From: Eubacteriales bacterium
Lineage (GTDB): Bacteria; Bacillota; Clostridia; Oscillospirales; CAG-272
Assembly: GCA_045543955.1 (NCBI GenBank)
Contig: JAZPYB010000025.1
Location: 23,289-87,288, forward strand
Direction of reading: 5' to 3'
Length of the DNA stretch: 64,000 bases
In this document: piece by piece, positions 1 through 64,000 of the stretch
Layout of the letters: every line of letters starts with the position of its first letter
Position numbering within the stretch: position 1 is the first letter of the stretch
Notes under the pieces: generated by a model
What the model saw: the letters and a program-made list of their open reading frames with translations, nothing else
Told to the model about the DNA's origin: nothing
Database searches by the model: none
Position numbers and translations under genes: made by a program

Positions 1-1
1 T

Positions 2-730
2 TCAGAAAAAGGCTATAAGGCTGAAGCGTCTAGAATAGCAAATGATATAATTAAAACAGATGCGCCAATTTCAGCGCTTAATGAAATACTAGAGGGTGGC
101 TTTGCCTTTGTTCAGGATGAGTCATCGAAAATTGCATCAGAGATTGTAGGCGCACAAGCGGGCGAGATAATTGCTGATGTATGCGCGTGTCCGGGAGGAA
201 AAACCTTTAGTATAGCTCTTGATATGCAAAATAAAGGTGAGCTTTATTCGTTCGATTTGCATCAAAACAAGCTTTCCCTAATTGACAAGGGCGCAAAAAG
301 GCTTGGCATTGAAATAATCAAAACCAAGGCTCAAAATGCAAAGGAATTTGTCCCAGAATACGAGGAAAAATTTGATAGAGTACTTTGTGATGTGCCTTGC
401 TCAGGGCTTGGTGTGATTTTCAAAAAGCCTGACATTAAGTATAAACCTATCGAAAACATAAACGCACTTCCATGCGTTCAGTACGATATTTTGCAAAATG
501 CTGCGAAATATGTCAAAAAGGGCGGAGTTTTGGTTTATTCTACCTGTACCTTAAACAGCGAGGAAAACGAGAAAAACGTCCTAAGGTTTTTAGCTAACAA
601 TCCTTCATATGAGGCGGAGGATTTTCAAATTGGCGAGATAAAATCTAGTAAAGGAGGCTATACATTTTTTCCACATATAAATGGTACAGATGGTTTTTAT
701 GTTGCGAAAATGAGAAGAAAGAATGACTAA
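2..730 (+). CDS. rsmB: 16S rRNA m5C967 methyltransferase RsmB, C-terminal part (5' end lies outside the window)
   Basis: Frame 2 is open from nt 2. It carries the SAM-site motif DVCACPGGKT and the catalytic-Cys motifs CDVPCSGLG and STCT. It sits in the conserved rsmB-rlmN-stp-prkC-rsgA order. Confidence 0.9.
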   Translation, partial: SEKGYKAEASRIANDIIKTDAPISALNEILEGGFAFVQDESSKIASEIVGAQAGEIIADVCACPGGKTFSIALDMQNKGELYSFDLHQNKLSLIDKGAKRLGIEIIKTKAQNAKEFVPEYEEKFDRVLCDVPCSGLGVIFKKPDIKYKPIENINALPCVQYDILQNAAKYVKKGGVLVYSTCTLNSEENEKNVLRFLANNPSYEAEDFQIGEIKSSKGGYTFFPHINGTDGFYVAKMRRKND

Positions 731-1772
731 CTCCTTTGAAAAAATTGATGTTTTATCACTTTTTTATGACCAGCTTGAAAAAGAGATTATAAATATAGGT
801 GAGCCAAAGTTTAGGGCAAAGCAAATTTACTCTTGGATTATGAAGGGCAAATGGGGAAATGAAATGACAAATATTCCTCAAGCCTTGCGCCAAAAGCTAG
901 ACGAGCATTTTGTGTTTACTCTTCCTAAAATCGAGAAAAAGCTAGTTTCTCAAATTGACGGAACAATAAAATACTTGTTCGAGCTTTATGATGGCGAATT
1001 TATTGAGTCTGTTTTTATGAGATATGAGCACGGAAACACCCTCTGTATCTCTTCTCAGGTAGGGTGCAGAATGGGATGCAAATTCTGTGCGTCAACCTTG
1101 CTTGGCAGAGTCAGAAATTTATTGCCATCTGAAATGCTGGGGCAAATAATAGCCGCCGAAAAGGACACAGGCGAGCGAGTATCTAATGTCGTTATGATGG
1201 GCATAGGCGAGCCGCTTGATAACTATGATAACACAATAAGATTTTTGCGTCTTGTCAGTGATGAAAACAATTTGAATATAGGCTTAAGGCATATTTCAAT
1301 TTCCACCTGTGGCTTGGTTGATAGAATAAATGATTTATCAAATGAAGCCTTGCCTGTAACATTATCAATTTCGCTTCACGCCTATGATAATGATACAAGA
1401 GGAAAGATTATGCCGATAAATAACAAGTATCCAATAGAAGAGCTTTTGGGTGCTTGTCAAAGGTATTTTGAAAAAACCTCGCGTAGGATTTCGTTTGAAT
1501 ATACATTGATTGCAAACCAAAACGATACTGAGGACGGCGCTGTTAAATTAGCAAAAATCCTAAAAAAATACATACATTCACCATGTCATGTTAACCTAAT
1601 TCCATTAAATGAGGTTAAGGAAACAGGGCTTGGAACATCCAAAAACGTAAATAACTTCAAAAATAAACTATTGTCTTTAGGGATAAATGCAACAGTCAGA
1701 CGTCGCCTGGGCTCTGATATAAACGCGTCCTGTGGACAACTGAGAAGACAAGCAAAGGAGGCAAGAGAATGA
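723..1772 (+). CDS. rlmN: 23S rRNA/tRNA m2A methyltransferase RlmN (radical SAM)
   Basis: It has the CRMGCKFC radical-SAM cluster motif, GIGEPL and the C-terminal ASCGQL. Its start overlaps the rsmB stop. Confidence 0.93.
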   Translation: MTNSFEKIDVLSLFYDQLEKEIINIGEPKFRAKQIYSWIMKGKWGNEMTNIPQALRQKLDEHFVFTLPKIEKKLVSQIDGTIKYLFELYDGEFIESVFMRYEHGNTLCISSQVGCRMGCKFCASTLLGRVRNLLPSEMLGQIIAAEKDTGERVSNVVMMGIGEPLDNYDNTIRFLRLVSDENNLNIGLRHISISTCGLVDRINDLSNEALPVTLSISLHAYDNDTRGKIMPINNKYPIEELLGACQRYFEKTSRRISFEYTLIANQNDTEDGAVKLAKILKKYIHSPCHVNLIPLNEVKETGLGTSKNVNNFKNKLLSLGINATVRRRLGSDINASCGQLRRQAKEARE

Positions 1773-2545
1773 TTTGTTCTGCTAGTACAAATACGGGCAT
1801 GAGACGTAGCAACAATCAAGATAATTTTATGCTCCGTAAATATACTGAGAAAACAACTCTTTGTGTAGTTTGCGACGGTATGGGAGGCGCAAAGGGCGGC
1901 GAGGAAGCATCGAAAATTGCTGCGGAATCCTTTGTACACACCGTTGATCAATTTATAATCCCTTATCTAAAGAACAGAGACAAGCAGGCTAGCACAAGTG
2001 ATATTAAAAGAGCACTTGCAAAGGGTGTAGCTGTTGCTAATGAAAACGTATATATAGCTGCAAAGCAAAGCAAGGACCATAAGGGTATGGGAACAACACT
2101 TGTTGGCGCTCTTATAATTGATAAAAATGTTTTTGCTATCAATGTAGGAGATAGTCGTCTTTATACGCTTAAACCTAACATGATTAAGCAAATTACAAAG
2201 GACCATTCCTATGTTCAATATTTGATTGATATGGGCGCAATGACACCGGAGGAGGCAGAAAACTCTTCTCAAAAGAATATCATTACTCGTGCTGTTGGAA
2301 CGGACACATATGTTGAGGGTGATATATATACTGCTAAGCTAGAGGAGGGAAGCTTCCTTCTTTTCTGCTCAGACGGACTTACCAATATGGTAGATGATTC
2401 TACGATTTGCGACATCGTTGCAAACGATAGAGACCCTTCTAAGCTCGACCAGGTTGAGCTTGATTTGAAGGTTAGAAAGTTAATAGACACAGCAAACCAA
2501 AACGGCGGATATGACAATATTACTGCTGTTTTAATCCGAATATAA
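1769..2545 (+). CDS. stp: PP2C-family Ser/Thr protein phosphatase
   Basis: It has the motifs RRSNNQDNF, VCDGMGG, SDGL and GGYDNITAVL. Its ATGA start overlaps the rlmN stop. Confidence 0.9.
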   Translation: MICSASTNTGMRRSNNQDNFMLRKYTEKTTLCVVCDGMGGAKGGEEASKIAAESFVHTVDQFIIPYLKNRDKQASTSDIKRALAKGVAVANENVYIAAKQSKDHKGMGTTLVGALIIDKNVFAINVGDSRLYTLKPNMIKQITKDHSYVQYLIDMGAMTPEEAENSSQKNIITRAVGTDTYVEGDIYTAKLEEGSFLLFCSDGLTNMVDDSTICDIVANDRDPSKLDQVELDLKVRKLIDTANQNGGYDNITAVLIRI

Positions 2546-2552
2546 GGAGGAA

Positions 2553-3515
2553 ATGATGATGTCAGTACAAAGCGAAAAGAACGAAAAATACAGAGCATAT
2601 GAAAATAAAATACTTGAAGACCGATACATCATTGAAAAGCTTATCGGTGTTGGTGGTATGTCGGTTGTATTTAGGGCGAGAGATAGATATTTAAACAATA
2701 TGATGGTTGCTATTAAAATCTTGAAGGATGACGTTGCAAATGACGAAACGGTTGTTAAAAGATTTAGTAACGAAGCAAAAATAGCAAGAGAGTTAAAGCA
2801 CAACAACATTGTTTCTGTTCAAGATGTTAAAACACAAGGTAGAGTTAAGTATATGGTAATGGAATACCTATATGGCTTGACACTAAAGGATTATTTGAAC
2901 GCAAAAAACAGACCTCTTAGCTTCGAAGAGGTTGTTGGCTATACTGCTCAAATTTTACGTGCTCTTGGAGAAGCACATAGAAATCACATAATTCATAGAG
3001 ATATTAAGCCTCAAAACATTATGCTTTTGAAGGATGGAAAAATCAAGGTGATGGACTTCGGCGTTGCGAAGCGTCCGGACGTTACAACCTTAACAGCTAC
3101 CGATAAGGCGGTTGGTACTGTATACTATATGAGCCCAGAGCAAGCAGCAGGAAAGAAAAACATAGATACAAGAAGTGACCTGTATTCCCTCGGTGCTATG
3201 ATGTATGAATTGGCAACTGGTCAAACTCCATTTAAGGGCGAGACTCCAATTGCAATACTTGTAAAGCATATGCAAGATGATCCAGTGCCACCAAGACAGC
3301 TAAATTCATCAATTCCTATCGGTCTTGAGCAAATCATTCTTTGTGCAATGAGCAAGGACCCAGCAAACAGATTCCAAACAGCAGAGGAAATGCTTGGTTA
3401 TGTAAAACAGCTTCAAGCAAATAAGAAGATTAAATTTGACGAATTACCATCGAATTCATTTATGAAAAATTTCGTGGGTAGACTAAAAAGAATATTCAAG
3501 AAAAAAGAGAAGTAA
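2553..3515 (+). CDS. Hanks-type Ser/Thr protein kinase, kinase domain only (PrkC position, no TM or PASTA region)
   Basis: It has GVGGMSVV, AIK, HRDIKPQNIM, MDFGVAK and YMSPEQ, with an AAGGAGG RBS upstream. The ORF ends after a basic tail and rsgA starts 6 nt later. Confidence 0.9.
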   Translation: MMMSVQSEKNEKYRAYENKILEDRYIIEKLIGVGGMSVVFRARDRYLNNMMVAIKILKDDVANDETVVKRFSNEAKIARELKHNNIVSVQDVKTQGRVKYMVMEYLYGLTLKDYLNAKNRPLSFEEVVGYTAQILRALGEAHRNHIIHRDIKPQNIMLLKDGKIKVMDFGVAKRPDVTTLTATDKAVGTVYYMSPEQAAGKKNIDTRSDLYSLGAMMYELATGQTPFKGETPIAILVKHMQDDPVPPRQLNSSIPIGLEQIILCAMSKDPANRFQTAEEMLGYVKQLQANKKIKFDELPSNSFMKNFVGRLKRIFKKKEK

Positions 3516-3520
3516 AATAA

Positions 3521-4453
3521 ATGATTTTAGGAACGGTTATAAAAGGAGTTGGCGGACTTTATACGGTAGCGCTTGACTCGGAATATAATGGTCAAAAAAC
3601 AATAAACGTCAGGGGGCGTGGCTCGTTTAGATATGAAAAGACTGTCCTTTTAGTGGGAGACAGAGTAGAAATTGAGTGCGTAGGAGAGGGCGAGTTTTTC
3701 TGCAAGAAAATTCTTGAAAGAAAAAATTCATTAATAAGACCCCCGCTCTCAAACCTTGATTACATCTTTGTGGTTATCTCCTCTAAAAAGCCCGCTCCTT
3801 CACTTTTTATTGTGGATAAAATGATATCAATTGCTGAATACAATAAAATTGAACCTGTCATCGTAATATCAAAATCTGATCTTGATAGCGCATACGCAGA
3901 GGAAATTTATTCAATCTATAAAAAGAGTGGCTTTCACACGTTTTTGACCTCATCCTATGAAAATGAGGGAGTCAAGGATGTTTTAGGATTTCTTTGCAAA
4001 ATTGCCAAGGACGGCGCTCCAATTTGCGCATTTGCTGGTGCATCGGGTGCTGGCAAGAGTACATTAATGAACGCGCTTTTTCCAGAGCTTTCTCTGAAAA
4101 CTGGAGATTTGAGTGAAAAAATAGAGCGTGGCAAAAACACCACTCGCCACACGGAGTTATTTCCACTTTCCTCTCTTTTAGGAGAAGAATATAAAGGCTA
4201 TTTAGCCGATACACCGGGCTTTTCACTTCTTGATTTTGAGAGGTTTGATTTCTTCGCCTTAGAGGACCTTTTTGATACATTTAGGGACTTTAAGGACTCG
4301 GTTGGTAAATGCAAATACACAAAATGCTCACATACAAAAGAGGACGGGTGCGAGATCGTAAGGCTCGTTCAAAACGGAGTAATAGAAAAAACAAGACACG
4401 ATAGCTACAAAGAGCTATACACAACACTGAAAAACAAACCAAAATGGAAATAA
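3521..4453 (+). CDS. rsgA: Ribosome small-subunit-dependent GTPase A
   Basis: It has the circularly permuted GTPase motifs (SKSDL, then GASGAGKSTLMN) and the C-terminal zinc knuckle CKYTKCSHTKEDGC. Confidence 0.92.
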   Translation: MILGTVIKGVGGLYTVALDSEYNGQKTINVRGRGSFRYEKTVLLVGDRVEIECVGEGEFFCKKILERKNSLIRPPLSNLDYIFVVISSKKPAPSLFIVDKMISIAEYNKIEPVIVISKSDLDSAYAEEIYSIYKKSGFHTFLTSSYENEGVKDVLGFLCKIAKDGAPICAFAGASGAGKSTLMNALFPELSLKTGDLSEKIERGKNTTRHTELFPLSSLLGEEYKGYLADTPGFSLLDFERFDFFALEDLFDTFRDFKDSVGKCKYTKCSHTKEDGCEIVRLVQNGVIEKTRHDSYKELYTTLKNKPKWK

Positions 4454-4476
4454 ATCGCACCCTGTGTGCGATTTAC
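4452..4476 (+). terminator. Weak hairpin after rsgA
   Basis: aaatcgcac-cctgt-gtgcgattt forms a 9-bp stem, but only a 3-T tail follows. Confidence 0.4.
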
Positions 4477-4508
4477 CATGTCAAATAGCGCGCGATTAGG
4501 AGAAAATT

Positions 4509-5171
4509 ATGTTCAAGACAGAGCTTCATTGCCATTCAAAAAGCATTAGTGAATGTGCAAGAGTTTCAAACGAAGAAATTATTGCCAAATATACAGATGC
4601 AGGTTACAATGCATTGGTTTTATCAAACCATTTTAATTTAGGAACTCAAAGATTCCATAAATGTGAAAATTATCAGGATTTTGTAACCGTTTATTTAAAG
4701 GGCTATGAGGATTTAAAAAATGATGCAAAGGGAAAATTAACTGTGCTCTTGGGCATGGAATTAAGATTTTGTGAGAACGTGAATGACTATCTGGTTTTTG
4801 GCATTACTGAGGAGTTTCTAAGAAGTAATGGCGCGCTATATGAGATGAATCCTGATAGCTTTAGTAAGCTGGCAAGGGAAAACGGACTTTTGTTTATTCA
4901 AGCGCATCCATTTAGAAATTCTATGACCATAGTGCGCCCAGACCTTCTAGATGGCGTTGAGGTGTTTAACGGTCATATGGGACACGATTCAAGAAACGAA
5001 ATAGCAAATATGTGGGCAGAAAAATACAATCTGATTAAAACCTCAGGCACAGATTTTCACTACAACCACGTTCCTGCGAATGCAGGCATTTTGACCGACT
5101 TTGAAATTAAAGATATGGCTACACTAGTAGAAACACTAAAAAGTGGCAAATATGAGCTAATAAGAGGCTGA
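4509..5171 (+). CDS. PHP-domain metal-dependent phosphoesterase
   Basis: It has the N-terminal ELHCHS motif, the later QAHPFR and GTDFH His/Asp clusters typical of PHP domains, and an AGGAG RBS. Confidence 0.7.
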   Translation: MFKTELHCHSKSISECARVSNEEIIAKYTDAGYNALVLSNHFNLGTQRFHKCENYQDFVTVYLKGYEDLKNDAKGKLTVLLGMELRFCENVNDYLVFGITEEFLRSNGALYEMNPDSFSKLARENGLLFIQAHPFRNSMTIVRPDLLDGVEVFNGHMGHDSRNEIANMWAEKYNLIKTSGTDFHYNHVPANAGILTDFEIKDMATLVETLKSGKYELIRG

Positions 5172-5195
5172 TTTTAGAGAGATTGAGGAAAAAAT

Positions 5196-6914
5196 ATGTC
5201 TATTGTCTTTGAAACAAAAACAGAGAATAAATTAAGGTATGAAGAAATTAAATGCATAAAGGACGGAGAAGTAAAGGAATATATGATAAGCCTTGGCTTT
5301 TCTGAACTTGCATCTCCTTCCGAATATACAATAGCTTGGCAAATGGACCAAATAGATACAATTGGCTTTTGGTCACCAAGACATCATTTTAATTCAAATA
5401 TAACTCCAGATTGGGAAAAGAGAAGCTCTGTCAGCAAGCTGACACAGGGCGCGCCTGTTGTTGCGCTTTATAGCAAATCTGGTGAAAACCGCCTCACAAT
5501 CTCCCTGTCTGACCCTAAAACTCCGATCAATATAATGGCAGGAGTCGTTGAGGAGAATGGTAAAATTGTTTATGAAATAAAGCTGTTTTGCGAAAAGGTG
5601 TCATTGATGAAAGAATATCAGGTGTTGTTGCGCCTTGACACTCGCAAGCTTCCGTTCTATAAAACAGTAAAGGATGTAAGAAACTGGTGGAGCGAGCTTG
5701 GCTTTAAAAAAGCATACGAGCCAGAGCATGCAAGCGCACCACTTTATTCTGCTTGGTATAGCTTCCATCAAAGAACAATACCAGAAGAAATAATTCAAGA
5801 ATGCAAAATCGCTAAGGAATATGGAATGGACACCGTGATAGTTGACGACGGCTGGCAAACAGATGATAACTCTCGTGGCTATGGCTATTGTGGTGACTGG
5901 GAGGTTTGTGAAAAGAAAATCCCGGATATGAAAAAGTTCGTTGACGAAATTCACAAGCTTGATATGAAGTTTATGCTTTGGTTTTCTGTTCCTTATGTTG
6001 GCTTTTACAGCAAAAACTTCGAGCGCTTTGAGGGCATGTATCTAAGAACAAGAAATCATATAAATGCTAAGGTTTTAGACCCACGCTTCAAAGTGGTAAG
6101 AGAGTTTTTGGTTGAGATTTATGAGAGATTTGTTCTTGATTACGGAATAGATGGTTTGAAGCTTGATTTTATAGATAGCTTTGTTTTAGAGGATGAAAGC
6201 TCGAAGGAATACGATAAAATGGATACCATTTCCGTAGAAGATGCAATAGAAATGCTGCTTTCGGAAATTTCAGCAAGGGTGAAGAAAATCAATCCTGATT
6301 TCTTGATAGAGTTTAGACAGTCCTATATAGGACCGGTTATTAGCCAATACGGAAATATGTTTAGGGTTGCCGACTGCCCAAATGACCCTCTTATGAATCG
6401 CGTTCATTCACTTTCTATGAGAATGACTCAAGAGGGCTGTGTACACAGCGATATGATAATGTGGAGCAAAAATGAAAAGCCGGAAGCACTTATGTGTCAG
6501 CTCCTTTCGACAATGTTTTCAGTTCCTCAAATCTCAATTAAATTTGACAATATAGCAAGTGAGCATAGAAAAATCCTTAAATGGTATCTTTCATTTTGGC
6601 GCTTGCATAAGGACACAATTTTAAGGGGCGAGATGGAATATTTCGATGCCGATGCTAACTTCACAAAAGCGAGAAGCATAAGCAGGGACGAGGTTGTTTC
6701 CGTTTTATATCAGGGCGTTGTTGAAAAGCCAATTGCTTCCAAAACCAATTACATATTTAATTCAACAGGCGAGGGCTATATTTACCTTGAACTAGATAGC
6801 GAGGCTGAGTATCAAATTTTTGATATGTATGGCGAAATTAAGGAAAGTGGCAAGCTTCCTAAGGGAATAACAAAAGCACCTGTTTCTGTAGGTTCAATGA
6901 TAAAAATAAAATAA
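5196..6914 (+). CDS. GH36/melibiase-like glycoside hydrolase (putative alpha-galactosidase), no signal peptide
   Basis: It has VIVDDGWQ...GDW...KFMLWFSVP and GIDGLKLDFID, patterns resembling clan GH-D (beta/alpha)8 enzymes. Confidence 0.55.
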   Translation: MSIVFETKTENKLRYEEIKCIKDGEVKEYMISLGFSELASPSEYTIAWQMDQIDTIGFWSPRHHFNSNITPDWEKRSSVSKLTQGAPVVALYSKSGENRLTISLSDPKTPINIMAGVVEENGKIVYEIKLFCEKVSLMKEYQVLLRLDTRKLPFYKTVKDVRNWWSELGFKKAYEPEHASAPLYSAWYSFHQRTIPEEIIQECKIAKEYGMDTVIVDDGWQTDDNSRGYGYCGDWEVCEKKIPDMKKFVDEIHKLDMKFMLWFSVPYVGFYSKNFERFEGMYLRTRNHINAKVLDPRFKVVREFLVEIYERFVLDYGIDGLKLDFIDSFVLEDESSKEYDKMDTISVEDAIEMLLSEISARVKKINPDFLIEFRQSYIGPVISQYGNMFRVADCPNDPLMNRVHSLSMRMTQEGCVHSDMIMWSKNEKPEALMCQLLSTMFSVPQISIKFDNIASEHRKILKWYLSFWRLHKDTILRGEMEYFDADANFTKARSISRDEVVSVLYQGVVEKPIASKTNYIFNSTGEGYIYLELDSEAEYQIFDMYGEIKESGKLPKGITKAPVSVGSMIKIK

Positions 6915-6940
6915 AAAGAGGGGATTTCCCCTCTTTTTTG
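6915..6940. terminator. Rho-independent terminator, usable from both strands
   Basis: gagggg-attt-cccctc is flanked by an A-run and a T-run directly after the stop codon. Confidence 0.8.
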
Positions 6941-7065
6941 TTGCTATTTTGAGATTTTAAAAATTTTTAATAATAGCGGAACGAAAAGCCTAGGTGATTT
7001 AAAAACAACGATTTTCATTTGTTAATCCTCCGTTTACTACATAATATGAAGGCAAAAGAAAATTG

Positions 7066-8367
7066 TTATCTTATAATTTTATAAATAAGTGGGCTTCTTA
7101 TAGGCTTGTTGTCATTATATGAAATAGCCTCTAAAAATTTTTCTTTTGCAGCTTCGAAAAGCGATTCGCTAGAAGCGTACATAGTAGCTAAGGACTCGCC
7201 CCTTCTTACGTAATCCCCGTAGCTTTTGTTTAAAATTATCCCTGCCAAATGGTCGATCTTGTCTTCCTTTTTTTCTCTGCCAGCACCTAGCATCATAGAG
7301 GCAGTTCCGATTTTTTGAGCATCAAAGCTTGATATATAGCCGTCATTTTCTGCTAAGATTTCTCTTTTGAAATTTGCACTTAAAAGCAGAGAAGAGTCCT
7401 TAATCACGGTCAAATCCCCACCCTGAGCCAAAATCCATTCGCAAAGCTTTTCTAGTGCTTTGCCACTGGAAATTGCATCATTCACCATGCACTTTGCATC
7501 CTCAAGGCTTACATTTTTGGCAGATGATACCATACAAGCGCTAACATTAAGACAAAGCTCCTTTAAGTTGGATTCGCCTCTGTTGCTTAGCACCTCAATA
7601 GCCTCCCAAATTTCAACACTGTTTCCAACGCATCTTCCGAGGGGCACGTTCATGTCCGTAATAAGGGCAGTAACGTTCTTCTCGAATTTTTTGCCAATTT
7701 TTATCATAGCGTTTGCAAGTGATTCGGCACTTTCTGGAGTCTTCATAAATGCGCCAGAGCCAACCTTAACGTCCAAAACTATTGATTTTGCGCCTGATGC
7801 TATCTTCTTTGACATTATGCTGGATGCAATTAAAGGGATTGAGTCAATGGTAGCCGTAACGTCGCGCAATGCATAAAGGCGTTTGTCAGCAGGGGCTAAA
7901 TTGGCACTTTGACCAATAACAGCGATTTTTATTTTGTTGCTTTGATTCAAAAACTCACTCGGCGAAAGCTCGGTTTTAAATCCTGTAATTGACTCTAATT
8001 TATCAATAGTTCCACCGGTAAAGCCTAAGCCTCTGCCCGACATTTTTGCAACGGTGCAACCAAGACTAGCGACAATGGGGGCAACAATTAAAGTTGTTTT
8101 ATCGCCTATTCCACCTGTGCTATGCTTGTCGACTGTATATTCGCCTAGCGCACTGAGGTCCAAAACCTGACCTGAGAGAACCATAGCCTCGGTTAAGGCG
8201 TTGATTTCCTCCTCGTCCATAGAATTTATGCAAATTGCCATTAAAAGAGCAGAAATTTGATAGTCCTTGATTTCGTCCTTCATATAAGAGGAAATGACAA
8301 AATGGATTTCCTCGCTTGTTAACTTTTGCGCATGCCGTTTTTTGTCAATTATATCGTAAATTCTCAT
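7066..8367 (-). CDS. pdp: Pyrimidine-nucleoside (thymidine) phosphorylase
   Basis: It has the KHSTGGIGDKTT motif. Length is 433 aa. It is the last gene of the deo operon. Confidence 0.92.
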   Translation of the reverse strand: MRIYDIIDKKRHAQKLTSEEIHFVISSYMKDEIKDYQISALLMAICINSMDEEEINALTEAMVLSGQVLDLSALGEYTVDKHSTGGIGDKTTLIVAPIVASLGCTVAKMSGRGLGFTGGTIDKLESITGFKTELSPSEFLNQSNKIKIAVIGQSANLAPADKRLYALRDVTATIDSIPLIASSIMSKKIASGAKSIVLDVKVGSGAFMKTPESAESLANAMIKIGKKFEKNVTALITDMNVPLGRCVGNSVEIWEAIEVLSNRGESNLKELCLNVSACMVSSAKNVSLEDAKCMVNDAISSGKALEKLCEWILAQGGDLTVIKDSSLLLSANFKREILAENDGYISSFDAQKIGTASMMLGAGREKKEDKIDHLAGIILNKSYGDYVRRGESLATMYASSESLFEAAKEKFLEAISYNDNKPIRSPLIYKIIR

Positions 8368-8394
8368 AAAAACACCACCCAGTGTCTGTTTTTG

Positions 8395-8808
8395 CTATTT
8401 AATGTTGTCTTTGCCAAACCCACAGGGGAGAAGCTTTGATAAGGAAACGGTCTTCATTTCCTTTCCATTGTATAAAACAATTTTGAAATTATCGTCGCAA
8501 AACTCGTTCATTACTTGTCGACAAGCACCACAAGGGTAAGCAAACTCTTTAATTTCATCCTTGCCGCCGACAATGGCGATAGCCTTGAAATCACGATTTC
8601 CACCCTTGCTTATGGCGTTGAAAAATGCTACTCGTTCAGCGCAAATGGTTTCTGAATATGCACTGTTTTCGATATTCGCACCCTTATATACACTGCCGTC
8701 AGCACAGAGCAGAGCTGCACCGACCTTATATTTCGAGTAAGGCGCATACGCATTCACTCTTGCAAAGGTTGCTTTTTTGATTAATTCTTGATAGTCTTGC
8801 TTGGTCAT
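8395..8808 (-). CDS. cdd: Cytidine deaminase
   Basis: It has the zinc motifs CAERVA and PCGACRQ. Length is 137 aa. Confidence 0.93.
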   Translation of the reverse strand: MTKQDYQELIKKATFARVNAYAPYSKYKVGAALLCADGSVYKGANIENSAYSETICAERVAFFNAISKGGNRDFKAIAIVGGKDEIKEFAYPCGACRQVMNEFCDDNFKIVLYNGKEMKTVSLSKLLPCGFGKDNIK

Positions 8809-8831
8809 AAGTCCCCCCTATGTATTACACG

Positions 8832-9980
8832 CTAGAGGGCGGAAAAGCCCTCTGAGGTGTAGTCTATTTGAAAATAATCTTTGATAATTTTTGAAATATA
8901 GCTATATGTCGGTAATGTACCTAAATTCTTTGACCCGTAGTCGTTTTTTACAATAATAAGAGGCACATATTCTCGTGTATGGTCAGTGCTGACGTCTCCT
9001 GGGTCACATCCGTGATCGGCTGTGATAATTAAAATATCATCGTCCTTTAGCTTGGCAGTAATGCTTGGTAAAAGCTCATCAAATTCGGAAAGCGCCTTGG
9101 CATAACCATCAATATCGTTTCTGTGCCCATAAACCATATCAAAATCAACCAAATTTGTGAAGCAAAGACCACAAAAATCCTTATCCATCAAGCTTAATGT
9201 GGTTTTAATTCCTTCAAGATTTGAGTGGGTTTTGTATTTTTCCGTTATGCCTCTGCCAGCAAAAATATCGCTGATTTTACCAACAGAAATAACGTCGTAG
9301 CCTTGCTCCTTTAAAGCATCAAGCACGGTTTTGCCACTAGGCTCAAGAGAATAGTCGCGTCTGTTTGAGGTTCTTTTAAAGTTAGGGTATTCGCCTACAA
9401 AGGGTCTTGCTATAACTCTTCCGACTCCCCATTTGCCCACGAGCATTTTTCTTGCAATTTCGCAATATCTATATAGCTCGTCAAGAGAAATGTGGTCCTC
9501 GTGTGCTGCAATTTGGAAAACACTGTCGGCAGATGTGTAAACTATCAAAGCTCCGGTTTCAATGTGCTCTTTGCCATAGTCCTTAATTACCTCAGTACCA
9601 GAATAAGGCAGATTGCAAATAACACGTCTTCCGCTTAGACATTCAAACTCATCTATTATCTCTTTGTCAAAGCCCTCTGGGAAGGTTGGCAAAGGATTTT
9701 TGGAGATAACACCCGCAATTTCCCAGTGCCCAACAGTTGTGTCCTTGCCCATAGATAATTCAGCGCATTTTCCATAAATTGCCGTGGGAGTGTCTGATTT
9801 TTCGATGCAGCTTACGCCGTCAATGTTGCCAAGACCGCATTTAATGAGGTTGGGAATTTTCAAAAGAGAGGAGCCTGAAACACTCTTTAGAGTATTAGCC
9901 CCCTCGTCATTGAATAAGTGAGCATCAGGCAGAGCACCAATGCCAAAGCTGTCAAGCACAATTAAAAATATTCTTTTCAT
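8832..9980 (-). CDS. deoB: Phosphopentomutase
   Basis: It shows the alkaline-phosphatase-superfamily pattern (LDSFGIG, TADHGCDP). Length and operon context also fit. Confidence 0.9.
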   Translation of the reverse strand: MKRIFLIVLDSFGIGALPDAHLFNDEGANTLKSVSGSSLLKIPNLIKCGLGNIDGVSCIEKSDTPTAIYGKCAELSMGKDTTVGHWEIAGVISKNPLPTFPEGFDKEIIDEFECLSGRRVICNLPYSGTEVIKDYGKEHIETGALIVYTSADSVFQIAAHEDHISLDELYRYCEIARKMLVGKWGVGRVIARPFVGEYPNFKRTSNRRDYSLEPSGKTVLDALKEQGYDVISVGKISDIFAGRGITEKYKTHSNLEGIKTTLSLMDKDFCGLCFTNLVDFDMVYGHRNDIDGYAKALSEFDELLPSITAKLKDDDILIITADHGCDPGDVSTDHTREYVPLIIVKNDYGSKNLGTLPTYSYISKIIKDYFQIDYTSEGFSAL

Positions 9981-10696
9981 ATATTGATAGATACCTCAAG
10001 GGCAAGCTTCATCATATCAGTGAAGGTTTTTTGTCTTTCCTCACTGCTTGTAGCTTCGCCGGTCAATAAATGGTCAGAAACCGTGCAAATAGCCAAAGCG
10101 TTTTTGCCAAGCCTAGAAGCTGTCATATAGAGTGCCGCCGCTTCCATTTCTACAGCCATAACGCCCATCTTTTTCCAAGGTGAGTCGCCCTTTCTTGACA
10201 TATCTAAGTCGCTATAAAATGTATCACTGGAAAGCAAGTTGCCAACGTGGTAATTTAGTCCTAAGCATTTTGCTTTATCGACACAGGTCGCAAGTAATTT
10301 GTAACTTGCTATAGGAGCAAAGGTGCCATCAAGTGCATATTGAGATGCAAAATTTGAGTTGGTGCAAGCACCCATACCAATAACAATATCACGCACCTTG
10401 ATTGACTCCTGCATACCACCCGCTGAGCCGACTCTGATTATATTTTCTACACCGTAAAACGAATATAATTCGTATGAATATATACCGATTGATGGCATAC
10501 CCATTCCGCTAGCCATAACACTAACCGGAACGCCCTTATAGGTTCCTGTATAGCCTTGGATTCCTCTTACGTTGTTAACAAGATGCGCATTTTCCAAGAA
10601 ATTCTCAGCAATGAATTTTGCGCGCAAGGGGTCGCCGGGCATCAAAACTGTTTTTGCAAATGCGCCGATTTCTGCATTAATATGAGGAGTTGCCAT
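9977..10696 (-). CDS. deoD: Purine nucleoside phosphorylase DeoD type
   Basis: The N-terminus is MATPHINAE, with VEMEAAAL later. I chose the ATG at 10696, which has an AAAGGTGG RBS. The GTG at 10708 given in the ORF track lies inside that RBS. Confidence 0.9.
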   Translation of the reverse strand: MATPHINAEIGAFAKTVLMPGDPLRAKFIAENFLENAHLVNNVRGIQGYTGTYKGVPVSVMASGMGMPSIGIYSYELYSFYGVENIIRVGSAGGMQESIKVRDIVIGMGACTNSNFASQYALDGTFAPIASYKLLATCVDKAKCLGLNYHVGNLLSSDTFYSDLDMSRKGDSPWKKMGVMAVEMEAAALYMTASRLGKNALAICTVSDHLLTGEATSSEERQKTFTDMMKLALEVSINI

Positions 10697-11354
10697 TGTC
10701 AGTACCACCTTTTTCTACAATTTTAACAATTCTGCTTGTGCCAAGACGTGAAGCGCCTAAATTAATAAAATCCACAGCATCCTCAAATGAGGATATTCCG
10801 CCTGCTGCCTTTATTTTAACGTGAGGTGCTACATATTTTGAAAAAAGAATAATATCCTCTCGAGTTGCGCCGCCAGTACTAAATCCAGTTGAGGTTTTAA
10901 TAAAATCAGCACCAGAAAGGCTCACTAGCTCACACATCTTTTGCTTTTCATAATCGGTTAATAGACAAGCTTCAATAATAACCTTTAAAACCTTGCCCTC
11001 GCAAGCCGACTTTATGTCCTTCAAATCAGAAAGAACCTTATCATAATTTGCACTTTTTAAATCGCCTATATTGATAACAGTGTCTATTTCGTCAGCACCG
11101 TTCAAAACAGCCTCTTGCGACTCAAAGCACTTGGTTCTGTTTGTTGAATATCCGTTTGGAAAGCCAGTAACTGTGCATATTTTAAGCTCTGTGCCAACAT
11201 ATTCCCTTGCTCTTTTTACAAAAGATGGAGGGATACATACGGATGCGGTTGAATATTTAATTCCCTCATCACATGTCTTTTTGATATCATTCCAAGTGGC
11301 ATCCTGCTTTAAATATGTGTGGTCAACATAGGAAAGTATCTTTTTTATATCCAT
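10677..11354 (-). CDS. deoC: Deoxyribose-phosphate aldolase
   Basis: It has the Schiff-base Lys context FIKTSTGF and is the first gene of the operon. Its end overlaps the deoD start by 20 nt. Confidence 0.92.
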   Translation of the reverse strand: MDIKKILSYVDHTYLKQDATWNDIKKTCDEGIKYSTASVCIPPSFVKRAREYVGTELKICTVTGFPNGYSTNRTKCFESQEAVLNGADEIDTVINIGDLKSANYDKVLSDLKDIKSACEGKVLKVIIEACLLTDYEKQKMCELVSLSGADFIKTSTGFSTGGATREDIILFSKYVAPHVKIKAAGGISSFEDAVDFINLGASRLGTSRIVKIVEKGGTDNGNSSY

Positions 11355-11436
11355 AATTCACCTCATAAAACTATCTTATATAATTATATTACCATAATAC
11401 AAAAACAAATTCAATAAAAACAAAAAAATAGAGAGG

Positions 11437-11470
11437 TAAAAGAAGAGGGTGGACTAAAATAGCCCACCCA
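11437..11470 (-). terminator. Terminator of hpf
   Basis: On the minus strand, gggtggg..ccaccc is followed by a T-rich tract. Confidence 0.6.
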
Positions 11471-11479
11471 GTGTATGAT

Positions 11480-12007
11480 TTATTCAGGAATTATAAGACC
11501 GTAGCCCCCTCTTTTACGTCTGTATACAACGCAGGTTTCAAGTGTTTCTGCATCTTTGAAAACGAAGAAGTCATGTCCTAGCATATTCATTTGCAAAATT
11601 GCTTCCTCAATTCCCATTGGCTTGAATGGGAAAGTCTTTGTTCTTACGTTTTGAACATATTCTTCCTCATCTAGACCGTCTTTTAAATCATCATCTATAA
11701 TATCAAAGGCATCAGCCTTTAGTCTCTTTTGTAGGCGCGTTTTGTTCTTTCTGATTTGTCTTTCGAGTGCTTCTGTTGCAGAGTCGATTGCTGTTGCAAA
11801 TGTGTCTGCCGCCTCTTCAGCACGGAAAACTATACCTTGTGAGCGAATAGTGATTTCAACCATCTCCTGGTCATTAGGCATTGAGAAGGTGATGTCCATT
11901 TCAGCTCCGTCATCGAAGAACTTATCGAATTTAGCGAGCTTCTTTTCAGCAACCTCCTTAACTGAGTCAAAAACTCTCATTTGTCGTGCGGTAAAATTCA
12001 TCTTCAT
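11480..12007 (-). CDS. hpf: Ribosome hibernation promoting factor, long form
   Basis: It has an S30AE-type N-domain and a C-terminal dimerisation domain (FVFKDAETLETCVVYRRKRGGYGLI). Confidence 0.9.
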   Translation of the reverse strand: MKMNFTARQMRVFDSVKEVAEKKLAKFDKFFDDGAEMDITFSMPNDQEMVEITIRSQGIVFRAEEAADTFATAIDSATEALERQIRKNKTRLQKRLKADAFDIIDDDLKDGLDEEEYVQNVRTKTFPFKPMGIEEAILQMNMLGHDFFVFKDAETLETCVVYRRKRGGYGLIIPE

Positions 12008-12232
12008 ATGAACACCTCGTTTGCTAATGGATTTCAGAACGTATCTGTTCTGTTAAACTTATTATATCACATTATATCGTGAAAATAAATAGAAAAAAAC
12101 AAAAAAATTAATATTTTTTGTGAAAAACAAACAAAAATTTTGTGAAAATACTAAAATTCGAATAAAAAACTAGTCAATCTTTGAAAATTTGAAAAATGAG
12201 CAAAAATATTCGACAAAAGGGCTCGTTTTTGT

Positions 12233-12261
12233 TTGACTTTTATATGTAATTATGATATACT
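12233..12261 (+). promoter_or_regulatory. Sigma-A type promoter for the pfk-DUF1846 genes
   Basis: It reads TTGACT, a 17-nt spacer, then an extended -10 (TGaTATACT). Confidence 0.6.
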
Positions 12262-12294
12262 ATTAAATGTTAGTAAACTTTTAGGAGGCGTATT

Positions 12295-13521
12295 ATGCTT
12301 GAAGGAAATGCAATAGTTGGGCAATCAGGCGGACCAACATCGGCTATTAATGCCACTCTATCTGGCGTTATTAAGGGTGCTTACGCTTCTAAAAATATTA
12401 AAAAGCTTTTTGGTATGAAAAACGGAATAGAGGGCTTTTTAGACGAGCAAATAATAGATTTAACATATCTTTTCGGAAACGAGGAACAACTGGAAATTCT
12501 AGAAACCACACCTGCAAGTGCTCTTGGCTCGTGCAGAAAAAAATTGCCAAATTTAGACACCCCTGACACTATTTACGATAAAGTTTTCGAGATTTTCAAG
12601 AAATATGATATTAGGTTTTTCTTCTATATTGGTGGAAATGACTCTATGGATACCGTATATAAGCTGTCTGAGTATGCAAAAACAATTGACTATGAGATTA
12701 GAATAGTTGGCGTTCCCAAAACAATTGATAACGATTTGCCAGTTACAGACCATACTCCAGGCTTCGGCTCTGCTGCGAAATTCATTGCTACTGCAATTTC
12801 AGAAATAGCAACAGACTGCTCAGTTTACACAATGAAGGCTGTTACTATTGTCGAAATGATGGGAAGGGATGCCGGTTGGCTCACTTGTGCTGCGGCTCTT
12901 GCAAAGGAACACAACGGAGCAGGCGCAGACCTTATATATTTGCCCGAGGCTCCGTTTTATGACAATGAATTTATAAGCTCTATTGAAAAATGCTTTGAGG
13001 ATCATCCAAATGTTGTCGTTGCTGTGAGTGAGGGAATAAGATATGAAAACGGAAACTATGTAGGCGCAAGTAACCAAAGTGGAATGGTGGATGTTTTTGG
13101 TCACAAGTATCTTGCTGGTACTGCAAAAAATCTAGAAGCGCTGGTTAAAAGAGAAATTGGCTGTAAGGTTCGTTCGGTTGAACTTAATCTTTTACAAAGA
13201 TGCTCAGCTCATATTTTGTCATCAACTGATATAAATGAAAGCATTGAGATCGGTAGACAAGCTGTTTCGTTCGCTTGTGATGGTCAAACAGGGGTTATGC
13301 TTGCGTTTGTCCGTAAGAATTCCCCAAATTATGAGGTCGAAATTATCAGCGTGCCTGTGGAAGAGGTTGCAAATAAAGTAAAATTTGTTCCAAACAACTT
13401 TATAAATGACGAGAAAAACAACGTTACAAAGGAATGTATTGATTATATTTCTCCACTCATACTTGGAGAAAAAGAAATAAAATATAAGAATGGTGTGCCA
13501 GTGCACATTCGCTTGAAATAA
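12295..13521 (+). CDS. pfp: 6-phosphofructokinase family, PPi-dependent-type signature
   Basis: It belongs to the PfkA family (MGRDAGW, PKTIDNDL). At the E. coli 104 and 124 equivalents it has Asp (GGNDS) and Lys (PKTIDND), the residues associated with PPi use. Confidence 0.75.
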   Translation: MLEGNAIVGQSGGPTSAINATLSGVIKGAYASKNIKKLFGMKNGIEGFLDEQIIDLTYLFGNEEQLEILETTPASALGSCRKKLPNLDTPDTIYDKVFEIFKKYDIRFFFYIGGNDSMDTVYKLSEYAKTIDYEIRIVGVPKTIDNDLPVTDHTPGFGSAAKFIATAISEIATDCSVYTMKAVTIVEMMGRDAGWLTCAAALAKEHNGAGADLIYLPEAPFYDNEFISSIEKCFEDHPNVVVAVSEGIRYENGNYVGASNQSGMVDVFGHKYLAGTAKNLEALVKREIGCKVRSVELNLLQRCSAHILSSTDINESIEIGRQAVSFACDGQTGVMLAFVRKNSPNYEVEIISVPVEEVANKVKFVPNNFINDEKNNVTKECIDYISPLILGEKEIKYKNGVPVHIRLK

Positions 13522-13533
13522 GAAGGACGAGTT

Positions 13534-15018
13534 ATGTATAGAATAGGTTTTGACAATGATAAATATTTGAAGCTGCAATCTGAAAAAATCAAGGAGAGAA
13601 TTTCACAGTTCGGTGGTAAGCTCTATCTTGAATTCGGCGGTAAGCTCTTTGATGACTATCACGCATCAAGAGTTTTGCCTGGCTTTGAGCCTGATAGCAA
13701 AATCAGAATGTTAGCAGAACTGAAGGACCAAGCTGAAATTATAATTGCGGTTAACTCTGCTGATATAGAAAAAAACAAGGTTCGTGGTGACCTTGGTATT
13801 ACATATGACCTCGACGTTCTTCGTTTGATTGATGCATTCCGTGGCTTTGGTTTATATGTAGGAAGCGTTGTTCTTACAAGATACGATTCAACCGCTAGCG
13901 TTGAAAAGTTTAAAAACAAGCTTGAATCCTTGGGAATAAAGGTTTATAAGCATTATGCAATCAACAACTACCCATACGACATTGATTACATTGTTAGCGA
14001 TGAGGGCTACGGCAAAAACGAGTACATAGAAACAGAACGCTCCTTGGTTGTTGTTACGGCTCCCGGTCCTGGTAGTGGAAAAATGGCTACATGCCTTTCC
14101 CAAATTTATCACGATTATAAAAAGGGAATTAACGCAGGTTATGCAAAATTTGAAACCTTCCCGATTTGGAATATCCCACTCTCCCATCCGGTAAATGTTG
14201 CATATGAGGCGGCAACAGCTGATTTAAATGATATAAATATGATTGATCCATTCCATTTAGATGCATATGGCACAACCGCTGTTAACTACAATAGAGACGT
14301 TGAAATTTTCCCAGTGCTTCGCGCTATGTATGAGGGAATTATGGGCGTTTGTCCATATAAATCCCCAACTGATATGGGCGTTAATATGGCAGGCAACTGT
14401 ATTTTTGATGACGAAGCTGTAAGAGAGAGCGCAAATAATGAAATTATAAGAAGATATTATCACGCACTTTGCCAGCAAAGAAAAGGAAACGCTTGCGATG
14501 ATGAGATAAACAAAATCAAGCTTCTTATGAATCAAAGCTCAATAAACGCAAAGCAGAGAAGATGCATTCAAGCTGCACAGGATAGAGCTGAGGAAACGGG
14601 AGCTCCGGCTGCTGCTATCGAGCTTTGCGACGGAAGAATTGTTACTGGAAAAACCTCGTCGCTTCTAGGCGCTTCAAGTGCAGTTTTAGTTAACGCAATT
14701 AAAGCAATTGCAGGAATTGATAAGGAAATAGATATTATTTCTCACGATGTTTTGGAGCCGGTTCAAAGATTAAAAATAGAGAATCTTGGTAACCATAACC
14801 CAAGGCTTCACACGGATGAGGTACTCATAGCTCTTGCTATTACCGCAGCAACAGACGAGACAGCAAAGCGCGCAATGAACGCATTAAAGGAGCTGAAGAA
14901 TGCGGAGCTTCATTCATCTGTTATTCTATCTCCTGTTGATGTTGCTACCTTTAGAAAGCTTGGCATACACTTAACATGTGAGCCGGTTTATCAAACAAAG
15001 AAGTTATTTCATGGTTAA
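13534..15018 (+). CDS. DUF1846 / UPF0371 family protein
   Basis: At 494 aa, its N-terminus FDNDKYLKLQSEKI..GKLYLEFGGKLFDDYHASRVLPGFEPD matches my memory of the UPF0371 family. Confidence 0.7.
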   Translation: MYRIGFDNDKYLKLQSEKIKERISQFGGKLYLEFGGKLFDDYHASRVLPGFEPDSKIRMLAELKDQAEIIIAVNSADIEKNKVRGDLGITYDLDVLRLIDAFRGFGLYVGSVVLTRYDSTASVEKFKNKLESLGIKVYKHYAINNYPYDIDYIVSDEGYGKNEYIETERSLVVVTAPGPGSGKMATCLSQIYHDYKKGINAGYAKFETFPIWNIPLSHPVNVAYEAATADLNDINMIDPFHLDAYGTTAVNYNRDVEIFPVLRAMYEGIMGVCPYKSPTDMGVNMAGNCIFDDEAVRESANNEIIRRYYHALCQQRKGNACDDEINKIKLLMNQSSINAKQRRCIQAAQDRAEETGAPAAAIELCDGRIVTGKTSSLLGASSAVLVNAIKAIAGIDKEIDIISHDVLEPVQRLKIENLGNHNPRLHTDEVLIALAITAATDETAKRAMNALKELKNAELHSSVILSPVDVATFRKLGIHLTCEPVYQTKKLFHG

Positions 15019-15024
15019 TAAAAA

Positions 15025-15055
15025 AACAAAAACGGTCATTTGACCGTTTTTGTTA
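15025..15055. terminator. Bidirectional terminator between convergent genes
   Basis: aacggtc-attt-gaccgtt is flanked by an A-run and a T-run. Confidence 0.8.
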
Positions 15056-15337
15056 TTTACTAAGATGCTTTTTAATTGCGTTTTTTATATCATATAAAAG
15101 AGCTAAGTCTTTTTCAGATAAAGTATTGAAGTAATCAAGTGAAAGTAAAAAGTCTGCACTAATGTTTAGTATTTGGCAAATTCTGCGTAGTTGAGTAAGA
15201 TTTGGTTCTTGTACGCCACGTTCTATTTTTGAGTAACCAGATTGGCTCATAGGGATTTGGCGAGCAATGTCTTCTTGAGACAAATCAAGATCTTCTCTTG
15301 CTGCACGTATTTTTTCTCCAATGTTCATAAGTACCAC
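15053..15337 (-). CDS. XRE-family helix-turn-helix transcriptional regulator (orphan)
   Basis: It has the HTH_3 pattern LSQEDIARQIPMSQSGYSKIERGVQEPNLTQL. Length is 94 aa. Confidence 0.8.
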   Translation of the reverse strand: MVLMNIGEKIRAAREDLDLSQEDIARQIPMSQSGYSKIERGVQEPNLTQLRRICQILNISADFLLSLDYFNTLSEKDLALLYDIKNAIKKHLSK

Positions 15338-15494
15338 CTCGCATAGAAAATATAATGCTTATATTATACAAAAAAATGACAAAAAAGTCGCGATATAGTT
15401 TCATTTAATATTAAAAAGTACATTCAATACTATATATTTTATATTATTATATAAAGTAATAAAAATTAACGGGGAGAGTATTAACTCGCCCCTC

Positions 15495-17630
15495 TTAATT
15501 TATAGTATTTGATTTCGTTTTACATACGCTTTCAACCATAGTATTTAACAAGAAATTTTCGGGTGCGCAAAGACTTGGGTCTGCATCTAAAATCTTCTTG
15601 GCACTTTCAAAGGCTGAATGAACTAAAAGTGTGTCAGTGCAGGATTTAGCAATTCCTAAATCCATCTGACCGGATTGACGTACACTGCTACTGGAAGAGA
15701 AAAAGTCACCAGGGCCACGCATCTGCAAATCTCTTTCAGCGATAGTATAGCCGTCATATGTTGTTTTCATAATGTCTAAGCGCTCTTTTGCGGTTTCGCC
15801 CTTGGAATCAGAGATTAGAACACAATATGATTTGCGAGAGCCACGTCCAACACGTCCTCGCAATTGATGAAGCTGAGAAAGACCAAAGCGCTCAGCATTT
15901 TCGACTATCATGAGTGAAGCGTTTGGAACATTTACACCAACCTCAATAACGGTGGTAGATACTAAAATATCTATATTTCCAGAGGAAAACTCTGCCATAA
16001 TAGTGTCCTTTTCCTTGCCCTTTAGCTTGCCGTGAATAAATGCAATTTTTAAATCAGGGAAAATTTCTTCTGATAGCTCTTTGGCAAAATCAACAGCCGA
16101 TTTTAGTGGTGGCTGATGTTCATCATATAAAAATGAGAACGGGTCAAAGTCAGAGGTATTGTCAATATCATCCTTCTTTTCTTCGACGCTGGGACAAACA
16201 ATATATACTTGTCCACCATCATCAACCTGTTTTCTAATGAATGCATAAAGGCGTTGCCTATAAGTCTCGTCAACAACATAAGTGGAAACTCTTTCACGTC
16301 CTGGAGGCATTTCGTCAATCAAAGAAATATCGAGGTCTCCATACATCATAAATGATAGTGTTCTTGGTATAGGGGTTGCACTCATAACTAATGTATGAGC
16401 TGAATATCCCTTATCGGTAAGTGCTGAGCGTTGATTTGCTCCAAAACGATGCTGCTCGTCAGTGATTGCAAGAGCTAAATTGTTAAATTCAACATTTCCT
16501 TGAATTAGTGCATGCGTGCCAATTACAAACTGACACTCTCCGGATTTTAAGCGACTCAGTATCGCTCTTTTATCTTTTGTCGAAGTGCTACCTGTAAGCA
16601 ATTCACAAGTAATACCTAACGAATTGAATATTGGGAGAAGAGAATCAAAGTGTTGAGTTGCTAGTATTTCAGTAGGTGCCATTAAAGCACATTGATATCC
16701 ATTTTTACACGCAATATATGCGGCGGCAGTTGCGCAAAGCGTTTTACCACTGCCGACATCTCCAACAACAATTCTGTTCATTGGCTTTATCAAAAATTTG
16801 TCATTTTTCGGACACGTGTCGAGAGAAATTTCGGAAATTGCTTTCATTTGTGCATCGGTCGGCTTGTATGGCAATAGTGCTAAAAGAGGACTAATGTCGG
16901 TATCATCAAATCTTGGCGCAACTTGCTCCTTTTGTACTGATTTTATTTTTGACAATGCTAGTGCAAATAAAAACAGCTCATCAAAGGTTAATCGCTTGAT
17001 AGCCTTTTCAAGACTTTCTTCACTTTTGGGAAAATGTATGTTCTCCAATGCGAATGTAAGTGTTGGCAGATTATTTTCCTCTCTTACGCTTGGCGGTAAA
17101 AAGTCATTGACAAATGAGGGTAGGCTAGAGACAATTTCGCGCATTAGCTTTGAAAGAAACTTTTGGTTTATTCCCGAAAACAATGGATAAACAGGAATCA
17201 ATGCATCAAGCTCTTTGTTTGGCAAAATTGGTTCATAAGCCGGAGAAGTCATACACAGGGTGCGTTTTTCTTTTGTTGCTTTGCCCCAAAATCTGAATGT
17301 TGCTCCTTGATGAAAAACATCTTTTAGGTAATTTTGATTAAAATATGTGATGTTAACTGAGCCACTCTCGTCGAAGGCTCTGAACTTCAACAAATTCATA
17401 CCCCGTCTAATCATAGCAGCCTTTGGCTCGTTGGCAATTGTCAAGATATATGAGTGGTATTCCCCATAGGCGCTTTCGTCGGATAAGAGCCTTGTGCTGG
17501 CTCTATTTTGATACGCTCTTGGAAAATGGTATAGAAGGTCCTTTACAGTGAAAAATCCACCACTGTGTAGACTTTTTTCTATTTTTTCGCCAACTCCATA
17601 CAGCTTTTTAACAGGAGTTTGATAATCCAT
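15495..17630 (-). CDS. recG: ATP-dependent DNA helicase RecG
   Basis: It has Walker A GDVGSGKT, DEQHRFG and the QLRGRVGRG motif. Length is 711 aa. Confidence 0.93.
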   Translation of the reverse strand: MDYQTPVKKLYGVGEKIEKSLHSGGFFTVKDLLYHFPRAYQNRASTRLLSDESAYGEYHSYILTIANEPKAAMIRRGMNLLKFRAFDESGSVNITYFNQNYLKDVFHQGATFRFWGKATKEKRTLCMTSPAYEPILPNKELDALIPVYPLFSGINQKFLSKLMREIVSSLPSFVNDFLPPSVREENNLPTLTFALENIHFPKSEESLEKAIKRLTFDELFLFALALSKIKSVQKEQVAPRFDDTDISPLLALLPYKPTDAQMKAISEISLDTCPKNDKFLIKPMNRIVVGDVGSGKTLCATAAAYIACKNGYQCALMAPTEILATQHFDSLLPIFNSLGITCELLTGSTSTKDKRAILSRLKSGECQFVIGTHALIQGNVEFNNLALAITDEQHRFGANQRSALTDKGYSAHTLVMSATPIPRTLSFMMYGDLDISLIDEMPPGRERVSTYVVDETYRQRLYAFIRKQVDDGGQVYIVCPSVEEKKDDIDNTSDFDPFSFLYDEHQPPLKSAVDFAKELSEEIFPDLKIAFIHGKLKGKEKDTIMAEFSSGNIDILVSTTVIEVGVNVPNASLMIVENAERFGLSQLHQLRGRVGRGSRKSYCVLISDSKGETAKERLDIMKTTYDGYTIAERDLQMRGPGDFFSSSSSVRQSGQMDLGIAKSCTDTLLVHSAFESAKKILDADPSLCAPENFLLNTMVESVCKTKSNTIN

Positions 17631-17649
17631 TTTTCGCTCCTTTATAGAT

Positions 17650-17683
17650 TAAATAATACCCGCAGAGCTTTTTCTCTGCGGGT
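17650..17683 (-). terminator. Terminator after glcK
   Basis: cccgcagag-aaaaag-ctctgcggg is followed by a T-rich tail on the minus strand. Confidence 0.7.
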
Positions 17684-17689
17684 GTAGTT

Positions 17690-18649
17690 TTATAGTCCGA
17701 GAACTGCAGCGCCAACAATGCCCGCATCGTTGCCAAGCTCGGCAATTTTAATTTCGGTTTGTTTATCGCCTCTTGTGTATGTTTGCTCAAATACAACTTT
17801 TTTAAGTGGAACTAGCAAGTTGTCCTTTTCATTGCAAACGCCACCGCCAATTGAAAGAATGTTTGGTTGGAAAATGTTGATTATGTTTGCAATACCACAA
17901 GCGAGGTATGAAATATATTCATCAACTATTTCCTTGCCAACCTCGTCGCCTTGCTTCATTGCTGTAAATGCAACTCTTGCATTGCAGTTATCAATATTTC
18001 CGTTGATTAACTCTTCAATTAGAGTTTTACGTCCTTCAGCTCTTGCTTTTAAAACATGCTCCTTAGTCATATTTGTAAGACCAGTAGCAGAGCTATATGT
18101 TTCCCAACAGCCACGTCTGCCACAGGTGCATTGCTTTCCGTCCTTTTCAATTACGGTGTGTCCAAGCTCAGCACCGGCAAAGTTGAAGCCGGAATAAACC
18201 TGACCATCAAGAACAATTCCGCCACCAAGACCTGTGCCGAGTGTAATCATAACAGAGAACTTAGCTCCCTTGGCAACTCCGGCGATAGCCTCAGCTTTTG
18301 CAGCTGCGTTTGCGTCGTTTTCAATATAAACCTTTGAAAGTCCTGTGTATTCCTTTAATAAATCTGCAATAGGGAAGTTTACAAAGGGGAGGTTGTTTGC
18401 GTATTCGACAACACCTGTTTCGGAGTTTGCAGTTCCAGGGGTTGCAATACCTGCATATTCAATATCGTTAATTGAAAGACCGCAATCCTCAATTAAGGAA
18501 AGACAAAGCTTAGCCATGTCCTTGATTATTTCCTTGCCATCTCTGTTTGCTTGAGTTGGAACGCTCTTTTTCTTAACTATTTTATAATCTTTATCAACTA
18601 TGCCTGCAGCGATGTTTGTTCCACCGAGGTCAATTCCTAAATAGTACAT
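17690..18649 (-). CDS. glcK: ROK-family glucokinase
   Basis: It has the N-terminal GIDLGGTN and the ROK zinc motif CTCGRRGCWETY. Confidence 0.88.
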   Translation of the reverse strand: MYYLGIDLGGTNIAAGIVDKDYKIVKKKSVPTQANRDGKEIIKDMAKLCLSLIEDCGLSINDIEYAGIATPGTANSETGVVEYANNLPFVNFPIADLLKEYTGLSKVYIENDANAAAKAEAIAGVAKGAKFSVMITLGTGLGGGIVLDGQVYSGFNFAGAELGHTVIEKDGKQCTCGRRGCWETYSSATGLTNMTKEHVLKARAEGRKTLIEELINGNIDNCNARVAFTAMKQGDEVGKEIVDEYISYLACGIANIINIFQPNILSIGGGVCNEKDNLLVPLKKVVFEQTYTRGDKQTEIKIAELGNDAGIVGAAVLGL

Positions 18650-18679
18650 AAAATTACCATCCTTTCTGTGTGTATATTC

Positions 18680-18708
18680 ATTATAATATTATTTTTACCC
18701 AATGTCAA
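18680..18708 (-). promoter_or_regulatory. Consensus sigma-A promoter for glcK
   Basis: The minus strand reads TTGACA, a 17-nt spacer, then TATAAT, about 30 nt upstream of the start codon. Confidence 0.7.
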
Positions 18709-18785
18709 GTTTTTTACAATATTTTGGAAAAATAAAAAAGTAAATTTCTACGAATTCGATATGTGCCAAAAAAATAGCTTGTTTT

Positions 18786-18802
18786 TTGTGCAAATTGCAC
18801 AA
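18786..18802. promoter_or_regulatory. Perfect 8+1+8 palindrome TTGTGCAA-A-TTGCACAA (candidate operator)
   Basis: I verified it base by base. Its first 12 nt recur at 18961..18972, next to the -35 of the operon promoter. Confidence 0.45.
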
Positions 18803-18986
18803 CGTGTAGAAATTTTATTAATAATATATTAAAATGCCAAGACTCCCCTTGGTTGCTGGATTTTCAATGGATTTTTTTGTAAAAAATGGTCTGAAAAAGA
18901 AAAAAATTATTTTGTTTTTAGTTGAAAATAATTAATAAATTTTTTATTTAAAGCCTCGGCTTGTGCAAATTGTTAAAAATGGCAAC

Positions 18987-19015
18987 TTGACTTTAAATTA
19001 TTTGTGTGCTAAAAT
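18987..19015 (+). promoter_or_regulatory. Sigma-A promoter of the 19.1-32.2 kb operon
   Basis: It reads TTGACT, a 17-nt spacer, then an extended -10 (TGcTAAAAT). It predicts a leader of about 90 nt containing two hairpins (19029..19046 and 19051..19083). Confidence 0.6.
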
Positions 19016-19111
19016 TATACATACTAATATATACGCACACGTATATCTTGCATTTGTTTGGTAAGCGCTAACCCAAGCAAATGATTAGAACGCAAATATG
19101 GAGGATTTCTT

Positions 19112-22100
19112 ATGAGAAAGAAAGCGAAAAAGCTACTTGCATTTTTACTTTGTCTTATCATGCTAGTGCCGACTATGGGCTTGTCAGCATTTGCATCAAG
19201 CATAACAAGTAGCTCAAGTGGAAGCTCGTCTTCCCAATCGTCAATTTCTGACATCAGTGCTATTCTTAATGCTTTGTCTTATGACGAGTATCGAGAGAAT
19301 GTTTTGAGTAAGCACAACACCGTTGGAAACTTGACATTATACTCTCAACTCGGCGAGGAGCTTGGTACGGCTACTGTCGTAGATGGGGTGGCTTCCGTTT
19401 TAGTTTATAACGGAGTCGAATATAACCTTAAAAAGCAAGGAAAGAGTACTTATGTTACACTCAGTGGTACATATGTTGGCTCAGCTAAGCTTAAATCAGA
19501 AGGCGCGGTGTCAGAGTATGAGATAACTGTTACCTTTGATGCTGACAAGAGAACGGCTAAAATTGTTGAATCTGTTGAGGTAACCAAAAAGGGAAAAACA
19601 ACAGCCAAGGAAACAACAGTTAATGCTGTCTACAATTTAGTCGATACAATCGAGCTTGTTATGGACCCTAAATTCAGCAATCAATTTGATTTGCTAGAGG
19701 GTGTATACGTAGTTGATGGTAAAGAAATTATTTTGGCTAACGATACAGACAGAATAAAGGAAAACGTTTGCTTTGGGGATAAAACAGGTGACGACAATGG
19801 CGTTTATCTTGGCTCAACTGGTGTAGTTACATGGAGCTTTGATGTTCCGGAAAATATGAGTGGTAACTATGTAATTGAGATAAAATATACTCAAGCAATG
19901 GCAGACGATGTTCTCGATGGAGATAGCAAGCCTACAAGTAACTCTATTGAGAGAATATTCTACCTAAATGGTGAAATTCCATTTTCTGAGGCACGCTCAC
20001 TTGTGCTTTCAAAGGTATGGCAATACGAATATCAATATGATGAAAACCACAAACCTACCTTTAAAAATGAAGATGAGAACGGAAAAGGCGATGATATTCG
20101 TCCTTCAGTTATTGAGGACCAAAGCTGGGTAACATATTCTATTAGCGATTCAAACGGTTATGAAATGTATCCATTTGAATTCTATATTAAGCCTGGTGTA
20201 AACACAATCTCCTTAGAGGGACAAAGAGAGGGTATCATTATCCAATCTATTACCTTACGCCCACAAGACAACCTTAAATCTTATAGCCAATATAAGAAAG
20301 AAATGGAAGCTCTTTATGGCAAGATGGAGGACCACAGAGTAAGTGTTGATTTGGATGTTATTGAGGCTGAGGGCCCGGAAAACGTTTCAGCAGTTACAAT
20401 GTATCCTGTATATGATAGAACATCCTCAATCACAAGTGGATTGACAGGTCCACAAAGTGAATCAGCAGTTAAGTATAATACTGCTGGTAAGGAGCAATGG
20501 CAAAACGTTGGCGAGTGGATGAGCTATAATATTACTGTTCCAGAATCAGGCTACTACTCAATTGCAGTAAGATATAAACAAGCACTTCTTAGTGGTATGT
20601 ATGTTTCAAGAAAGCTTTATATAAATGGAGAGATTCCATTCGAAGAGGCAACAAACTGTCGTTTCCCATATACAAGCTCTTGGCAAACCTGTTTCCTAGG
20701 CGACGGCAATACTGAGTTTGAATTTTACTTTGAAAAGGGTAAGGTTTATGAAATTAAGCTTGAGGCAACCCTCGGCGAAATGGGTGAGCAAATCAAGCAA
20801 GTAAGCAAATCACTTACTGAAATAAACAAGGCATACCTCGAAATTCTAAAGCTCACAGGTACAGACCCAGATCCTAACCGTTCATACGGCTTTACACGTG
20901 TTATGCCACACGTTCTTGAGAGTATGCTTATCGAAGCTCAAAATCTTGAGGGCGTATATAATTATATGATAGCAGAGAACAAGGCGCAGGATGGTGGTAC
21001 TGGTGAAGGTGAAAAGACTGCAACCATTAAGCAAGTTTACCAGCTTCTTGAAAAAATGGCGACAAATGAGTCCGAAATTCCTGCAAATCTAGCAACATTG
21101 AAATCACAAATCGGTTCTTTAGGTACATGGATTAATAGCGCAAAAACCCAACCTCTACAAGTTGACTACTATAAGCTTCAATCAAGAGAGGATGAGTTAC
21201 CTAAGGCTGATGCAAACTTCTTCCAAGCTCTTTGGTTTGAAATCAAGCTATTCTTCGCTTCATTCGCGGGCGACTATAATGCTATGGATAGTGAAACAGC
21301 AGGCGGCAATGCTGAAGAAGTAATTGAAGTCTGGGTTGTTACCGGACGTGACCAAGCACAAATTATAAGAAACCTCATTGAAAATAAATTCACACCAGAA
21401 CAAAAAATCGGCGTTAACATTAAGCTCATATCAGGAGGAACTCTATTGCCTTCAATTATTGCTGGCGTAGGTCCTGAGGTTTCGCTTATGGAGGCAAGCG
21501 CAACAATTATCGACTATGCTCTCCGTAATGCAATTAAGCCTCTAAACGATTACGTTAACGAGGATATTAAAAATGGTACAAATATATTAGATGAATTCCC
21601 AGAGGCAGCAATTGAGCCACTTACACTTTATAACTTTGGTTATGATGATACTAAGGGCGTTTTAGAGGATTCAAATACATATAATTGGAAGGAAGAGGAT
21701 CTCTATCTGTGGAGAGACGATGCTACAAGCATTGTTAACGGAAAAGAGGTTAATTACCTTGTTGATAAGAATAATGTAAATGACCCATTTGATGATGCAA
21801 AGTATGGCTACAACTGGAAGAATGATGATGGACACACAGGTATTGAGCTTTATGCATTGCCTGATACACTTTCATTCTCAATGATGTTCTATCGTGAGGA
21901 TATATTTGCAAACCTAGAGCTTGATGTTCCAAAGACATGGGACGATATGCTCGCAATTCTTCCTATTCTTCAATATAATAATATGGAGCTAGGTATCCAA
22001 AACGATGCATACACATTTATGTATCAAAATGGAAATGAAGCATACTCAAACAACGGTATGACTATCAACTTCGATTCAAAGGGCGTTCTTAACTCCTTTG

Positions 22101-22807
22101 AAACAATGTGTAACTACTATACACAATATTCACTTCCATACACATATGATTTCGCAAACCGTTTCCGTACAGGTGAAATGCCAATCGGTATTGCTCCATA
22201 TACAACATGTAACCAGCTATCAGTCTTTGCGTCTGAGCTTTCAGGTCTTTGGACATTCGTTAAGCTCCCTGGCGAGGTTGTAGTTGATGAAAACGGCAAG
22301 GAAATCCTTGATGGAAATGGAAATATTCAAATTAACAGAAACGCAATAGCAACTGTTACAGGCTGTGTTATGATTGATAATGGCAACAGCACTGAACAAC
22401 AGAAGAGAGATAATGCTGCATGGAAATTTATGAAGTGGTACACAGGAAATGAATTCCAAGCAGATTATTCAAATGGCGTAGTTTCTATTATGGGTATCGC
22501 GGCAAGACCTGCAACCGCAAATAGAATCGCCCTTGAGGAATTACCTTGGACAGCAAAGGAAAAGGCTAATATCCTTGACCAATTCAACAACCTTGTGGCA
22601 GTTCCAAACCATCCAGGTAGCTACTATTTAGCTCGTTATGTCAACTTCGCATTCCTAGCTGCATACAACGAAGGAGAGGATGCATCTGATGCACTTCTTG
22701 GCTACGTTACAACTATCAATGCAGAAATTGAGAGAAGACGTGAAGAGTTTGGTATGCTCAAATTCAAGGATTATCAAAAAATTAATAGCGACGGAAAGCT
22801 AGATTAA
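19112..22807 (+). CDS. Giant secreted ABC substrate-binding protein with two N-terminal CBM-like beta-sandwich modules
   Basis: The signal peptide ends at SAFA|SS, has no lipobox, and is followed by a Ser-rich linker. Two paralogous modules lie at about 19820-20270 and 20357-20775; both contain Y.I.(IK/VR)Y.QA and (F/L)Y(L/I)NGEIPF(S/E)EA. A helical linker follows. The C-terminal roughly 500 aa (from about 21316) look like a family-1 extracellular solute-binding protein. Confidence 0.75.
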   Translation: MRKKAKKLLAFLLCLIMLVPTMGLSAFASSITSSSSGSSSSQSSISDISAILNALSYDEYRENVLSKHNTVGNLTLYSQLGEELGTATVVDGVASVLVYNGVEYNLKKQGKSTYVTLSGTYVGSAKLKSEGAVSEYEITVTFDADKRTAKIVESVEVTKKGKTTAKETTVNAVYNLVDTIELVMDPKFSNQFDLLEGVYVVDGKEIILANDTDRIKENVCFGDKTGDDNGVYLGSTGVVTWSFDVPENMSGNYVIEIKYTQAMADDVLDGDSKPTSNSIERIFYLNGEIPFSEARSLVLSKVWQYEYQYDENHKPTFKNEDENGKGDDIRPSVIEDQSWVTYSISDSNGYEMYPFEFYIKPGVNTISLEGQREGIIIQSITLRPQDNLKSYSQYKKEMEALYGKMEDHRVSVDLDVIEAEGPENVSAVTMYPVYDRTSSITSGLTGPQSESAVKYNTAGKEQWQNVGEWMSYNITVPESGYYSIAVRYKQALLSGMYVSRKLYINGEIPFEEATNCRFPYTSSWQTCFLGDGNTEFEFYFEKGKVYEIKLEATLGEMGEQIKQVSKSLTEINKAYLEILKLTGTDPDPNRSYGFTRVMPHVLESMLIEAQNLEGVYNYMIAENKAQDGGTGEGEKTATIKQVYQLLEKMATNESEIPANLATLKSQIGSLGTWINSAKTQPLQVDYYKLQSREDELPKADANFFQALWFEIKLFFASFAGDYNAMDSETAGGNAEEVIEVWVVTGRDQAQIIRNLIENKFTPEQKIGVNIKLISGGTLLPSIIAGVGPEVSLMEASATIIDYALRNAIKPLNDYVNEDIKNGTNILDEFPEAAIEPLTLYNFGYDDTKGVLEDSNTYNWKEEDLYLWRDDATSIVNGKEVNYLVDKNNVNDPFDDAKYGYNWKNDDGHTGIELYALPDTLSFSMMFYREDIFANLELDVPKTWDDMLAILPILQYNNMELGIQNDAYTFMYQNGNEAYSNNGMTINFDSKGVLNSFETMCNYYTQYSLPYTYDFANRFRTGEMPIGIAPYTTCNQLSVFASELSGLWTFVKLPGEVVVDENGKEILDGNGNIQINRNAIATVTGCVMIDNGNSTEQQKRDNAAWKFMKWYTGNEFQADYSNGVVSIMGIAARPATANRIALEELPWTAKEKANILDQFNNLVAVPNHPGSYYLARYVNFAFLAAYNEGEDASDALLGYVTTINAEIERRREEFGMLKFKDYQKINSDGKLD

Positions 22808-22838
22808 TTCTAAAATACTAGAGAAGGAGAATATGTAA

Positions 22839-23873
22839 ATGGCAAAACGTAAAGAAAATTTGCAAAATAAGGCTGAAAACGTTGAACAAGCCGAAGCTGT
22901 ACATAATGATAGTGTTTTAGAAGAATCCAAGGGCGGCAAGAAAAAGGCCGTTGCAAGAAAAGATATGACTATGTTCCAATGGACAATCCATGAAATGAAG
23001 AGACATAAAATCGCGTATTTTATGATTGCTCCTTTTATGCTTGTGTTTATTCTTTTCACTGTTTTCCCCGTTGTACTATCACTCGTACTAAGCTTTACAA
23101 ACTTTAATATGCTCGAGTTCAAATGGGACATGTTTATAGGTATTAAAAACTATACAAGACTATTCTTTGAGGATGATATATTCCTCCTCGCTTGCAAAAA
23201 TACATTAGTTTTTGCGGCAATTACCGGTCCTGTTTCCTATATTCTTTCGTTCCTTGTTGCATGGTTCATCAATGAGCTATCACCAAGAATTAGAGCAATT
23301 GTAACACTTATCTTCTATGCACCATCAATCTCAGGCTCTGTATATCTCATTTGGGGTACACTTTTCTCAAATGACGGACAGGGATGGGTTAACGGTACAC
23401 TTATGAAGCTAAATATCATAGATGCGCCGATTCTTTGGTTCTATGATGAAAGATATGCAATGACACTTTGTATCGTAGTTGCACTTTGGATGTCGCTCGG
23501 TACAGCATTCCTCTCGTTCATCGCCGGTCTTCAAACAGTTGACAAGAGCTTGTTTGAGGCAGCCGCGGTTGACGGTATCAAAAACAGATGGCAAGAGCTA
23601 TGGTTTATTACCTTGCCAATGATGCGACCACAGCTTATGTTCGGTGCCGTAATGTCAATTACAGGTGCGTTCGGCTTTGGTGGCGTTGTAACCGCACTTT
23701 GTGGCTTCCCATCAGTAAACTATTCGTGTCATACGATTATGCACTGCTTGGAGGACTACGGAAACCAACGTTGGGAAGTAGGATATGCTTCCGCTATTGC
23801 GTTCGTTTTATTCATTGTAATGATGGGTGCAAACGTTCTGGTTAATAAAATGCTTTCGAAGGTGGGACAATGA
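22839..23873 (+). CDS. Sugar ABC transporter permease, MalF-like (pair 1)
   Basis: It has 6 predicted TM segments, the EAA loop EAAAVDGIKNRWQELWFITLPMMRP, and an N-terminal cytoplasmic extension of about 55 aa. Confidence 0.88.
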   Translation: MAKRKENLQNKAENVEQAEAVHNDSVLEESKGGKKKAVARKDMTMFQWTIHEMKRHKIAYFMIAPFMLVFILFTVFPVVLSLVLSFTNFNMLEFKWDMFIGIKNYTRLFFEDDIFLLACKNTLVFAAITGPVSYILSFLVAWFINELSPRIRAIVTLIFYAPSISGSVYLIWGTLFSNDGQGWVNGTLMKLNIIDAPILWFYDERYAMTLCIVVALWMSLGTAFLSFIAGLQTVDKSLFEAAAVDGIKNRWQELWFITLPMMRPQLMFGAVMSITGAFGFGGVVTALCGFPSVNYSCHTIMHCLEDYGNQRWEVGYASAIAFVLFIVMMGANVLVNKMLSKVGQ

Positions 23874-23874
23874 T

Positions 23875-24747
23875 ATGCAAAAAATGAGAGTTAGAAATCA
23901 TCAAGTTGTCCTCAACCGTTCGAAGGGTGGAGACGCAGGAATATTTATCTTCCTTGCAATAATGGGAGTATTTATGTTCTTGCCAATGGTATATGTTGTA
24001 ATGCAGTCGTTAAAGCCTCTTGACGAATTATGGATGTTCCCACCAAGATTTTATGTTGTAAATCCAACATTTAAAAACTTTTCCGATTTGTTTACACTTT
24101 TAAGCGATTCTTGGGTACCTTTCTCAAGATACATATTTAACACAGTGTTTATTACAGCCGCAGGTACATTTGGAAACTTGCTTTTCAGCTCACTTGCTGC
24201 TTATGCAATTTCCAAAATCCCATTCCCGGGAAGACGTGGTGTGTTCTGGATTATTCAGCGTTCACTTATGTTTACTTCGACAGTAACAGCAATTGCTAAC
24301 TTCCTAACACTATCAACACTCGGACTTATGGATAACCCATTTGCACTTATCATTCCTGCATGGGGCTCATCTATGGGACTTTACCTTATGAAGCAGTTTA
24401 TGGACTCCTCAATCTCAGACTCCGTGCTTGAAAGCGCGCGTCTTGATGGATGTAGTGAGTTTAGAACCTTCTGGGTAATCGCTATGCCAATGGTTAAGCC
24501 TGCATGGCTAACACTTATTATTTATTCATTCCAAGGACTTTGGAATACAGGTGCTTCAGCTTACATTTATAGTGAACAGCTAAAGACACTTAACTACGCT
24601 ATTGGACAAATCACAGCCGGTGGTATTGCTCGTGCTGGTGCGTCCGCTGCTGGTACAGTTATTATGATGCTTGTGCCAATTTTAGTATTCGTTATTTCAC
24701 AAAGTAACATTATTGAAACAATGGCATCAAGTGGTATGAAGGATTAA
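23875..24747 (+). CDS. Sugar ABC transporter permease, MalG-like (pair 1)
   Basis: It has the EAA loop ESARLDGCSEFRTFWVIAMPMVKP. I chose the ATG at 23875, directly after the upstream stop. The ORF-track start at 23827 lies inside the previous gene. Confidence 0.88.
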   Translation: MQKMRVRNHQVVLNRSKGGDAGIFIFLAIMGVFMFLPMVYVVMQSLKPLDELWMFPPRFYVVNPTFKNFSDLFTLLSDSWVPFSRYIFNTVFITAAGTFGNLLFSSLAAYAISKIPFPGRRGVFWIIQRSLMFTSTVTAIANFLTLSTLGLMDNPFALIIPAWGSSMGLYLMKQFMDSSISDSVLESARLDGCSEFRTFWVIAMPMVKPAWLTLIIYSFQGLWNTGASAYIYSEQLKTLNYAIGQITAGGIARAGASAAGTVIMMLVPILVFVISQSNIIETMASSGMKD

Positions 24748-24756
24748 GGAGGTATT

Positions 24757-27045
24757 ATGAAAAGATTTGCTAAAATAGTAGCATTTATGTTTGCTTTCAT
24801 TTTGCTTCTTGCTCCTTGTGCTATGGCAGCTACCCCTTATGAAACATATACATACTCAATCAATGGCGAGGTTCTTGAATCTCCCGATGCGTATGTTCCT
24901 GATGGAGTTGCTCCAATCAACTCAGCAACCATTGGACTAGAAAATCTAGGTGGTGTTGAGTTTAACGACTTAACAGACATAGAAGCTGATGATTTCGGTA
25001 ATATTTATATTTCTGATTCTAAAAACAACAGAATTGTTGTTGTTGATAAAAACTACAAATTTAAAGCAATTATCAAGGACTTCGTAAACAGCGACGGTGT
25101 TGAGGATACATTTAGTAATCCTGTAAGCACCTTTACAGTTAGTGAGGGAAACTATAAAGGGCTTTATGTTTGTGATAAAGATAACAAGAGAATTGTTAAG
25201 TTTTCAATAAATGAAAATAATGAAGGAACTGTATATGAGTTTGATAGAGCTTTTAAAGAGCCACATATCAATTTCTCAGGAGAGAATAGCTCATATCAGC
25301 CTATCAGCTGTGTTGTTGATAAGCACGGTAGAATGTATGTTGTTTCAGCCGGAACAACAGAAGGTATCGTGGTTCTTACAAGTGAAGGCGAGTTTATCAA
25401 CTTTATCGGTGCGCCAAAGGTAAGCGTTTCTGCTTTACAAGCGGTAATTCAAACAATCAATCCTTGGTCAACACTCGAGTTTGTAAACGTACCAACAACC
25501 TACTCAAACCTTGAGCTTGATAGAACATACGGCGACTTTGTTTATGGTACTATCATCTATAACTCAGAGGATGAGAACTCACAGCTAACACAAATAACAA
25601 GTAAAGTAACCGATTATTCTCCAGTTAAGCTTTTGAATGCCGGTGGTACTGATATTATGCAACGTACAGGCTTCTTTGCTCCGGCGGGCGAGGTTGCAGT
25701 TGAATTGAATACCAAAATCACAGCGGCAAACAAGGGTGCACCAACAGGTGTGTCACACGTAATTGATATAACAAGTGGCCCTGATGGAGTATGGTCAATT
25801 CTTGACAACAAGCGTGGTAAGATTTATACATACGACCGTTCTGGCAACTTGCTTTACATTTTCGGCGACATTGGAGAGCAATTTGGACAGCTTACTCAAT
25901 CTGATAAGGGTGCAGGTCATGCAATTACATATCAAATATATGATGTGGATCAAACAACAGTTGATGAAGCTGGAAACACTGTTATTAAGCCAACTAAAGT
26001 TACAAAGCTAGTAGTACTTGACCGTTCAAACGCTTCATTAGTTGTATATAGACAGACAGAATATGCTGAAGTTCTTGCAAACGCAATCAAGCTCCAAAAC
26101 GATGGTGAATTTGATAAGGCGGCAGGTGCTTGGAAAGAAGTATTAGCAAGAAACAACAACTTCGATACCGCTTATGTTGAAATGGGTAAAGCATTATACC
26201 GTAACGCAGGCGATAATGATGCAGAACTAAAACAAGCACTTGAATATTTCCAAAATGCATATGATACAGAAAACTATGCAACAGTATTTAAAGCAATACG
26301 TGCAAACATAATGGAAAGATACTTTATATTCCTTGTAATCGGAATAATAGTTCTTCTATTTGTTGTTATCAAGGTGTTTGGTTATGCTGGCAAGGTTAAC
26401 AAGGCAGCAGCAACTAAGGGCGGCAAACGCTCACTCAAGGAAGAGTTAACATACGGATTCCATATCATATTCCATCCATTTGATGGCTATTGGGATTTGA
26501 AAAAGGAAAAGAGAGGCTCAATGAGAGCATCAATTATCTTCCTTATTATTACAGTATTAGCAATTTATTATCAAGGCATTGGTCAAGGCTATTATTATAA
26601 GCCACAAGGCTCAACAGCTACGATAATTTCACAAGCTGCAACCGTTCTTATCCCATTCTTCCTATGGGTGGTTTCCAACTGGTGCTTCACAACACTTTTC
26701 GATGGAGAAGGAAGCTTTAAGGACATTTTCATTGCTTCAGCATACGCACTATTCCCAGTTCCTATCTTTGTAATTGTATCTACAATTTTAACACAAGTAT
26801 TAGTAGGAACAGAATCACAAATTCCAGCACTTATCGTGTCAGTAGCATACATCTGGATGGCATTCCTTATTATTATCGGTATGCAGGTTACACACGATTA
26901 CTCAATGGGTAAAAACATAGTTACAGTAATAGCTACACTAGCTGGTATGGTTATCATAATGTTTATTATTGTACTATTCATCACACTTATTTCTAAGATG
27001 TCATCATTTGTAACAACAATTACAAGTGAAATAAGCTACAGGTAG
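24757..27045 (+). CDS. Secreted NHL-repeat beta-propeller plus TPR-like region fused to a C-terminal Yip1-type polytopic membrane domain
   Basis: The signal peptide ends at CAMA|AT. NHL-like blades include NRIVVVDKNYKF, KRIVKFS, GRMYVVSAGTTEGIVVLTSEGEFINFIG and GKIYTYDRSGNLLYIFG. A TPR-like stretch (DKAAGAWKEVLARNNNFDTAYVEMGKALY) follows. About 6 hydrophobic segments start at aa 519. Confidence 0.7.
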   Translation: MKRFAKIVAFMFAFILLLAPCAMAATPYETYTYSINGEVLESPDAYVPDGVAPINSATIGLENLGGVEFNDLTDIEADDFGNIYISDSKNNRIVVVDKNYKFKAIIKDFVNSDGVEDTFSNPVSTFTVSEGNYKGLYVCDKDNKRIVKFSINENNEGTVYEFDRAFKEPHINFSGENSSYQPISCVVDKHGRMYVVSAGTTEGIVVLTSEGEFINFIGAPKVSVSALQAVIQTINPWSTLEFVNVPTTYSNLELDRTYGDFVYGTIIYNSEDENSQLTQITSKVTDYSPVKLLNAGGTDIMQRTGFFAPAGEVAVELNTKITAANKGAPTGVSHVIDITSGPDGVWSILDNKRGKIYTYDRSGNLLYIFGDIGEQFGQLTQSDKGAGHAITYQIYDVDQTTVDEAGNTVIKPTKVTKLVVLDRSNASLVVYRQTEYAEVLANAIKLQNDGEFDKAAGAWKEVLARNNNFDTAYVEMGKALYRNAGDNDAELKQALEYFQNAYDTENYATVFKAIRANIMERYFIFLVIGIIVLLFVVIKVFGYAGKVNKAAATKGGKRSLKEELTYGFHIIFHPFDGYWDLKKEKRGSMRASIIFLIITVLAIYYQGIGQGYYYKPQGSTATIISQAATVLIPFFLWVVSNWCFTTLFDGEGSFKDIFIASAYALFPVPIFVIVSTILTQVLVGTESQIPALIVSVAYIWMAFLIIIGMQVTHDYSMGKNIVTVIATLAGMVIIMFIIVLFITLISKMSSFVTTITSEISYR

Positions 27046-27056
27046 GAGGGCCAATT

Positions 27057-29915
27057 ATGAAAAAGAGAATAATAGCGGCCGTTCTTGCCGTATTAATGAT
27101 TTCAACATTGCTTTTACCATTATCGGTTGGAGCAGCATCTGTAAATCATATGAGCGCAACCTTCGGAAACGAAAGGGCAAAGCTCGCAACGATGACTTAT
27201 GTTATGACAAGCGATGACCCGGAAAAGGCTGGCAAGGGAGACGGAATCTTGGAGCTTTATGCTGACTATGATTCTGGCGAAATTGCAGTTAAAAATACAG
27301 TAACTGGCGAAATCACTTTGTCAAACCCATATAATATCACAAGTATTTTCCAATCAACTAACACAACTGATAAGGGAAAATTCTTATCACAAGCATATAT
27401 TAAGTATTTCAAGCTTAGCGAAGGTAGCAACGCTATGAAAACTTGGTATAGCTATAATGAATGCTTCGCATATAAGCAGGGTAGTGTTGTTCCAACAGAA
27501 AATGGACTAACGGTTAACTATTCTATTGGAGAAGAAGAGCGCGATTATGCAGTTCCTTTGAAAATAAGTCTAGAGGACTTTTATAATGCTTTACGCACTG
27601 CAGGAAAAGACGACAGGTCAATTGAATTGCTTGTAAAAGAGTATTTTTCTTCATATGACCCTGATCAAAAGTATATCAAAGACCCACTGTTGAGCGACCC
27701 AACAAGTACTAAGCGCGAAACAATGATTAAGGAACAACCTCTTTGTGCAACAACACCATTTATGTTCCTTTTGCCAAATGTTTACCAAAATACTAACACA
27801 ATGAAGAATTTGGAACAAAAGCTAGTGGCAGCTGCGCCTGAGTACTTTGTGTTATCCAAAGAGGGTGAGGAAAAGACTCAATTTGAGCTTGACAGAGATA
27901 AGTATTGGAATGAAGAAGCTGATAGAGGTATGTATCCTGAAAAGGAATATCCAAACTTCAAGTTTACTGTAGATTATAAGCTTACAAACGATGGATTGGT
28001 TGTTGAGCTTGATACGAAAACAATCGAATATAATAAAGATCTCTATTGTCTTGCAGAGATTACACTTCTTCCATACTTTGGTGCAGCTTCATTGAATCCA
28101 GAGTTGGATGAAAAGGGCAATACTCAATACGATAATGGATATATCTTTATTCCTGACGGAAGTGGCGCAATTGTAAGATTTGAGGATCTTATTGCTAAAA
28201 ACCAAACAGGTAAGATTTCTTCCATACTATATGGCTCTGATTATGCTAAGTATCAAATAACCGGAAAGAATACAGAGCAATACACAATGCCTGTATTCGG
28301 CTTGATTAACTCTAGCGAGGATAATGGAACAGGATATTTTGCAATAATCGAAGAGGGCGATGCGATGGGCTCCATCGTTGCCGATGCGGAAAGATACTAT
28401 ATTTCTGCATACGCATCATTTAAATATGCAGATTATGACGTGTATGACCTAGCAGATGCTTTCTCGAGTGGTACATCTTCATCTACTGAAATTACTGTAG
28501 TTTCTGACAATTGCTATGAAGGTAAGTATAGAGTGAACTATAAGTTTTTGACAGCAGAGGAGACAGCAAAGCAGTATGATTTAAAAAATACCTACGATAC
28601 ATCATATGTAGGAATGGCAAAGCTTTATAGAGATTACTTAACTGCAAATGGAACAATAAAGAAAATCACAGAAACTGAAGAGAACACAAAGCTTTTCCTT
28701 GAGGTCTTTGGTTCTGTTAAGGTTAAAGAGCAGGTATTCTCATTCCCTGTTACTGTTAATAAAGAACTCACAACCTTCAGCGATATAATAAATATGCAGA
28801 AGGAGCTTGCAGATGCAGGCATTGATAACAGCTCATATATCTTGAAGGGCTTCTACAATGGTGGTCTTGCATCAACATATCCTACAAAGATCAAATGGCA
28901 AAAGGTTCTCGGTGGTGAAAAGGGTCTCAATGCGCTTCTTGCCGACTCCGAAATGAATAACTATGATGTTTCTTTGGATGTAGATTTTTCGTATTCTCAT
29001 GGTTCAAAATGGTTTAGCGGTTACTCTAGTAGTAAGCATGCAACAAAAACCATTGACGATAGATATACAACAAGACGTACATATTATGCCGCTACACAAA
29101 CCTTTGAGCGTACAAGTGGCGTTGCTGTTTCAAGCGCATCGTTTATTTCACTATTCGAAAAATTTACAAAATCAATATCTGATGTAAGCCTTAAGTCATT
29201 AGCAATAAGAGCTCTTGGCAAAGATTTGAACTCGGATTTTGACAAGGATGACTTCTATTCAAGAGAGGATTCTAAAAACAATACAGTTAAGTTTATGGAA
29301 TCAATTACAAGGCTCAACGAACGCAAGTTTGGTTTAATAATTGATGCAGGAAATGTGTATGCGATGAAGTATGCTTCAGGTGTTCTTTCAGCTCCTCTTG
29401 ATAGTAGTAAATATATAAGAGCAAGTGAAAGTGTTCCTTTCTATGGTATGGTATATCACGGTTCAGTTGAGTTTGCAGGAAATGCACTCAATATGGAGGG
29501 TGACCAAGACTATATGTTCTTGAAGGCAATCGAGAACGGAGCAGTGCTTTACTACACATTAGCAAAGCAAAATGTTGAAACACTTAAATCCGATCCTGAA
29601 TATAGCAAATATTATTCAATAAGCTATGATTTCTTAAAGGGTTCAATAGCTGAAAACTATACAACATATAACAATGCAATGAAGGATAAGCAAAACAAAT
29701 TCATCGTTGATCATAAATTCCTCAATGATGGAGAAGAAAATTGCTCCGTTACATTGCTTGATGGCACAGCAGTTGATAACTCCTTGGTAGTTCTCGTTGT
29801 ATACGAGGGTGGAGAGGGATTCATTCTCAACTACAATAGCCAAGATGTAATTGTTGAATTCGAGGGTAAAGAATATATAGTTCCAGGCCTTGATTTCAAA
29901 CCATACAAATCATAA
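27057..29915 (+). CDS. Secreted 952-aa protein of unknown function (DUF5696-like, from memory)
   Basis: It has the signal peptide MKKRIIAAVLAVLMISTLLLPLSVGA|AS and no motif of a characterised family that I can recognise. The DUF5696 assignment is recollection of similar loci, not a search result. Confidence 0.5.
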   Translation: MKKRIIAAVLAVLMISTLLLPLSVGAASVNHMSATFGNERAKLATMTYVMTSDDPEKAGKGDGILELYADYDSGEIAVKNTVTGEITLSNPYNITSIFQSTNTTDKGKFLSQAYIKYFKLSEGSNAMKTWYSYNECFAYKQGSVVPTENGLTVNYSIGEEERDYAVPLKISLEDFYNALRTAGKDDRSIELLVKEYFSSYDPDQKYIKDPLLSDPTSTKRETMIKEQPLCATTPFMFLLPNVYQNTNTMKNLEQKLVAAAPEYFVLSKEGEEKTQFELDRDKYWNEEADRGMYPEKEYPNFKFTVDYKLTNDGLVVELDTKTIEYNKDLYCLAEITLLPYFGAASLNPELDEKGNTQYDNGYIFIPDGSGAIVRFEDLIAKNQTGKISSILYGSDYAKYQITGKNTEQYTMPVFGLINSSEDNGTGYFAIIEEGDAMGSIVADAERYYISAYASFKYADYDVYDLADAFSSGTSSSTEITVVSDNCYEGKYRVNYKFLTAEETAKQYDLKNTYDTSYVGMAKLYRDYLTANGTIKKITETEENTKLFLEVFGSVKVKEQVFSFPVTVNKELTTFSDIINMQKELADAGIDNSSYILKGFYNGGLASTYPTKIKWQKVLGGEKGLNALLADSEMNNYDVSLDVDFSYSHGSKWFSGYSSSKHATKTIDDRYTTRRTYYAATQTFERTSGVAVSSASFISLFEKFTKSISDVSLKSLAIRALGKDLNSDFDKDDFYSREDSKNNTVKFMESITRLNERKFGLIIDAGNVYAMKYASGVLSAPLDSSKYIRASESVPFYGMVYHGSVEFAGNALNMEGDQDYMFLKAIENGAVLYYTLAKQNVETLKSDPEYSKYYSISYDFLKGSIAENYTTYNNAMKDKQNKFIVDHKFLNDGEENCSVTLLDGTAVDNSLVVLVVYEGGEGFILNYNSQDVIVEFEGKEYIVPGLDFKPYKS

Positions 29916-29933
29916 AAGGGGGGCTGATGCGAA

Positions 29934-31079
29934 ATGAAAAATGTATATGAAAATCAAAACAGCGTATCGCTTAAGCCCACAGAAGTAGTTTCTGAAGAGC
30001 ATAAGATATATATGCTAAATCCTATTGCTAAGCCAAGGGTAGAAGAACCGGTGGTTGAGCAAGAGGAAACACCGGTAGTAGAGGAAGTAGTTGTAGAGGA
30101 GTCCGTTTCAGCGGATGCCTCTGCTGCAACTGCAACCGTTCAAACTGCTACTTATCGAAAAAAGAAAAAAGGTTTATCACTAAAGAGCAAAAAAGCGCTT
30201 TCCGGTTGGCTCTTCTGCCTACCATTTGTGCTCGGAATTATCGGTATTTATTTACCTATGGTAATTAAATCAATTGAAGTTTCATTCCGTGGCTCCAAGG
30301 GCAACAATGACTTCTTTAGCTTTGATGCCTACGTTGCAGTATTTAACGACCCTAACGGTTTTACTAAAACAGTGCTAGACGCTATGGGCGACTTGGTATT
30401 GCAAATACCAGCAATTGTAATATTTGCACTCTTTATGGCTATAATTCTTAACCAAAAGATGACAGGCCGTACATTCTTCCGTGCAGTATTCTTCTTGCCA
30501 GTTATTCTTTCAACTGGTATCATCGACGCAATTGACACACAAATAAGCGCAGGCGAAATGAACGAAAGCGGCGCAGTTGACGATAACACAGGCTCAGAGG
30601 GTGATGGATTTATTTCAGCACTTGATGTAGAAGCACTGCTGTCGAGCGTCAATATAACGATAGGTAAGTTTAATATGGCTGAAATGGTAACAAGCCTTAT
30701 TAACAAAATATTTATGATTGTTAGCCGTTCAGGCGTACAAATGCTTATATTCCTATCAGGCCTACAATCTATTTCACCATCCATTTACGAGTCTTGTCAG
30801 ATGGAAGGCGCATCCGCTTGGGAAACCTTCTGGAAGATTACATTGCCAATGATAAGCCCAATGATTCTTGTAAACGCAATTTATACAGTTGTTGACCTAT
30901 TTACAGCGGCTGACAACCGTGTAATGCAAGGTCTAGCTGGATACGGTGGTATGTTTGGCTCGAACAACCCTGGTAACTTCAGTGCTGGTATTTGGATTTA
31001 CATCCTACTCGTACTTGTTGTAGTTATTGTGGTTGCATTGTTGATGAAAACGGTAGTGTTCTACCAAAGAAGAGACTAA
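29934..31079 (+). CDS. Sugar ABC transporter permease, MalF-like (pair 2) with acidic N-terminal extension
   Basis: It has the EAA loop ESCQMEGASAWETFWKITLPMISP and an E/V-rich N-terminal extension of about 95 aa. An inserted Asp/Gly-rich segment (putative extracellular loop) lies at about 30528-30720. Confidence 0.85.
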   Translation: MKNVYENQNSVSLKPTEVVSEEHKIYMLNPIAKPRVEEPVVEQEETPVVEEVVVEESVSADASAATATVQTATYRKKKKGLSLKSKKALSGWLFCLPFVLGIIGIYLPMVIKSIEVSFRGSKGNNDFFSFDAYVAVFNDPNGFTKTVLDAMGDLVLQIPAIVIFALFMAIILNQKMTGRTFFRAVFFLPVILSTGIIDAIDTQISAGEMNESGAVDDNTGSEGDGFISALDVEALLSSVNITIGKFNMAEMVTSLINKIFMIVSRSGVQMLIFLSGLQSISPSIYESCQMEGASAWETFWKITLPMISPMILVNAIYTVVDLFTAADNRVMQGLAGYGGMFGSNNPGNFSAGIWIYILLVLVVVIVVALLMKTVVFYQRRD

Positions 31080-31091
31080 GGAGGTGCTAAA

Positions 31092-32162
31092 ATGGATACA
31101 GTAAAAGTAAAAAGAGAATCCAAAAACAAAATCAAAGTTGATTTTGAAAGAGCGCCTCTAAAAGAGAGATTGAAGCAAAAGTTCTTGTCCTTTAATTTCT
31201 TTAAAAAGGTAGTATTTGTAATTTTTAGAACTGTACTTTTGATAGGTATTACATTTATAATACTTTATCCGTACATCACAAAGATTCTATCATCTGTAAT
31301 GTCAATAAGTGACGTTAAGGATGCTATGGTTATTCTTATTTCTAAAAATCCAACGTTCGATCAGTATTGGTATATACTTACACAAAATGATTATTTAAGA
31401 GCAGTTATAACTACATTTGTTGTTTCATTTTCCGTTGCATTAATCCAGACACTTGTGTGTGCTTTAGTTGCTTACGGATTAGCAAAATTCAAGTTTAAAG
31501 GCAATTCAATAGTGTTTGCGCTTGTTATAGTAACCTTGATGGTACCACAAGAGGCACTAAAGAACTCTATGGATGCATTCTTTAGACAAATTACATTGTT
31601 TGAAACAACAATGAACCCAATAAGCTTTATATTACAGCCACTTCAAAATATGTTTGGCATGTTTGAGAACGGCTACGGATTTTCCGATAGCTTAATCCCT
31701 CTTTATGTCTTATCAATATTAGGCTTGGGCTTTAAGAATGGACTGTTTATATTTATGCTAAGACAATTTTTCAAGGGTGTACCTGACGAGCTTGAGGAGT
31801 CAGCCTTCGTTGATGGCTCAAGCACATTCCGTACCTTCTTTAGCATAATTATTCCAATTTCTATTCCTATGCTAATAACAGTATTTATCTTTGCATTCTC
31901 ATGGCAATGGACAGATGATTTCTATACAACTATGTTCTTAGCAAAGGAAAATTCAGCATTCGTATTTATGAAGCATATTGCGAGAACTCCAGAATATATA
32001 GGAGAGCTTCTTAAAACAGAAACCCAAAACATTTCAAATGCATATAGTGCTATTGTATTGGGAACAGCTTCTATTCTTATCGCATTGCCACTTCTTATTG
32101 CATATGTATTCTTGCAAAGAAGAATTGTTGAGGGCGTAGAAAGAAGCGGTATCGTTGGATAA
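31092..32162 (+). CDS. Sugar ABC transporter permease, MalG-like (pair 2)
   Basis: It has the EAA loop ESAFVDGSSTFRTFFSIIIPISIPM and a GAGGTG RBS. Confidence 0.85.
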   Translation: MDTVKVKRESKNKIKVDFERAPLKERLKQKFLSFNFFKKVVFVIFRTVLLIGITFIILYPYITKILSSVMSISDVKDAMVILISKNPTFDQYWYILTQNDYLRAVITTFVVSFSVALIQTLVCALVAYGLAKFKFKGNSIVFALVIVTLMVPQEALKNSMDAFFRQITLFETTMNPISFILQPLQNMFGMFENGYGFSDSLIPLYVLSILGLGFKNGLFIFMLRQFFKGVPDELEESAFVDGSSTFRTFFSIIIPISIPMLITVFIFAFSWQWTDDFYTTMFLAKENSAFVFMKHIARTPEYIGELLKTETQNISNAYSAIVLGTASILIALPLLIAYVFLQRRIVEGVERSGIVG

Positions 32163-32258
32163 TTATTAAAAATTATCTAACAAAATAGGCTAAAATCATT
32201 AGTTTAATTTCTACTTGAAAATTTTTTATTAAAATATAAAAAAACTTTCATTTTAGTA

Positions 32259-32287
32259 TTGACAAATGCGAAATCATTTGTTATAAT
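32259..32287 (+). promoter_or_regulatory. Perfect consensus sigma-A promoter
   Basis: It reads TTGACA (32259-32264), a 17-nt spacer, then TATAAT (32282-32287). Confidence 0.75.
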
Positions 32288-32332
32288 TAATACAACTTAT
32301 GGTTATAAATTTACTTAGAACAAGGAGAATTG

Positions 32333-32554
32333 ATGATGAAATACGTTTCCCCAATCTGCGAGATGGATAAAATTGAAACAGAAGACATCATGGATACAAG
32401 TATGGCTGGTATCGTTCCAGGTGCTATGTTCTCTGGTAATACTGATGCAGTAATCACAGATAGTGATGTTACAAAGGTTACAGAAAATGTAGATGGAACA
32501 AAAGACGTTTCAGTTGGTATCGACTTTAGTAAACTCGGCACAACACAAGGTTAA
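32333..32554 (+). CDS. Small acidic protein of unknown function (73 aa)
   Basis: An AAGGAG RBS lies 5 nt upstream of the ATG. The gene has its own consensus promoter and a strong terminator. It has no signal peptide or TM segment and contains 1 Cys. Confidence 0.65.
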   Translation: MMKYVSPICEMDKIETEDIMDTSMAGIVPGAMFSGNTDAVITDSDVTKVTENVDGTKDVSVGIDFSKLGTTQG

Positions 32555-32565
32555 TCATAGCAAAA

Positions 32566-32598
32566 TAAAAAAGCCACGCAAATTTGCGTGGCTTTTTT
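32566..32598 (+). terminator. Rho-independent terminator
   Basis: gccacgca-aatt-tgcgtggc is followed by T6. Confidence 0.85.
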
Positions 32599-32666
32599 AT
32601 TTCTTTATAACTAGAATTAAAAGCATTATTTAAAAGAGCAGTACTTAAAAATACTGCTCATTTTTA

Positions 32667-33668
32667 TTATTTAATTAAAGCTTCGGCAATTTGGATTGCA
32701 TTTGTAGCAGCGCCTTTTCTAACTTGGTCGCCACAGCACCACAATGTGATTGCGTTATCAAATACTAAGTCTTTTCTGATTCTACCAACGTAAACAAGGT
32801 CTTGGTCAGATGTTACGAGTGGCATAGGATAATGCTTGTTATCCATATCATCATAAAGCTTGCATCCGTCGCACTCGGCAACAGCAGCCTTAACTTGGTC
32901 AACTGTAAGACTGTCCTCTGTAAGAACAGTAACGGAAATAGAGTGTGAACGAACAACAGGAACTCTTACACAAGTGCAAGTAACCTTGAGCTCAGGCAAA
33001 TGAAGAATCTTTCTGCCTTCGTTTTGCATCTTCATTTCCTCGCTTGTATAGCCGTCGTCATTGAAGCCACCGATTTGAGGAATAACGTTTTCTGCAATTT
33101 GATATTGGAACACCTCACTCTTAACCTCACCACCTTCAAGAAGAGCCTTGGTTTGTGCGCGAAGCTCAACGGGACCACCAGCACCAGCACCGCTTGTAGC
33201 TTGGTAAGTTGATGCAACCATACCCTTAATCTTTGAAAGCTTATTGATTGCGTTTACAGCGACTAAAGTGATAATAGTGGAGCAGTTAGGGTTAGCAATA
33301 ATACCCTTGTTTTTCTTAACGTCCTCTGCGTTGATTTCTGGAACAACAAGTGGAACATCGTCACACATACGGAATGCGCTAGAGTTGTCTACAAATACAG
33401 CGCCAGCCTTTACAATATCAGGAGCTAGCTCCTTTGCAATTGCATTGGAAGCAGCGCCAAGAACAATATCAAGTCCCTCAAATGCGCCACCCTCAGCAAG
33501 CTTAACCTCAATTTCTTGACCCTTGAATGAAAGCTTTTTACCAACGCTACGAGCACTAGCTAAAAGTCTAAGCTCGCCAATTGGAAAGTTTCTTTCCTCA
33601 AGAATTTTCATCATTTCACGTCCTACAGCACCAGTTGCACCTAGGATACCTACATTATATGTTTTCAT
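32667..33668 (-). CDS. asd: Aspartate-semialdehyde dehydrogenase
   Basis: It has GATGAVG and the active-site motif NPNCSTI. Its start makes a TAATG overlap with the upstream stop. Confidence 0.92.
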   Translation of the reverse strand: MKTYNVGILGATGAVGREMMKILEERNFPIGELRLLASARSVGKKLSFKGQEIEVKLAEGGAFEGLDIVLGAASNAIAKELAPDIVKAGAVFVDNSSAFRMCDDVPLVVPEINAEDVKKNKGIIANPNCSTIITLVAVNAINKLSKIKGMVASTYQATSGAGAGGPVELRAQTKALLEGGEVKSEVFQYQIAENVIPQIGGFNDDGYTSEEMKMQNEGRKILHLPELKVTCTCVRVPVVRSHSISVTVLTEDSLTVDQVKAAVAECDGCKLYDDMDNKHYPMPLVTSDQDLVYVGRIRKDLVFDNAITLWCCGDQVRKGAATNAIQIAEALIK

Positions 33669-34996
33669 TATTCTTCTACCTCACTTAAATTGTATAGAAC
33701 TTTAATAGTTTTCTTAAAGTTTCTGTCGTTTACACCGATTATGATGTTGATTTCATCAGCACCTTGCTCAATCATTTTAATGTTGATATCATTTTCGCCA
33801 AGTGCTGTGAATATTTTTCCTGCAATACCTATATTTGATTGAAGCTTTCTACCAACAATGGCAATCAAGCTGATTTCATTATCAATCTTGATTGAGTCAG
33901 GAGTTAAAGCGCTGTTAAGAGCAGCAATAAGCTCGTGCATACAATTTTCGATGTAAGATGATGCAATAACAACAGAGAAGCTGTCAATACTGCTAGGAAT
34001 GTGTTCAATCGGGATTTCAAAACGCTCAAATACCTCAAGCGCGCGTCTTACATAGCCAATTTCATCATTCATTCTGCTTTTTGCAATTGTAATGATAGAG
34101 AAGTTTTTCTTACCTGAAATACCAGTAATAAAGTGCGAGTTTTTGTCGTCCTCATCCTCTGGGAAGCTTTCCATAATAAGAGTACCACGCGCATTCATAT
34201 CGTTGGTGTTTTTAATGTAAAGAGGAATGCTCTTTTGTCTAACTGGGAAAACTGTCTCCTCATGAAGAACATCAGCACCCATATATGAAAGCTCGCGTAG
34301 CTCGGCAAATGTAACGTTTTCAATAGGTCTTGGATTATCAACAATACGTGGGTCAGCGGTCATAATTCCAGACACGTCTGTCCAGTTTTCATACATATCG
34401 GCATTAATAGCCGCTGCTGCAATGGCACCGGTAATATCAGAGCCACCACGAGAGAATGTTTTGATGTTTCCGTCAGGAGTAGCACCATAGAAGCCTGGAA
34501 CAACAATTCTTGGGTTGTTTTCAACAATCTCAGAGAGATTTTTGTATGAGCGCTCAAAGTCAACCTTTCCGTTGAAGTTGAACACTAGCCAGCTGGCACT
34601 GTCAACAAATGTATAGCCAAGATACTCAGCCATAAGTCTTGCGTTTAGATATTCGCCTCTTGAAACGATGTAGTCAACGCTAGATTTTTTGTTAAGACCG
34701 GATGCAATTTTATCAAATTCATATTCAAGGTCTTGCTTTAAGCCACAGCCCTTGTATATTTCACGATATCTTTCTTTGATTTTTTCAAACATATCATCAA
34801 CACCGATGCTATATTTGATGTGTGCGTGGCAAACATAGAGTAAATCAGTAACCTTGATGTCCTCCTTAAATCTCTTACCAGGAGCAGAAACAACTACAAC
34901 AGTACGGGATTTGTCAGCCTCAATAATCTTTTTAACTTTAGCAAAAGCCTCGGCAGAAGCAAGAGAAGAACCACCGAATTTAACTACCTTCAACAT
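33668..34996 (-). CDS. Aspartate kinase (monofunctional, C-terminal ACT domains)
   Basis: It has the N-terminal VVKFGGSSL and the GGSD motif. Length is 442 aa. Confidence 0.9.
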   Translation of the reverse strand: MLKVVKFGGSSLASAEAFAKVKKIIEADKSRTVVVVSAPGKRFKEDIKVTDLLYVCHAHIKYSIGVDDMFEKIKERYREIYKGCGLKQDLEYEFDKIASGLNKKSSVDYIVSRGEYLNARLMAEYLGYTFVDSASWLVFNFNGKVDFERSYKNLSEIVENNPRIVVPGFYGATPDGNIKTFSRGGSDITGAIAAAAINADMYENWTDVSGIMTADPRIVDNPRPIENVTFAELRELSYMGADVLHEETVFPVRQKSIPLYIKNTNDMNARGTLIMESFPEDEDDKNSHFITGISGKKNFSIITIAKSRMNDEIGYVRRALEVFERFEIPIEHIPSSIDSFSVVIASSYIENCMHELIAALNSALTPDSIKIDNEISLIAIVGRKLQSNIGIAGKIFTALGENDINIKMIEQGADEINIIIGVNDRNFKKTIKVLYNLSEVEE

Positions 34997-34999
34997 AAA

Positions 35000-36142
35000 T
35001 TATTCCTCAATACCCGCGAAAAATGCAAGCGGGTCGCTTTCTAAGATTGAATTTGCAAGTGAGTGCATAGCACTAACCTTCATTTTATTTGTAATAATAT
35101 AATAGCTATCGCCAATTTTTTCATAGCCCTTTACATTTTCGGGCAAGAAATTAGCTCTAATATAATATTTTCTTTCATATTGTGAGTTGTCAACCTCTAA
35201 GGATTTACCGAAATCGCGTGTATAGCGACAACCATTAACAACATCAATAACATCAGACGCAAGAGCGTGTCCGGTTGGGTATTTACCAGCACCCTGTCCA
35301 TAGAAGGAAAGGCGACCAACACTCTTACCAAACAAGGAAATTATATTAAAATTCTTGTTTACGTTAGCTTCAAGTGAAGTGCTTGGAAGTAAAACAGGCT
35401 CAACAAAAGATGAAATTGTTTCGTCCTCGTTTTTAATGCCAAATCCCATATATCTTACGGTTTTGTTTAGCTTTGTCTTAATATATTCTATGTCGTTTTT
35501 AGTGATGTTGCGAAGGGAGAAGAGAGAAACCTCGCTTTCCTTTACAGTTGTTTTGAAAGCAATTGATGACGAGATAGCTGTTTTTCTTGCAACATCAAGA
35601 CCGTCAATGTCAGCTGAAGGATTTGCTTCAGCATAACCAAGCGACTGCGCTTCCTTCAAAACCTCATCAAAATCGCGCGAGTCAGTAATCATAGCATCTA
35701 AAATAAAGTTGGTAGTTCCATTCATAATACCCATTATTTTAGTGATTTCATCGCCATTTGTGGTGCGCTTTAGGTTGTAAAGCCAAGGAATACCACCACC
35801 AACTGCGGATGTGAAGTTTATAGTAACATTGTTCTCCTTAGCAAGCGTGTGAAGCTCGTCGTAATATTCGCAAATTAAATGCTTGTTTGAGCTAACAACG
35901 TGCTTTCCGGCCTTGAGCGCTTTAACAACAAAGGTATGAGCAGGCTCAAGTCCACCGATAGCCTCGGCAACAACGCCAATTTCATTGTCATTTAAAATAT
36001 CATCGTAGTTTGCGGTTAAAACATTGCCAAGCTCATCGTGTGGTCGAATATCAAGAACCTTCTTGATATCAAAGCCACTTTTATTAAGAATTTCGTAAGC
36101 TCCGGAGCCGACAACGCCGTAACCGAGAATTGCGATTTTCAT
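35000..36142 (-). CDS. hom: Homoserine dehydrogenase
   Basis: It has the Rossmann motif ILGYGVVG and GIMNGTTNFIL. Confidence 0.85.
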   Translation of the reverse strand: MKIAILGYGVVGSGAYEILNKSGFDIKKVLDIRPHDELGNVLTANYDDILNDNEIGVVAEAIGGLEPAHTFVVKALKAGKHVVSSNKHLICEYYDELHTLAKENNVTINFTSAVGGGIPWLYNLKRTTNGDEITKIMGIMNGTTNFILDAMITDSRDFDEVLKEAQSLGYAEANPSADIDGLDVARKTAISSSIAFKTTVKESEVSLFSLRNITKNDIEYIKTKLNKTVRYMGFGIKNEDETISSFVEPVLLPSTSLEANVNKNFNIISLFGKSVGRLSFYGQGAGKYPTGHALASDVIDVVNGCRYTRDFGKSLEVDNSQYERKYYIRANFLPENVKGYEKIGDSYYIITNKMKVSAMHSLANSILESDPLAFFAGIEE

Positions 36143-36266
36143 ATAAATTTTGTCCTTCCCAAGAAAAAATTTTCAAAAAAATGTGTTTTTATTTCGAAAA
36201 CACTTGTATTTGCATGTGAAATAGTGTATCATATATAAAGAAAAAAATCAAGAGGTATTTTAAAAA

Positions 36267-37763
36267 ATGTTATACTTATCTACAAGAAATAGTAAAATTT
36301 CTAAAAAACCATCAGAGGCAGTGCTTGAAGGCATAGCAAAAGACGGTGGACTTTATATGCCAAAGTCATTTGACGGCTGTGCTTTCCCTATGGAAAAGCT
36401 AGAGAAAATGTCAAATAAGGACATTTCCGCAACTGTAATTTCTCTCCTTTTTGCAAAGGACAAAATGCTAGAGAACAAGGATGGCGAATTTGCAGGCGCT
36501 TATGAGCTTGTTAGCCGTGCATACGATGGTAAATTTGACAATGAGGATTTTGCCCCACTTTCTAAGGTGAATGATGCTTATGTTATGGAGCTTTATCACG
36601 GACCAACATGTGCATTTAAGGATGTTGCACTTCAGCTCCTTCCACAGCTCGTTTCTGCTGCAAAAAAAGCAACAGATATGAAGGATGAAATCGTTATTTT
36701 AACTGCAACCAGTGGAGATACTGGAAGTGCCGCACTATCAGGCTTTTCAGATGTTGACGGCGTTAAAATCATAGTTTTCTACCCGAGAAAGGGTATTAGT
36801 GCTGTTCAAGAGCGCCAAATGGTATCGGTTGACGGTAAAAACACTTGCGTTTGCTCAGTTGGCGGTAACTTTGACGATGCACAAAGTGGTGTTAAAAATA
36901 TTTTTGCGAATCTCAAATTGCCAGAGGGTGTAAAGCTTTCAAGTGCTAATTCTATAAATATAGGTAGACTTGCACCTCAGGTTGCATATTACTTCAAGGC
37001 TTATCGTGACCTCCTTTTAAATGGTGAAATCAAAAAGGGAGACAAGGTTAACTTTGTTGTTCCAACTGGTAACTTTGGAGATATACTTGCTGGTTATTTT
37101 GCAAAGAAAATGGGACTTCTGGTTGGAAAGCTTGTATGCGCGTCAAACACAAATAAGGTTTTGACAGAATTCTTTGAAAATGGTGTATATAATAAAAATA
37201 GAAGCTTTTATATCACAAACTCCCCTTCAATGGACATTCTTATTTCCTCTAACCTTGAAAGACTTTTGTATCTAACTTGTGGAGATGAAAAGTGTGCAAA
37301 TTATATGGCACAGCTCAAGGAAAATGGAGAATATAAGCTTTCAAAGGAAGAGCTTGATAAGATTAAATCCGAATTTGATGCAGGCTTCTGTGACAACGAG
37401 GAAACCATAAAAACAATCAAGGACGTGTACGAAAAACACGGATATTTGATGGACACACATACAGCAGTTGCATGGAATGTGTATGAAAAATGGGTAAAGG
37501 AAAGCGGCAACAAGGACAAGACAGTTGTTCTTTCAACCGCATCCCCATATAAGTTTTCAAATAGCGTTATGAATGCGTTAGGCAAGGAATACGACAATGA
37601 GTTTGATGCACTTAACAAGCTAAATGCGTACACAGGTGCTAAAATTCCAGGCTCTTTGATCAATATTGAAAACAAGCCTGTATTCCATAATGTAACCGTT
37701 GAAAAGGACGATATGCTTAATTTCGTTGATAAAATGGTAAACACAAAGGTTTGGAACGACTAA
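36267..37763 (+). CDS. thrC: Threonine synthase (long form)
   Basis: It has the PLP-Lys context HGPTCAFKDVALQ. Length is 498 aa. Confidence 0.9.
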   Translation: MLYLSTRNSKISKKPSEAVLEGIAKDGGLYMPKSFDGCAFPMEKLEKMSNKDISATVISLLFAKDKMLENKDGEFAGAYELVSRAYDGKFDNEDFAPLSKVNDAYVMELYHGPTCAFKDVALQLLPQLVSAAKKATDMKDEIVILTATSGDTGSAALSGFSDVDGVKIIVFYPRKGISAVQERQMVSVDGKNTCVCSVGGNFDDAQSGVKNIFANLKLPEGVKLSSANSINIGRLAPQVAYYFKAYRDLLLNGEIKKGDKVNFVVPTGNFGDILAGYFAKKMGLLVGKLVCASNTNKVLTEFFENGVYNKNRSFYITNSPSMDILISSNLERLLYLTCGDEKCANYMAQLKENGEYKLSKEELDKIKSEFDAGFCDNEETIKTIKDVYEKHGYLMDTHTAVAWNVYEKWVKESGNKDKTVVLSTASPYKFSNSVMNALGKEYDNEFDALNKLNAYTGAKIPGSLINIENKPVFHNVTVEKDDMLNFVDKMVNTKVWND

Positions 37764-37781
37764 TCCAAACGGAGGTATAAA

Positions 37782-38219
37782 ATGAGAAGTAAATATTTGC
37801 TCGTAGATAGAGAAATGCTACCTGAGTGCTATTTGAAGGTGATGGATGCAAAGGAGTTAATTCTCAATGGTAAGGCAAAGGACGTTAGCGAAGCATCTAA
37901 AATGGTAGGCATTGCAAGAAGTACATATTATAAATATAAAGACTATGTTTTTGCGCCAAATACAGACACAGAGTGCCGCAAAGCTGTAATTTCATTTTCA
38001 CTTTATCATAAATCGGGGCTGTTGTCAGAGGCTTTAAATGTAATTTCGGGAACAGGCGCAAATATTCTTACAATAACTCAAAATCTTCCCGTTAACCAAA
38101 GGGCAAACGTGGTTATTTCAATGGATGTTTCTCACGTAAAGGGAGATATATCAACACTTCTTGACCTTTTAGGAGCGATAGATGGTGTTAATTCAACTAA
38201 GCTATTAGCGATAGAATAA
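37782..38219 (+). CDS. UPF0735-type ACT-domain protein (PheB-like)
   Basis: It has an N-terminal HTH-like GIARSTYYKYKDYVF followed by an ACT domain. Length is 145 aa. Confidence 0.7.
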   Translation: MRSKYLLVDREMLPECYLKVMDAKELILNGKAKDVSEASKMVGIARSTYYKYKDYVFAPNTDTECRKAVISFSLYHKSGLLSEALNVISGTGANILTITQNLPVNQRANVVISMDVSHVKGDISTLLDLLGAIDGVNSTKLLAIE

Positions 38220-38242
38220 AAGAGCCACAAGGCTCTTTTTTC
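38217..38242 (+). terminator. Rho-independent terminator
   Basis: agagcc-acaa-ggctct is followed by T6. Confidence 0.8.
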
Positions 38243-38269
38243 TTTTATATAAGTAAGTCTTACTTTATA

Positions 38270-38298
38270 TTGACAATTTACATAAAAAATGATAAAAT
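38270..38298 (+). promoter_or_regulatory. Sigma-A promoter of the discoidin lipoprotein gene
   Basis: It reads TTGACA, a 17-nt spacer, then TAAAAT. This argues against the ORF-track start at 38270. Confidence 0.65.
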
Positions 38299-38329
38299 AA
38301 AAGAGAAGAAAAATTTGGAGGATCATAAA

Positions 38330-40594
38330 ATGAAAAACAAGCTTTTAGTTTTGTTGTCTTTAATTTTATGCTTGTCAATGATTTTCGTTCTTGCTTCTTG
38401 TGGAGGCGGAAGAAGAGATACTGACACTGACACAGAGACACAAACAGAGACAGAATCCCAAACCGAAACCGAAACTGAAACAGAGACAGAAACTGAAACA
38501 GAAACAGAAACCGAAACTGAAACTGAGGACCCAGTATGCGACCACAGTGAATGGGAGATTGAAACTATTCAAGAGCTAACCTGCGATCAAAATGGCATTA
38601 CTGTAAAGAAATGCTCATCTTGTGGAGAGGAGCTTGAGGACAGAGAAGAGATTATAACTGAAGGGCACAAGTGGAGTGATTGGAAGGAAACACAAGAGCT
38701 TACTTGCACTCAAGATGGTATAGAGGAAAGAAAGTGTACAGCTGCAAATTGTGGAAAGACTGAAACTAAACAAACAGAAGCAGCAGGTCATAACGCTGGA
38801 GACTGGGTAACAGAAAGTGAGCTTACCTGCGAAACCGACGGCGTTGAGGTTCAGAGCTGTACTGCCTGTGGAGAAGAATTAGACAAAAAAACAATCAAGA
38901 CAGAAGGTCACCAATGGACCGAATGGGGCATTGGTTGGGATGATGCACCATTTGCTAAGGAAGCAACATGCCTAGAGGCTGGCTATCTAGGTAGAGTATG
39001 CTATGGCTACTGCGGTGGTGAGGAAGTGCAAATTGTGCCAATAGCCGACCATCAAATGGGCGATTGGGTAATTCCTGAAGGCGTTACCTGTACAACAGGT
39101 GGAACTATAACAAGAACATGTACAGTTTGTGAAGAGTACACCGAAACAAATACTGTTGAGCCTGGTGGACACGTTAACGTCTATTACGATGGTGCTATTG
39201 AAGCTACCAAGGAGCAAGATGGTTCAACTGGCGTAAAAAAGTGTAAAGCTTGTGGCGCAACAATAGAAAGCGCAAAGGTAATTCGAATTGTTAATGTAGT
39301 ATCTAATGCGACAGTAACAAGTAATGCCTCACACTGGCAGGTTGTTGGAAACAACTGGGCTCCAAATACACTTAACTATATAAATGATGGAAACAAAGAA
39401 ACTGGTATGCCATCGTGTGCAAATCTTAGAGGCACTCAGTGGGTAAAGCTTTCCTTTGAGGAAGCTATAGATTTAACCGAGCTAGTTGTTGTTTGCAATG
39501 GTAAGGGCAATATTGGAGGATTAGAAAGCGTAAAAGAGCTTACCAACCTTGGCGTAGACCTTGCTATAACATTTATAGATTCTGAAGGAACTATTGTTTC
39601 AACAGAAACAAAGAATTCACTTGATGTGTTAGAGCTTTCATTTAAAAACACAAGCGATACACCAATAAAGGAAATTACAATTTCATATCAAACAGAATAT
39701 AATGCAAGAACAATTTATTTGTGGGAAGCGGAAGCATATGAAAAGCAGTACCTAAACCCATGTGAGGCAAACGGACACGCATGGAGTGATTGGGATGTAA
39801 CCCCTGCTACTTGTAGCCCTGAGGAGCTTGTAAATGGTTCTAGGACAAGAGAATGTACAGCTTGTGGCGAAACCGAAACAGAAACAATAGTTGCTGCTCA
39901 CTCTTGGTCAGAATGGGAAACAGGCAATATAACCTGCGCAACAGGTGGAACAAAAACAAGAGAATGTACAGCTTGTGGTAAGGAAGAAAGTGAAACAGTT
40001 GAGCCATCCGGACACTTAGATGTTCAGCTCGAAAATGCAAAAGAAGCAACATTTGAGGAAGATGGCTATACAGGCGACCGTGTATGTAAAGCTTGTGGCG
40101 AAACAGTTGAAGAGGGAACAACAATTCCTAAGATTGTAAACCATGCATCTTCTGCTACTGCAACAACAACTGCTTGGGTTGTAACAGCAAGCTATATAAA
40201 CGATGGTAAAATGGACACAGGCGCAACTGGTTATGGTAATGCACAAAGAGACGTAACTCATACTTTAACATGGGCAAGCGCAGTTGGATTTAACACCTTT
40301 AAGCTTTATTTCAATGGTGACACAACAAATAAAAAATTAGGTTCAAACATTGATGATAATTTTGCTGATCAATATAACAATACAAACACTAACACAACCT
40401 TAACAGTAAAATTCTACGGTGCAGATGGCACTACTGTTGTAAAAGAAGTAGTGATTAACACGGTGGATCAAACTGAATATACAATTTCATTAGGAGAAGT
40501 AACTCAAATTTCAAAGGTTGAAATTGTAAACTATCAGGGTTGGGATATGAGCAAGGCTGTTAACATTTGGGAAGTTCAAGCTTACACAGAATAA
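38330..40594 (+). CDS. Surface lipoprotein: TE-repeat linker, His/Cys3 repeat modules and two discoidin (F5/8 type C, CBM32-like) domains
   Basis: A GGAGG RBS precedes MKNKLLVLLSLILCLSMIFVLAS|C (lipobox). A (T/E/D) low-complexity linker follows. There are 5 full and 1 degenerate repeats of about 41 aa (38534-39265) and 3 more (about 39760-40130). Two domains end in ..IYLWEAEAYE and ..NIWEVQAYTE. Confidence 0.75.
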   Translation: MKNKLLVLLSLILCLSMIFVLASCGGGRRDTDTDTETQTETESQTETETETETETETETETETETEDPVCDHSEWEIETIQELTCDQNGITVKKCSSCGEELEDREEIITEGHKWSDWKETQELTCTQDGIEERKCTAANCGKTETKQTEAAGHNAGDWVTESELTCETDGVEVQSCTACGEELDKKTIKTEGHQWTEWGIGWDDAPFAKEATCLEAGYLGRVCYGYCGGEEVQIVPIADHQMGDWVIPEGVTCTTGGTITRTCTVCEEYTETNTVEPGGHVNVYYDGAIEATKEQDGSTGVKKCKACGATIESAKVIRIVNVVSNATVTSNASHWQVVGNNWAPNTLNYINDGNKETGMPSCANLRGTQWVKLSFEEAIDLTELVVVCNGKGNIGGLESVKELTNLGVDLAITFIDSEGTIVSTETKNSLDVLELSFKNTSDTPIKEITISYQTEYNARTIYLWEAEAYEKQYLNPCEANGHAWSDWDVTPATCSPEELVNGSRTRECTACGETETETIVAAHSWSEWETGNITCATGGTKTRECTACGKEESETVEPSGHLDVQLENAKEATFEEDGYTGDRVCKACGETVEEGTTIPKIVNHASSATATTTAWVVTASYINDGKMDTGATGYGNAQRDVTHTLTWASAVGFNTFKLYFNGDTTNKKLGSNIDDNFADQYNNTNTNTTLTVKFYGADGTTVVKEVVINTVDQTEYTISLGEVTQISKVEIVNYQGWDMSKAVNIWEVQAYTE
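38417..38530 (+). repeat. Imperfect hexanucleotide tandem repeat (GAnACn) encoding a Thr/Glu/Asp linker
   Basis: The sequence gatactgacactgacacagagaca...gaaaccgaaactgaaactgaggac is visible directly. Confidence 0.9.
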
Positions 40595-40603
40595 TATCAT
40601 AAT

Positions 40604-40635
40604 TAAAAAACGGACACTCCTGTGTCCGTTTTTTA
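40604..40635 (+). terminator. Rho-independent terminator
   Basis: cggacac-tcct-gtgtccg is followed by T6. Confidence 0.85.
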
Positions 40636-40716
40636 ATGCCTCCTTTGTAAAGGCACCCTTTAGAACGTACCTTGCGTTGAGGTGCCGTTTTGATGCAAAA
40701 CGACAGAGGGATTATA

Positions 40717-40749
40717 TCAAAAAGAGGTCGCAAATGCAACCTCTTTTTA
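40717..40749 (-). terminator. Terminator of the fused ABC gene
   Basis: An agaggt...acctct hairpin is flanked by A and T runs, 6 nt past the minus-strand stop. Confidence 0.65.
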
Positions 40750-40754
40750 ATTTA

Positions 40755-43700
40755 TTATTCAGATCTTAATGCAATAACAGGGTCCTTCTTTGCCGCAACT
40801 CTTGATGGGATAAGTCCAGCAATTAGAGTCAAGCACATACTAATAGCTATTAGTATTACAGCAGGCCAGAAGCCAAGGGACGCTTGTAGTCCTACAATGC
40901 CGGTAAGAGCAAATAGGATTATATTAATTATAACAACAAGCACGAGTGTTACTAAAATACCAATAAGTCCTGAAATTAGACCTACAATCATAGTTTCTGC
41001 ATTGAATACGCGAGAGATATCGCGCTTTGATGCACCCATAGCACGGAGAACACCAATTTCCTTTGTTCTTTCTTGAACAGAAATAAGAGTGATTACACCA
41101 ATCATAATTGAGGAAACGATAAGTGATGTTGCAACAAACGCAACTAATACATAAGTAATTGCATTGATAATTGTAGTGATCGCAGACATCATTTCGCCCA
41201 TAATGTCAGAGTATTCAATTTGCTTACCACTGTCAGCACCAACATCCTTGTTGTATTGAGCGATAAGTGCCTTGAAATCATCCTTTTGCTCAAAGGTTGA
41301 CATATAAACATTGATTGATGAAGGAACACCCATATCAATTCTGCCGAATTTTACAAGGTTTTCCTCGTAGGTTGAATCAGAGAAACGCATAAAGTTGTCA
41401 TAGTAAGTGCCAAATTGTTCAAGTGTATATGTGTTTAAAGAAGCTAAAAGCATTTGGGAATATGCAACATTTGGGGTTTCCTTTAATGCGTCAGGAATTT
41501 GTTCTGCCAGTTTTTTATTTACGTCTGCTTGAATTTGAGCCATAGCACCAGCCTCAGCCATAGGAGTGATGATGCTGTCAATTAAGGTTTTATATGAGCA
41601 GTTGCTCAATCTATATTGAGTTGCAATATAATTTTTGTATTCTGCTTGCTTTTGAGGCTCGGATAGTGAATCAAAATTACCACCTTGAAGCTCATAGTTT
41701 GTCTTTACAGCGGAAATGATTTTGTCCATTTCCTCTTGGTTTTGAGAAATCATAGTCAAAAGAGAAGTGGTTGCAAAATCAAGAGCAGCCTCCTTGTATA
41801 GTGCTTCCTTTTCCTCGTCGGAAAGGGAGTCAAAAGGCTTTGCCGGATTTGACATTTGATACTTCATCTCAGCACCCTTTGTGATTTGAGAAACAATCGT
41901 TTCAGTAGCATATTCAAGCGCGGTAATCTTCTTTGTCTCTACAACACCAGGAGTGCTTGGGTCGTCGTTTGGAACTTCAATAAGAGCGTTATAGCCATTG
42001 AAATAAGCAATTTGTAGGAAAAGCTCAGCTTGCTCTTTGGCTGAAAGGCTGTTCACATATTTAGTGAAGTCTTCCTTCTTTTCAGCGTCGGTCAAATCAG
42101 TAGTTGTTGATTTGAAAGGAAGCTTTGTAATAATATCAATTTCCTTGTTGTTAGCTTGCGCATCTGCAACAGCAGAGAGGGAAGCCTCTTTAATGATATG
42201 AGATGTTAGCTTGCTTGTGTAACCAATAGCTCCATTCATATAGCCTGAATCAACGCTGTCCTTTAGGCGAATGATACCGGAAACCTTTAATTCAAGCGCA
42301 TCGTCGTAAATACTCTCAAGATAAATTTGGTTGTCTGTGTAATTGGTAACTGTGCCAGTCTTTCCGTCATATGAGTAGAAGTCAGATGGCAAAATTACCT
42401 TGTAGCTCTTGTTACAAATTTCCTCAAATGACCAAGAAGGAACCTCGCCCTCTGGCAGTGGTTCAGCTTTAGCTGCATATTCAATGATTTTATCGATATC
42501 AGCCTTGCTCAAAAGACCTAAAGCATAAAGAGTAAGGTCGTCAAGCTCATTGTCCTCGTCAACAACAAGAACAACTTGGTTATGCGCAGTTGGCCATTCA
42601 CCATAAATTACATCATATTGACTGGTTACAATATCACTAACTGTTTTTCCGTTTTTAGAGTCAGCAAGAAGCTCTTGCCACATATTGATTGAGCCCATGC
42701 TCATCATAGATGATGAGGATGACGATGAGCCAAACATAGAGTTTGATTCAGTTTCGCTCATAACACCGGACTGAATGAAGTAGTCAATAAGCATTTCTTG
42801 TAGAAGGGCATTGGTATCTGATTTAATAATATCTCCCTCATCGTTTTTGGTGTAAACATTGAGGTTGAGGCTATATTTATACTGAACCTCGCTGACAGCC
42901 TTATATATGTCGGAGTTTTCGTCGGCAAGACCTTCATCTAAATACTTCTTAAATGATTCAAGGTCGTTTTGAGTTACCTCAATTTTACTAATTTCATCAA
43001 CAAGCTCAGCGATTAATGGGTCCTTATATACAGCATTCTCGTCGCGATTTTCTTTTTCTTCCTCTGTACCCTCTTCGCCACCTGTCAAAAGAGTAAGCAT
43101 CAAGGAGCTTAAATCAACTGATTGGCTTTGAATAGTCAAAGGATATGAAGAAAGAGTGGTTTCTTGAACGTGTCTGATATAACCATTAAGACCGTTTGAA
43201 ACTGCGAAAATAAGCGCAATTCCTATAATACCAATGCTACCTGCAAATGAGGTAAGAATAGTTCTTCCTTTTTTAGTGAGAAGGTTATTAAGGGAAAGCA
43301 AAAACGCAGTAAAGAAGGACATAGAGGTTTTCTTCTTTTTGCCCTTGTTAGTAGTCTTTTTTGTGGCAGGAGTGTCTAAGTTTTGCTCATTTTCTCCGTT
43401 TTCGTTTGCCACTGTGCTTTCAGCATCAATAATAGCCAAATTTTCGACACTTCCCTCGACTTTTTCTTCTTTTTCTAGGGAAGAATCATAAGGATTTGAG
43501 TCGCTTACAACTATACCATCTAAAAGATTGATTATTCTAGTTGAGTACTGTTCTGCTAGCTCTGGGTTATGTGTAACCATAATAACAAGTCTATCATGTG
43601 AGATTTCCTTGATTAGTTCCATGATTTGAACACTGGTTTCAGAGTCGAGCGCACCAGTTGGCTCGTCGGCAAGCAAAATCTCAGGGTCATTAACAAGCGC

Positions 43701-44162
43701 ACGAGCAATTGCAACTCTTTGCATTTGTCCACCCGACATTTGGTTTGGCTTTTTGTATATTTGGTCGCCTAAGCCTACCTTTTCAAGCGCAGAGATTGCA
43801 CGTTCCTTTCTCTCCTTGGCGGAAACGCCTGCAAGAGTAAGTGCGAGCTCAACGTTTTTAAGCACCGTTTGGTGCGGAATTAAATTGTAGCTTTGGAAAA
43901 TGAAGCCAATAGAGTGGTTTCTGTATGTGTCCCAATCGCGATCAGTAAATTGCTTAGTGCTTTTTGCGTTAATTTCAAGGTCGCCGTCAGAATATTTGTC
44001 AAGTCCGCCTATGATGTTTAAAAGAGTGGTTTTACCACATCCGCTTTGTCCTAAAATAGAAACAAACTCACTTGCTCTAAATTCAAGTGAAACACCCTTT
44101 AAGGCATGGACTGTAGAATCACCGGTAATGTAGTCTTTTTTAATGTTGGTTAACTTTAACAT
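40755..44162 (-). CDS. Fused ABC ATPase plus FtsX/MacB-type permease with a very large extracytoplasmic domain
   Basis: The N-terminal NBD has [24 protein letters not shown] and LLADEPT. TM1 lies at about aa 290-325. A soluble region of about 680 aa follows, then three C-terminal TM segments with the FtsX-type [14 protein letters not shown] motif. Confidence 0.85.
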
Positions 44163-44370
44163 TTTTTCCTTTCCGTTAGAAATACGCCTGTTGGTATAAC
44201 TAACATAATATATATTATAAAAAAGATATTTCTATTCTATAACTTTATTATTATTATGTCAATATGCAAAAAGCAAATTTCACATAAATTTCACACAAAA
44301 AATATATCTTGATAATGTTGGTATTTTATGATAAGATATAATTAGTAAATTTTGATATAAGAGGTAAAAA

Positions 44371-47350
44371 ATGAAGAAAATACTTTCACTTTTATTACTA
44401 ATATTTTTAATGATTGGAATTGCCGGCTGTGCTAAACCAAACACCGACACTGACCAGTCAACATCTGACACAGAGACAGAAGCTATTATAATAGCTGTTA
44501 AGCTTGAGCTAGATGGCGGAAAGGTTTCTTACAGCAAGAATTTTGAATGGGATGCAGGGGATGAAATCGAGCTTCCCAATGCTACCAAAGATGGCTATAA
44601 ATTCCTTGGCTGGTACATAGGGGAAGAAAAAATTGACTTCCCATACACATCGGAAGAGGATGTCACATTTGTTGCAAAATGGGAAAAATTAACCGAGACA
44701 GACACTGAGGACGGCGATAACACAGCTACAGAAAGTGATGGCAATGAGGACGAAGCAACTTCAGACACCGACGAGTCAGCATCTGACACGGAAACCGATA
44801 CAAAGATTAATATTACATTTGACCCTAATGGTGGCGAAATTATAACAGGGGAAGCCACACGTCAAGCAACTCCAGGTAAAAACTTTGCGCTTGTTCCAGA
44901 AGTGGAAAAGGACGGATATGAGTTTGTTGGCTGGACAACCGAAGATGGCGAGGCTGTAGACGTTCCTTTTGTTGTTCCAGATGTTGATACAACATATTAT
45001 GCAAAGTGGTCTAAGATAACAAATGATGATACAGAAACCAATACTGACGATGATGTAGATACGGAAACTGAATCTGAAACCGAAACCGAAACTGAGACCG
45101 AAACTGAGACCGAAACCGAATCAGAAACGGATACAAGTACAGAAAGTGAATATGTTCCGCCATTACTTGATCACGACACCATAAATTATACACCAAGATA
45201 TTCAACCGATAAAAAGAAGCTATATTATGGCTCATATTCTGTCAAGGTTCCTTTGATAACAGAATATTATAACAACATGTCAGCTGCTCTTTCTATGAGC
45301 TTTGATGATGGTGCCGATGTTGATGCAGCATTCCTTGCATCAGAAATTATGTCGGAGTACGGCTTCAAGGGTACTCTTATGGTAAATATAGGCAATATTC
45401 AAGGCAACCTTTCAAGATGGCAGGAGCTTGTTGCTCTTGGCACACTTGATATTGGCTCGCATGGATGGGCACACAAGGACCCTAGCACAATTACAACTGA
45501 TGAATTAGAGCACGAAGTTAAAGATTCTTATGATTTTTTGCAAGAAAACTTTGGTGCGTATAACCCGGTTACATATGCAACTCCTTTGTCCCATTTAACT
45601 GATGAATATAAGGAATATTTAAAGTATTGTGGTTTCATTTCAAACCGCTTGGAAACCTTTGGAACAATGATTTCTCCAAGCAAGGAGGAAGCTGATATGT
45701 ACACCTTATATTCAAAGAGAATTGATACTGGCAACAATGTAGAAACAAATGTAAGGATAAATATTGGCGATGCTTTGGCTGCCGGAAAATGGTTTATAGA
45801 GCTTTACCACAATGTGAGAGATAATAGAGATGGCACTGACGTGCCTGTTGAAGATTTTAGAAATCATTGTAAGTGGCTCTATGATAACTATAATGGCAAG
45901 GTTTGGTTTGGCTCATACGACGATGTTTCAAAGTATATTGCTCAAAGACAAACAGCAACCATTGAATATACAGCAGCTGATAGTGAGTCTATGACATTCC
46001 TTGCCAAGGTTGATAAAAACTATGGACAAGAAATGACTCTTAAATTCTATATGCCATTCTTTATTGATTCTGCATACGCAATAATTGATGGCGAAACACA
46101 ATATCTAAAGGTTGAAAAGGAGCCTAATACAAGAGTTGTATACATTAACACCGAAATTAGCGAGCAAGGTACAGAGATAAAAATCGTTATGGGTGGAAAT
46201 GACAAGTATTTTAACAACTGTACTCACACATATGTAGAAAACAATGTTGTTGCTCCAACAGAAGATAGCTTCGGCTATACTGAAATGATTTGTACAAACT
46301 GCGAGCATACATACAAAAAAGCATATACAGAGTATGTTGACCCGTCAGAAGCTACAACGGTCAGCTTCAATGGGGAAACTCTTTCAGCACCAACACTTAC
46401 AAATTATTATCACAATTATAGCTCCGCTGTTTCATTTACAATAGATGATGGATATGATGGTAACACCGCTACAAATGTTGCAGATGTTATGGAAAAGTAT
46501 GATATGCGTTGTACTGCTATGTTAAATCCTTGCTTTGTAGATGAGGAAGCAACGATAAAAAAATGGCAAGATGCTTTGGCGAGAGGCTGTCTTTGACATA
46601 GGCTGCCACGGCTATTCTCATATAAGCGCAGATGAACTAGCCTCTAGTGATTACGAGCACGAGGTAAAAGAGGCTATTGAATATTTAAGAGAGACGTTTC
46701 CTGGTCAAGAGGTTTTGACCTTTGCCGCTGCATTTAATACGGTAACTCTTAATTATTTAGCATACCTTGACGATTATGCAATTTCTTGCAGAATTGGTGG
46801 AAATGGTCAACAAGCATATTTAGGTAGTGATTTTGACAAATATATCATTAAAGCATTTGGATTTAATGAAAACACCAATTTCACTACATTGCAAGCTCAA
46901 ACAGACGAGCTTGTAAAAAACGGCGCTTGGGTTGTGTACTTTTTCCACACAGTAACGGATGCAGAGCCTTATGAAGATGTTGGTACTAGCAAGGCGGTGC
47001 TTGATGCTCATTGCAAAGCTTTATATGATAAATATAATGGTGATGTTTGGTTTGGCTCGTTCCAGGACGTTTCAATTTATTCATATCAGCTTGAAAATGT
47101 AAAAATCACACCAACTAACCTAGAAGGCGAAACAATGGTGTTCAATGTGAATACAACACTAGACACCGATATTTACAACATTCCAATGTCAATAAAAATA
47201 AATATTCCATCAAGCTCTGATAGCGCGTATGCCTTAGTAAATGGCACAAGGCAAAATGTTGAAATAGTAACAGAGCAAGACGGAAACAAATATATATGTG
47301 TATTAGACGTTCCAATTAATAACTCAACAGTTGAAATATGCTTTGATTAA
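44371..47350 (+). pseudogene. Lipoprotein with 2 Listeria-Bacteroides (Flg_new) repeats and two tandem NodB polysaccharide-deacetylase modules, interrupted by a +1 frameshift near 46582
   Basis: The lipobox is MIGIAG|C, and the Flg_new repeats contain GYKFLGWY..FVAKWEK and GYEFVGWT..YYAKWSK. Module 1 has SFDDG and GSHGWAH. Module 2 has TIDDG in frame A (stop at 46594-46596) and GCHGYSH in frame B (ORF 46571..47350). Skipping A46582 gives WQDALAEAVFDIGCHGYSH, colinear with WQELVALGTLDIGSHGWAH of module 1. Confidence 0.75.
45058..45150 (+). repeat. Hexanucleotide tandem repeat (GAnACn) encoding a TE/SE linker
   Basis: The sequence gaaactgaatctgaaaccgaaaccgaaactgagaccgaaactgagaccgaaaccgaatcagaaacg is visible directly. 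It is the same repeat class as 38417..38530. Confidence 0.9.
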
Positions 47351-47404
47351 GCGTGATACAAACAAATGAACATTTGTGCATATAATAATGCGAAAAGAAG
47401 GAAT

Positions 47405-47436
47405 AATAAAAGCTCCGATTTCTCGGAGCTTTTTAA
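47405..47436. terminator. Bidirectional terminator between convergent genes
   Basis: agctccga-tttc-tcggagct is flanked by A and T runs. Confidence 0.85.
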
Positions 47437-47449
47437 TTTAACTTTTATC

Positions 47450-49255
47450 TTATTTTGAAAGTCTTTCTTCAAGAGCCTTGAGCTCGTCATACATAGTAGC
47501 TGGAACTCTATCTCCAACTTGAGCGTAGAATGCTTTAATGTTTTCAACATCCTCAAGCCAAGAAGCCTTGTCAACGGAGAGAAGACCCTCAATTGTGTCA
47601 ACGTCGATATCAAGACCGTCAATGTTGATGTCCTTAGCGTAAGGAACATAACCGATAGCAGTCTCTCTTGCGTCAACCTTATCCTCACATCTTTGGAGAA
47701 TCCAATCAAGAACTCTCATATTATCGCCAAATCCAGGCCAAATGAAGTGTCCCTCATCATCAGTTCTGAACCAGTTAACGTGGAAAATCTTTGGAGCATT
47801 AGGAATCTTTTTGCCCATATCAAGCCAGTGTTGGAAGTAATCGCCCATATTGTAGCCAACGAATGGTCTCATTGCCATTGGGTCACGACGAACTACGCCA
47901 ACTGCACCAGCAGCAGCTGCTGTTGTCTCGGAAGCCATGATTGAACCAACAAATGAGCCGTGTTGCCAACCGAATGATTGATATACAAGTGGAGCTGTCT
48001 TTGCGCGACGGCCACCAAATACGATAGCTGAAATTGGAACGCCTGCAGGATTATCAAATTCCTTTGAAATGCATGGGCAGTTCTTAGCAAGAGCAGTAAA
48101 TCTTGAGTTAGGATGAGCAGCAGAGGTGTTAACCTTATCCTTCTTGTCATACTTAGCCTTATCCCACTTTTCGCCCTTCCAGTTGATGCAGTTGTCAGGA
48201 GCATTGTCGTTAAGACCCTCCCACCATACTGTGTTATTATCGAGCACGTGACCAACGTTTGTAAAGATTGTATCTCTCATAGTAGTAGCCAAAGCATTTG
48301 GATTTGACTTATCGTTAGTACCAGGAGCAACACCGAAGAAACCGTTTTCTGGGTTGATTGCCCAAAGTCTACCATCCTTACCAACACGGAGCCAAGCGAT
48401 ATCGTCGCCTACGCACCATACCTTATAGCCCTTGTCTGTGTATGTCTTAGGTGGAATAAGCATTGCAAGGTTTGTCTTACCACAAGCGGATGGGAATGCA
48501 GCAGAGATATATTTTGTTTCGCCATTTGGATATTCAACACCCAAAATAAGCATATGCTCAGCCATCCAGCCCTCTTTGCGACCGAGGTAGGAAGCAATTC
48601 TAAGTGCAAAGCACTTCTTACCAAGAAGAACGTTTCCACCGTAACCGGAGTTAACTGACCAGATTGTGTTGTCCTCTGGGAAGTGACAGATATAACGATT
48701 GTCCTCGTCAATATCCTTTCTTGCGTGTAGGCCCTTAATAAAGCCCTCGCCGTCGCCCATAGCCTCAGCAACGTGCTTGCCAGCTCTTGTCATAATAAGC
48801 ATATTAAGTACAACATAAATGGAGTCTGTAAGCTCGATACCATACTTAGCAAAGCTTGAGCCAACTTGACCCATAGCATAAGGAATAACATACATTGTAC
48901 GACCCTTGTAGGAGTTTTTGTAAAGCTTAGAAAGCTTTTCATAGCATTCCTTTGGATCCATCCAGTTGTTTATATTACCAGCATCCTCTTTTGTTCTTGT
49001 ACAGATAAATGTTCTACCCTCAACACGAGCAACGTCGTTGATAGCAGTTCTGTGAAGATAGCAGTTAGGAAGAATTTCTTCGTTTAGCTTTTCAAGCTCT
49101 CCGGTTGAGCACGCCTCATCCTTTAAAGCCTGTGTTTGCTCCTCGGAGCCGTCAATCCAAACAATTTTGTCTGGGTTAACCATTTCAGCCATTTCCTCAA
49201 TCCAGTCAAGGATAAGCTTAGAATCGGTTAAAGCTTTGTTTTCAAATTTAAGCAT
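47450..49255 (-). CDS. pck: Phosphoenolpyruvate carboxykinase (GTP)
   Basis: It has the kinase-1a motif AAFPSACGKTNLAML and the length (601 aa) typical of the GTP class. Confidence 0.93.
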   Translation of the reverse strand: MLKFENKALTDSKLILDWIEEMAEMVNPDKIVWIDGSEEQTQALKDEACSTGELEKLNEEILPNCYLHRTAINDVARVEGRTFICTRTKEDAGNINNWMDPKECYEKLSKLYKNSYKGRTMYVIPYAMGQVGSSFAKYGIELTDSIYVVLNMLIMTRAGKHVAEAMGDGEGFIKGLHARKDIDEDNRYICHFPEDNTIWSVNSGYGGNVLLGKKCFALRIASYLGRKEGWMAEHMLILGVEYPNGETKYISAAFPSACGKTNLAMLIPPKTYTDKGYKVWCVGDDIAWLRVGKDGRLWAINPENGFFGVAPGTNDKSNPNALATTMRDTIFTNVGHVLDNNTVWWEGLNDNAPDNCINWKGEKWDKAKYDKKDKVNTSAAHPNSRFTALAKNCPCISKEFDNPAGVPISAIVFGGRRAKTAPLVYQSFGWQHGSFVGSIMASETTAAAAGAVGVVRRDPMAMRPFVGYNMGDYFQHWLDMGKKIPNAPKIFHVNWFRTDDEGHFIWPGFGDNMRVLDWILQRCEDKVDARETAIGYVPYAKDINIDGLDIDVDTIEGLLSVDKASWLEDVENIKAFYAQVGDRVPATMYDELKALEERLSK

Positions 49256-49392
49256 TCTGTATATACCTCTTTCATAAAAATAACAAAATTTAAGTTAAAC
49301 CCAAATTTAACCACTATAATTATAGCACATTAAATATTATGTTTGCAATATAAAAATGTAATATTTTAAAGAAAAAACACGTATTTTTTTAC

Positions 49393-50370
49393 TTATTTTA
49401 AGATGTTGACAATTCTTTGACTCAAAACATCCTTTTCCTTTGGATGTATGTCGATATTATCGCACACATCACGGCAAATTACTGTATCAACAAATGGGAT
49501 TTCATTTTGTGCGCGTAACTGCTCAGCTTGGATTTTTGACCAGGCATATCCGGCACGGTCTAAGTGGTCTGCTAACTGAATTATAATAAAGCGCATATTG
49601 TCGTTTTTAAATTCACGTCGCCAAGAACCAATAAGCGCACGTAAAAACTCAAGATAGATATTTGATTCGTCAACGCTTGCGTTGCTCTCGCCTTGATACC
49701 AAAGCACCGTATTAAATGCAAATGGTATAATCTTTTCCATCATATGCTCCCAAAGAACTCCGTCATCGTTCCAAATAGGGAACCACTCGTGGTCTGCAAA
49801 GCGGTTTTCTATTTTAAATTCAGGAACTAAAGCATCCACTCTTGGCATCCAGCTTTGAATAACGGACGCACCCTGGTAGCATGCGATAAGACCTATTTTG
49901 CGCTCAGCCTTTGCCAGTCCCTGTGCTACGTAATATCCGATTGCACTGAAATTAGGCGCATTTTCCACTGTAAGAGGAATCCATCCGTCACGGCTTGAAA
50001 ATAATTCACCCGATTCCATGCGGTCAACGGTAAATAAGCGCACGTTGTCGTTTGCTTTATAGTTTTCTTTTTCTTCGCTTGATTCTCTTAATTTAAACTG
50101 CATATTTGACTGACCACTGAGCAAAATCACATCACCAAAATATACATTTTTAAGGGTGGAGAATATTCCATCAAGCTCGACTACAATATCGTATGGTCCA
50201 CCGTAATCAAATGGGTCAAATTCGATTAGCCACTCGCCACTTGATACAGCTTCCTTTCTTGTCCCATCAAGCGTGATTGCCGCCTTGCCACAGCCTGTGC
50301 CAAAAAAGCGAACTGTCTCTTTTGCTTGAAGAATCATATTACTTGCAAAAATAGGGTTAATTTGTACCAT
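49393..50370 (-). CDS. SGNH/DUF303-type sialate O-acetylesterase-like carbohydrate esterase, cytoplasmic
   Basis: It has the GQSNMQ catalytic-Ser motif. I chose the ATG at 50370, which has a GGGAGG RBS. The ORF-track start at 50415 has none. Confidence 0.65.
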   Translation of the reverse strand: MVQINPIFASNMILQAKETVRFFGTGCGKAAITLDGTRKEAVSSGEWLIEFDPFDYGGPYDIVVELDGIFSTLKNVYFGDVILLSGQSNMQFKLRESSEEKENYKANDNVRLFTVDRMESGELFSSRDGWIPLTVENAPNFSAIGYYVAQGLAKAERKIGLIACYQGASVIQSWMPRVDALVPEFKIENRFADHEWFPIWNDDGVLWEHMMEKIIPFAFNTVLWYQGESNASVDESNIYLEFLRALIGSWRREFKNDNMRFIIIQLADHLDRAGYAWSKIQAEQLRAQNEIPFVDTVICRDVCDNIDIHPKEKDVLSQRIVNILK

Positions 50371-50471
50371 AAGTGCCTCCCTGAAAAAATCTACTACTAT
50401 TTTACCATAAACCATTTAAAAATCAAGCAAAAAATGGTAAAATATTCTTATAAATATAATTTGGAGAAAAT

Positions 50472-50915
50472 ATGGAAATAGAGAGAAAGTTTTTGATTGG
50501 CGCTTTGCCCGATTTGAAAGAACATCGCCATAGCGAAATAATTCAAGGCTACATCAGCTTTTCGCCAGAAATCAGGGTGAGGCGGTTAGATGATAAATAT
50601 TATCGCACCGAAAAGGGCGAGGGTATGATTATGCGCGAGGAATACGAGTGGGAAATTGATAAAGAAACAGCCGAAAAAATGTTCAACGAGGTAAAAACCA
50701 ACCTAATAGAGAAGACAAGATACTATATTCCTTATGGAAAGCACATAATAGAGCTTGACATTTACAAGGGGATTTTTAAAGGACTTGTCGTTGCAGAGGT
50801 CGAGTTTGAAAGCTTAGAAGAGGCGCACAAATTTACCCCACCCGAGTGGTTTTTAGAGGACATAAGCGAGAAAAGAGAATATAGGAACAAAATTTTAGCA
50901 TTAAAAAATCGTTAA
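50472..50915 (+). CDS. CYTH-domain (triphosphate tunnel metalloenzyme) protein
   Basis: It has the N-terminal EIERKFL signature. Length is 147 aa. Confidence 0.8.
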   Translation: MEIERKFLIGALPDLKEHRHSEIIQGYISFSPEIRVRRLDDKYYRTEKGEGMIMREEYEWEIDKETAEKMFNEVKTNLIEKTRYYIPYGKHIIELDIYKGIFKGLVVAEVEFESLEEAHKFTPPEWFLEDISEKREYRNKILALKNR

Positions 50916-50918
50916 CTA

Positions 50919-50947
50919 TTGACAAAAACAATGTATTTTGTTAAAAT
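50919..50947 (+). promoter_or_regulatory. Sigma-A promoter of tyrS
   Basis: It reads TTGACA, a 17-nt spacer, then TAAAAT. Confidence 0.6.
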
Positions 50948-51057
50948 TATCAATATATTATAGGATTTATACTTTGCGCGTTGCTTTAGCGCGTCATTCC
51001 AAGCGTAGCCGAGGAATCTAAAGTATGCCAAAATCTCAAAGGACAATGAGGTATAAA

Positions 51058-52281
51058 ATGAAGATTTATGACGAATTAGTTGCCCGCGGACTTATAGCAC
51101 AGGTAACAAACGAAGAAGAAATTAGAGAAATGATTGACAACGGTAAAGCCGTTTTCTATATAGGCTTTGACCCAACAGCAGATAGCTTACACGTTGGGCA
51201 CTTTATGGCGCTTTGCCTAATGAAAAGGCTTCAAATGGCAGGCAACCGTCCAATCGCACTTATCGGTGGTGGAACTGCATATATAGGCGACCCATCTGGC
51301 AGAACAGATATGCGTTCAATGATGACAAAGGAGTCAATTGAGCATAACTGTGAATGCTTTAAAAAGCAAATGTCTCGCTTTATCGAGTTTGGAGAGGGCA
51401 AGGCGATGATGGTAAATAATGCTGATTGGCTTCTTGACCTTAACTATATCGAGTTTATTCGTGATATTGGCGCTTGCTTCTCGGTTAATAATATGCTAAG
51501 AGCAAAGTGCTATGAGCAAAGACTTGAAAAGGGTCTTTCATTCCTTGAATTTAACTATATGCTTATGCAATCCTACGACTTTTTGGAGCTATATAACCGT
51601 TATGGCTGTAATATGCAGTTCGGTGGAGATGACCAATGGTCAAATATGCTCGGCGGCACTGAGCTTATAAGAAAGAAGCTCGGCAAGGATGCACACGCAA
51701 TGACAATTACTCTCTTGCTCAATTCTGAAGGCAAGAAAATGGGTAAAACTCAATCAGGCGCTGTATGGCTTGACCCAAATAAAACTGCACCATATGATTT
51801 CTATCAATATTGGAGAAACGTTGCTGATGCAGATGTATTAAAATGCATTAGAATGCTCACATTCTTGCCACTTGAAGAAATTGACAAGATGGACACTTGG
51901 GAGGGCAGTCAGCTAAATACTGCAAAGGAAATTCTTGCATATGAGCTTACAAAGCTCGTTCACGGCGAGGAAGAAGCAGAGAAGGCACAAGCAGCTGCTA
52001 AATCAATTTTCGGTGCAGGCGGTAGCGATAATATGCCAACAGAAGCACTCTCAAATGACGACTTTATTGATGGCAAAATTGATATTCTTTCAATTCTTGT
52101 TAAGGCTGGTCTTACCCCATCTAGAAGTGAGGCAAGACGCGCAGTTGAGCAAGGCGGCGTTACAGTTGACGGTGACAAGGTAACGGACATAAGAAAGGCA
52201 TATACAACCGACGAGGTAGCAAACGGCTTGGTTGTCCGCCGCGGTAAGAAGGCATTTAAAAAGGTAATAGTAGAGGCTTGA
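51058..52281 (+). CDS. tyrS: Tyrosine--tRNA ligase
   Basis: It has the HIGH-type HVGH, the KMSKS-type KMGKT and a C-terminal S4 domain. The start at 51058 has a GAGGT RBS. Confidence 0.93.
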
Positions 52282-52377
52282 TGACGGGTAAAACCAAAAT
52301 CACACTAAAAGTACAAAATCAATAGTAAAGGGGAGGGGCTTGCTCCTCCCGAAATATTAATAACGCATTTCAATGTA

Positions 52378-52406
52378 GAAAAGCACACAAACTTGTGTGC
52401 TTTTCT
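52378..52406 (+). terminator. Rho-independent terminator after tyrS
   Basis: gcacac-aaactt-gtgtgc is followed by T4. Confidence 0.65.
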
Positions 52407-52493
52407 TAATGTCATTTTTATTTTATGGTTGATTTTTATAATATAAAATGATAAACTATAAATAGTAAATTTTTACCTCGTAAGGAGAAGCAT

Positions 52494-55202
52494 ATGAAAT
52501 ACGAAAACAACTACTACAAGGATTACGACCTTGGCAATTTACCAAAGGATTCTATAAAGGAGCTTGAGGACTTATCGCTCGAAAGCGCTAAAGAGGGCAT
52601 TGTAATGCTTGAGAACAAAAACGATGTTCTCCCACTCAAAAAAGGCGACCACGTGTCCATATTTGGCAGAATACAGCGTGAATATTACAAGAGCGGAACA
52701 GGCTCAGGTGGTCTTGTTAACGTAAAATACGTAACAAATATAGTTGATGAGCTTAAAAAGTATGATGATATCAAAATCAATGAGGAGCTTTTGTCTGTTT
52801 ACGAGGAATGGAAAAAGGAAAATCCATTTGATAAAGGTCAGGGCTGGGGTGGAGAGCCTTGGTGCCAAAAGGAAATGGATATTGATATTGACCTTGTTAA
52901 AAAGGCAAGAAAATTTGGCGACAAGGCAATTGTTGTTATCGGACGTACAGCAGGCGAGGACAGAGATAACTCAGCAGCTGAGGGCAGCTACTTGCTTTCC
53001 AAAGGGGAAGAAGAGCTTCTTTCCAAGGTTTCAAGTGTATTTGATAAGGTGATAGTTATCTTAAACGTTGGCGCAATTATAGATATGAAATGGGTGAAGA
53101 AATATAACATTTCTTCTGTTTTATACGTATGGCAAGGCGGTATGTGTGGCGGTCGCGCTTGTGCTGAGGTCTTAATGGGCTATTCTCCATGTGGTAAGCT
53201 TGCAGATACTATCGCATATGATATTTCTGATTACTCATCAAGTGCAAACTTCGGTGGCGAGGATAAAAACCTTTATAAAGAGGACATATATGTAGGCTAT
53301 CGTTATTTTGAAACCTTCGCACCAGAAAAAGCGATTTATCCATTTGGCTATGGACTTTCCTATACATACTTTGAAATGGACAGCACGGCATGCTTGAAGG
53401 ATGGAAAAATTTGTGTTGAAGCAACTGTTGAAAACAGAGGTAATTATGACGGCAAGGAGGTAGTTCAAGTCTACTTCGGCGCACCTAATGGAAATCTTGG
53501 CAAGGCAAGATGCGAGCTTGTTGCTTATGCAAAAACAAAAATGCTCAAAAAGGGCGAAAAAGAGACACTCTCCCTTGAGTTTTCCATAAATGATATGGCG
53601 TGCTACGACGATTCCGGTGCTACTGGTAACAAGAATTGCTACGTGCTTGAGGCTGGTCAATATATAATTTATGTAGGAAACTCATCACGCAATCTTTTAC
53701 CTATTTTCGCGTATGTGCAAGACGAAACAGAGGTAGTAAGAAAATGCACACAAGCACTCGCACCTAAAATTCCATTTGAAAGAATGAAAAATGTTGACGG
53801 TAAGATTGAATATGAAGCTGTTCCAACTTTTGAATATGACCTTCTTGAAAGAATAAATAACAACCTACCAGCTGAAATTCCATTTACAGGAGATAAGGGC
53901 ATCAAGCTAGAGGATGTAAGATTGGGCAAAAATACCATTGATGAGTTTATTGCTCAACTAAATACCGACGAGCTTTGTTGCTTGGTTCGTGGAGAAGGAA
54001 TGAACTCTCCAAAGGTTACCCCAGGTACAGGATGTGCATTCGGTGGCGTAACCGAGGAGCTAAACGGCTATGGTGTTCCAATCATTTGTGGAACTGACGG
54101 ACCTTCCGGTATAAGAATGGATAGTGGCTCACCTGCGACAAGTATGCCAAACGGTACTTGCCTTGCTTGTACATTTAATGACGAGCTAGTATCTGATCTA
54201 TATTCACTTGAGGGAGTTGAGATGACCGCCTATGAAATAGACGTAATTCTAGGCCCTGGTATCAATATTCACAGAAGTCCACTCAATGGTAGAAACTTTG
54301 AGTATTTCTCAGAGGACCCATACTTAACAGGTAAAATGGCAGTTGCTATTTCCAAGGGTCTTAATAAGGTTGGAGTTTATGCAACAATTAAGCATTTTAT
54401 GGCTAATAGCCAGGAGTGGAAGCGTCATACAGGAGACTCAGTTATTTCTGAAAGAGCACTTCGCGAGATTTACGCACGCCCATTTGAAATTGCTGTAAAA
54501 GAGGGCGGTGTTAAGTCAATTATGACTGCATATAACGCAGTTAACGGCTATCACGCAGCATCTAACTATGACTTAACAAAGACAATTTTGCGCGATGACT
54601 GGGGATATGACGGCTTTGTAATGACCGACTGGTGGGCACACATAACTAACCTCGTAGATGCAACAACCTCAACAAATGACTTTGCTTCTATGGTTAAATG
54701 CCAAAACGACATTTATATGGTTATGGAAAATGCTAAAAATAATAATGATAACCTAAAGGCAAGCTTAGAAAGTGGATATCTAACAGTTGGCGAGCTTCAG
54801 GTTTGCGCAAAGCGTATTTGCGAGTTTGCAATGCAAACCCACGCATATGAAAGATTTAAGGCAAACGGATTTAAATATGATGCGTCAAGTCTTGAAACTG
54901 ATAATATGAGCCTCGAAGTAACACTCGAAAACGTTGAGCTCAACACAGTATTGCCGATGCACTTTAAAAAGCCGGGTAGATATGTGATAGAGCTTGAGTT
55001 TACAACTCCACAAAGTGAGCTTGCACAAATAAAAATTCCTATGAAAATAAACAATATGGAAGCTTGCACATTCGTCGCAAAGGGAACTAATGGTGGCACT
55101 GGAAAGGTTAAGGTAAGCGCCTCAATAATGCAATGGGAACAAAAGCTCGTTTTCAGCTCTGATAACGAGGTAAGTATCAAAAAGGTTAGATTTTATATTT
55201 GA
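52494..55202 (+). CDS. Glycoside hydrolase family 3 (beta-glucosidase-like) with permuted domain order, cytoplasmic
   Basis: The alpha/beta-sandwich 'C-domain' comes first (GRTAGEDRDN.., VILNVGAIIDM). A Fn3-like segment follows (EVVQVYFGAP...LEAGQY). The (beta/alpha)8 domain comes last (GPSGIRM, KHFMANSQE, nucleophile context GFVMTDWW). Confidence 0.85.
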   Translation: MKYENNYYKDYDLGNLPKDSIKELEDLSLESAKEGIVMLENKNDVLPLKKGDHVSIFGRIQREYYKSGTGSGGLVNVKYVTNIVDELKKYDDIKINEELLSVYEEWKKENPFDKGQGWGGEPWCQKEMDIDIDLVKKARKFGDKAIVVIGRTAGEDRDNSAAEGSYLLSKGEEELLSKVSSVFDKVIVILNVGAIIDMKWVKKYNISSVLYVWQGGMCGGRACAEVLMGYSPCGKLADTIAYDISDYSSSANFGGEDKNLYKEDIYVGYRYFETFAPEKAIYPFGYGLSYTYFEMDSTACLKDGKICVEATVENRGNYDGKEVVQVYFGAPNGNLGKARCELVAYAKTKMLKKGEKETLSLEFSINDMACYDDSGATGNKNCYVLEAGQYIIYVGNSSRNLLPIFAYVQDETEVVRKCTQALAPKIPFERMKNVDGKIEYEAVPTFEYDLLERINNNLPAEIPFTGDKGIKLEDVRLGKNTIDEFIAQLNTDELCCLVRGEGMNSPKVTPGTGCAFGGVTEELNGYGVPIICGTDGPSGIRMDSGSPATSMPNGTCLACTFNDELVSDLYSLEGVEMTAYEIDVILGPGINIHRSPLNGRNFEYFSEDPYLTGKMAVAISKGLNKVGVYATIKHFMANSQEWKRHTGDSVISERALREIYARPFEIAVKEGGVKSIMTAYNAVNGYHAASNYDLTKTILRDDWGYDGFVMTDWWAHITNLVDATTSTNDFASMVKCQNDIYMVMENAKNNNDNLKASLESGYLTVGELQVCAKRICEFAMQTHAYERFKANGFKYDASSLETDNMSLEVTLENVELNTVLPMHFKKPGRYVIELEFTTPQSELAQIKIPMKINNMEACTFVAKGTNGGTGKVKVSASIMQWEQKLVFSSDNEVSIKKVRFYI

Positions 55203-55211
55203 GGATAAAAA

Positions 55212-55727
55212 ATGCAAGATATTTTAATTGTAGTTGATATGCAAAATGACTTTATAGATGGTGCACTTGGCACGACCGAGGCTGTGTCAATTGTGCCAAC
55301 TGTAAAGGATGTGATTTTATCTCATAATGGTAGAGTGATTTTTACAAAAGACACACACTCCCCCGACTATTTGTCAACTCAAGAGGGTAAAAATCTACCG
55401 GTTGAGCACTGTATAAAGGGCGCAAAAGGGTGGGAAATTTGTCCAGTCTTGGCCGAGTATGCGAGCGAGGTAATAGAAAAGCCGACCTTTGGCTCAGTTG
55501 CACTTGCCGAAAGATTAAAAAAGGATAACGAAACAAATCCAATAGAGAAAATCACTCTTGTGGGACTTTGCACCGATATTTGTGTTATTTCAAATGCGCT
55601 TTTACTAAAAGCGACCTTTCCCGAAATTGAAATTTCAGTAATATCAAAGGCTTGTGCGGGCGTAACTCCCAAGAGCCACGAAAATGCATTAAATGCAATG
55701 AAAATGTGCCAAATTATAGTTAAATAA
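55212..55727 (+). CDS. Isochorismatase-family cysteine hydrolase (nicotinamidase-like)
   Basis: It has VVDMQNDF and the catalytic Cys in GLCTDICV. Confidence 0.75.
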   Translation: MQDILIVVDMQNDFIDGALGTTEAVSIVPTVKDVILSHNGRVIFTKDTHSPDYLSTQEGKNLPVEHCIKGAKGWEICPVLAEYASEVIEKPTFGSVALAERLKKDNETNPIEKITLVGLCTDICVISNALLLKATFPEIEISVISKACAGVTPKSHENALNAMKMCQIIVK

Positions 55728-55738
55728 GGAGAAAAAAT

Positions 55739-56047
55739 ATGGCTAACGAGATTTTAGATAACAATGAATACGAAGAAGAGGATATAATTACCTTAACAAG
55801 CCCAGACGGAGAAGAAATTGATTTTATAGAGATCGCAGGAATAGAGCATAATGGTGGATTTTACTTGATTTTACAACCTGTAGAGCTTTTAGAGGGTATG
55901 GAAGAGGATGAGGCTCTTGTTTTCAAGGTAACGGAGATGGAAAACGGAGAGGAAAAACTCGACATTGAGCTTGATGAAGAAATCATTACTGCGGTTTTTA
56001 AAGAATATGATCGTCTTTATGATGAGGCTCAAAAAAGCGCTGAATAA
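55739..56047 (+). CDS. DUF1292-family small acidic protein
   Basis: The pattern ITLTSPDGEEIDFIEIAGIEHNGGFYLILQPV...ALVFKV matches my memory of DUF1292. Confidence 0.65.
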   Translation: MANEILDNNEYEEEDIITLTSPDGEEIDFIEIAGIEHNGGFYLILQPVELLEGMEEDEALVFKVTEMENGEEKLDIELDEEIITAVFKEYDRLYDEAQKSAE

Positions 56048-56049
56048 TA

Positions 56050-56081
56050 GAAAAAACGCACACCCTGTGTGCGTTTTTTTA
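56050..56081. terminator. Bidirectional terminator
   Basis: cgcacac-cct-gtgtgcg has A6 upstream and T7 downstream. Confidence 0.85.
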
Positions 56082-56083
56082 TT

Positions 56084-57517
56084 TTAACCTCTTGAATATA
56101 GCTTGTTCCAAGCTTTTAATTTTTCTCGGTCAATAGTCTCAAATTGCTCTTTTGTAATTCTAAATGCCCAGTTGTCATCACAGCTGCCAGGAGTATTTAA
56201 ACGTGTGTCCTTGCCATATTTTAATAGGTCTTGAATTGGGAAGATTACAAGTCCTGCGTGGCTGGCAAGCATTGAGCGAATGACTGTATCATAGCAGTTG
56301 TCCCAGTTTGCCCCCTCGTAACCAAAATAGTCAAGGAATTTTTGTCTTTTTTCTTTATCTAAATCCCAAACGTAGCCGAGTAAGGTGTTGTTGTCGTGAG
56401 TACCTGTGTAGGCAACACAGTTGTTTATATAGTTATGTGGGAGGTGCATTGAGTTGTCCTCGCCCAAAAGACCAAATTGTAAAACTCTCATACCGGGGTA
56501 GGTTGAGTCTTTAACTAGCTTTTCAACCGCAGGGGTAATTTCTCCTAAGTCCTCGGCAATTATTAATTTGTCCTTGCAAATGTCGGAAAACGCGTTTATT
56601 AAATTCATTCCAGGTCCCTTTACCCATTTTCCGTTTCGTGCAGTTGTCTCATTTGCTGGAATTGAAAAATACGACTCTAAGCCTCTAAAGTGGTCAATTC
56701 TTACGCCATCAAAAAGCTCACACATAAAGGACATACGCTTTTTCCACCAGGTGTAGCCGTTTTCCTTCATTTTTTCCCAGTTGTAAAGTGGATTTCCCCA
56801 AAGCTGACCATCTTCACTGAAATAATCAGGTGGAACTCCTGCTACATTTGTTGGCTGATAGCGCTCGTCTAACAAAAATTCCTCTGGATTTGCCCAAACA
56901 TCACTAGAGTCGTGAGCCACATAAATTGGCACATCGCCTATGATTTTTACACCCTTTTTGTTGGCATATTCCTTGATTTCTAGCCATTCAGTTATTGCCA
57001 TATACTGAATAAATCTCCAGGCGTGCAAGGTGTCCTTTGTAGGCTTGTTTTTTGTCCATTTTGTCCACTCTGTGTCGCCATTTACACTTTTTAGTGCCAT
57101 AAACTCACAGAATTTTTCAGTTTCCTTATGGTCCTTATAAAAGTCGTCCAAGACCTTAGTTTCTAAAAATCTAGAGGCTGCCTTTTTTAGTAGCTTCATT
57201 CTTTCACGGTTTAGCTTGGTAAACTCACAAGCATAAGGGCTCTTTTGTTTTGCTTCCTCAAGCTCGGCACGTGTTATAAGCTCACGTCTATATAATTTTT
57301 CTACATCAATAAAATTAGGGTTTATACTAAATGCCGAATATGATTTATAAGGAGAGTTATATTCATCAGGCAAACAAAAGGGAAGAACCTGCCAATAGCC
57401 AAAGCCACATTCGGAAAGAAAATCTATAAACTCCTTTGCACTTTTTGAAAACGCACCCTCAGAGTAGTCGCCCCAAAGGGTAGAAACATGCATTAAAACG
57501 CCACTTGATCTTTTCAT
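56084..57517 (-). CDS. malQ: 4-alpha-glucanotransferase (amylomaltase, GH77)
   Basis: It has the RIDHFRG motif, GDVPIYV and YTGTHDN. Confidence 0.92.
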   Translation of the reverse strand: MKRSSGVLMHVSTLWGDYSEGAFSKSAKEFIDFLSECGFGYWQVLPFCLPDEYNSPYKSYSAFSINPNFIDVEKLYRRELITRAELEEAKQKSPYACEFTKLNRERMKLLKKAASRFLETKVLDDFYKDHKETEKFCEFMALKSVNGDTEWTKWTKNKPTKDTLHAWRFIQYMAITEWLEIKEYANKKGVKIIGDVPIYVAHDSSDVWANPEEFLLDERYQPTNVAGVPPDYFSEDGQLWGNPLYNWEKMKENGYTWWKKRMSFMCELFDGVRIDHFRGLESYFSIPANETTARNGKWVKGPGMNLINAFSDICKDKLIIAEDLGEITPAVEKLVKDSTYPGMRVLQFGLLGEDNSMHLPHNYINNCVAYTGTHDNNTLLGYVWDLDKEKRQKFLDYFGYEGANWDNCYDTVIRSMLASHAGLVIFPIQDLLKYGKDTRLNTPGSCDDNWAFRITKEQFETIDREKLKAWNKLYSRG

Positions 57518-57615
57518 AAAATCTCCTAAAATATTTATATTTTTATTCTATCATATGAAAGAGCATATTTCAATAATAAAAATTTTGAATTTAGAATAAA
57601 TAATATTGTAAAAAC

Positions 57616-57644
57616 ATTGAAAATCCTTTTAAAAAGTATTATAC
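57616..57644 (+). promoter_or_regulatory. Sigma-A promoter
   Basis: It reads TTGAAA, a 17-nt spacer, then TATACT. Confidence 0.55.
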
Positions 57645-57675
57645 TGAAATAGTAATATTTAGTAAGGAGATTTAT

Positions 57676-58473
57676 ATGTCAGACACATCATTATTTGGCA
57701 CAAGGCACATAGTTTTTATTGTTATTTCCCTTTTGCTAATCGTCGGACTTTATATCTTGTCAAGAAGGTTTAGCATAAAGCTTCTTTCCAAGGTGTTACT
57801 CGGCGTAGGGCTAGTTTCGGAAATTGTAAAAGTATTTGCCTACATAATTATGAACGAGGATAAGGAATTTTTGCCAGGAATTACCTTTGATGGGGTTTTG
57901 CCTAAGACAGATTTGCCTTTCCAGCTTTGTTCAATTCAAATTCTTTTTATATTAGTAGTTAACATTTCTAAGAGCGAAAAGGTAAAAAGGTTTATTTATA
58001 GCTTTATGATGCCAAGCTGTATGGTTGGTGGTATCGCTGCTATATTAATTGCCACAAGCTCGTCAAGGAGCAACTGGGTAATCGCTTGTCAATACTTCCT
58101 TTATCACGTAGCAATCGTTGTTTTTGGTCTTCGTTTGCTAACTGCAAAGGAAATGAAGTGGAGAATAAAGGATTACAGAAATGCACTTATTATGTTAACC
58201 GGTATTATCTTTTTCTCAATTTACATCAACAGTATGCTTTTTGATGGAGTAAGCGATATAAACTTTATGTATGTTGTTCACCCACCACAAAAGAACCTGC
58301 CTTACCTACACGACAACGACGGCTGGCTTGGCTATATACTGAGATATTTACTACTTGTTGTTTTTGTTGTAACTGCTACCTTCTCAAAGGCAATAGTTGT
58401 ATCAATTATCGAGAAAATCAAAGCGAAAAAAGAGCTTAAAGAAAAGCTGAATAAAAATATACAAGGAGAATAA
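57676..58473 (+). CDS. Polytopic integral membrane protein, unknown function
   Basis: It has about 7 hydrophobic segments and a GGAG RBS. Its stop lies 2 nt before the next ATG. I cannot confirm any family assignment. Confidence 0.6.
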   Translation: MSDTSLFGTRHIVFIVISLLLIVGLYILSRRFSIKLLSKVLLGVGLVSEIVKVFAYIIMNEDKEFLPGITFDGVLPKTDLPFQLCSIQILFILVVNISKSEKVKRFIYSFMMPSCMVGGIAAILIATSSSRSNWVIACQYFLYHVAIVVFGLRLLTAKEMKWRIKDYRNALIMLTGIIFFSIYINSMLFDGVSDINFMYVVHPPQKNLPYLHDNDGWLGYILRYLLLVVFVVTATFSKAIVVSIIEKIKAKKELKEKLNKNIQGE

Positions 58474-58475
58474 AA

Positions 58476-61400
58476 ATGAAAAGAAAAGGTTTATTAGCCA
58501 TGCTTTTAATCACGGTGCTTGTTTCATTGGTGGCTGTTTTGGCTTCCTGTGGAGGAAATGCAAGTGATAAATGCATTCATGTGTGGAAAGATGTTCATTC
58601 AAGTGAGCCAACCTGCGAAGAGTCAGGCTTTGTTGAGCAAAAATGCTACGAGTGTGGCGCAACATCAACTAAAACACTTGCACCTTTAGACCATGAGCCA
58701 GTAGAAGTTCTTGGTCGCGCACCAACCTGTACAGAGCCCGGTATGAGCAATGGTTCTAATTGCAAATATTGCGACAAGGTAATTGTACCACAAGACGAGC
58801 TTAAGCCAACTGGTCACATAATAGTAACAGTTGAAGGAAAAGAAGCAACCTGTACTGAGAAAGGTCTTTCCGATGGAGAAAGCTGCTCAGTATGTAAAGC
58901 CGTTTTTAAAGAGCAAGAGGAAATTGATTTAATAGACCACCAATGGATTGTAGAGGATGGTTATGACGCAACATGCGAGGAGGAAGGACTTTCCAACCGT
59001 TCATATTGCTCTATGTGTGAAGAGATTCGAGAGGAACATGTAGTAATCCCTGCCAAGGGACACAACTTTGTTTCCAACTATGATGGATATCCTTCAACCT
59101 GTACAGAGGTTGGATATTCCGATAGCACATATTGCGCGAACTGTGGTCTTGAAGGAGAAGAAAGAAAAGAACTACCACTAGCTGACCACGTGCTTGTCTA
59201 TAATGGCGATGGTCGCCCAGCAACATGCACTGAAAACGGTCTTACTGAAAGTACTTATTGCGAAAGCTGTGGTGAGGTAATTGACGAGCAAACCATTATA
59301 GAATATACAGGACACAATGTGGTTTCTATAGGTGGAAAGAAAGCAACATGTAGAAGCACAGGCTCAACAGAAAGTAAGCAATGTGCTACTTGCAAAATGG
59401 TAATAGCTGAGTCAGTTATAATACCAAAAACTGGTCATAGCTTCGAAAATGGCACATGCTCCGAATGTAAGCTTTCCATTTCAAATGGACTTACATATGT
59501 AAAGAACGGCGCTGGCAACGGCTATATTGTAGTTGATAAGGGCTCCTTTGAGGGCACTCTAGTAGTTGTTCCTGATACATATGAAGGACTTCCAGTTGTT
59601 GCAATTGGAGAGGGCGCATTCAAGGGGGAAGCAATAACCAGTGTTACTCTTATAGGCGAAACAACAACTATTGAAAAGAACGCATTTGAGGGATGCACCT
59701 CACTTACAGAGGTTAATTTGCCAAAGAGTGTAGTAAGTGTTGGCGAAAATGCCTTCAATGGCTGTACTTCACTTGATTATATAAGCTGTGAAGACTTTTC
59801 ACAAAGCTACGAATGGGCACAGGGCTGGAATGGCGAAGCTAATATCGTTATAAAGGCTGAGCAAAAGGAAGGCTTTAGCGCATTCGAAATTTATCTTCTT
59901 GCTATACAAACAATGCAAAATAAGATTGATCGCTACAAAATGAGCACAACTCAAAACATGTCAGTTTATATGAATGGCATGGAAATGATGAACATAACAA
60001 ACAAAGAGCATTATGAATATGCCGTAGATGATCTTTACACTTATATTTACGACGGAGATAGTCAGTCTGAAATGTACGTTTGGTATATAGACGAGGTTTT
60101 GTACGTTATTCAAGATGGCATTTACGCAAAAATGACTGCAAGCCCGGAGTATTTCCGTGATTCTTCAAATCAAATGTATGAAACACTCAATGTTTTCGAG
60201 GAAAAATATTTCGATAATGCAGAATTTTATCGTAATACTGATGGCACATATTCTCTAGTTCTCGTTATGAGCAATGAGCACATGGCGGACCTTGTTGAAA
60301 GAGTTTTAGGTATGGATTCTGCAACGGTTACTATGACCTCTTGCATTTATTCATATGATTTTGATGCAAACGGTTATCTTTCTGCAATGTACGCTGATGC
60401 TGTTTTCACAATTGGCGACGGTATTCAATCAGCAACAGGCATACTTGACCAAGATACAATTCTTGCAGAGGTTGGTACATTAGCTTCAGTTAAGCAACCA
60501 GTAGGCAACTTTATTGATGTAACAAATAAAAACTGCACCCACCCAACAAATAGTATAATAATTGTTCCTGGCTTTGAAGCAAGCTGCACAGTAGATGGAC
60601 TAACAGATGGTGCATATTGCGCAAATTGCTATGCAACAATAAAAGCGTCTTCTCAAATCAAGGCAACGGGACACAAGTATAAGAATGAAAAATGTACAGT
60701 CTGTGGAAAGCTTGAAAACCAAAGTGAGGGCTTGTACTATGAGATTTCAGATGACGGAAAAACAGTTTACCTAGCAGGCATGGGAACATATAATGGCACA
60801 GATGTTGTCGTTCCTGAGAAAATGTTTGGCGTTCCTGTTGTTGGAATTAAAGCAGGCGCGTTTGATGGCGCAAACATCACTAGCCTCTCCTTGCCAAACA
60901 CTATTAGAGATATAGAAAAAGGCACATTCGATGGATGTGATACCTTGAAAAAGGTAGCATGCCCACTTTGGATTGTTTCATCACTTCCTCAAAGCGTTGA
61001 GGACTTAACTATTACTGACGGCACATCAATTTCTCAAAGTGATTTTTCTAACCTTACCGAGCTTAGAATCCTCGAATTGCCTGAAACCATTACCGAAATT
61101 GCAGATGGCGCATTCGAAAACTCTCCAAAGCTCACATATATTTATAACTTCTCATCCCTCGAAATCGTAGCAGGCGAGGCATCATATGGTGGAATTGCAA
61201 AAAATGCAATACAAATATATACAGACCCATACCAAGAAAAATATATTCAATGTGTTGGCGACTTCTTCTTTAGTGGTATTGAAGAATTTTCTTTAGTACA
61301 CTATATCGGAAATAGCGAGCATCTTGTTCTTCCAGATGGCATAAATGGCGAAATGTATACTATATCAGCCAATGTGTTTGAAAACCACAATGAAATAGTT

Positions 61401-62474
61401 AGCATTACAATTCCAGAGAATATTCGAAAGATGGATGTAGATGCGTTCAAGGGATGCACAAATGTTAAGAATGTCACCACTTATAAAACCACATTTTTCA
61501 CAACAAAATCACTTCCATTTTCTATAACTGAGGTTGCAATTTTAGGCAATGAAATTTTCCAAGAATCATTTAAGTCCTATGGCAATATTACAACAGTAAC
61601 AATTTCTGCCGATGTAACTACAATAGGCTGGAATGCATTTTTAAGCTGTGACTCTCTTACAACTGTAAATTATTTAGGAACAATAGAGGATTGGTCAAAT
61701 ATAACCTTCGCTAGCAGTTATTCAAATCCTGTATATTTCACAAAGAAGCTAGTTATAGAAGGAGAAGAGGTAACTAACCTTATAATACCTGATACAGTAA
61801 CTGAAATTAAGCCTTATGCATTCAATAATTGTGAAAGCCTAACAAGCATTACAATAGGCAATGGAGTAACCAGCATTGGTACTTATGCATTTGATGGCTG
61901 TATTAACGTAACAAGTCTTACAATAGGCGAAGGCGTAAAGGACATTGCTGATTATGCATTCTATAACCTTAAAGGCTTGAATGAATTGAATTTCAATGCT
62001 AAAGAGATGAATAATTTAAGCTCAGGCATGTACGGAAGTACAGTTAACTATGCCTTTTACAATGCGGGAAAAAATGGAGATGGCATAAAGGTAACAATAG
62101 GCAATACTGCAAAAAGAGTTCCTGCGCATTTGCTTTGCCCAAGCACATATACTGATGCTTCTTCAGGATTACCAAAGGTGGCAAGCATTGAATTTGAGGA
62201 GAATAGCGTTTGTGAGGAAATAGGCTCACGCGCATTCTATGGTTGCTCAGAAATAACAAGCATTGAAATCCCAGCAACTGTAAAACAAATTGGCGCTGCT
62301 GCATTCCACAAATCCAATTCACTAACAAAAGTAACCTTTAAAAATACCGAAGGCTGGTATTGCATAGAGGAAGACACCACAGAACCAGAGATAGCTATTA
62401 CAATAGCAGATGAAGCTACCGCTGCAACTTATTTAAGCTCAAAATATTGCTTCTATAATTGGTATCGCGAATAA
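58476..62474 (+). CDS. Giant surface lipoprotein: His/Cys3 repeat array plus BspA-type leucine-rich repeats
   Basis: The lipobox is VAVLAS|C. Seven consecutive repeats of about 41 aa lie at 58566-59480, with a further copy at about 60533-60715. BspA-type LRR units (e.g. IPDTVTEIKPYAFNNCESLTSITIGNGVTSIGTYAFDGC) fill most of the remainder. Confidence 0.8.
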   Translation: MKRKGLLAMLLITVLVSLVAVLASCGGNASDKCIHVWKDVHSSEPTCEESGFVEQKCYECGATSTKTLAPLDHEPVEVLGRAPTCTEPGMSNGSNCKYCDKVIVPQDELKPTGHIIVTVEGKEATCTEKGLSDGESCSVCKAVFKEQEEIDLIDHQWIVEDGYDATCEEEGLSNRSYCSMCEEIREEHVVIPAKGHNFVSNYDGYPSTCTEVGYSDSTYCANCGLEGEERKELPLADHVLVYNGDGRPATCTENGLTESTYCESCGEVIDEQTIIEYTGHNVVSIGGKKATCRSTGSTESKQCATCKMVIAESVIIPKTGHSFENGTCSECKLSISNGLTYVKNGAGNGYIVVDKGSFEGTLVVVPDTYEGLPVVAIGEGAFKGEAITSVTLIGETTTIEKNAFEGCTSLTEVNLPKSVVSVGENAFNGCTSLDYISCEDFSQSYEWAQGWNGEANIVIKAEQKEGFSAFEIYLLAIQTMQNKIDRYKMSTTQNMSVYMNGMEMMNITNKEHYEYAVDDLYTYIYDGDSQSEMYVWYIDEVLYVIQDGIYAKMTASPEYFRDSSNQMYETLNVFEEKYFDNAEFYRNTDGTYSLVLVMSNEHMADLVERVLGMDSATVTMTSCIYSYDFDANGYLSAMYADAVFTIGDGIQSATGILDQDTILAEVGTLASVKQPVGNFIDVTNKNCTHPTNSIIIVPGFEASCTVDGLTDGAYCANCYATIKASSQIKATGHKYKNEKCTVCGKLENQSEGLYYEISDDGKTVYLAGMGTYNGTDVVVPEKMFGVPVVGIKAGAFDGANITSLSLPNTIRDIEKGTFDGCDTLKKVACPLWIVSSLPQSVEDLTITDGTSISQSDFSNLTELRILELPETITEIADGAFENSPKLTYIYNFSSLEIVAGEASYGGIAKNAIQIYTDPYQEKYIQCVGDFFFSGIEEFSLVHYIGNSEHLVLPDGINGEMYTISANVFENHNEIVSITIPENIRKMDVDAFKGCTNVKNVTTYKTTFFTTKSLPFSITEVAILGNEIFQESFKSYGNITTVTISADVTTIGWNAFLSCDSLTTVNYLGTIEDWSNITFASSYSNPVYFTKKLVIEGEEVTNLIIPDTVTEIKPYAFNNCESLTSITIGNGVTSIGTYAFDGCINVTSLTIGEGVKDIADYAFYNLKGLNELNFNAKEMNNLSSGMYGSTVNYAFYNAGKNGDGIKVTIGNTAKRVPAHLLCPSTYTDASSGLPKVASIEFEENSVCEEIGSRAFYGCSEITSIEIPATVKQIGAAAFHKSNSLTKVTFKNTEGWYCIEEDTTEPEIAITIADEATAATYLSSKYCFYNWYRE

Positions 62475-62481
62475 TAAAAAC

Positions 62482-62513
62482 AAAAAACACGCACCACGGT
62501 GCGTGTTTTTTTA
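62482..62513. terminator. Bidirectional terminator
   Basis: acacgcac-cacg-gtgcgtgt is flanked by A and T runs. Confidence 0.85.
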
Positions 62514-62594
62514 CTTTAATTATCAAATTTGGAAATGCTGGCAATTTGAGATTTCCTGTTATTTCGGTTTTACCCGTCTTAAAATTCTCAACAA

Positions 62595-63458
62595 TTATGC
62601 CTTGTTTACAGAACCGAATAGCTCCATCTTTTCCTTAACAGTAGCCTTGATAGCCTCAAAGCCAGGAGCGAGAAGCTTTCTTGGGTCGAAGCCCTTACCG
62701 GAAAGGTCCTTACCCTCTTCAACATACTTTCTTGTAGCTGCTGCGAATGAGAGCTGACATTCTGTGTTAACGTTGATTTTTGAAACGCCAAGTGAGATAG
62801 CCTTCTTAATCATATCCTCAGGGATACCTGTGCCACCGTGAAGAACGAGAGGCATATCGCCTGTCTTTTCGCTGATTGCAGCAAGAACGTCAAAGTTAAG
62901 ACCTGCCCAGTTAGCTGGGTACTTACCGTGAATGTTACCGATACCAGCAGCAAGCATTGTAACACCAAGGTCAGCAACCATCTTGCACTCGTCTGGGTCT
63001 GCACATTCGCCTGCGCCTACAACGCCGTCCTCTTCGCCACCGATTGAGCCAACCTCAGCCTCAAGTGAGATGCCAAGAACATTACAAGCGTTAACAAGCT
63101 CAGTTGTCTTTTTAACGTTTTCTTCGATTGGGTAGTGTGAACCATCAAACATAACAGAGGAGAAGCCTGCGTTGATACAAGCCTTAGCGCCCTCGTATGA
63201 GCCGTGGTCGAGGTGAAGAGCAACAGGAACAGTGATGTTTAAGCACTTAATCATGCCCTTAACCATGCCAACAATGGTCTCATAGCCACACATGTATTTA
63301 CCAGCACCCTCGGAAACACCGAGAATAACAGGTGAGTTGCACTCTTGAGCTGTCAAAAGGATAGCCTTTGTCCACTCAAGGTTATTGATGTTGAATTGAC
63401 CTACGGCATATTTGCCTGCTTTTGCTTTTTCAAGCATTTCTTTTGCTGAAACTAACAT
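62595..63458 (-). CDS. fba: Class II fructose-1,6-bisphosphate aldolase
   Basis: It has the zinc-ligand context ALHLDHGS and LVLHGGTG. Length is 287 aa. Confidence 0.92.
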   Translation of the reverse strand: MLVSAKEMLEKAKAGKYAVGQFNINNLEWTKAILLTAQECNSPVILGVSEGAGKYMCGYETIVGMVKGMIKCLNITVPVALHLDHGSYEGAKACINAGFSSVMFDGSHYPIEENVKKTTELVNACNVLGISLEAEVGSIGGEEDGVVGAGECADPDECKMVADLGVTMLAAGIGNIHGKYPANWAGLNFDVLAAISEKTGDMPLVLHGGTGIPEDMIKKAISLGVSKINVNTECQLSFAAATRKYVEEGKDLSGKGFDPRKLLAPGFEAIKATVKEKMELFGSVNKA

Positions 63459-63543
63459 AATTTAATCTCCTTAATTTTAGCTTTAAATTTTTTCCTTGTA
63501 TATTTTACTACAAATTACGTGTAAAATCAATATATTTTTAAAA

Positions 63544-63999
63544 TTACTTAAAAATACTTATAATATAATTATTTTTTTCAAAGGTTTCTATTTCTTCCTT
63601 TGTGGTGTCTATTTTTTTTAGATATGAGAAGTTTAAGCCCAATTTCTTGATAACTGCCTCTTTACCTGTCCATATTTTAAAAAACGTAACTACATCATTA
63701 CCGTTTTTATTTAATAATTCTATCTCATTATCTACAAAAAATCTTTTGGAAAATGCTATAGCTCTGTCCTTGTAAGAATAATCGATTTTTTCACAATCTA
63801 TGCCAACGGGTGAGTCACTTATACAAACTGCACAAAAGCCATTAGTGTGAGATATACTAAAATAAATTGGAATGTCCTTTAAAAAAGGCTTTCCATTCTC
63901 ATTTTTTATAATTTCGTATTCAAAAAAACCTTCGCTTTTAAGTAGGTCATCGAGCAGAGAATAGGCGATATTATGCTCAAGCTCGTGCTTACTTTTTGC
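63544..63999 (-). CDS. Sfp-type 4'-phosphopantetheinyl transferase, C-terminal 151 aa (start lies outside the window)
   Basis: This ORF is not in the track. I translated the minus frame by hand: ..NENGKPFL..YFSISHTNGFCAVCISDSPVGIDCEKI...FFKIWTGKEAVIKKLG.., stop TAA at 63546-63544. It has the GIDxE and W..KEA.(I/L)K PPTase motifs. Confidence 0.7.
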   Translation of the reverse strand, partial: AKSKHELEHNIAYSLLDDLLKSEGFFEYEIIKNENGKPFLKDIPIYFSISHTNGFCAVCISDSPVGIDCEKIDYSYKDRAIAFSKRFFVDNEIELLNKNGNDVVTFFKIWTGKEAVIKKLGLNFSYLKKIDTTKEEIETFEKNNYIISIFK

Positions 64000-64000
64000 A

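Follow-up and report, generated by a model that had tools for sequence, protein, structure and literature searches.

The window, i.e. the whole stretch of 64,000 nucleotides that was analysed, carries a cassette of seven genes on a single strand (Table 1). The genes encode a giant secreted substrate-binding protein (SBP), two permeases (P1, P2), a protein with NHL, TPR and Yip1 parts, a DUF5696 protein and two further permeases (P3, P4). Intergenic gaps are tight (9-18 nt) and an AT-rich intergenic region lies 3' of P4. The EAA coupling loops are kept in all four permeases. With an SBP and MalF/MalG-type permeases that have EAA loops, the cassette agrees with a CUT1-type importer. A MalK-type ATPase is not encoded within the 64-kb window. 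For P2 the ATG at 23875 was taken as start, while the mechanical ORF list begins at a GTG at 23827; orthologs have a length of 290-294 aa. P3 has an acidic extension at its N-terminus and an extra loop inserted on the extracellular side.

Table 1. Features of the cassette and of the NHL-TPR-Yip1 protein. Positions refer to the window, residues to the respective protein.
Feature	Position	Strand	Size, residues or motif	Evidence
Giant secreted SBP	19112..22807	+	1231 aa	Pfam SBP_bac_8, E 1.1e-14
Permease P1, MalF/UgpA type	22839..23873	+	344 aa, EAA loop FEAAAVDG	BPD_transp_1, NCBIfam UgpA/PotB-like
Permease P2, MalG/UgpE type	23875..24747	+	290 aa, EAA loop ESARLDGC	family matches, EAA motif
NHL-TPR-Yip1 gene	24757..27045	+	762 aa	
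Signal peptide	24757..24828	+	aa 1-24, MKRFAKIVAFMFAFILLLAPCAMA then A	hydropathy, AxA rule
Six-bladed NHL beta-propeller ectodomain	24889..26055	+	aa ~45-433	Pfam, PDB profile, AlphaFold2, Foldseek
TPR-like helical arm, four helices in two pairs	26059..26265	+	aa 435-503	family profile, AlphaFold2
TM1 anchor helix	26320..26385	+	aa ~522-543	hydropathy, AlphaFold2 model, conservation profile
Yip1 domain, five TM helices	26461..27045	+	aa 569-762 plus stop codon	Pfam, hydropathy, conservation profile
DUF5696 protein, secreted	27057..29915	+	952 aa	Pfam DUF5696, E 1e-132
Permease P3, MalF type	29934..31079	+	381 aa, EAA loop YESCQMEGAS	family matches, EAA motif
Permease P4, MalG type, last cassette gene	31092..32162	+	356 aa, EAA loop ESAFVDGS	family matches, EAA motif

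The central open reading frame starts with ATG, preceded by the ribosome-binding site AAGGAGG, and is confirmed as a real gene encoding a membrane protein. A fusion artefact was considered and ruled out, since there is an identical protein on record and full-length orthologs number in the hundreds. NCBIfam holds no model for the protein. According to hydropathy the signal peptide looks cleavable, with AMA before the cleavage site and A behind it; orthologs have equivalent signal peptides followed by a conserved PYxTYTY motif. TM1 is followed by a linker of 47 residues (aa 544-590) which contains FHPFDGYWDLKKEKRGS and 11 K/R and is predicted to be cytoplasmic. Five more hydrophobic segments lie past this K/R-rich loop. 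Hydropathy and the positive-inside rule are the sole basis of this topology, in which the propeller and TPR arm are predicted to be outside the cell (N-out). The AlphaFold2 model (mean pLDDT 74) displays propeller strands at aa ~46-433, four helices at 435-501, a long helix at 504-553 and then a helical bundle. The original prediction had proposed a cleavable signal peptide, about 490 extracytoplasmic residues and about six TM segments from aa 519 (nt ~26311). This layout is well reproduced, with ~495 predicted residues comprising NHL blades and TPR stretch and six segments of which the first is found at aa ~522 (nt ~26320). Hydropathy and charge place the propeller outside and not in the cytoplasm, the topology that had been named as speaking against the prediction.

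NHL-like blades and a TPR-like stretch had been proposed for the ectodomain, and both were recovered. Pfam NHL (PF01436) matches blade 1 at aa 69-95 (E 5e-6, 26.7 bits at a cut-off of 20). A profile of 29 family sequences run against PDB sequences matched the designed NHL 'Pizza' propellers in six stretches (E 1e-23) and the NHL sensor domain of PknD (PDB 1rwi, E 6.6e-9). The best PDB matches of the model in Foldseek are the NHL domains of Thin, TRIM71 and Brat with a target TM-score of ~0.7; the E-values for NHL domains, including TRIM2, range from 1e-11 to 1e-8. An insert at aa ~220-330 of the propeller is modelled with less confidence. Conservation in the propeller falls on those Asp, Gly and Tyr positions that are structural in NHL repeats, and an obvious catalytic set is not seen among them. 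For the arm, the family profile matched consensus TPR proteins at E 1e-13 to 1e-18 (profile positions 410-464), in line with the helices in the model. With the single sequence, Pfam TPR models stay below their cut-offs, but many orthologs have precomputed TPR Pfam matches.

The membrane domain was assigned to Yip1 (PF04893) by a match at aa 569-737 (E 1.9e-17, 64.1 bits at a cut-off of 28.6), covering positions 2-170 of the 173 profile positions. Together with the last five TM segments this agrees with the Yip1 domain of the original prediction. The region is helical throughout in the AlphaFold2 model and its five hydrophobic segments follow the K/R-rich loop, with the N-terminus of the domain predicted to be cytoplasmic. 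The most conserved motifs of the domain, NWCFTTLFDGEG and THDYSMGKN, are both located on the predicted cytoplasmic face. Over the entire protein, the conservation profile peaks at the predicted cytoplasmic motifs HPFDGYWDLK, NWC.TTL.DGEG and TH.YS, and comparison of orthologs indicates faster divergence in the ectodomain than in the Yip1 part. That the most conserved segments of the protein are found on the predicted cytoplasmic Yip1 face is not what a simple external tether would explain.

The two secreted partners were evaluated likewise. In the giant SBP, SBP_bac_8 was matched at aa 876-1121. No significant family match was obtained for the N-terminal ~850 aa, just a weak CBM35-like hint, and against PDB sequences the protein yielded two sub-threshold matches only (E 0.11 and 0.59). 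The DUF5696 protein is modelled by AlphaFold2 (pLDDT 85.6) as an N-terminal beta-sandwich and a (beta/alpha)8 barrel, resembling glycoside hydrolases. Foldseek returned GH129 (5opq, E 1e-26, target TM-score 0.70) and NagBb (E 1e-21), then GH101, GH36 and GH31, and invariant acidic residues are present in the barrel. The single sequence found nothing among PDB sequences, NCBIfam holds no model for DUF5696, and the best match of a DUF5696 profile in the PDB sequences is NagBb at a sub-threshold E of 0.09. On the basis of the model, DUF5696 is GH129-like in fold; membership of GH129 by sequence was not found.

Seemingly neither partner is attached to the envelope by a usual route. The signal peptide of the giant SBP ends in SAFA, followed by SS, and has no lipobox; that of the DUF5696 protein is of the SPase-I type. 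AxA signal peptides without lipobox occur in 34 of 42 giant SBPs and 73 of 77 DUF5696 proteins, and an LPXTG motif or C-terminal TM segment was found in none of those examined. Three ordinary SBPs adjoining the cassette have canonical lipoboxes. If uncleaved, the signal peptides of SBP and DUF5696 could themselves serve as anchors, and a tether would then be unnecessary.

The full-length NHL-TPR-Yip1 architecture is present in ~980 clusters at 50% identity. Cultured carriers include Paenibacillus, Cohnella, Ruminiclostridium hungatei and Butyrivibrio fibrisolvens, and the cassette occurs frequently in Clostridia of gut and rumen as well as in Paenibacillus from soil, where a genome often has several copies. 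A scan of genome contigs with the single NHL-TPR-Yip1 protein gave seven close MAG loci. A diverse family alignment offered no stretch of sufficient conservation for scanning metagenomes, and a narrower one led to 80 metagenome loci with identities of 38-57%. As far as the contigs reach, these show the single-strand order SBP-P1-P2-(NHL-TPR-Yip1)-DUF5696-P3-P4 with the exception of one locus (L084), whose NHL-TPR-Yip1 gene has no DUF5696, P3 or P4 downstream. The same order is seen in 10 further loci. It was met both in loci reached from the DUF5696 side and in the cultured species B. fibrisolvens, P. cellulosilyticus, P. protaetiae and R. hungatei. Moreover, DUF5696 adjoins the NHL-TPR-Yip1 gene in every examined locus but L084, and the giant SBP is the first cassette gene wherever the locus extends that far. 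The seven-gene order is hence near-invariant across two classes of Bacillota, Clostridia and Bacilli. The locus of B. fibrisolvens D1 shows an apparent split into an NHL-TPR-TM1 gene and a Yip1 gene, which may point to modularity, but one extra A would fuse both genes.

Among 84 genes in the flanks of the cassette, Pfam revealed no conserved regulator, enzyme or ATPase, so that a substrate cannot be inferred from the context. The flanks consist of unrelated housekeeping genes and the cassette is therefore the conserved unit. In some species ATPases with OB_MalK/TOBE domains adjoin it; MalK-type ATPase genes are located directly upstream in Paenibacillus (one) and R. hungatei (two).

Public records name the protein inconsistently, e.g. 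"YIP1 family protein", "nuclease PIN", 'streptogramin lyase' or 'gluconolactonase'. A 'Yip1-like' protein of P. cellulosilyticus appears without context in a proteomics paper. In the literature searches 'DUF5696' occurs in no paper, none ties Yip1 to an ABC importer, and a description of the cassette was not found. A 2026 review of glycoside transporters makes no mention of Yip1, NHL, accessory, 'two permease' or DUF. The original prediction had called the architecture undescribed. This is right insofar as no describing paper was found, but a large, poorly named family is already in the public records. It had also placed the gene between the permease pairs of a sugar-type importer, which we can specify as CUT1/MalFG-type, and did not mention DUF5696, whose gene lies between the pairs as well. 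The precedent it had invoked is sound: YknW, a Yip1-family protein of B. subtilis, is reported to form an interface with the YknXYZ ABC exporter and to modulate its assembly (PMC4887032).

We consider the chances evenly balanced that the NHL-TPR-Yip1 protein serves as dedicated accessory or scaffold subunit in a self-contained machine for glycan uptake by Gram-positive bacteria. Its parts would be the giant secreted SBP, two MalFG-type permease heterodimers, the secreted GH129-like DUF5696 protein and MalK-type ATPases, whose genes belong to the cassette in certain species but are located elsewhere in other species. By analogy to YknW with YknXYZ, the five-helix Yip1 bundle would pack in the membrane against the permease dimers, and its conserved cytoplasmic face might touch permease loops or ATPases. 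The outward NHL propeller and TPR arm would keep the unanchored SBP and/or DUF5696 at the translocons. Glycan trimming outside the cell and uptake of the products would thus be combined in one assembly.

Other functions of the protein were weighed against this scaffold. The propeller itself may bind the glycan like a lectin anchored in the membrane, or cleave it by lyase or lactonase activity, with Yip1 as anchor only. Some homologs also match SGL (SMP-30/gluconolactonase, PF08450), which is mirrored in the lyase and gluconolactonase names mentioned above, Foldseek additionally gives virginiamycin B lyase (E 4e-7), and a faster divergence of the ectodomain than of Yip1 is typical for substrate-specific modules. 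Yet the top fold matches are NHL domains of the binding type, the conserved residues are structural with no invariant set of His, Glu or Cys, and a bundle of five helices whose cytoplasmic loops are the best-conserved part of the protein would be superfluous in a mere anchor. We regard such an activity as unlikely. The strong conservation of the predicted cytoplasmic motifs is in favour of a regulator or gate, in which propeller and TPR arm would sense substrate or loaded SBP and Yip1 would relay the signal inward, switching MalK-type ATPases or permeases. A conserved transcriptional regulator is missing beside the cassette, and the receptor kinase PknD senses via an extracellular NHL propeller. 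A cytoplasmic output domain is however not recognised by Pfam, to our knowledge no Yip1 protein signals, and in the maltose system MalK is normally regulated via the C-terminal domain of the ATPase itself. A gating role appears rather improbable to us.

A merely transient contribution is conceivable, too. The protein might help to insert or pair the permease dimers, or bring in the secreted partners while the complex is being built, and dissociate afterwards, consistent with its gene lying exactly between both half-cassettes and with the description of YknW as modulating YknXYZ assembly (PMC4887032). The results agree equally with such a factor and with a stable subunit, except that the large conserved ectodomain better suits a permanent surface role, and we consider an assembly factor of this kind quite improbable. 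That the gene merely travels with the operon and serves an unrelated envelope function is extremely improbable, given its same position and order in ~90 loci from Clostridia and Bacilli with unrelated flanks and gaps of 9-18 nt.

The scaffold can tentatively be extended, although we doubt this more than we believe it. All seven products and the MalK-type ATPases may form one stable ABC-based Gram-positive 'utilisome', in which Yip1 bridges both permease dimers, the propeller-TPR part docks SBP and DUF5696, and the two half-cassettes, SBP-P1-P2 and DUF5696-P3-P4, supply a separate translocon each. DUF5696 occupies the gene position that is usual for a binding protein in the second half-cassette and might pass its product straight to P3-P4.

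As currently described, carbohydrate ABC importers of Gram-positive bacteria combine an ATPase and two permeases with a binding protein that is a lipoprotein. The cassette deviates from this scheme in four respects: the permeases come in two pairs, the SBP is unanchored and reaches two to three times its normal size, a protein resembling glycosidases is included whose family has no assigned function, and a Yip1 protein bears a large propeller on the outside. Should the propeller-Yip1 protein bring all of this together in a single complex, a Yip1 domain would for the first time be assigned a role in an importer, DUF5696 would gain a function, and Firmicutes would have a counterpart to the glycan-uptake complexes of Bacteroidota. 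As Paenibacillus, Ruminiclostridium and Butyrivibrio are cultured carriers, the question is directly testable.

One of the closest known systems is that of YknW, which is likewise a bacterial Yip1-domain membrane protein (PF04893) encoded inside an ABC transporter operon. YknW is however small, consists of Yip1 only and belongs to a MacB-type exporter with a membrane-fusion protein, i.e. a mechanistically different ABC class. The protein described here has a ~495-residue extracellular NHL-TPR part and an extra anchor helix, and the system to which its gene belongs is an importer of type I (MalFGK-like) that comprises two pairs of permeases along with a giant SBP and an enzyme of GH-like fold. 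With CUT1/MalEFGK importers the cassette shares an SBP_bac_1/8 protein, MalF/MalG permeases with EAA loops and, in some species, adjoining MalK-type ATPases; shared orphan ATPases of the MsmK/UgpC type are usual in CUT1 importers of Firmicutes. Unlike those importers it has two permease heterodimers for one SBP, which is a non-lipoprotein of 2-3 times normal size, and two extra conserved components, NHL-TPR-Yip1 and DUF5696, between the permease pairs. M. tuberculosis PknD also exposes a six-bladed NHL propeller outside the membrane on a TM anchor, an arrangement predicted here, but our protein has neither a kinase nor another cytoplasmic output domain, is anchored by a Yip1 bundle and resides in a transporter context. 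With the glycosidases of GH129, GH101 and GH36, DUF5696 shares the overall fold according to Foldseek and a weak sequence echo to NagBb, whereas significant sequence membership of GH129 is lacking (PDB profile E 0.09). Finally, the SusCD 'utilisome' of Bacteroidota consists of a transporter core with stably attached binding protein and glycosidase and couples degradation to uptake. The concept is alike while proteins, membrane and energy source are wholly different, and the analogy serves as a hypothesis for the cassette.

The NHL-TPR-Yip1 protein (NY) is encoded by the fourth of seven closely packed genes on the same strand, hereafter the cassette (Table). Its open reading frame of 762 residues opens with an ATG preceded by a strong ribosome-binding site and is separated by 9 nt from the upstream and by 11 nt from the downstream gene. 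Two permease genes precede NY (P1/P2) and two follow (P3/P4), in line with the original prediction, which placed NY amid the permease pairs of an importer. The EAA coupling loop, the permease site that binds the ATPase, is retained in all four permeases; the cassette therefore encodes two complete membrane translocons. A MalK-type ATPase gene is not found within the 64-kb window. P3 carries an acidic, Val/Glu-rich N-terminal extension of ~85 aa, and its orthologs at two related loci (L008 14632-16371, L009 14632-16881) comprise 579-749 aa, including a Pro-rich 'Extensin_1' region.

Table. Genes of the cassette and other features of the window.
Feature	Position	Strand	Description
SBP (giant substrate-binding protein)	19112-22807	+	1231 aa; SBP_bac_8 solute-binding domain in the C-terminal part
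P1	22839-23873	+	MalF-type permease
P2	23875-24747	+	MalG-type permease
NY	24757-27045	+	NHL-TPR-Yip1 protein
DUF5696 protein	27057-29915	+	952 aa; E 1e-132
P3	29934-31079	+	MalF-type permease
P4	31092-32162	+	MalG-type permease
ORF	38270-40594	+	774 aa, TTG start; no Pfam match at E ≤ 1e-4
MacB-like fusion	40755-44162	-	1135-aa single polypeptide; N-terminal ABC ATPase, C-terminal FtsX-like permease domain
GH3 protein	52494-55202	+	permuted domain order; Pfam 'C-terminal' domain (aa 36-269) precedes 'N-terminal' (aa 524-776)
LRR_5 proteins	58476-62474	+	large BspA-type leucine-rich-repeat proteins

The domain composition of NY was evaluated using Pfam, an ortholog profile and AlphaFold2. A Yip1 domain is located at aa 569-737 (E 1.9e-17, far over the curated cut-off) and a single NHL repeat at aa 69-95 (E 5e-6, over the cut-off); TPR models stay below the cut-off for the single sequence. 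The weaker NHL and TPR calls were settled by a profile from 29 orthologs, which matches designed NHL propellers in six separate stretches (E 1e-23) and consensus TPR proteins over the helical region of the model (E 1e-13 to 1e-18). The model (mean pLDDT 74) consists of beta strands (aa ~46-433), four helices (aa 435-501), one long helix (aa 504-553) and a helical bundle reaching to the C-terminus. Among solved structures it is closest to six-bladed NHL domains, those of Thin, TRIM71, Brat and TRIM2 (E ~1e-11, target TM-score ~0.7). By sequence and fold, NY belongs to the Yip1, NHL and TPR families.

Hydropathy reveals a signal peptide that ends with AMA|A and six TM segments. The first is a helix at aa ~522-543, separated by a loop of 47 residues with 11 Lys/Arg from the remaining five. 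Given this charged loop, the positive-inside rule predicts that the propeller and TPR region face outward and that the Yip1 domain begins in the cytoplasm. In eukaryotic Yip1 proteins the domain likewise starts in the cytoplasm. Every structural detail originally proposed for NY, namely signal peptide, NHL-like blades, TPR-like stretch, about six TM segments and Yip1 domain, is thus correct, with the topology being a prediction, and the interpretation built on them is supported.

One NCBI record is identical to NY. A word-indexed search yielded >1100 full-length relatives, all from uncultured Clostridia and at best named "YIP1 family protein". An exhaustive HMMER search of 1.84 billion cluster representatives gave 4664 matches at E ≤ 1e-3, of which 983 reach E ≤ 1e-30; nearly all of the best 150 have a length of ~700 aa and align from one end to the other. 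Using tblastn against plasmids, the NY/DUF5696 pair was found in cultured Butyrivibrio fibrisolvens D1 and Paenibacillus cellulosilyticus. The Paenibacillus protein as query added 2955 relatives, from Paenibacillus, Cohnella, Marinicrinis and Ruminiclostridium hungatei; two copies are present in several genomes. Record names within the family disagree ("YIP1 family protein", "nuclease PIN", "SMP-30/gluconolactonase/LRE family protein", Serine/threonine-protein kinase "PknD", "streptogramin lyase", "DUF1282" domain-containing) and look like annotation carried over from partial domain matches. The family is already in the databases under uninformative names, and its architecture is real, ancient and widespread rather than confined to the Eubacteriales source genome. 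A search of 8 million full texts, among them a 2026 review on glycoside transporters, turned up no description of this architecture or of DUF5696.

Metagenome contigs were scanned with the NY family alignment, giving 523 confirmed relatives, and the ORFs of the best 80 loci (38-57% identity) were annotated with HMMs built from seven cassettes. Within contig reach, these 80 show the order SBP-P1-P2-NY-DUF5696-P3-P4 on one strand, with all seven genes visible in 47. The exception is L084 (NY at 2021-4186), the sole locus with unrelated genes instead of DUF5696 and the second permease pair downstream of NY; truncation of the cassette or misassembly could account for this. In every other locus examined the DUF5696 gene adjoins NY. 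The order is identical in loci reached from the DUF5696 side, in syntenic MAGs and in cultured B. fibrisolvens, P. cellulosilyticus, P. protaetiae and R. hungatei. Among 84 genes bordering complete cassettes, a Pfam census returned scattered housekeeping families only. The cassette is the conserved unit.

Immediately upstream of the SBP gene, Paenibacillus carries one MalK/UgpC-type ATPase gene. R. hungatei has two tandem MalK-type ATPase genes directly before the cassette (L097 2886-5145), which fits its two translocons. In B. fibrisolvens, the annotation divides NY (L013 9920-12015, D1 plasmid pNP243) between two overlapping genes, one for NHL-TPR-TM1 (498 aa) and one for Yip1 (206 aa), broken within the cytoplasmic linker; a single additional A in 'gtcaaatg' would join them. 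Just upstream are a GH43 gene and a histidine kinase/response regulator pair. In related genomes, large LRR_5 proteins of the BspA type are also encoded a short way downstream of the cassette (L008 18151-21288).

For DUF5696, a Pfam family without an assigned function, there is no paper in the searched literature and no significant sequence relative in the PDB. Its confident AlphaFold2 model (pLDDT 85.6, pTM 0.84) resembles the GH129 enzymes 3,6-anhydro-D-galactosidase (5opq, E 1e-26) and alpha-N-acetylgalactosaminidase NagBb (E 1e-21), followed by GH101, GH36 and GH31. DUF5696 is thus a secreted protein of predicted glycosidase fold. The GH129/GH101-like fold is a weak hint at alpha-linked galactose-type sugars as substrate. 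Only aa 876-1121 of the SBP match an SBP model; for its first ~850 residues no family match is significant, and there is only a weak CBM35 hint at aa 448-490. Giant SBP and DUF5696 both lack a lipobox, an LPXTG motif and a C-terminal TM segment, and plain AxA signal peptides are present in 34/42 giant SBPs and 73/77 DUF5696 proteins of the metagenome examples. Ordinary SBPs of Gram-positive bacteria do have a lipobox, and the three ordinary SBPs of 450-530 aa beside the cassette in cultured strains all bear a canonical one. In a single-membrane bacterium an unanchored binding protein would be lost by drift unless held.

Propellers and TPRs are typical protein- or ligand-binding modules. Facing outward, those of NY may hold the SBP and/or DUF5696, both unanchored, at the translocon. 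The Yip1 bundle would pack against the permease dimers, by likeness to YknW, a Yip1 protein reported to pack against YknXYZ (PMC4887032). Beyond these inferred contacts, the data show the architecture of NY, its predicted orientation and its invariant gene linkage. On the best-supported reading, to which we give an even chance, NY would serve this two-translocon importer as a dedicated accessory or scaffold subunit. Conservation across cassettes decreases from P1/P2 over Yip1 and propeller to DUF5696 and SBP, which rank about equal, as expected if SBP, enzyme and propeller follow substrate or partner diversity around a fixed membrane core.

Conservation within NY bears on other roles. An enzymatic propeller is disfavoured because its conserved residues occupy structural positions of the NHL repeat with no evident catalytic set. 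Across 38 relatives (26-79% identity), the most conserved segments of all, NWC.TTL.DGEG and HPFDG.WDLK, both map to the side of the Yip1 bundle that is predicted to face the cytoplasm. A simple tether leaves this unexplained. The motifs suggest contact with permease loops or ATPases, and a regulatory or assembly role stays in play.

The cassette works like CUT1/MalEFGK-type carbohydrate importers and shows their testable family features, except for an ATPase gene in the window. YknW, the precedent named in the original prediction, resembles NY only in that both are Yip1-domain proteins encoded in ABC operons. It serves a MacB-type exporter and has no ectodomain, whereas NY has one and sits in an importer cassette.

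Follow-up and report, generated by a model that had tools for sequence, protein, structure and literature searches.

Results

A repeat of about 41 residues in three surface lipoproteins

The stretch of DNA analysed in this study, hereafter the window, comprises 64,000 nucleotides and contains the genes of three surface lipoproteins, P1, P2 and P3, all of which (3/3) have a lipobox. These proteins carry a genuine repeat of about 41 residues, in which a His is followed by three Cys residues, here termed C1, C2 and C3, the last two forming a short knuckle. In P1 two repeat arrays alternate with two lectin-like sandwiches, in the order array 1, sandwich, array 2, sandwich; P2 combines its arrays with leucine-rich repeats, and P3 (44371-46596) has one unit between its two polysaccharide-deacetylase domains (Table 1). 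By our census P1 contains 9 units, P2 8 units plus 2 short caps, and P3 a single, weaker, stand-alone unit. An initial annotation, made from the sequence alone, had placed an extracellular repeat of this length in these proteins, with 8-9 copies in P1 and 8 in P2; the repeat is found there, borne by lipoproteins. The true start of P1 is probably the ATG at 38330, from which the translation reads MKNKLLVLLSLILCLSMIFVLASC with the lipobox at its end. Neither P1 nor the aldolase has a match on record by exact look-up, and a scan of genome contigs with P2 gave no relative.

Table 1. Features of the three lipoproteins in window coordinates, with the predicted ligands of each putative metal site
Feature	Position	Strand	Basis or predicted sites
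P1 lipoprotein gene	38270..40594	+	ORF; 27 full-length orthologues in Clostridia MAGs
P1 signal peptide and lipobox (LASC)	38330..38401	+	Read from sequence
P1 (ACAGAA)n, acidic Thr-Glu linker from lipid anchor to array 1	38432..38523	+	Tandem Repeats Finder; translation
P1 array 1: N-cap Cys90 and 6 units, aa 90-340	38537..39289	+	6 predicted Cys3His sites
P1 array 1, predicted sites 1-3			C90/H92/C115/C118; C105/H133/C156/C161; C146/H174/C197/C200
P1 array 1, predicted sites 4-6			C187/H214/C244/C248; C234/H261/C284/C287; C274/H301/C325/C328
P1 putative lectin-like (galactose-binding-domain-like) beta-sandwich 1	39290..39760	+	Likeness to sandwich 2 (aa 623-774)
P1 array 2: N-cap Cys498 and 3 units, aa 498-622	39761..40135	+	3 predicted sites
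P1 array 2, predicted sites			C498/H503/C529/C532; C515/H544/C566/C569; C556/H582/C606/C609
P1 lectin-like beta-sandwich 2 (F5/8 type C / CBM32 / fucose-lectin fold)	40136..40594	+	AF2, Foldseek
P3 stand-alone unit, C617-x-H619 ... C641-x2-C644	46219..46335	+	Weak profile score; orthologue ligand conservation
P2 lipoprotein (LASC lipobox), stalk arrays and BspA-type leucine-rich repeats	58476..62474	+	ORF; Pfam LRR_5 E=1.6e-75
P2 array 1: N-cap Cys33, 7 full units, short cap H321-x6-C328-x2-C331	58572..59480	+	8 predicted sites
P2 array 1, predicted sites 1-4			C33/H35/C57/C60; C47/H73/C96/C99; C85/H114/C137/C140; C126/H155/C178/C181
P2 array 1, predicted sites 5-8			C167/H196/C220/C223; C209/H238/C262/C265; C251/H280/C303/C306; C292/H321/C328/C331
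P2 array 2, between LRR blocks: N-cap Cys687, 1 full unit, short cap	60531..60725	+	2 predicted sites
P2 array 2, predicted sites			C687/H689/C715/C718; C704/H733/C740/C743

Pairwise identity between units is 21-36%, and the His, a Gly, C2 and C3 are invariant in all 18 aligned units. The spacing is conserved yet variable, with x9, x10 or x13 between C1 and C2 and a CxxC, Cx3C or Cx4C knuckle, so that the invariant spacing described initially does not hold. The C-X10-C spacing, in particular, applies to P2 except for its first unit (x9), whereas P1 has x9 and, in one unit, x13. The distance from His to C1 in P1 is x11-12, with one unit of x19, and C2 and C3 are separated by x2 in all P1 units but two, CYGYC (x3) and CTAANC (x4), the latter being the single C-X4-C unit that had already been noticed. 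When a detection profile was built from homologues only, leaving out the window sequences, P2 scored 228 bits (8 units) and P1 133 bits (9 units), as compared with a best score of 10.8 bits among 600 shuffles; the P3 copy, at 13.5 bits, is marginal. A six-frame scan gave no additional credible copies in the window. One weak profile match, at 29067-29123 on the minus strand, lies antisense inside a real gene (27057-29915) and was set aside as a chance match. Tandem Repeats Finder detected no period of about 123 nt in the arrays, and a recent expansion at the DNA level was rejected.

Cys bookkeeping at the ends of the arrays

In all arrays of the window the number of Cys equals three times the number of His-containing units only when a Cys just ahead of the first unit, the N-cap, is counted and the last unit is without C1. 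On this evidence unit i would supply its His and its CxxC to putative site i, and unit i-1 would supply its C1. C1 of each unit would then serve the site of the following one, and for this reason first units have an additional N-cap Cys or His, while last units have no C1; in P1 the C1 position of the last units is occupied by K314 (array 1) and F595 (array 2). Among 24 P1 orthologues (34-51% identity), the 35 ligand positions are 99.5% identical, as against 44% at the other 341 repeat positions. The N-cap Cys is present and the unit number is 9 in 24/24 of these orthologues, and none of them has a Cys or a His at position 314 or 595.

The same rule holds across about 420 units from 70 proteins. 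C1 is a Cys in 347/371 non-terminal but in only 8/49 terminal units (Fisher p=7.5e-32), and 42/73 first units, versus 18/349 internal ones, have a Cys or His no more than 5 residues ahead of the unit His (p=4.9e-24), although these p-values overstate independence, as the homologues are phylogenetically related. Most exceptions to the boundary rule are parse errors or variant knuckles. This bookkeeping rule is what is new here, and it indicates, indirectly, that the four putative ligands come together at the junction between units. It also bears on P3, whose four predicted ligands are conserved in 5 orthologues; this conservation supports the copy, the score of which is marginal. The C1 position of the P3 unit is E632; it is E, K, Y or A in the single-unit orthologues, and His only in the sole orthologue that has a second unit after the first. 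The copy that the initial annotation had reported in the deacetylase lipoprotein is therefore present, but it is not degenerate: it has the N-cap Cys and lacks C1, as befits a unit that stands alone.

Metal site or disulfides

The combination of three Cys and one His is best explained, as judged from these sequence patterns, by a tetrahedral metal site rather than by disulfides. An HCCC metal site within each unit had been suggested at the outset; the metal site stands as the best explanation, but it would not be confined to one unit, since C1 is predicted to come from the preceding one. It is nevertheless true that conserved Cys residues of extracellular proteins usually form disulfides, and 16/56 four-unit windows of the repeat match the laminin-type EGF model below threshold, so we considered a disulfide-stabilised, EGF-type Cys-rich repeat that binds no metal and in which the His is conserved for another reason. 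We regard this reading as very unlikely. With three Cys per site one would always be unpaired, and the invariant His together with this odd number departs from EGF-like domains, which have an even number of Cys and no conserved His ligand. The ligand at the N-cap is Cys in 27 cases and His (HxH) in 17, and such an exchange points to a metal, because the partner in a disulfide cannot be His. The C-x2-C-G knuckle is of the zinc-ribbon or rubredoxin type. In addition, the repeat is hosted by Clostridia MAGs, presumably of strictly anaerobic bacteria, which would be poor in oxidative-folding machinery. The related IgA protease described below argues in the same direction, as disulfides are neither seen nor predicted in it, a reducing agent is required for its monodispersity, and some of its sites are His2Cys2 (PMC12237041).

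Predicted fold

The initial annotation had proposed predicting the structure of a repeat segment, and AF2 gave a confident all-beta model of P2 residues 30-199 (mean pLDDT 92.9), in which DSSP assigns three short strands to each unit. Within a unit the His is at the same end as the knuckle, with C1 in a loop at the opposite end. The pTM is only 0.53, a low value of the kind expected for a rod, but one that also leaves the relative orientation of the units poorly determined in this model. The model of P1 array 2 likewise shows three strands per unit (pLDDT about 85-95). No solved counterpart of the repeat was found in the PDB; the Foldseek local matches at probability 0.90-0.99 were all to the NrdR zinc ribbon, over 42-49 columns and with E>0.5. 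The AF2 model of P1 sandwich 2, in turn, matches 3lei (E=7e-7, TMt 0.77) and also 2j1r, 4a41, 2v72 and 3nng.

Distribution and database matches

No Pfam or NCBIfam family covers the repeat at E<=1 in P1, P2 or P3, nor was one found in scans of 6 multi-copy relatives and of the 56 four-unit windows, in line with the initial failure to assign it to a named Pfam family, at least for the Pfam-A and NCBIfam copies searched. The sub-threshold Pfam knuckle matches of the 56 four-unit windows are all to zinc-ribbon or rubredoxin families. Two families in the precomputed annotation of some matches do not explain the repeat: PF26029 is absent from our scan, and PF21349 matches a knuckle of 15 residues only. 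PF23674, the 'RYYR-CCHC domain', scores 30.6 bits against a cut-off of 27 on one unit of the homologue P0054, a variant of about 50 residues (...EYYRCKRCDKFFSD...) that resembles subdomain I of the IgA protease. It has no match at E<=1 in P1, P2 or P3 and does not figure in the top 25 families listed for the 56 four-unit windows; what it models seems to be no more than a side branch of the repeat. The initial annotation had held that an HCCC site would be unusual for a secreted bacterial protein, but the module is not unusual: it is very common in metagenomes, and the repeat-unit profile has matches in about 62,000 representative proteins at most. In some proteins nearly the entire chain is made of the repeat, which reaches 89 copies, and several of these lack a recognisable head. 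The partner domains elsewhere are all of cell-surface types, namely SLH, cohesin, dockerin, LPXTG, LRR_5, Big_2 and CW_binding_2.

A profile of 125 units searched against PDB sequences identified the Thomasclavelia ramosa IgA protease (9qa6_A, E=3.4e-13). The matched stretches, 854-884, 939-976 and 1103-1137 of the chain (residues ~883-913, 968-1005 and 1132-1166), correspond to subdomains I and III of ZBD1 and subdomain III of ZBD2. By sequence, the repeat is homologous to ZBD1/ZBD2 (CTD2/CTD4) of this enzyme (UniProt Q9AES2). The ZBD sequence is contained in PDB entry 9qa6 but is unresolved in that structure.

Discussion

We propose that the repeat forms an extracellular beta rod that acts as a stalk, with a putative metal, most likely a structural Zn2+, at the junctions between units, and we consider this model probable. 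Each unit would be a small three-stranded up-down-up sheet with the conserved His just ahead of strand 1, C1 in the loop between strands 1 and 2 at the far end, and the C2-x2-C3(G) knuckle in the hairpin of strands 2 and 3 at the near end. Each junction would hold one metal, bound by His, C2 and C3 of one unit and C1 of the unit before it. At the start of an array a Cys or His placed 1-4 residues ahead of the first His would substitute for the missing C1, and the last unit, often shortened to H-x5-8-C-x2-C, would need no C1 and has none. Since the predicted sites are interleaved along the chain, they would lock successive sheets end to end and give a stalk of fixed length without a hydrophobic core. 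From the span of about 110 A reported for three IgA-protease subdomains (PMC12237041), we infer a length of about 3.7 nm per unit, at which P2 array 1 would measure about 28 nm and the arrays of P1 about 22 nm and 11 nm. Such stalks would reach through the wall and hold their heads at a distance from the membrane, these heads being two lectin-like sandwiches in P1, BspA-type leucine-rich repeats in P2 and deacetylase domains in P3. Judging from this architecture, the role of the repeat is most likely that of a rigid stalk of fixed length that displays these domains.

A metal other than zinc was also considered. A ligand set of three Cys and one His is compatible with a [2Fe-2S] cluster of the mitoNEET type, and weak rubredoxin-like knuckle matches occur (RUBY_RBDX in 19/56 four-unit windows), so the sites might hold iron or an iron-sulfur cluster for extracellular redox chemistry. 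We find this extremely improbable, however, because sites about 3.7 nm apart would be far beyond the range of electron tunnelling, CDGSH domains show no sequence similarity to the repeat, and His2Cys2 variants are typical of Zn. Moreover, both groups that studied the IgA protease modelled its sites as tetrahedral Zn (PMC12237041, PMC12415215).

The repeat might also be more than a spacer. If it were itself a functional binding surface, for example an adhesin for glycans or proteins of the host or the diet or a mediator of zinc-dependent contact between cells as in SasG/Aap, the metal sites would be structural all the same. Proteins that are almost all repeat, several of them without a recognisable head, would fit such a role; additional functions are left open by the PNAS paper (PMC12415215), and IgA cleavage in vitro is impeded by the protease's own C-terminal domains (PMC12237041). 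However, surface residues other than the ligands, Gly and Thr are poorly conserved both among orthologues (44%) and between units (21-36%), a pattern that a conserved binding face would not show. The repeat also occurs with a wide variety of heads and anchors that are unrelated to one another, as spacers typically do, and the protein itself would fill all four coordination positions and leave none for bridged dimers of the Aap kind, as argued in PMC12415215. A binding function of the repeat itself is thus unlikely in our opinion, and we retain the metal-linked stalk as the preferred model.

If this model holds, anaerobic Firmicutes would have in this repeat a general building block of their surface, a beta rod that lacks a core and coheres through inter-unit zinc only. 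It is unnamed in databases although the proteins that contain it number in the thousands to tens of thousands, and its hosts include adhesins, cohesin-dockerin proteins of the cellulosome or amylosome type, S-layer proteins and a therapeutically studied IgA protease; a new Pfam/InterPro entry would be justified. The bookkeeping rule delimits arrays and counts predicted metal sites from sequence alone, guides the choice of minimal constructs, such as P2 array 2 (2 predicted sites, 65 aa) and P1 array 2 (3 predicted sites, 125 aa), and shows protein engineers which Cys to retain when stalks are trimmed. What follows is more speculative, and we hold it to be rather doubtful. Given a family of at most about 62,000 representative proteins, in which a chain may have up to about 90 sites, few extracellular metal-binding repeats of bacteria that are still uncatalogued may be more abundant than this one. 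As neighbouring units would share each putative zinc, ambient zinc might then determine how stiff whole surface stalks are, and even whether they fold, in Clostridia of the gut and rumen. Zinc sequestration by the host (calprotectin-type nutritional immunity) or zinc excess could make adhesins, enzymes and S-layer-anchored proteins collapse or stand erect, and the arrays could constitute a sizeable extracellular zinc store.

Comparison with known systems

The repeat resembles the zinc ribbon, as in the TFIIS C-terminal domain, the NrdR N-terminal domain and Pfam DZR/Zn_ribbon, in its C-x2-C(G) knuckle hairpin and three-stranded antiparallel sheet. However, the classical zinc ribbon is cytoplasmic, usually binds nucleic acids and has two CxxC knuckles, with four Cys, in one domain of about 30-40 residues, whereas the window repeat has one knuckle per unit, the remaining predicted ligands being the His at the start of the unit and a Cys of its neighbour. 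None of its matches to zinc ribbons passes threshold (Foldseek E>0.5; Pfam below the gathering score).

A second likeness is to the G5/E repeats of SasG/Aap and to other Periscope Proteins, which are core-less, single-layer beta rods that project heads from Gram-positive surfaces. Zinc plays a part in Aap as well (PMC12415215). In Aap, however, it links one molecule to another by way of His, Asp and Glu, while the predicted sites of the window repeat are intramolecular and draw their ligands from Cys and His only. Length variation in Periscope Proteins arises from near-identical tandem DNA repeats, the copy number of which differs between strains; the window arrays, in contrast, show no repeat at the DNA level, and the number of units is constant in the 24 P1 orthologues.

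The closest relatives are the two domains of the T. ramosa IgA protease, which were named putative zinc-binding domains ZBD1/ZBD2 (PMC12237041) and, as CTD2/CTD4, 'metal-associated periscope domains' (PMC12415215) in 2025, in both cases from models and SAXS. The AF models show tetrahedral Cys/His sites at the interfaces between subdomains (PMC12237041, PMC12415215), which are His2Cys2 or Cys3His (PMC12237041), and isolated CTD2 in SAXS fits a fully extended rod (PMC12415215). The domains were presented as a putative new fold, a zinc-binding rod, and structural zinc and a spacer or 'periscope' role have been proposed for them (PMC12237041, PMC12415215). The initial annotation had allowed that the repeat might belong to an already described domain of known fold or role; it has indeed been described, but its fold and metal come from models and SAXS only. 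We found no metal analysis of the ZBD domains in the literature, where their sites are predicted ones, and no other description of the repeat beyond these two papers. The available portions of PMC12237041 and PMC12415215 contain no description of the bookkeeping rule or of the family size. The ZBDs and the window repeat have in common end-to-end three-stranded sheets of about 35-40 residues, predicted Cys/His sites at the junctions and an extracellular location, and the sheets of the window repeat are antiparallel with the same up-and-down connectivity as the ZBD subdomains (AF2, DSSP). They differ in that the IgA protease is a sortase-anchored enzyme with only 3 + 2 uneven subdomains and mostly His2Cys2 sites, whereas the window proteins are lipoproteins with regular arrays of 3-8 units, predicted Cys3His sites and defined N-cap and C-cap forms.

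Results

The stretch at 38534-39265, in which the initial annotation had noticed an extracellular repeat, does carry it, and lies in P1, one of three repeat-bearing lipoproteins of the window; the others are P2, with leucine-rich repeats (LRRs), and P3, a deacetylase. The units, ~41 residues long, follow the consensus (G/D)H-x11-12-(T)C1-x3-G-x5-6-C2-x2-C3(G), and an alignment of 18 units shows no variation at His, Gly, C2 or C3. The spacing C-X10-C-X2-C, originally described as invariant, is conserved but not fixed: the C1-C2 gap is x9 in P1, x10 in P2 and x13 in one unit, the knuckle is once Cx3C and once Cx4C, and the His-C1 gap is x19 in one unit and x14 in another. The unit pattern is well beyond chance: with the window sequences left out, a profile of homologues alone scored 228 bits on P2 and 133 bits on P1, far above the best of 600 shuffles (10.8 bits). 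On the P3 copy it scored only 13.5 bits. A six-frame scan of the window found no further credible copies. One weak match (29067-29123, minus strand, E about 1e-3) was judged to be chance, as it lies antisense inside a 952-aa gene (27057-29915). No tandem repetition at the DNA level was found across the arrays, so these are old.

Features of the three repeat-bearing lipoproteins (window positions, or residues where marked aa)
Feature	Position	Strand	Description
P1 ORF	38270-40594	+	774 codons; holds the stretch first flagged
P1 signal peptide	38270-38401 region, probably from ATG 38330		reads MKNKLLVLLSLILCLSMIFVLASC, lipobox …VLASC
P1 Thr-Glu linker	38432-38523		(ACAGAA)n; downstream of signal peptide, upstream of arrays
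P1 array 1	aa 90-340		6 units
P1 array 2	aa 498-622		3 units
P2	58476-62474	+	lipoprotein with BspA-type LRRs (Pfam LRR_5, E=1.6e-75)
P2 array 1	aa 33-335		7 units and short cap
P2 array 2	aa 686-750		1 unit and cap
P3	44371-46596		lipoprotein with polysaccharide deacetylase and Flg_new repeats
P3 unit	aa 617-655		single unit

The mechanical start of the P1 ORF, a TTG, puts 20 residues ahead of a canonical lipoprotein signal peptide, and the ATG listed in the table is probably the true translation start. Acidic low-complexity Thr-Glu/Thr-Asp linkers occur in P1 and at aa ~235-262 of P3 (about nt 45070-45160), after the lipid anchor or between domains, and gave rise to spurious Pfam/NCBIfam matches (New_glue, PARP, etc.). 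In P3, a +1 frameshift at a short T run (46560-46610; tgt ctt t gac ata ggc tgc cac), where ORF 44371-46596 ends and ORF 46571-47350 starts, breaks the second polysaccharide-deacetylase domain, the reading ...ALARGCL* resuming in the next frame as DIGCHGYSH. Since P0338, an 87%-identical homologue, stops at the same ...ALARGCL, the break may be real, reflecting a pseudogene or recoding rather than an assembly error, although the contig of this homologue has only 1108 nt.

The arrays of the window begin and end in a regular manner. In every first unit an extra Cys, the N-cap, stands 1-4 residues upstream of the His (VCDH, PCEANGH, KCIH, NCTH and NCTH), and every last unit lacks C1, having K, F or E in its place or being shortened to H-x6-C-x2-C. 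If predicted metal site i consists of C1(i-1) or the N-cap together with His(i), C2(i) and C3(i), each array Cys and unit His is used exactly once, giving 9 predicted sites in P1, 10 in P2 and 1 in P3. This rule was tested on about 420 units from 67 homologues, found with the P2 array, and the three window proteins. C1 is Cys in 347/371 units with a following site versus 8/49 terminal units (Fisher p=7.5e-32), and the 5 residues ahead of the unit His include a Cys or His in 42/73 first versus 18/349 internal units (p=4.9e-24), although the proteins are related and both p-values thus overstate independence. Most of the exceptions listed are parse errors (HxH, wrong His taken), variant knuckles (C-x5-H) or frameshifted tails. 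These counts contradict the initial view that each site is contained in one unit; instead, C1 appears to be lent to the site of the next unit.

Orthologue comparisons independent of this set agree with the rule. Among 24 full-length P1 orthologues (34-51% identity), from 'Clostridia bacterium' MAGs, identity is 99.5% at 35 ligand positions versus 44% at the other 341 repeat positions. The N-cap Cys is kept in 24/24, Cys or His never occurs at 314 and 595, the missing C1 positions of the terminal units, and conservation of Cys and His is confined to the arrays. The P3 copy, previously called degenerate, proves to be a single unit that combines both end features, an N-cap Cys (C0) and no C1, with C0, His, C2 and C3 kept in 5/5 orthologues of the segment. 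In the proteins that show one such unit, namely that of the window and four fragments of orthologues, the C1 position holds E, K, E, Y or A; P0342, an orthologue of window 45871-46596 and the only one with a following second unit, has His at the C1 position of unit 1.

The earlier preference for a metal site over disulfides is supported in substance, as a prediction. A disulfide-stabilised unit is unlikely, since each site has three Cys, an invariant His and a knuckle of zinc-ribbon type, and since the fourth ligand swaps between Cys and His (27 and 17, respectively, at the N-cap).

Given an alignment of 56 four-unit windows of the repeat, AlphaFold2 modelled P2 aa 30-199 as all-beta (mean pLDDT 92.9, pTM 0.53). 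Strand 1 follows the His directly, the strand 1-2 loop contains C1, strand 2 finishes at C2, and C2-x2-C3-G forms the strand 2-3 hairpin. This topology suggests an up-down-up sheet whose N-terminal end carries the His and knuckle and whose opposite end carries C1, adjoining the start of the next unit, which is the geometry that the rule needs. Foldseek found no match to this model in the PDB (entries up to April 2026) at E<=0.001, the sole high-probability local matches being to the NrdR zinc ribbon (42-49 columns). In BFVD, two proteins of human-gut virome contigs share the fold, A0A8S5QLF9 ('Podoviridae sp.', a fragment with an SLH domain) and A0A8S5SUG5 ('Siphoviridae sp.', with LRRs); they represent either bacterial DNA in virome bins or phage/prophage-borne surface proteins.

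Each P1 array is directly followed by a beta domain of ~150 residues (39290-39760 and 40136-40594), neither of which was matched in a Pfam scan. A second model (P1 aa 493-774, pLDDT 85.9) gives the latter as a galactose-binding-domain-like sandwich, best matched by the lectinolysin fucose lectin 3lei (E=7e-7, TMt 0.77), the pneumococcal fucose module 2j1r, CBM32 modules and the F5/8 type C domain 3nng; the former is a putative similar sandwich by its resemblance to this second copy. With two such lectin-like domains, P1 is probably a bivalent glycan-binding surface lipoprotein.

The repeat, whose possible metal site was thought at first to be unusual for a secreted bacterial protein, is common. 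A 125-unit profile searched against 1.84 billion representative proteins matched up to 62,174 at E<=1e-3, 37,903 at E<=1e-10 and 13,148 at E<=1e-30, all upper bounds, as C2H2 zinc-finger arrays match the knuckle weakly and may swell the lower ranks. Among the 150 matches listed, nearly the full profile is covered in all, two covering only positions 2-34/35; the top matches have 900-7,200 residues and as many as 89 matched stretches. Where a source is named, it is Clostridia, Lachnospiraceae, Oscillospiraceae/Ruminococcaceae, Roseburia or Butyrivibrio. The partner domains are all of cell-surface types (LRR_5, cohesin, dockerin, SLH, LPXTG anchor, Flg_new, Big_2, FN3, CW_binding_2, transglutaminase-like, CAP, YkuD and bMG3). 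Five relatives (P0001, P0031, P0049, P0060 and P0061) have a common Cys-rich hydrophobic C-terminal tail, roughly CxCxCHK..(I/F)FFK(F/I)..F......C.CG..HY, which is absent in the window proteins and may be a membrane anchor or sorting signal.

The initial annotation had assigned the repeat to no named Pfam family, and neither Pfam nor NCBIfam has a model that matches it in the window proteins or in relatives with 17-27 copies. The 56 four-unit windows gave no family match, only sub-threshold ones of the knuckle to zinc-ribbon and rubredoxin families. PF23674 'RYYR-CCHC' was above cut-off on one variant unit (~50 residues) of a homologue, and not on P1, P2 or P3. Against PDB sequences, the 125-unit profile gave one real match, 9qa6_A, the Thomasclavelia ramosa IgA protease (E=3.4e-13; E=0.095 with an 18-unit profile).

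Discussion

The best-supported reading is that a structural metal ion, most likely Zn2+, would sit at each unit junction, common to the neighbouring units, and that these predicted metals would make core-less sheets a stiff stalk of fixed length, keeping lectin-like, LRR and deacetylase heads distant from the membrane. By extrapolation from three subdomains of the IgA protease, published as spanning 110 A, a unit may add about 3.7 nm. The distance between sites makes an iron or iron-sulfur redox role very unlikely. It is possible that the repeat itself has a binding role, but its surface conservation is low and its partners are highly varied, which fit the structural stalk better.

The matching domains of the IgA protease were described in 2025 in two papers that the initial annotation had missed, and our literature search found the repeat in no other paper. 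The 9qa6 construct comprises Met, A31-I1166 and a tag (chain offset 29), and the three matched stretches, residues ~883-913, 968-1005 and 1132-1166, correspond in ZBD1 to subdomains I and III and in ZBD2 to subdomain III. No more than S32-N876 is resolved in the cryo-EM map, which leaves the ZBD domains without an experimental structure. In AlphaFold3 models they consist of three-stranded sheets joined end to end, three subdomains spanning about 110 A, with putative tetrahedral His2Cys2 or Cys3His zinc sites at the subdomain interfaces and no disulfides (PMC12237041). Isolated CTD2 is a fully extended rod by SAXS, in agreement with its AF2 model, and it was proposed that the zinc of CTD2/CTD4, the names used there for ZBD1/ZBD2, is purely structural and that the domains act as spacers (PMC12415215). 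In neither paper did we find a metal analysis for these domains. What our study adds is the N-cap/C-cap bookkeeping rule, with evidence for sites common to neighbouring units, and the very large size of a family whose repeat has no database model. Unlike Periscope Proteins in the strict sense, the arrays have no near-identical DNA repeats and their unit number is constant in orthologues, and they are not members of that class. The repeat is of the recently recognised kind found in the IgA protease, and the window has an especially regular, predicted Cys3His array form of it.
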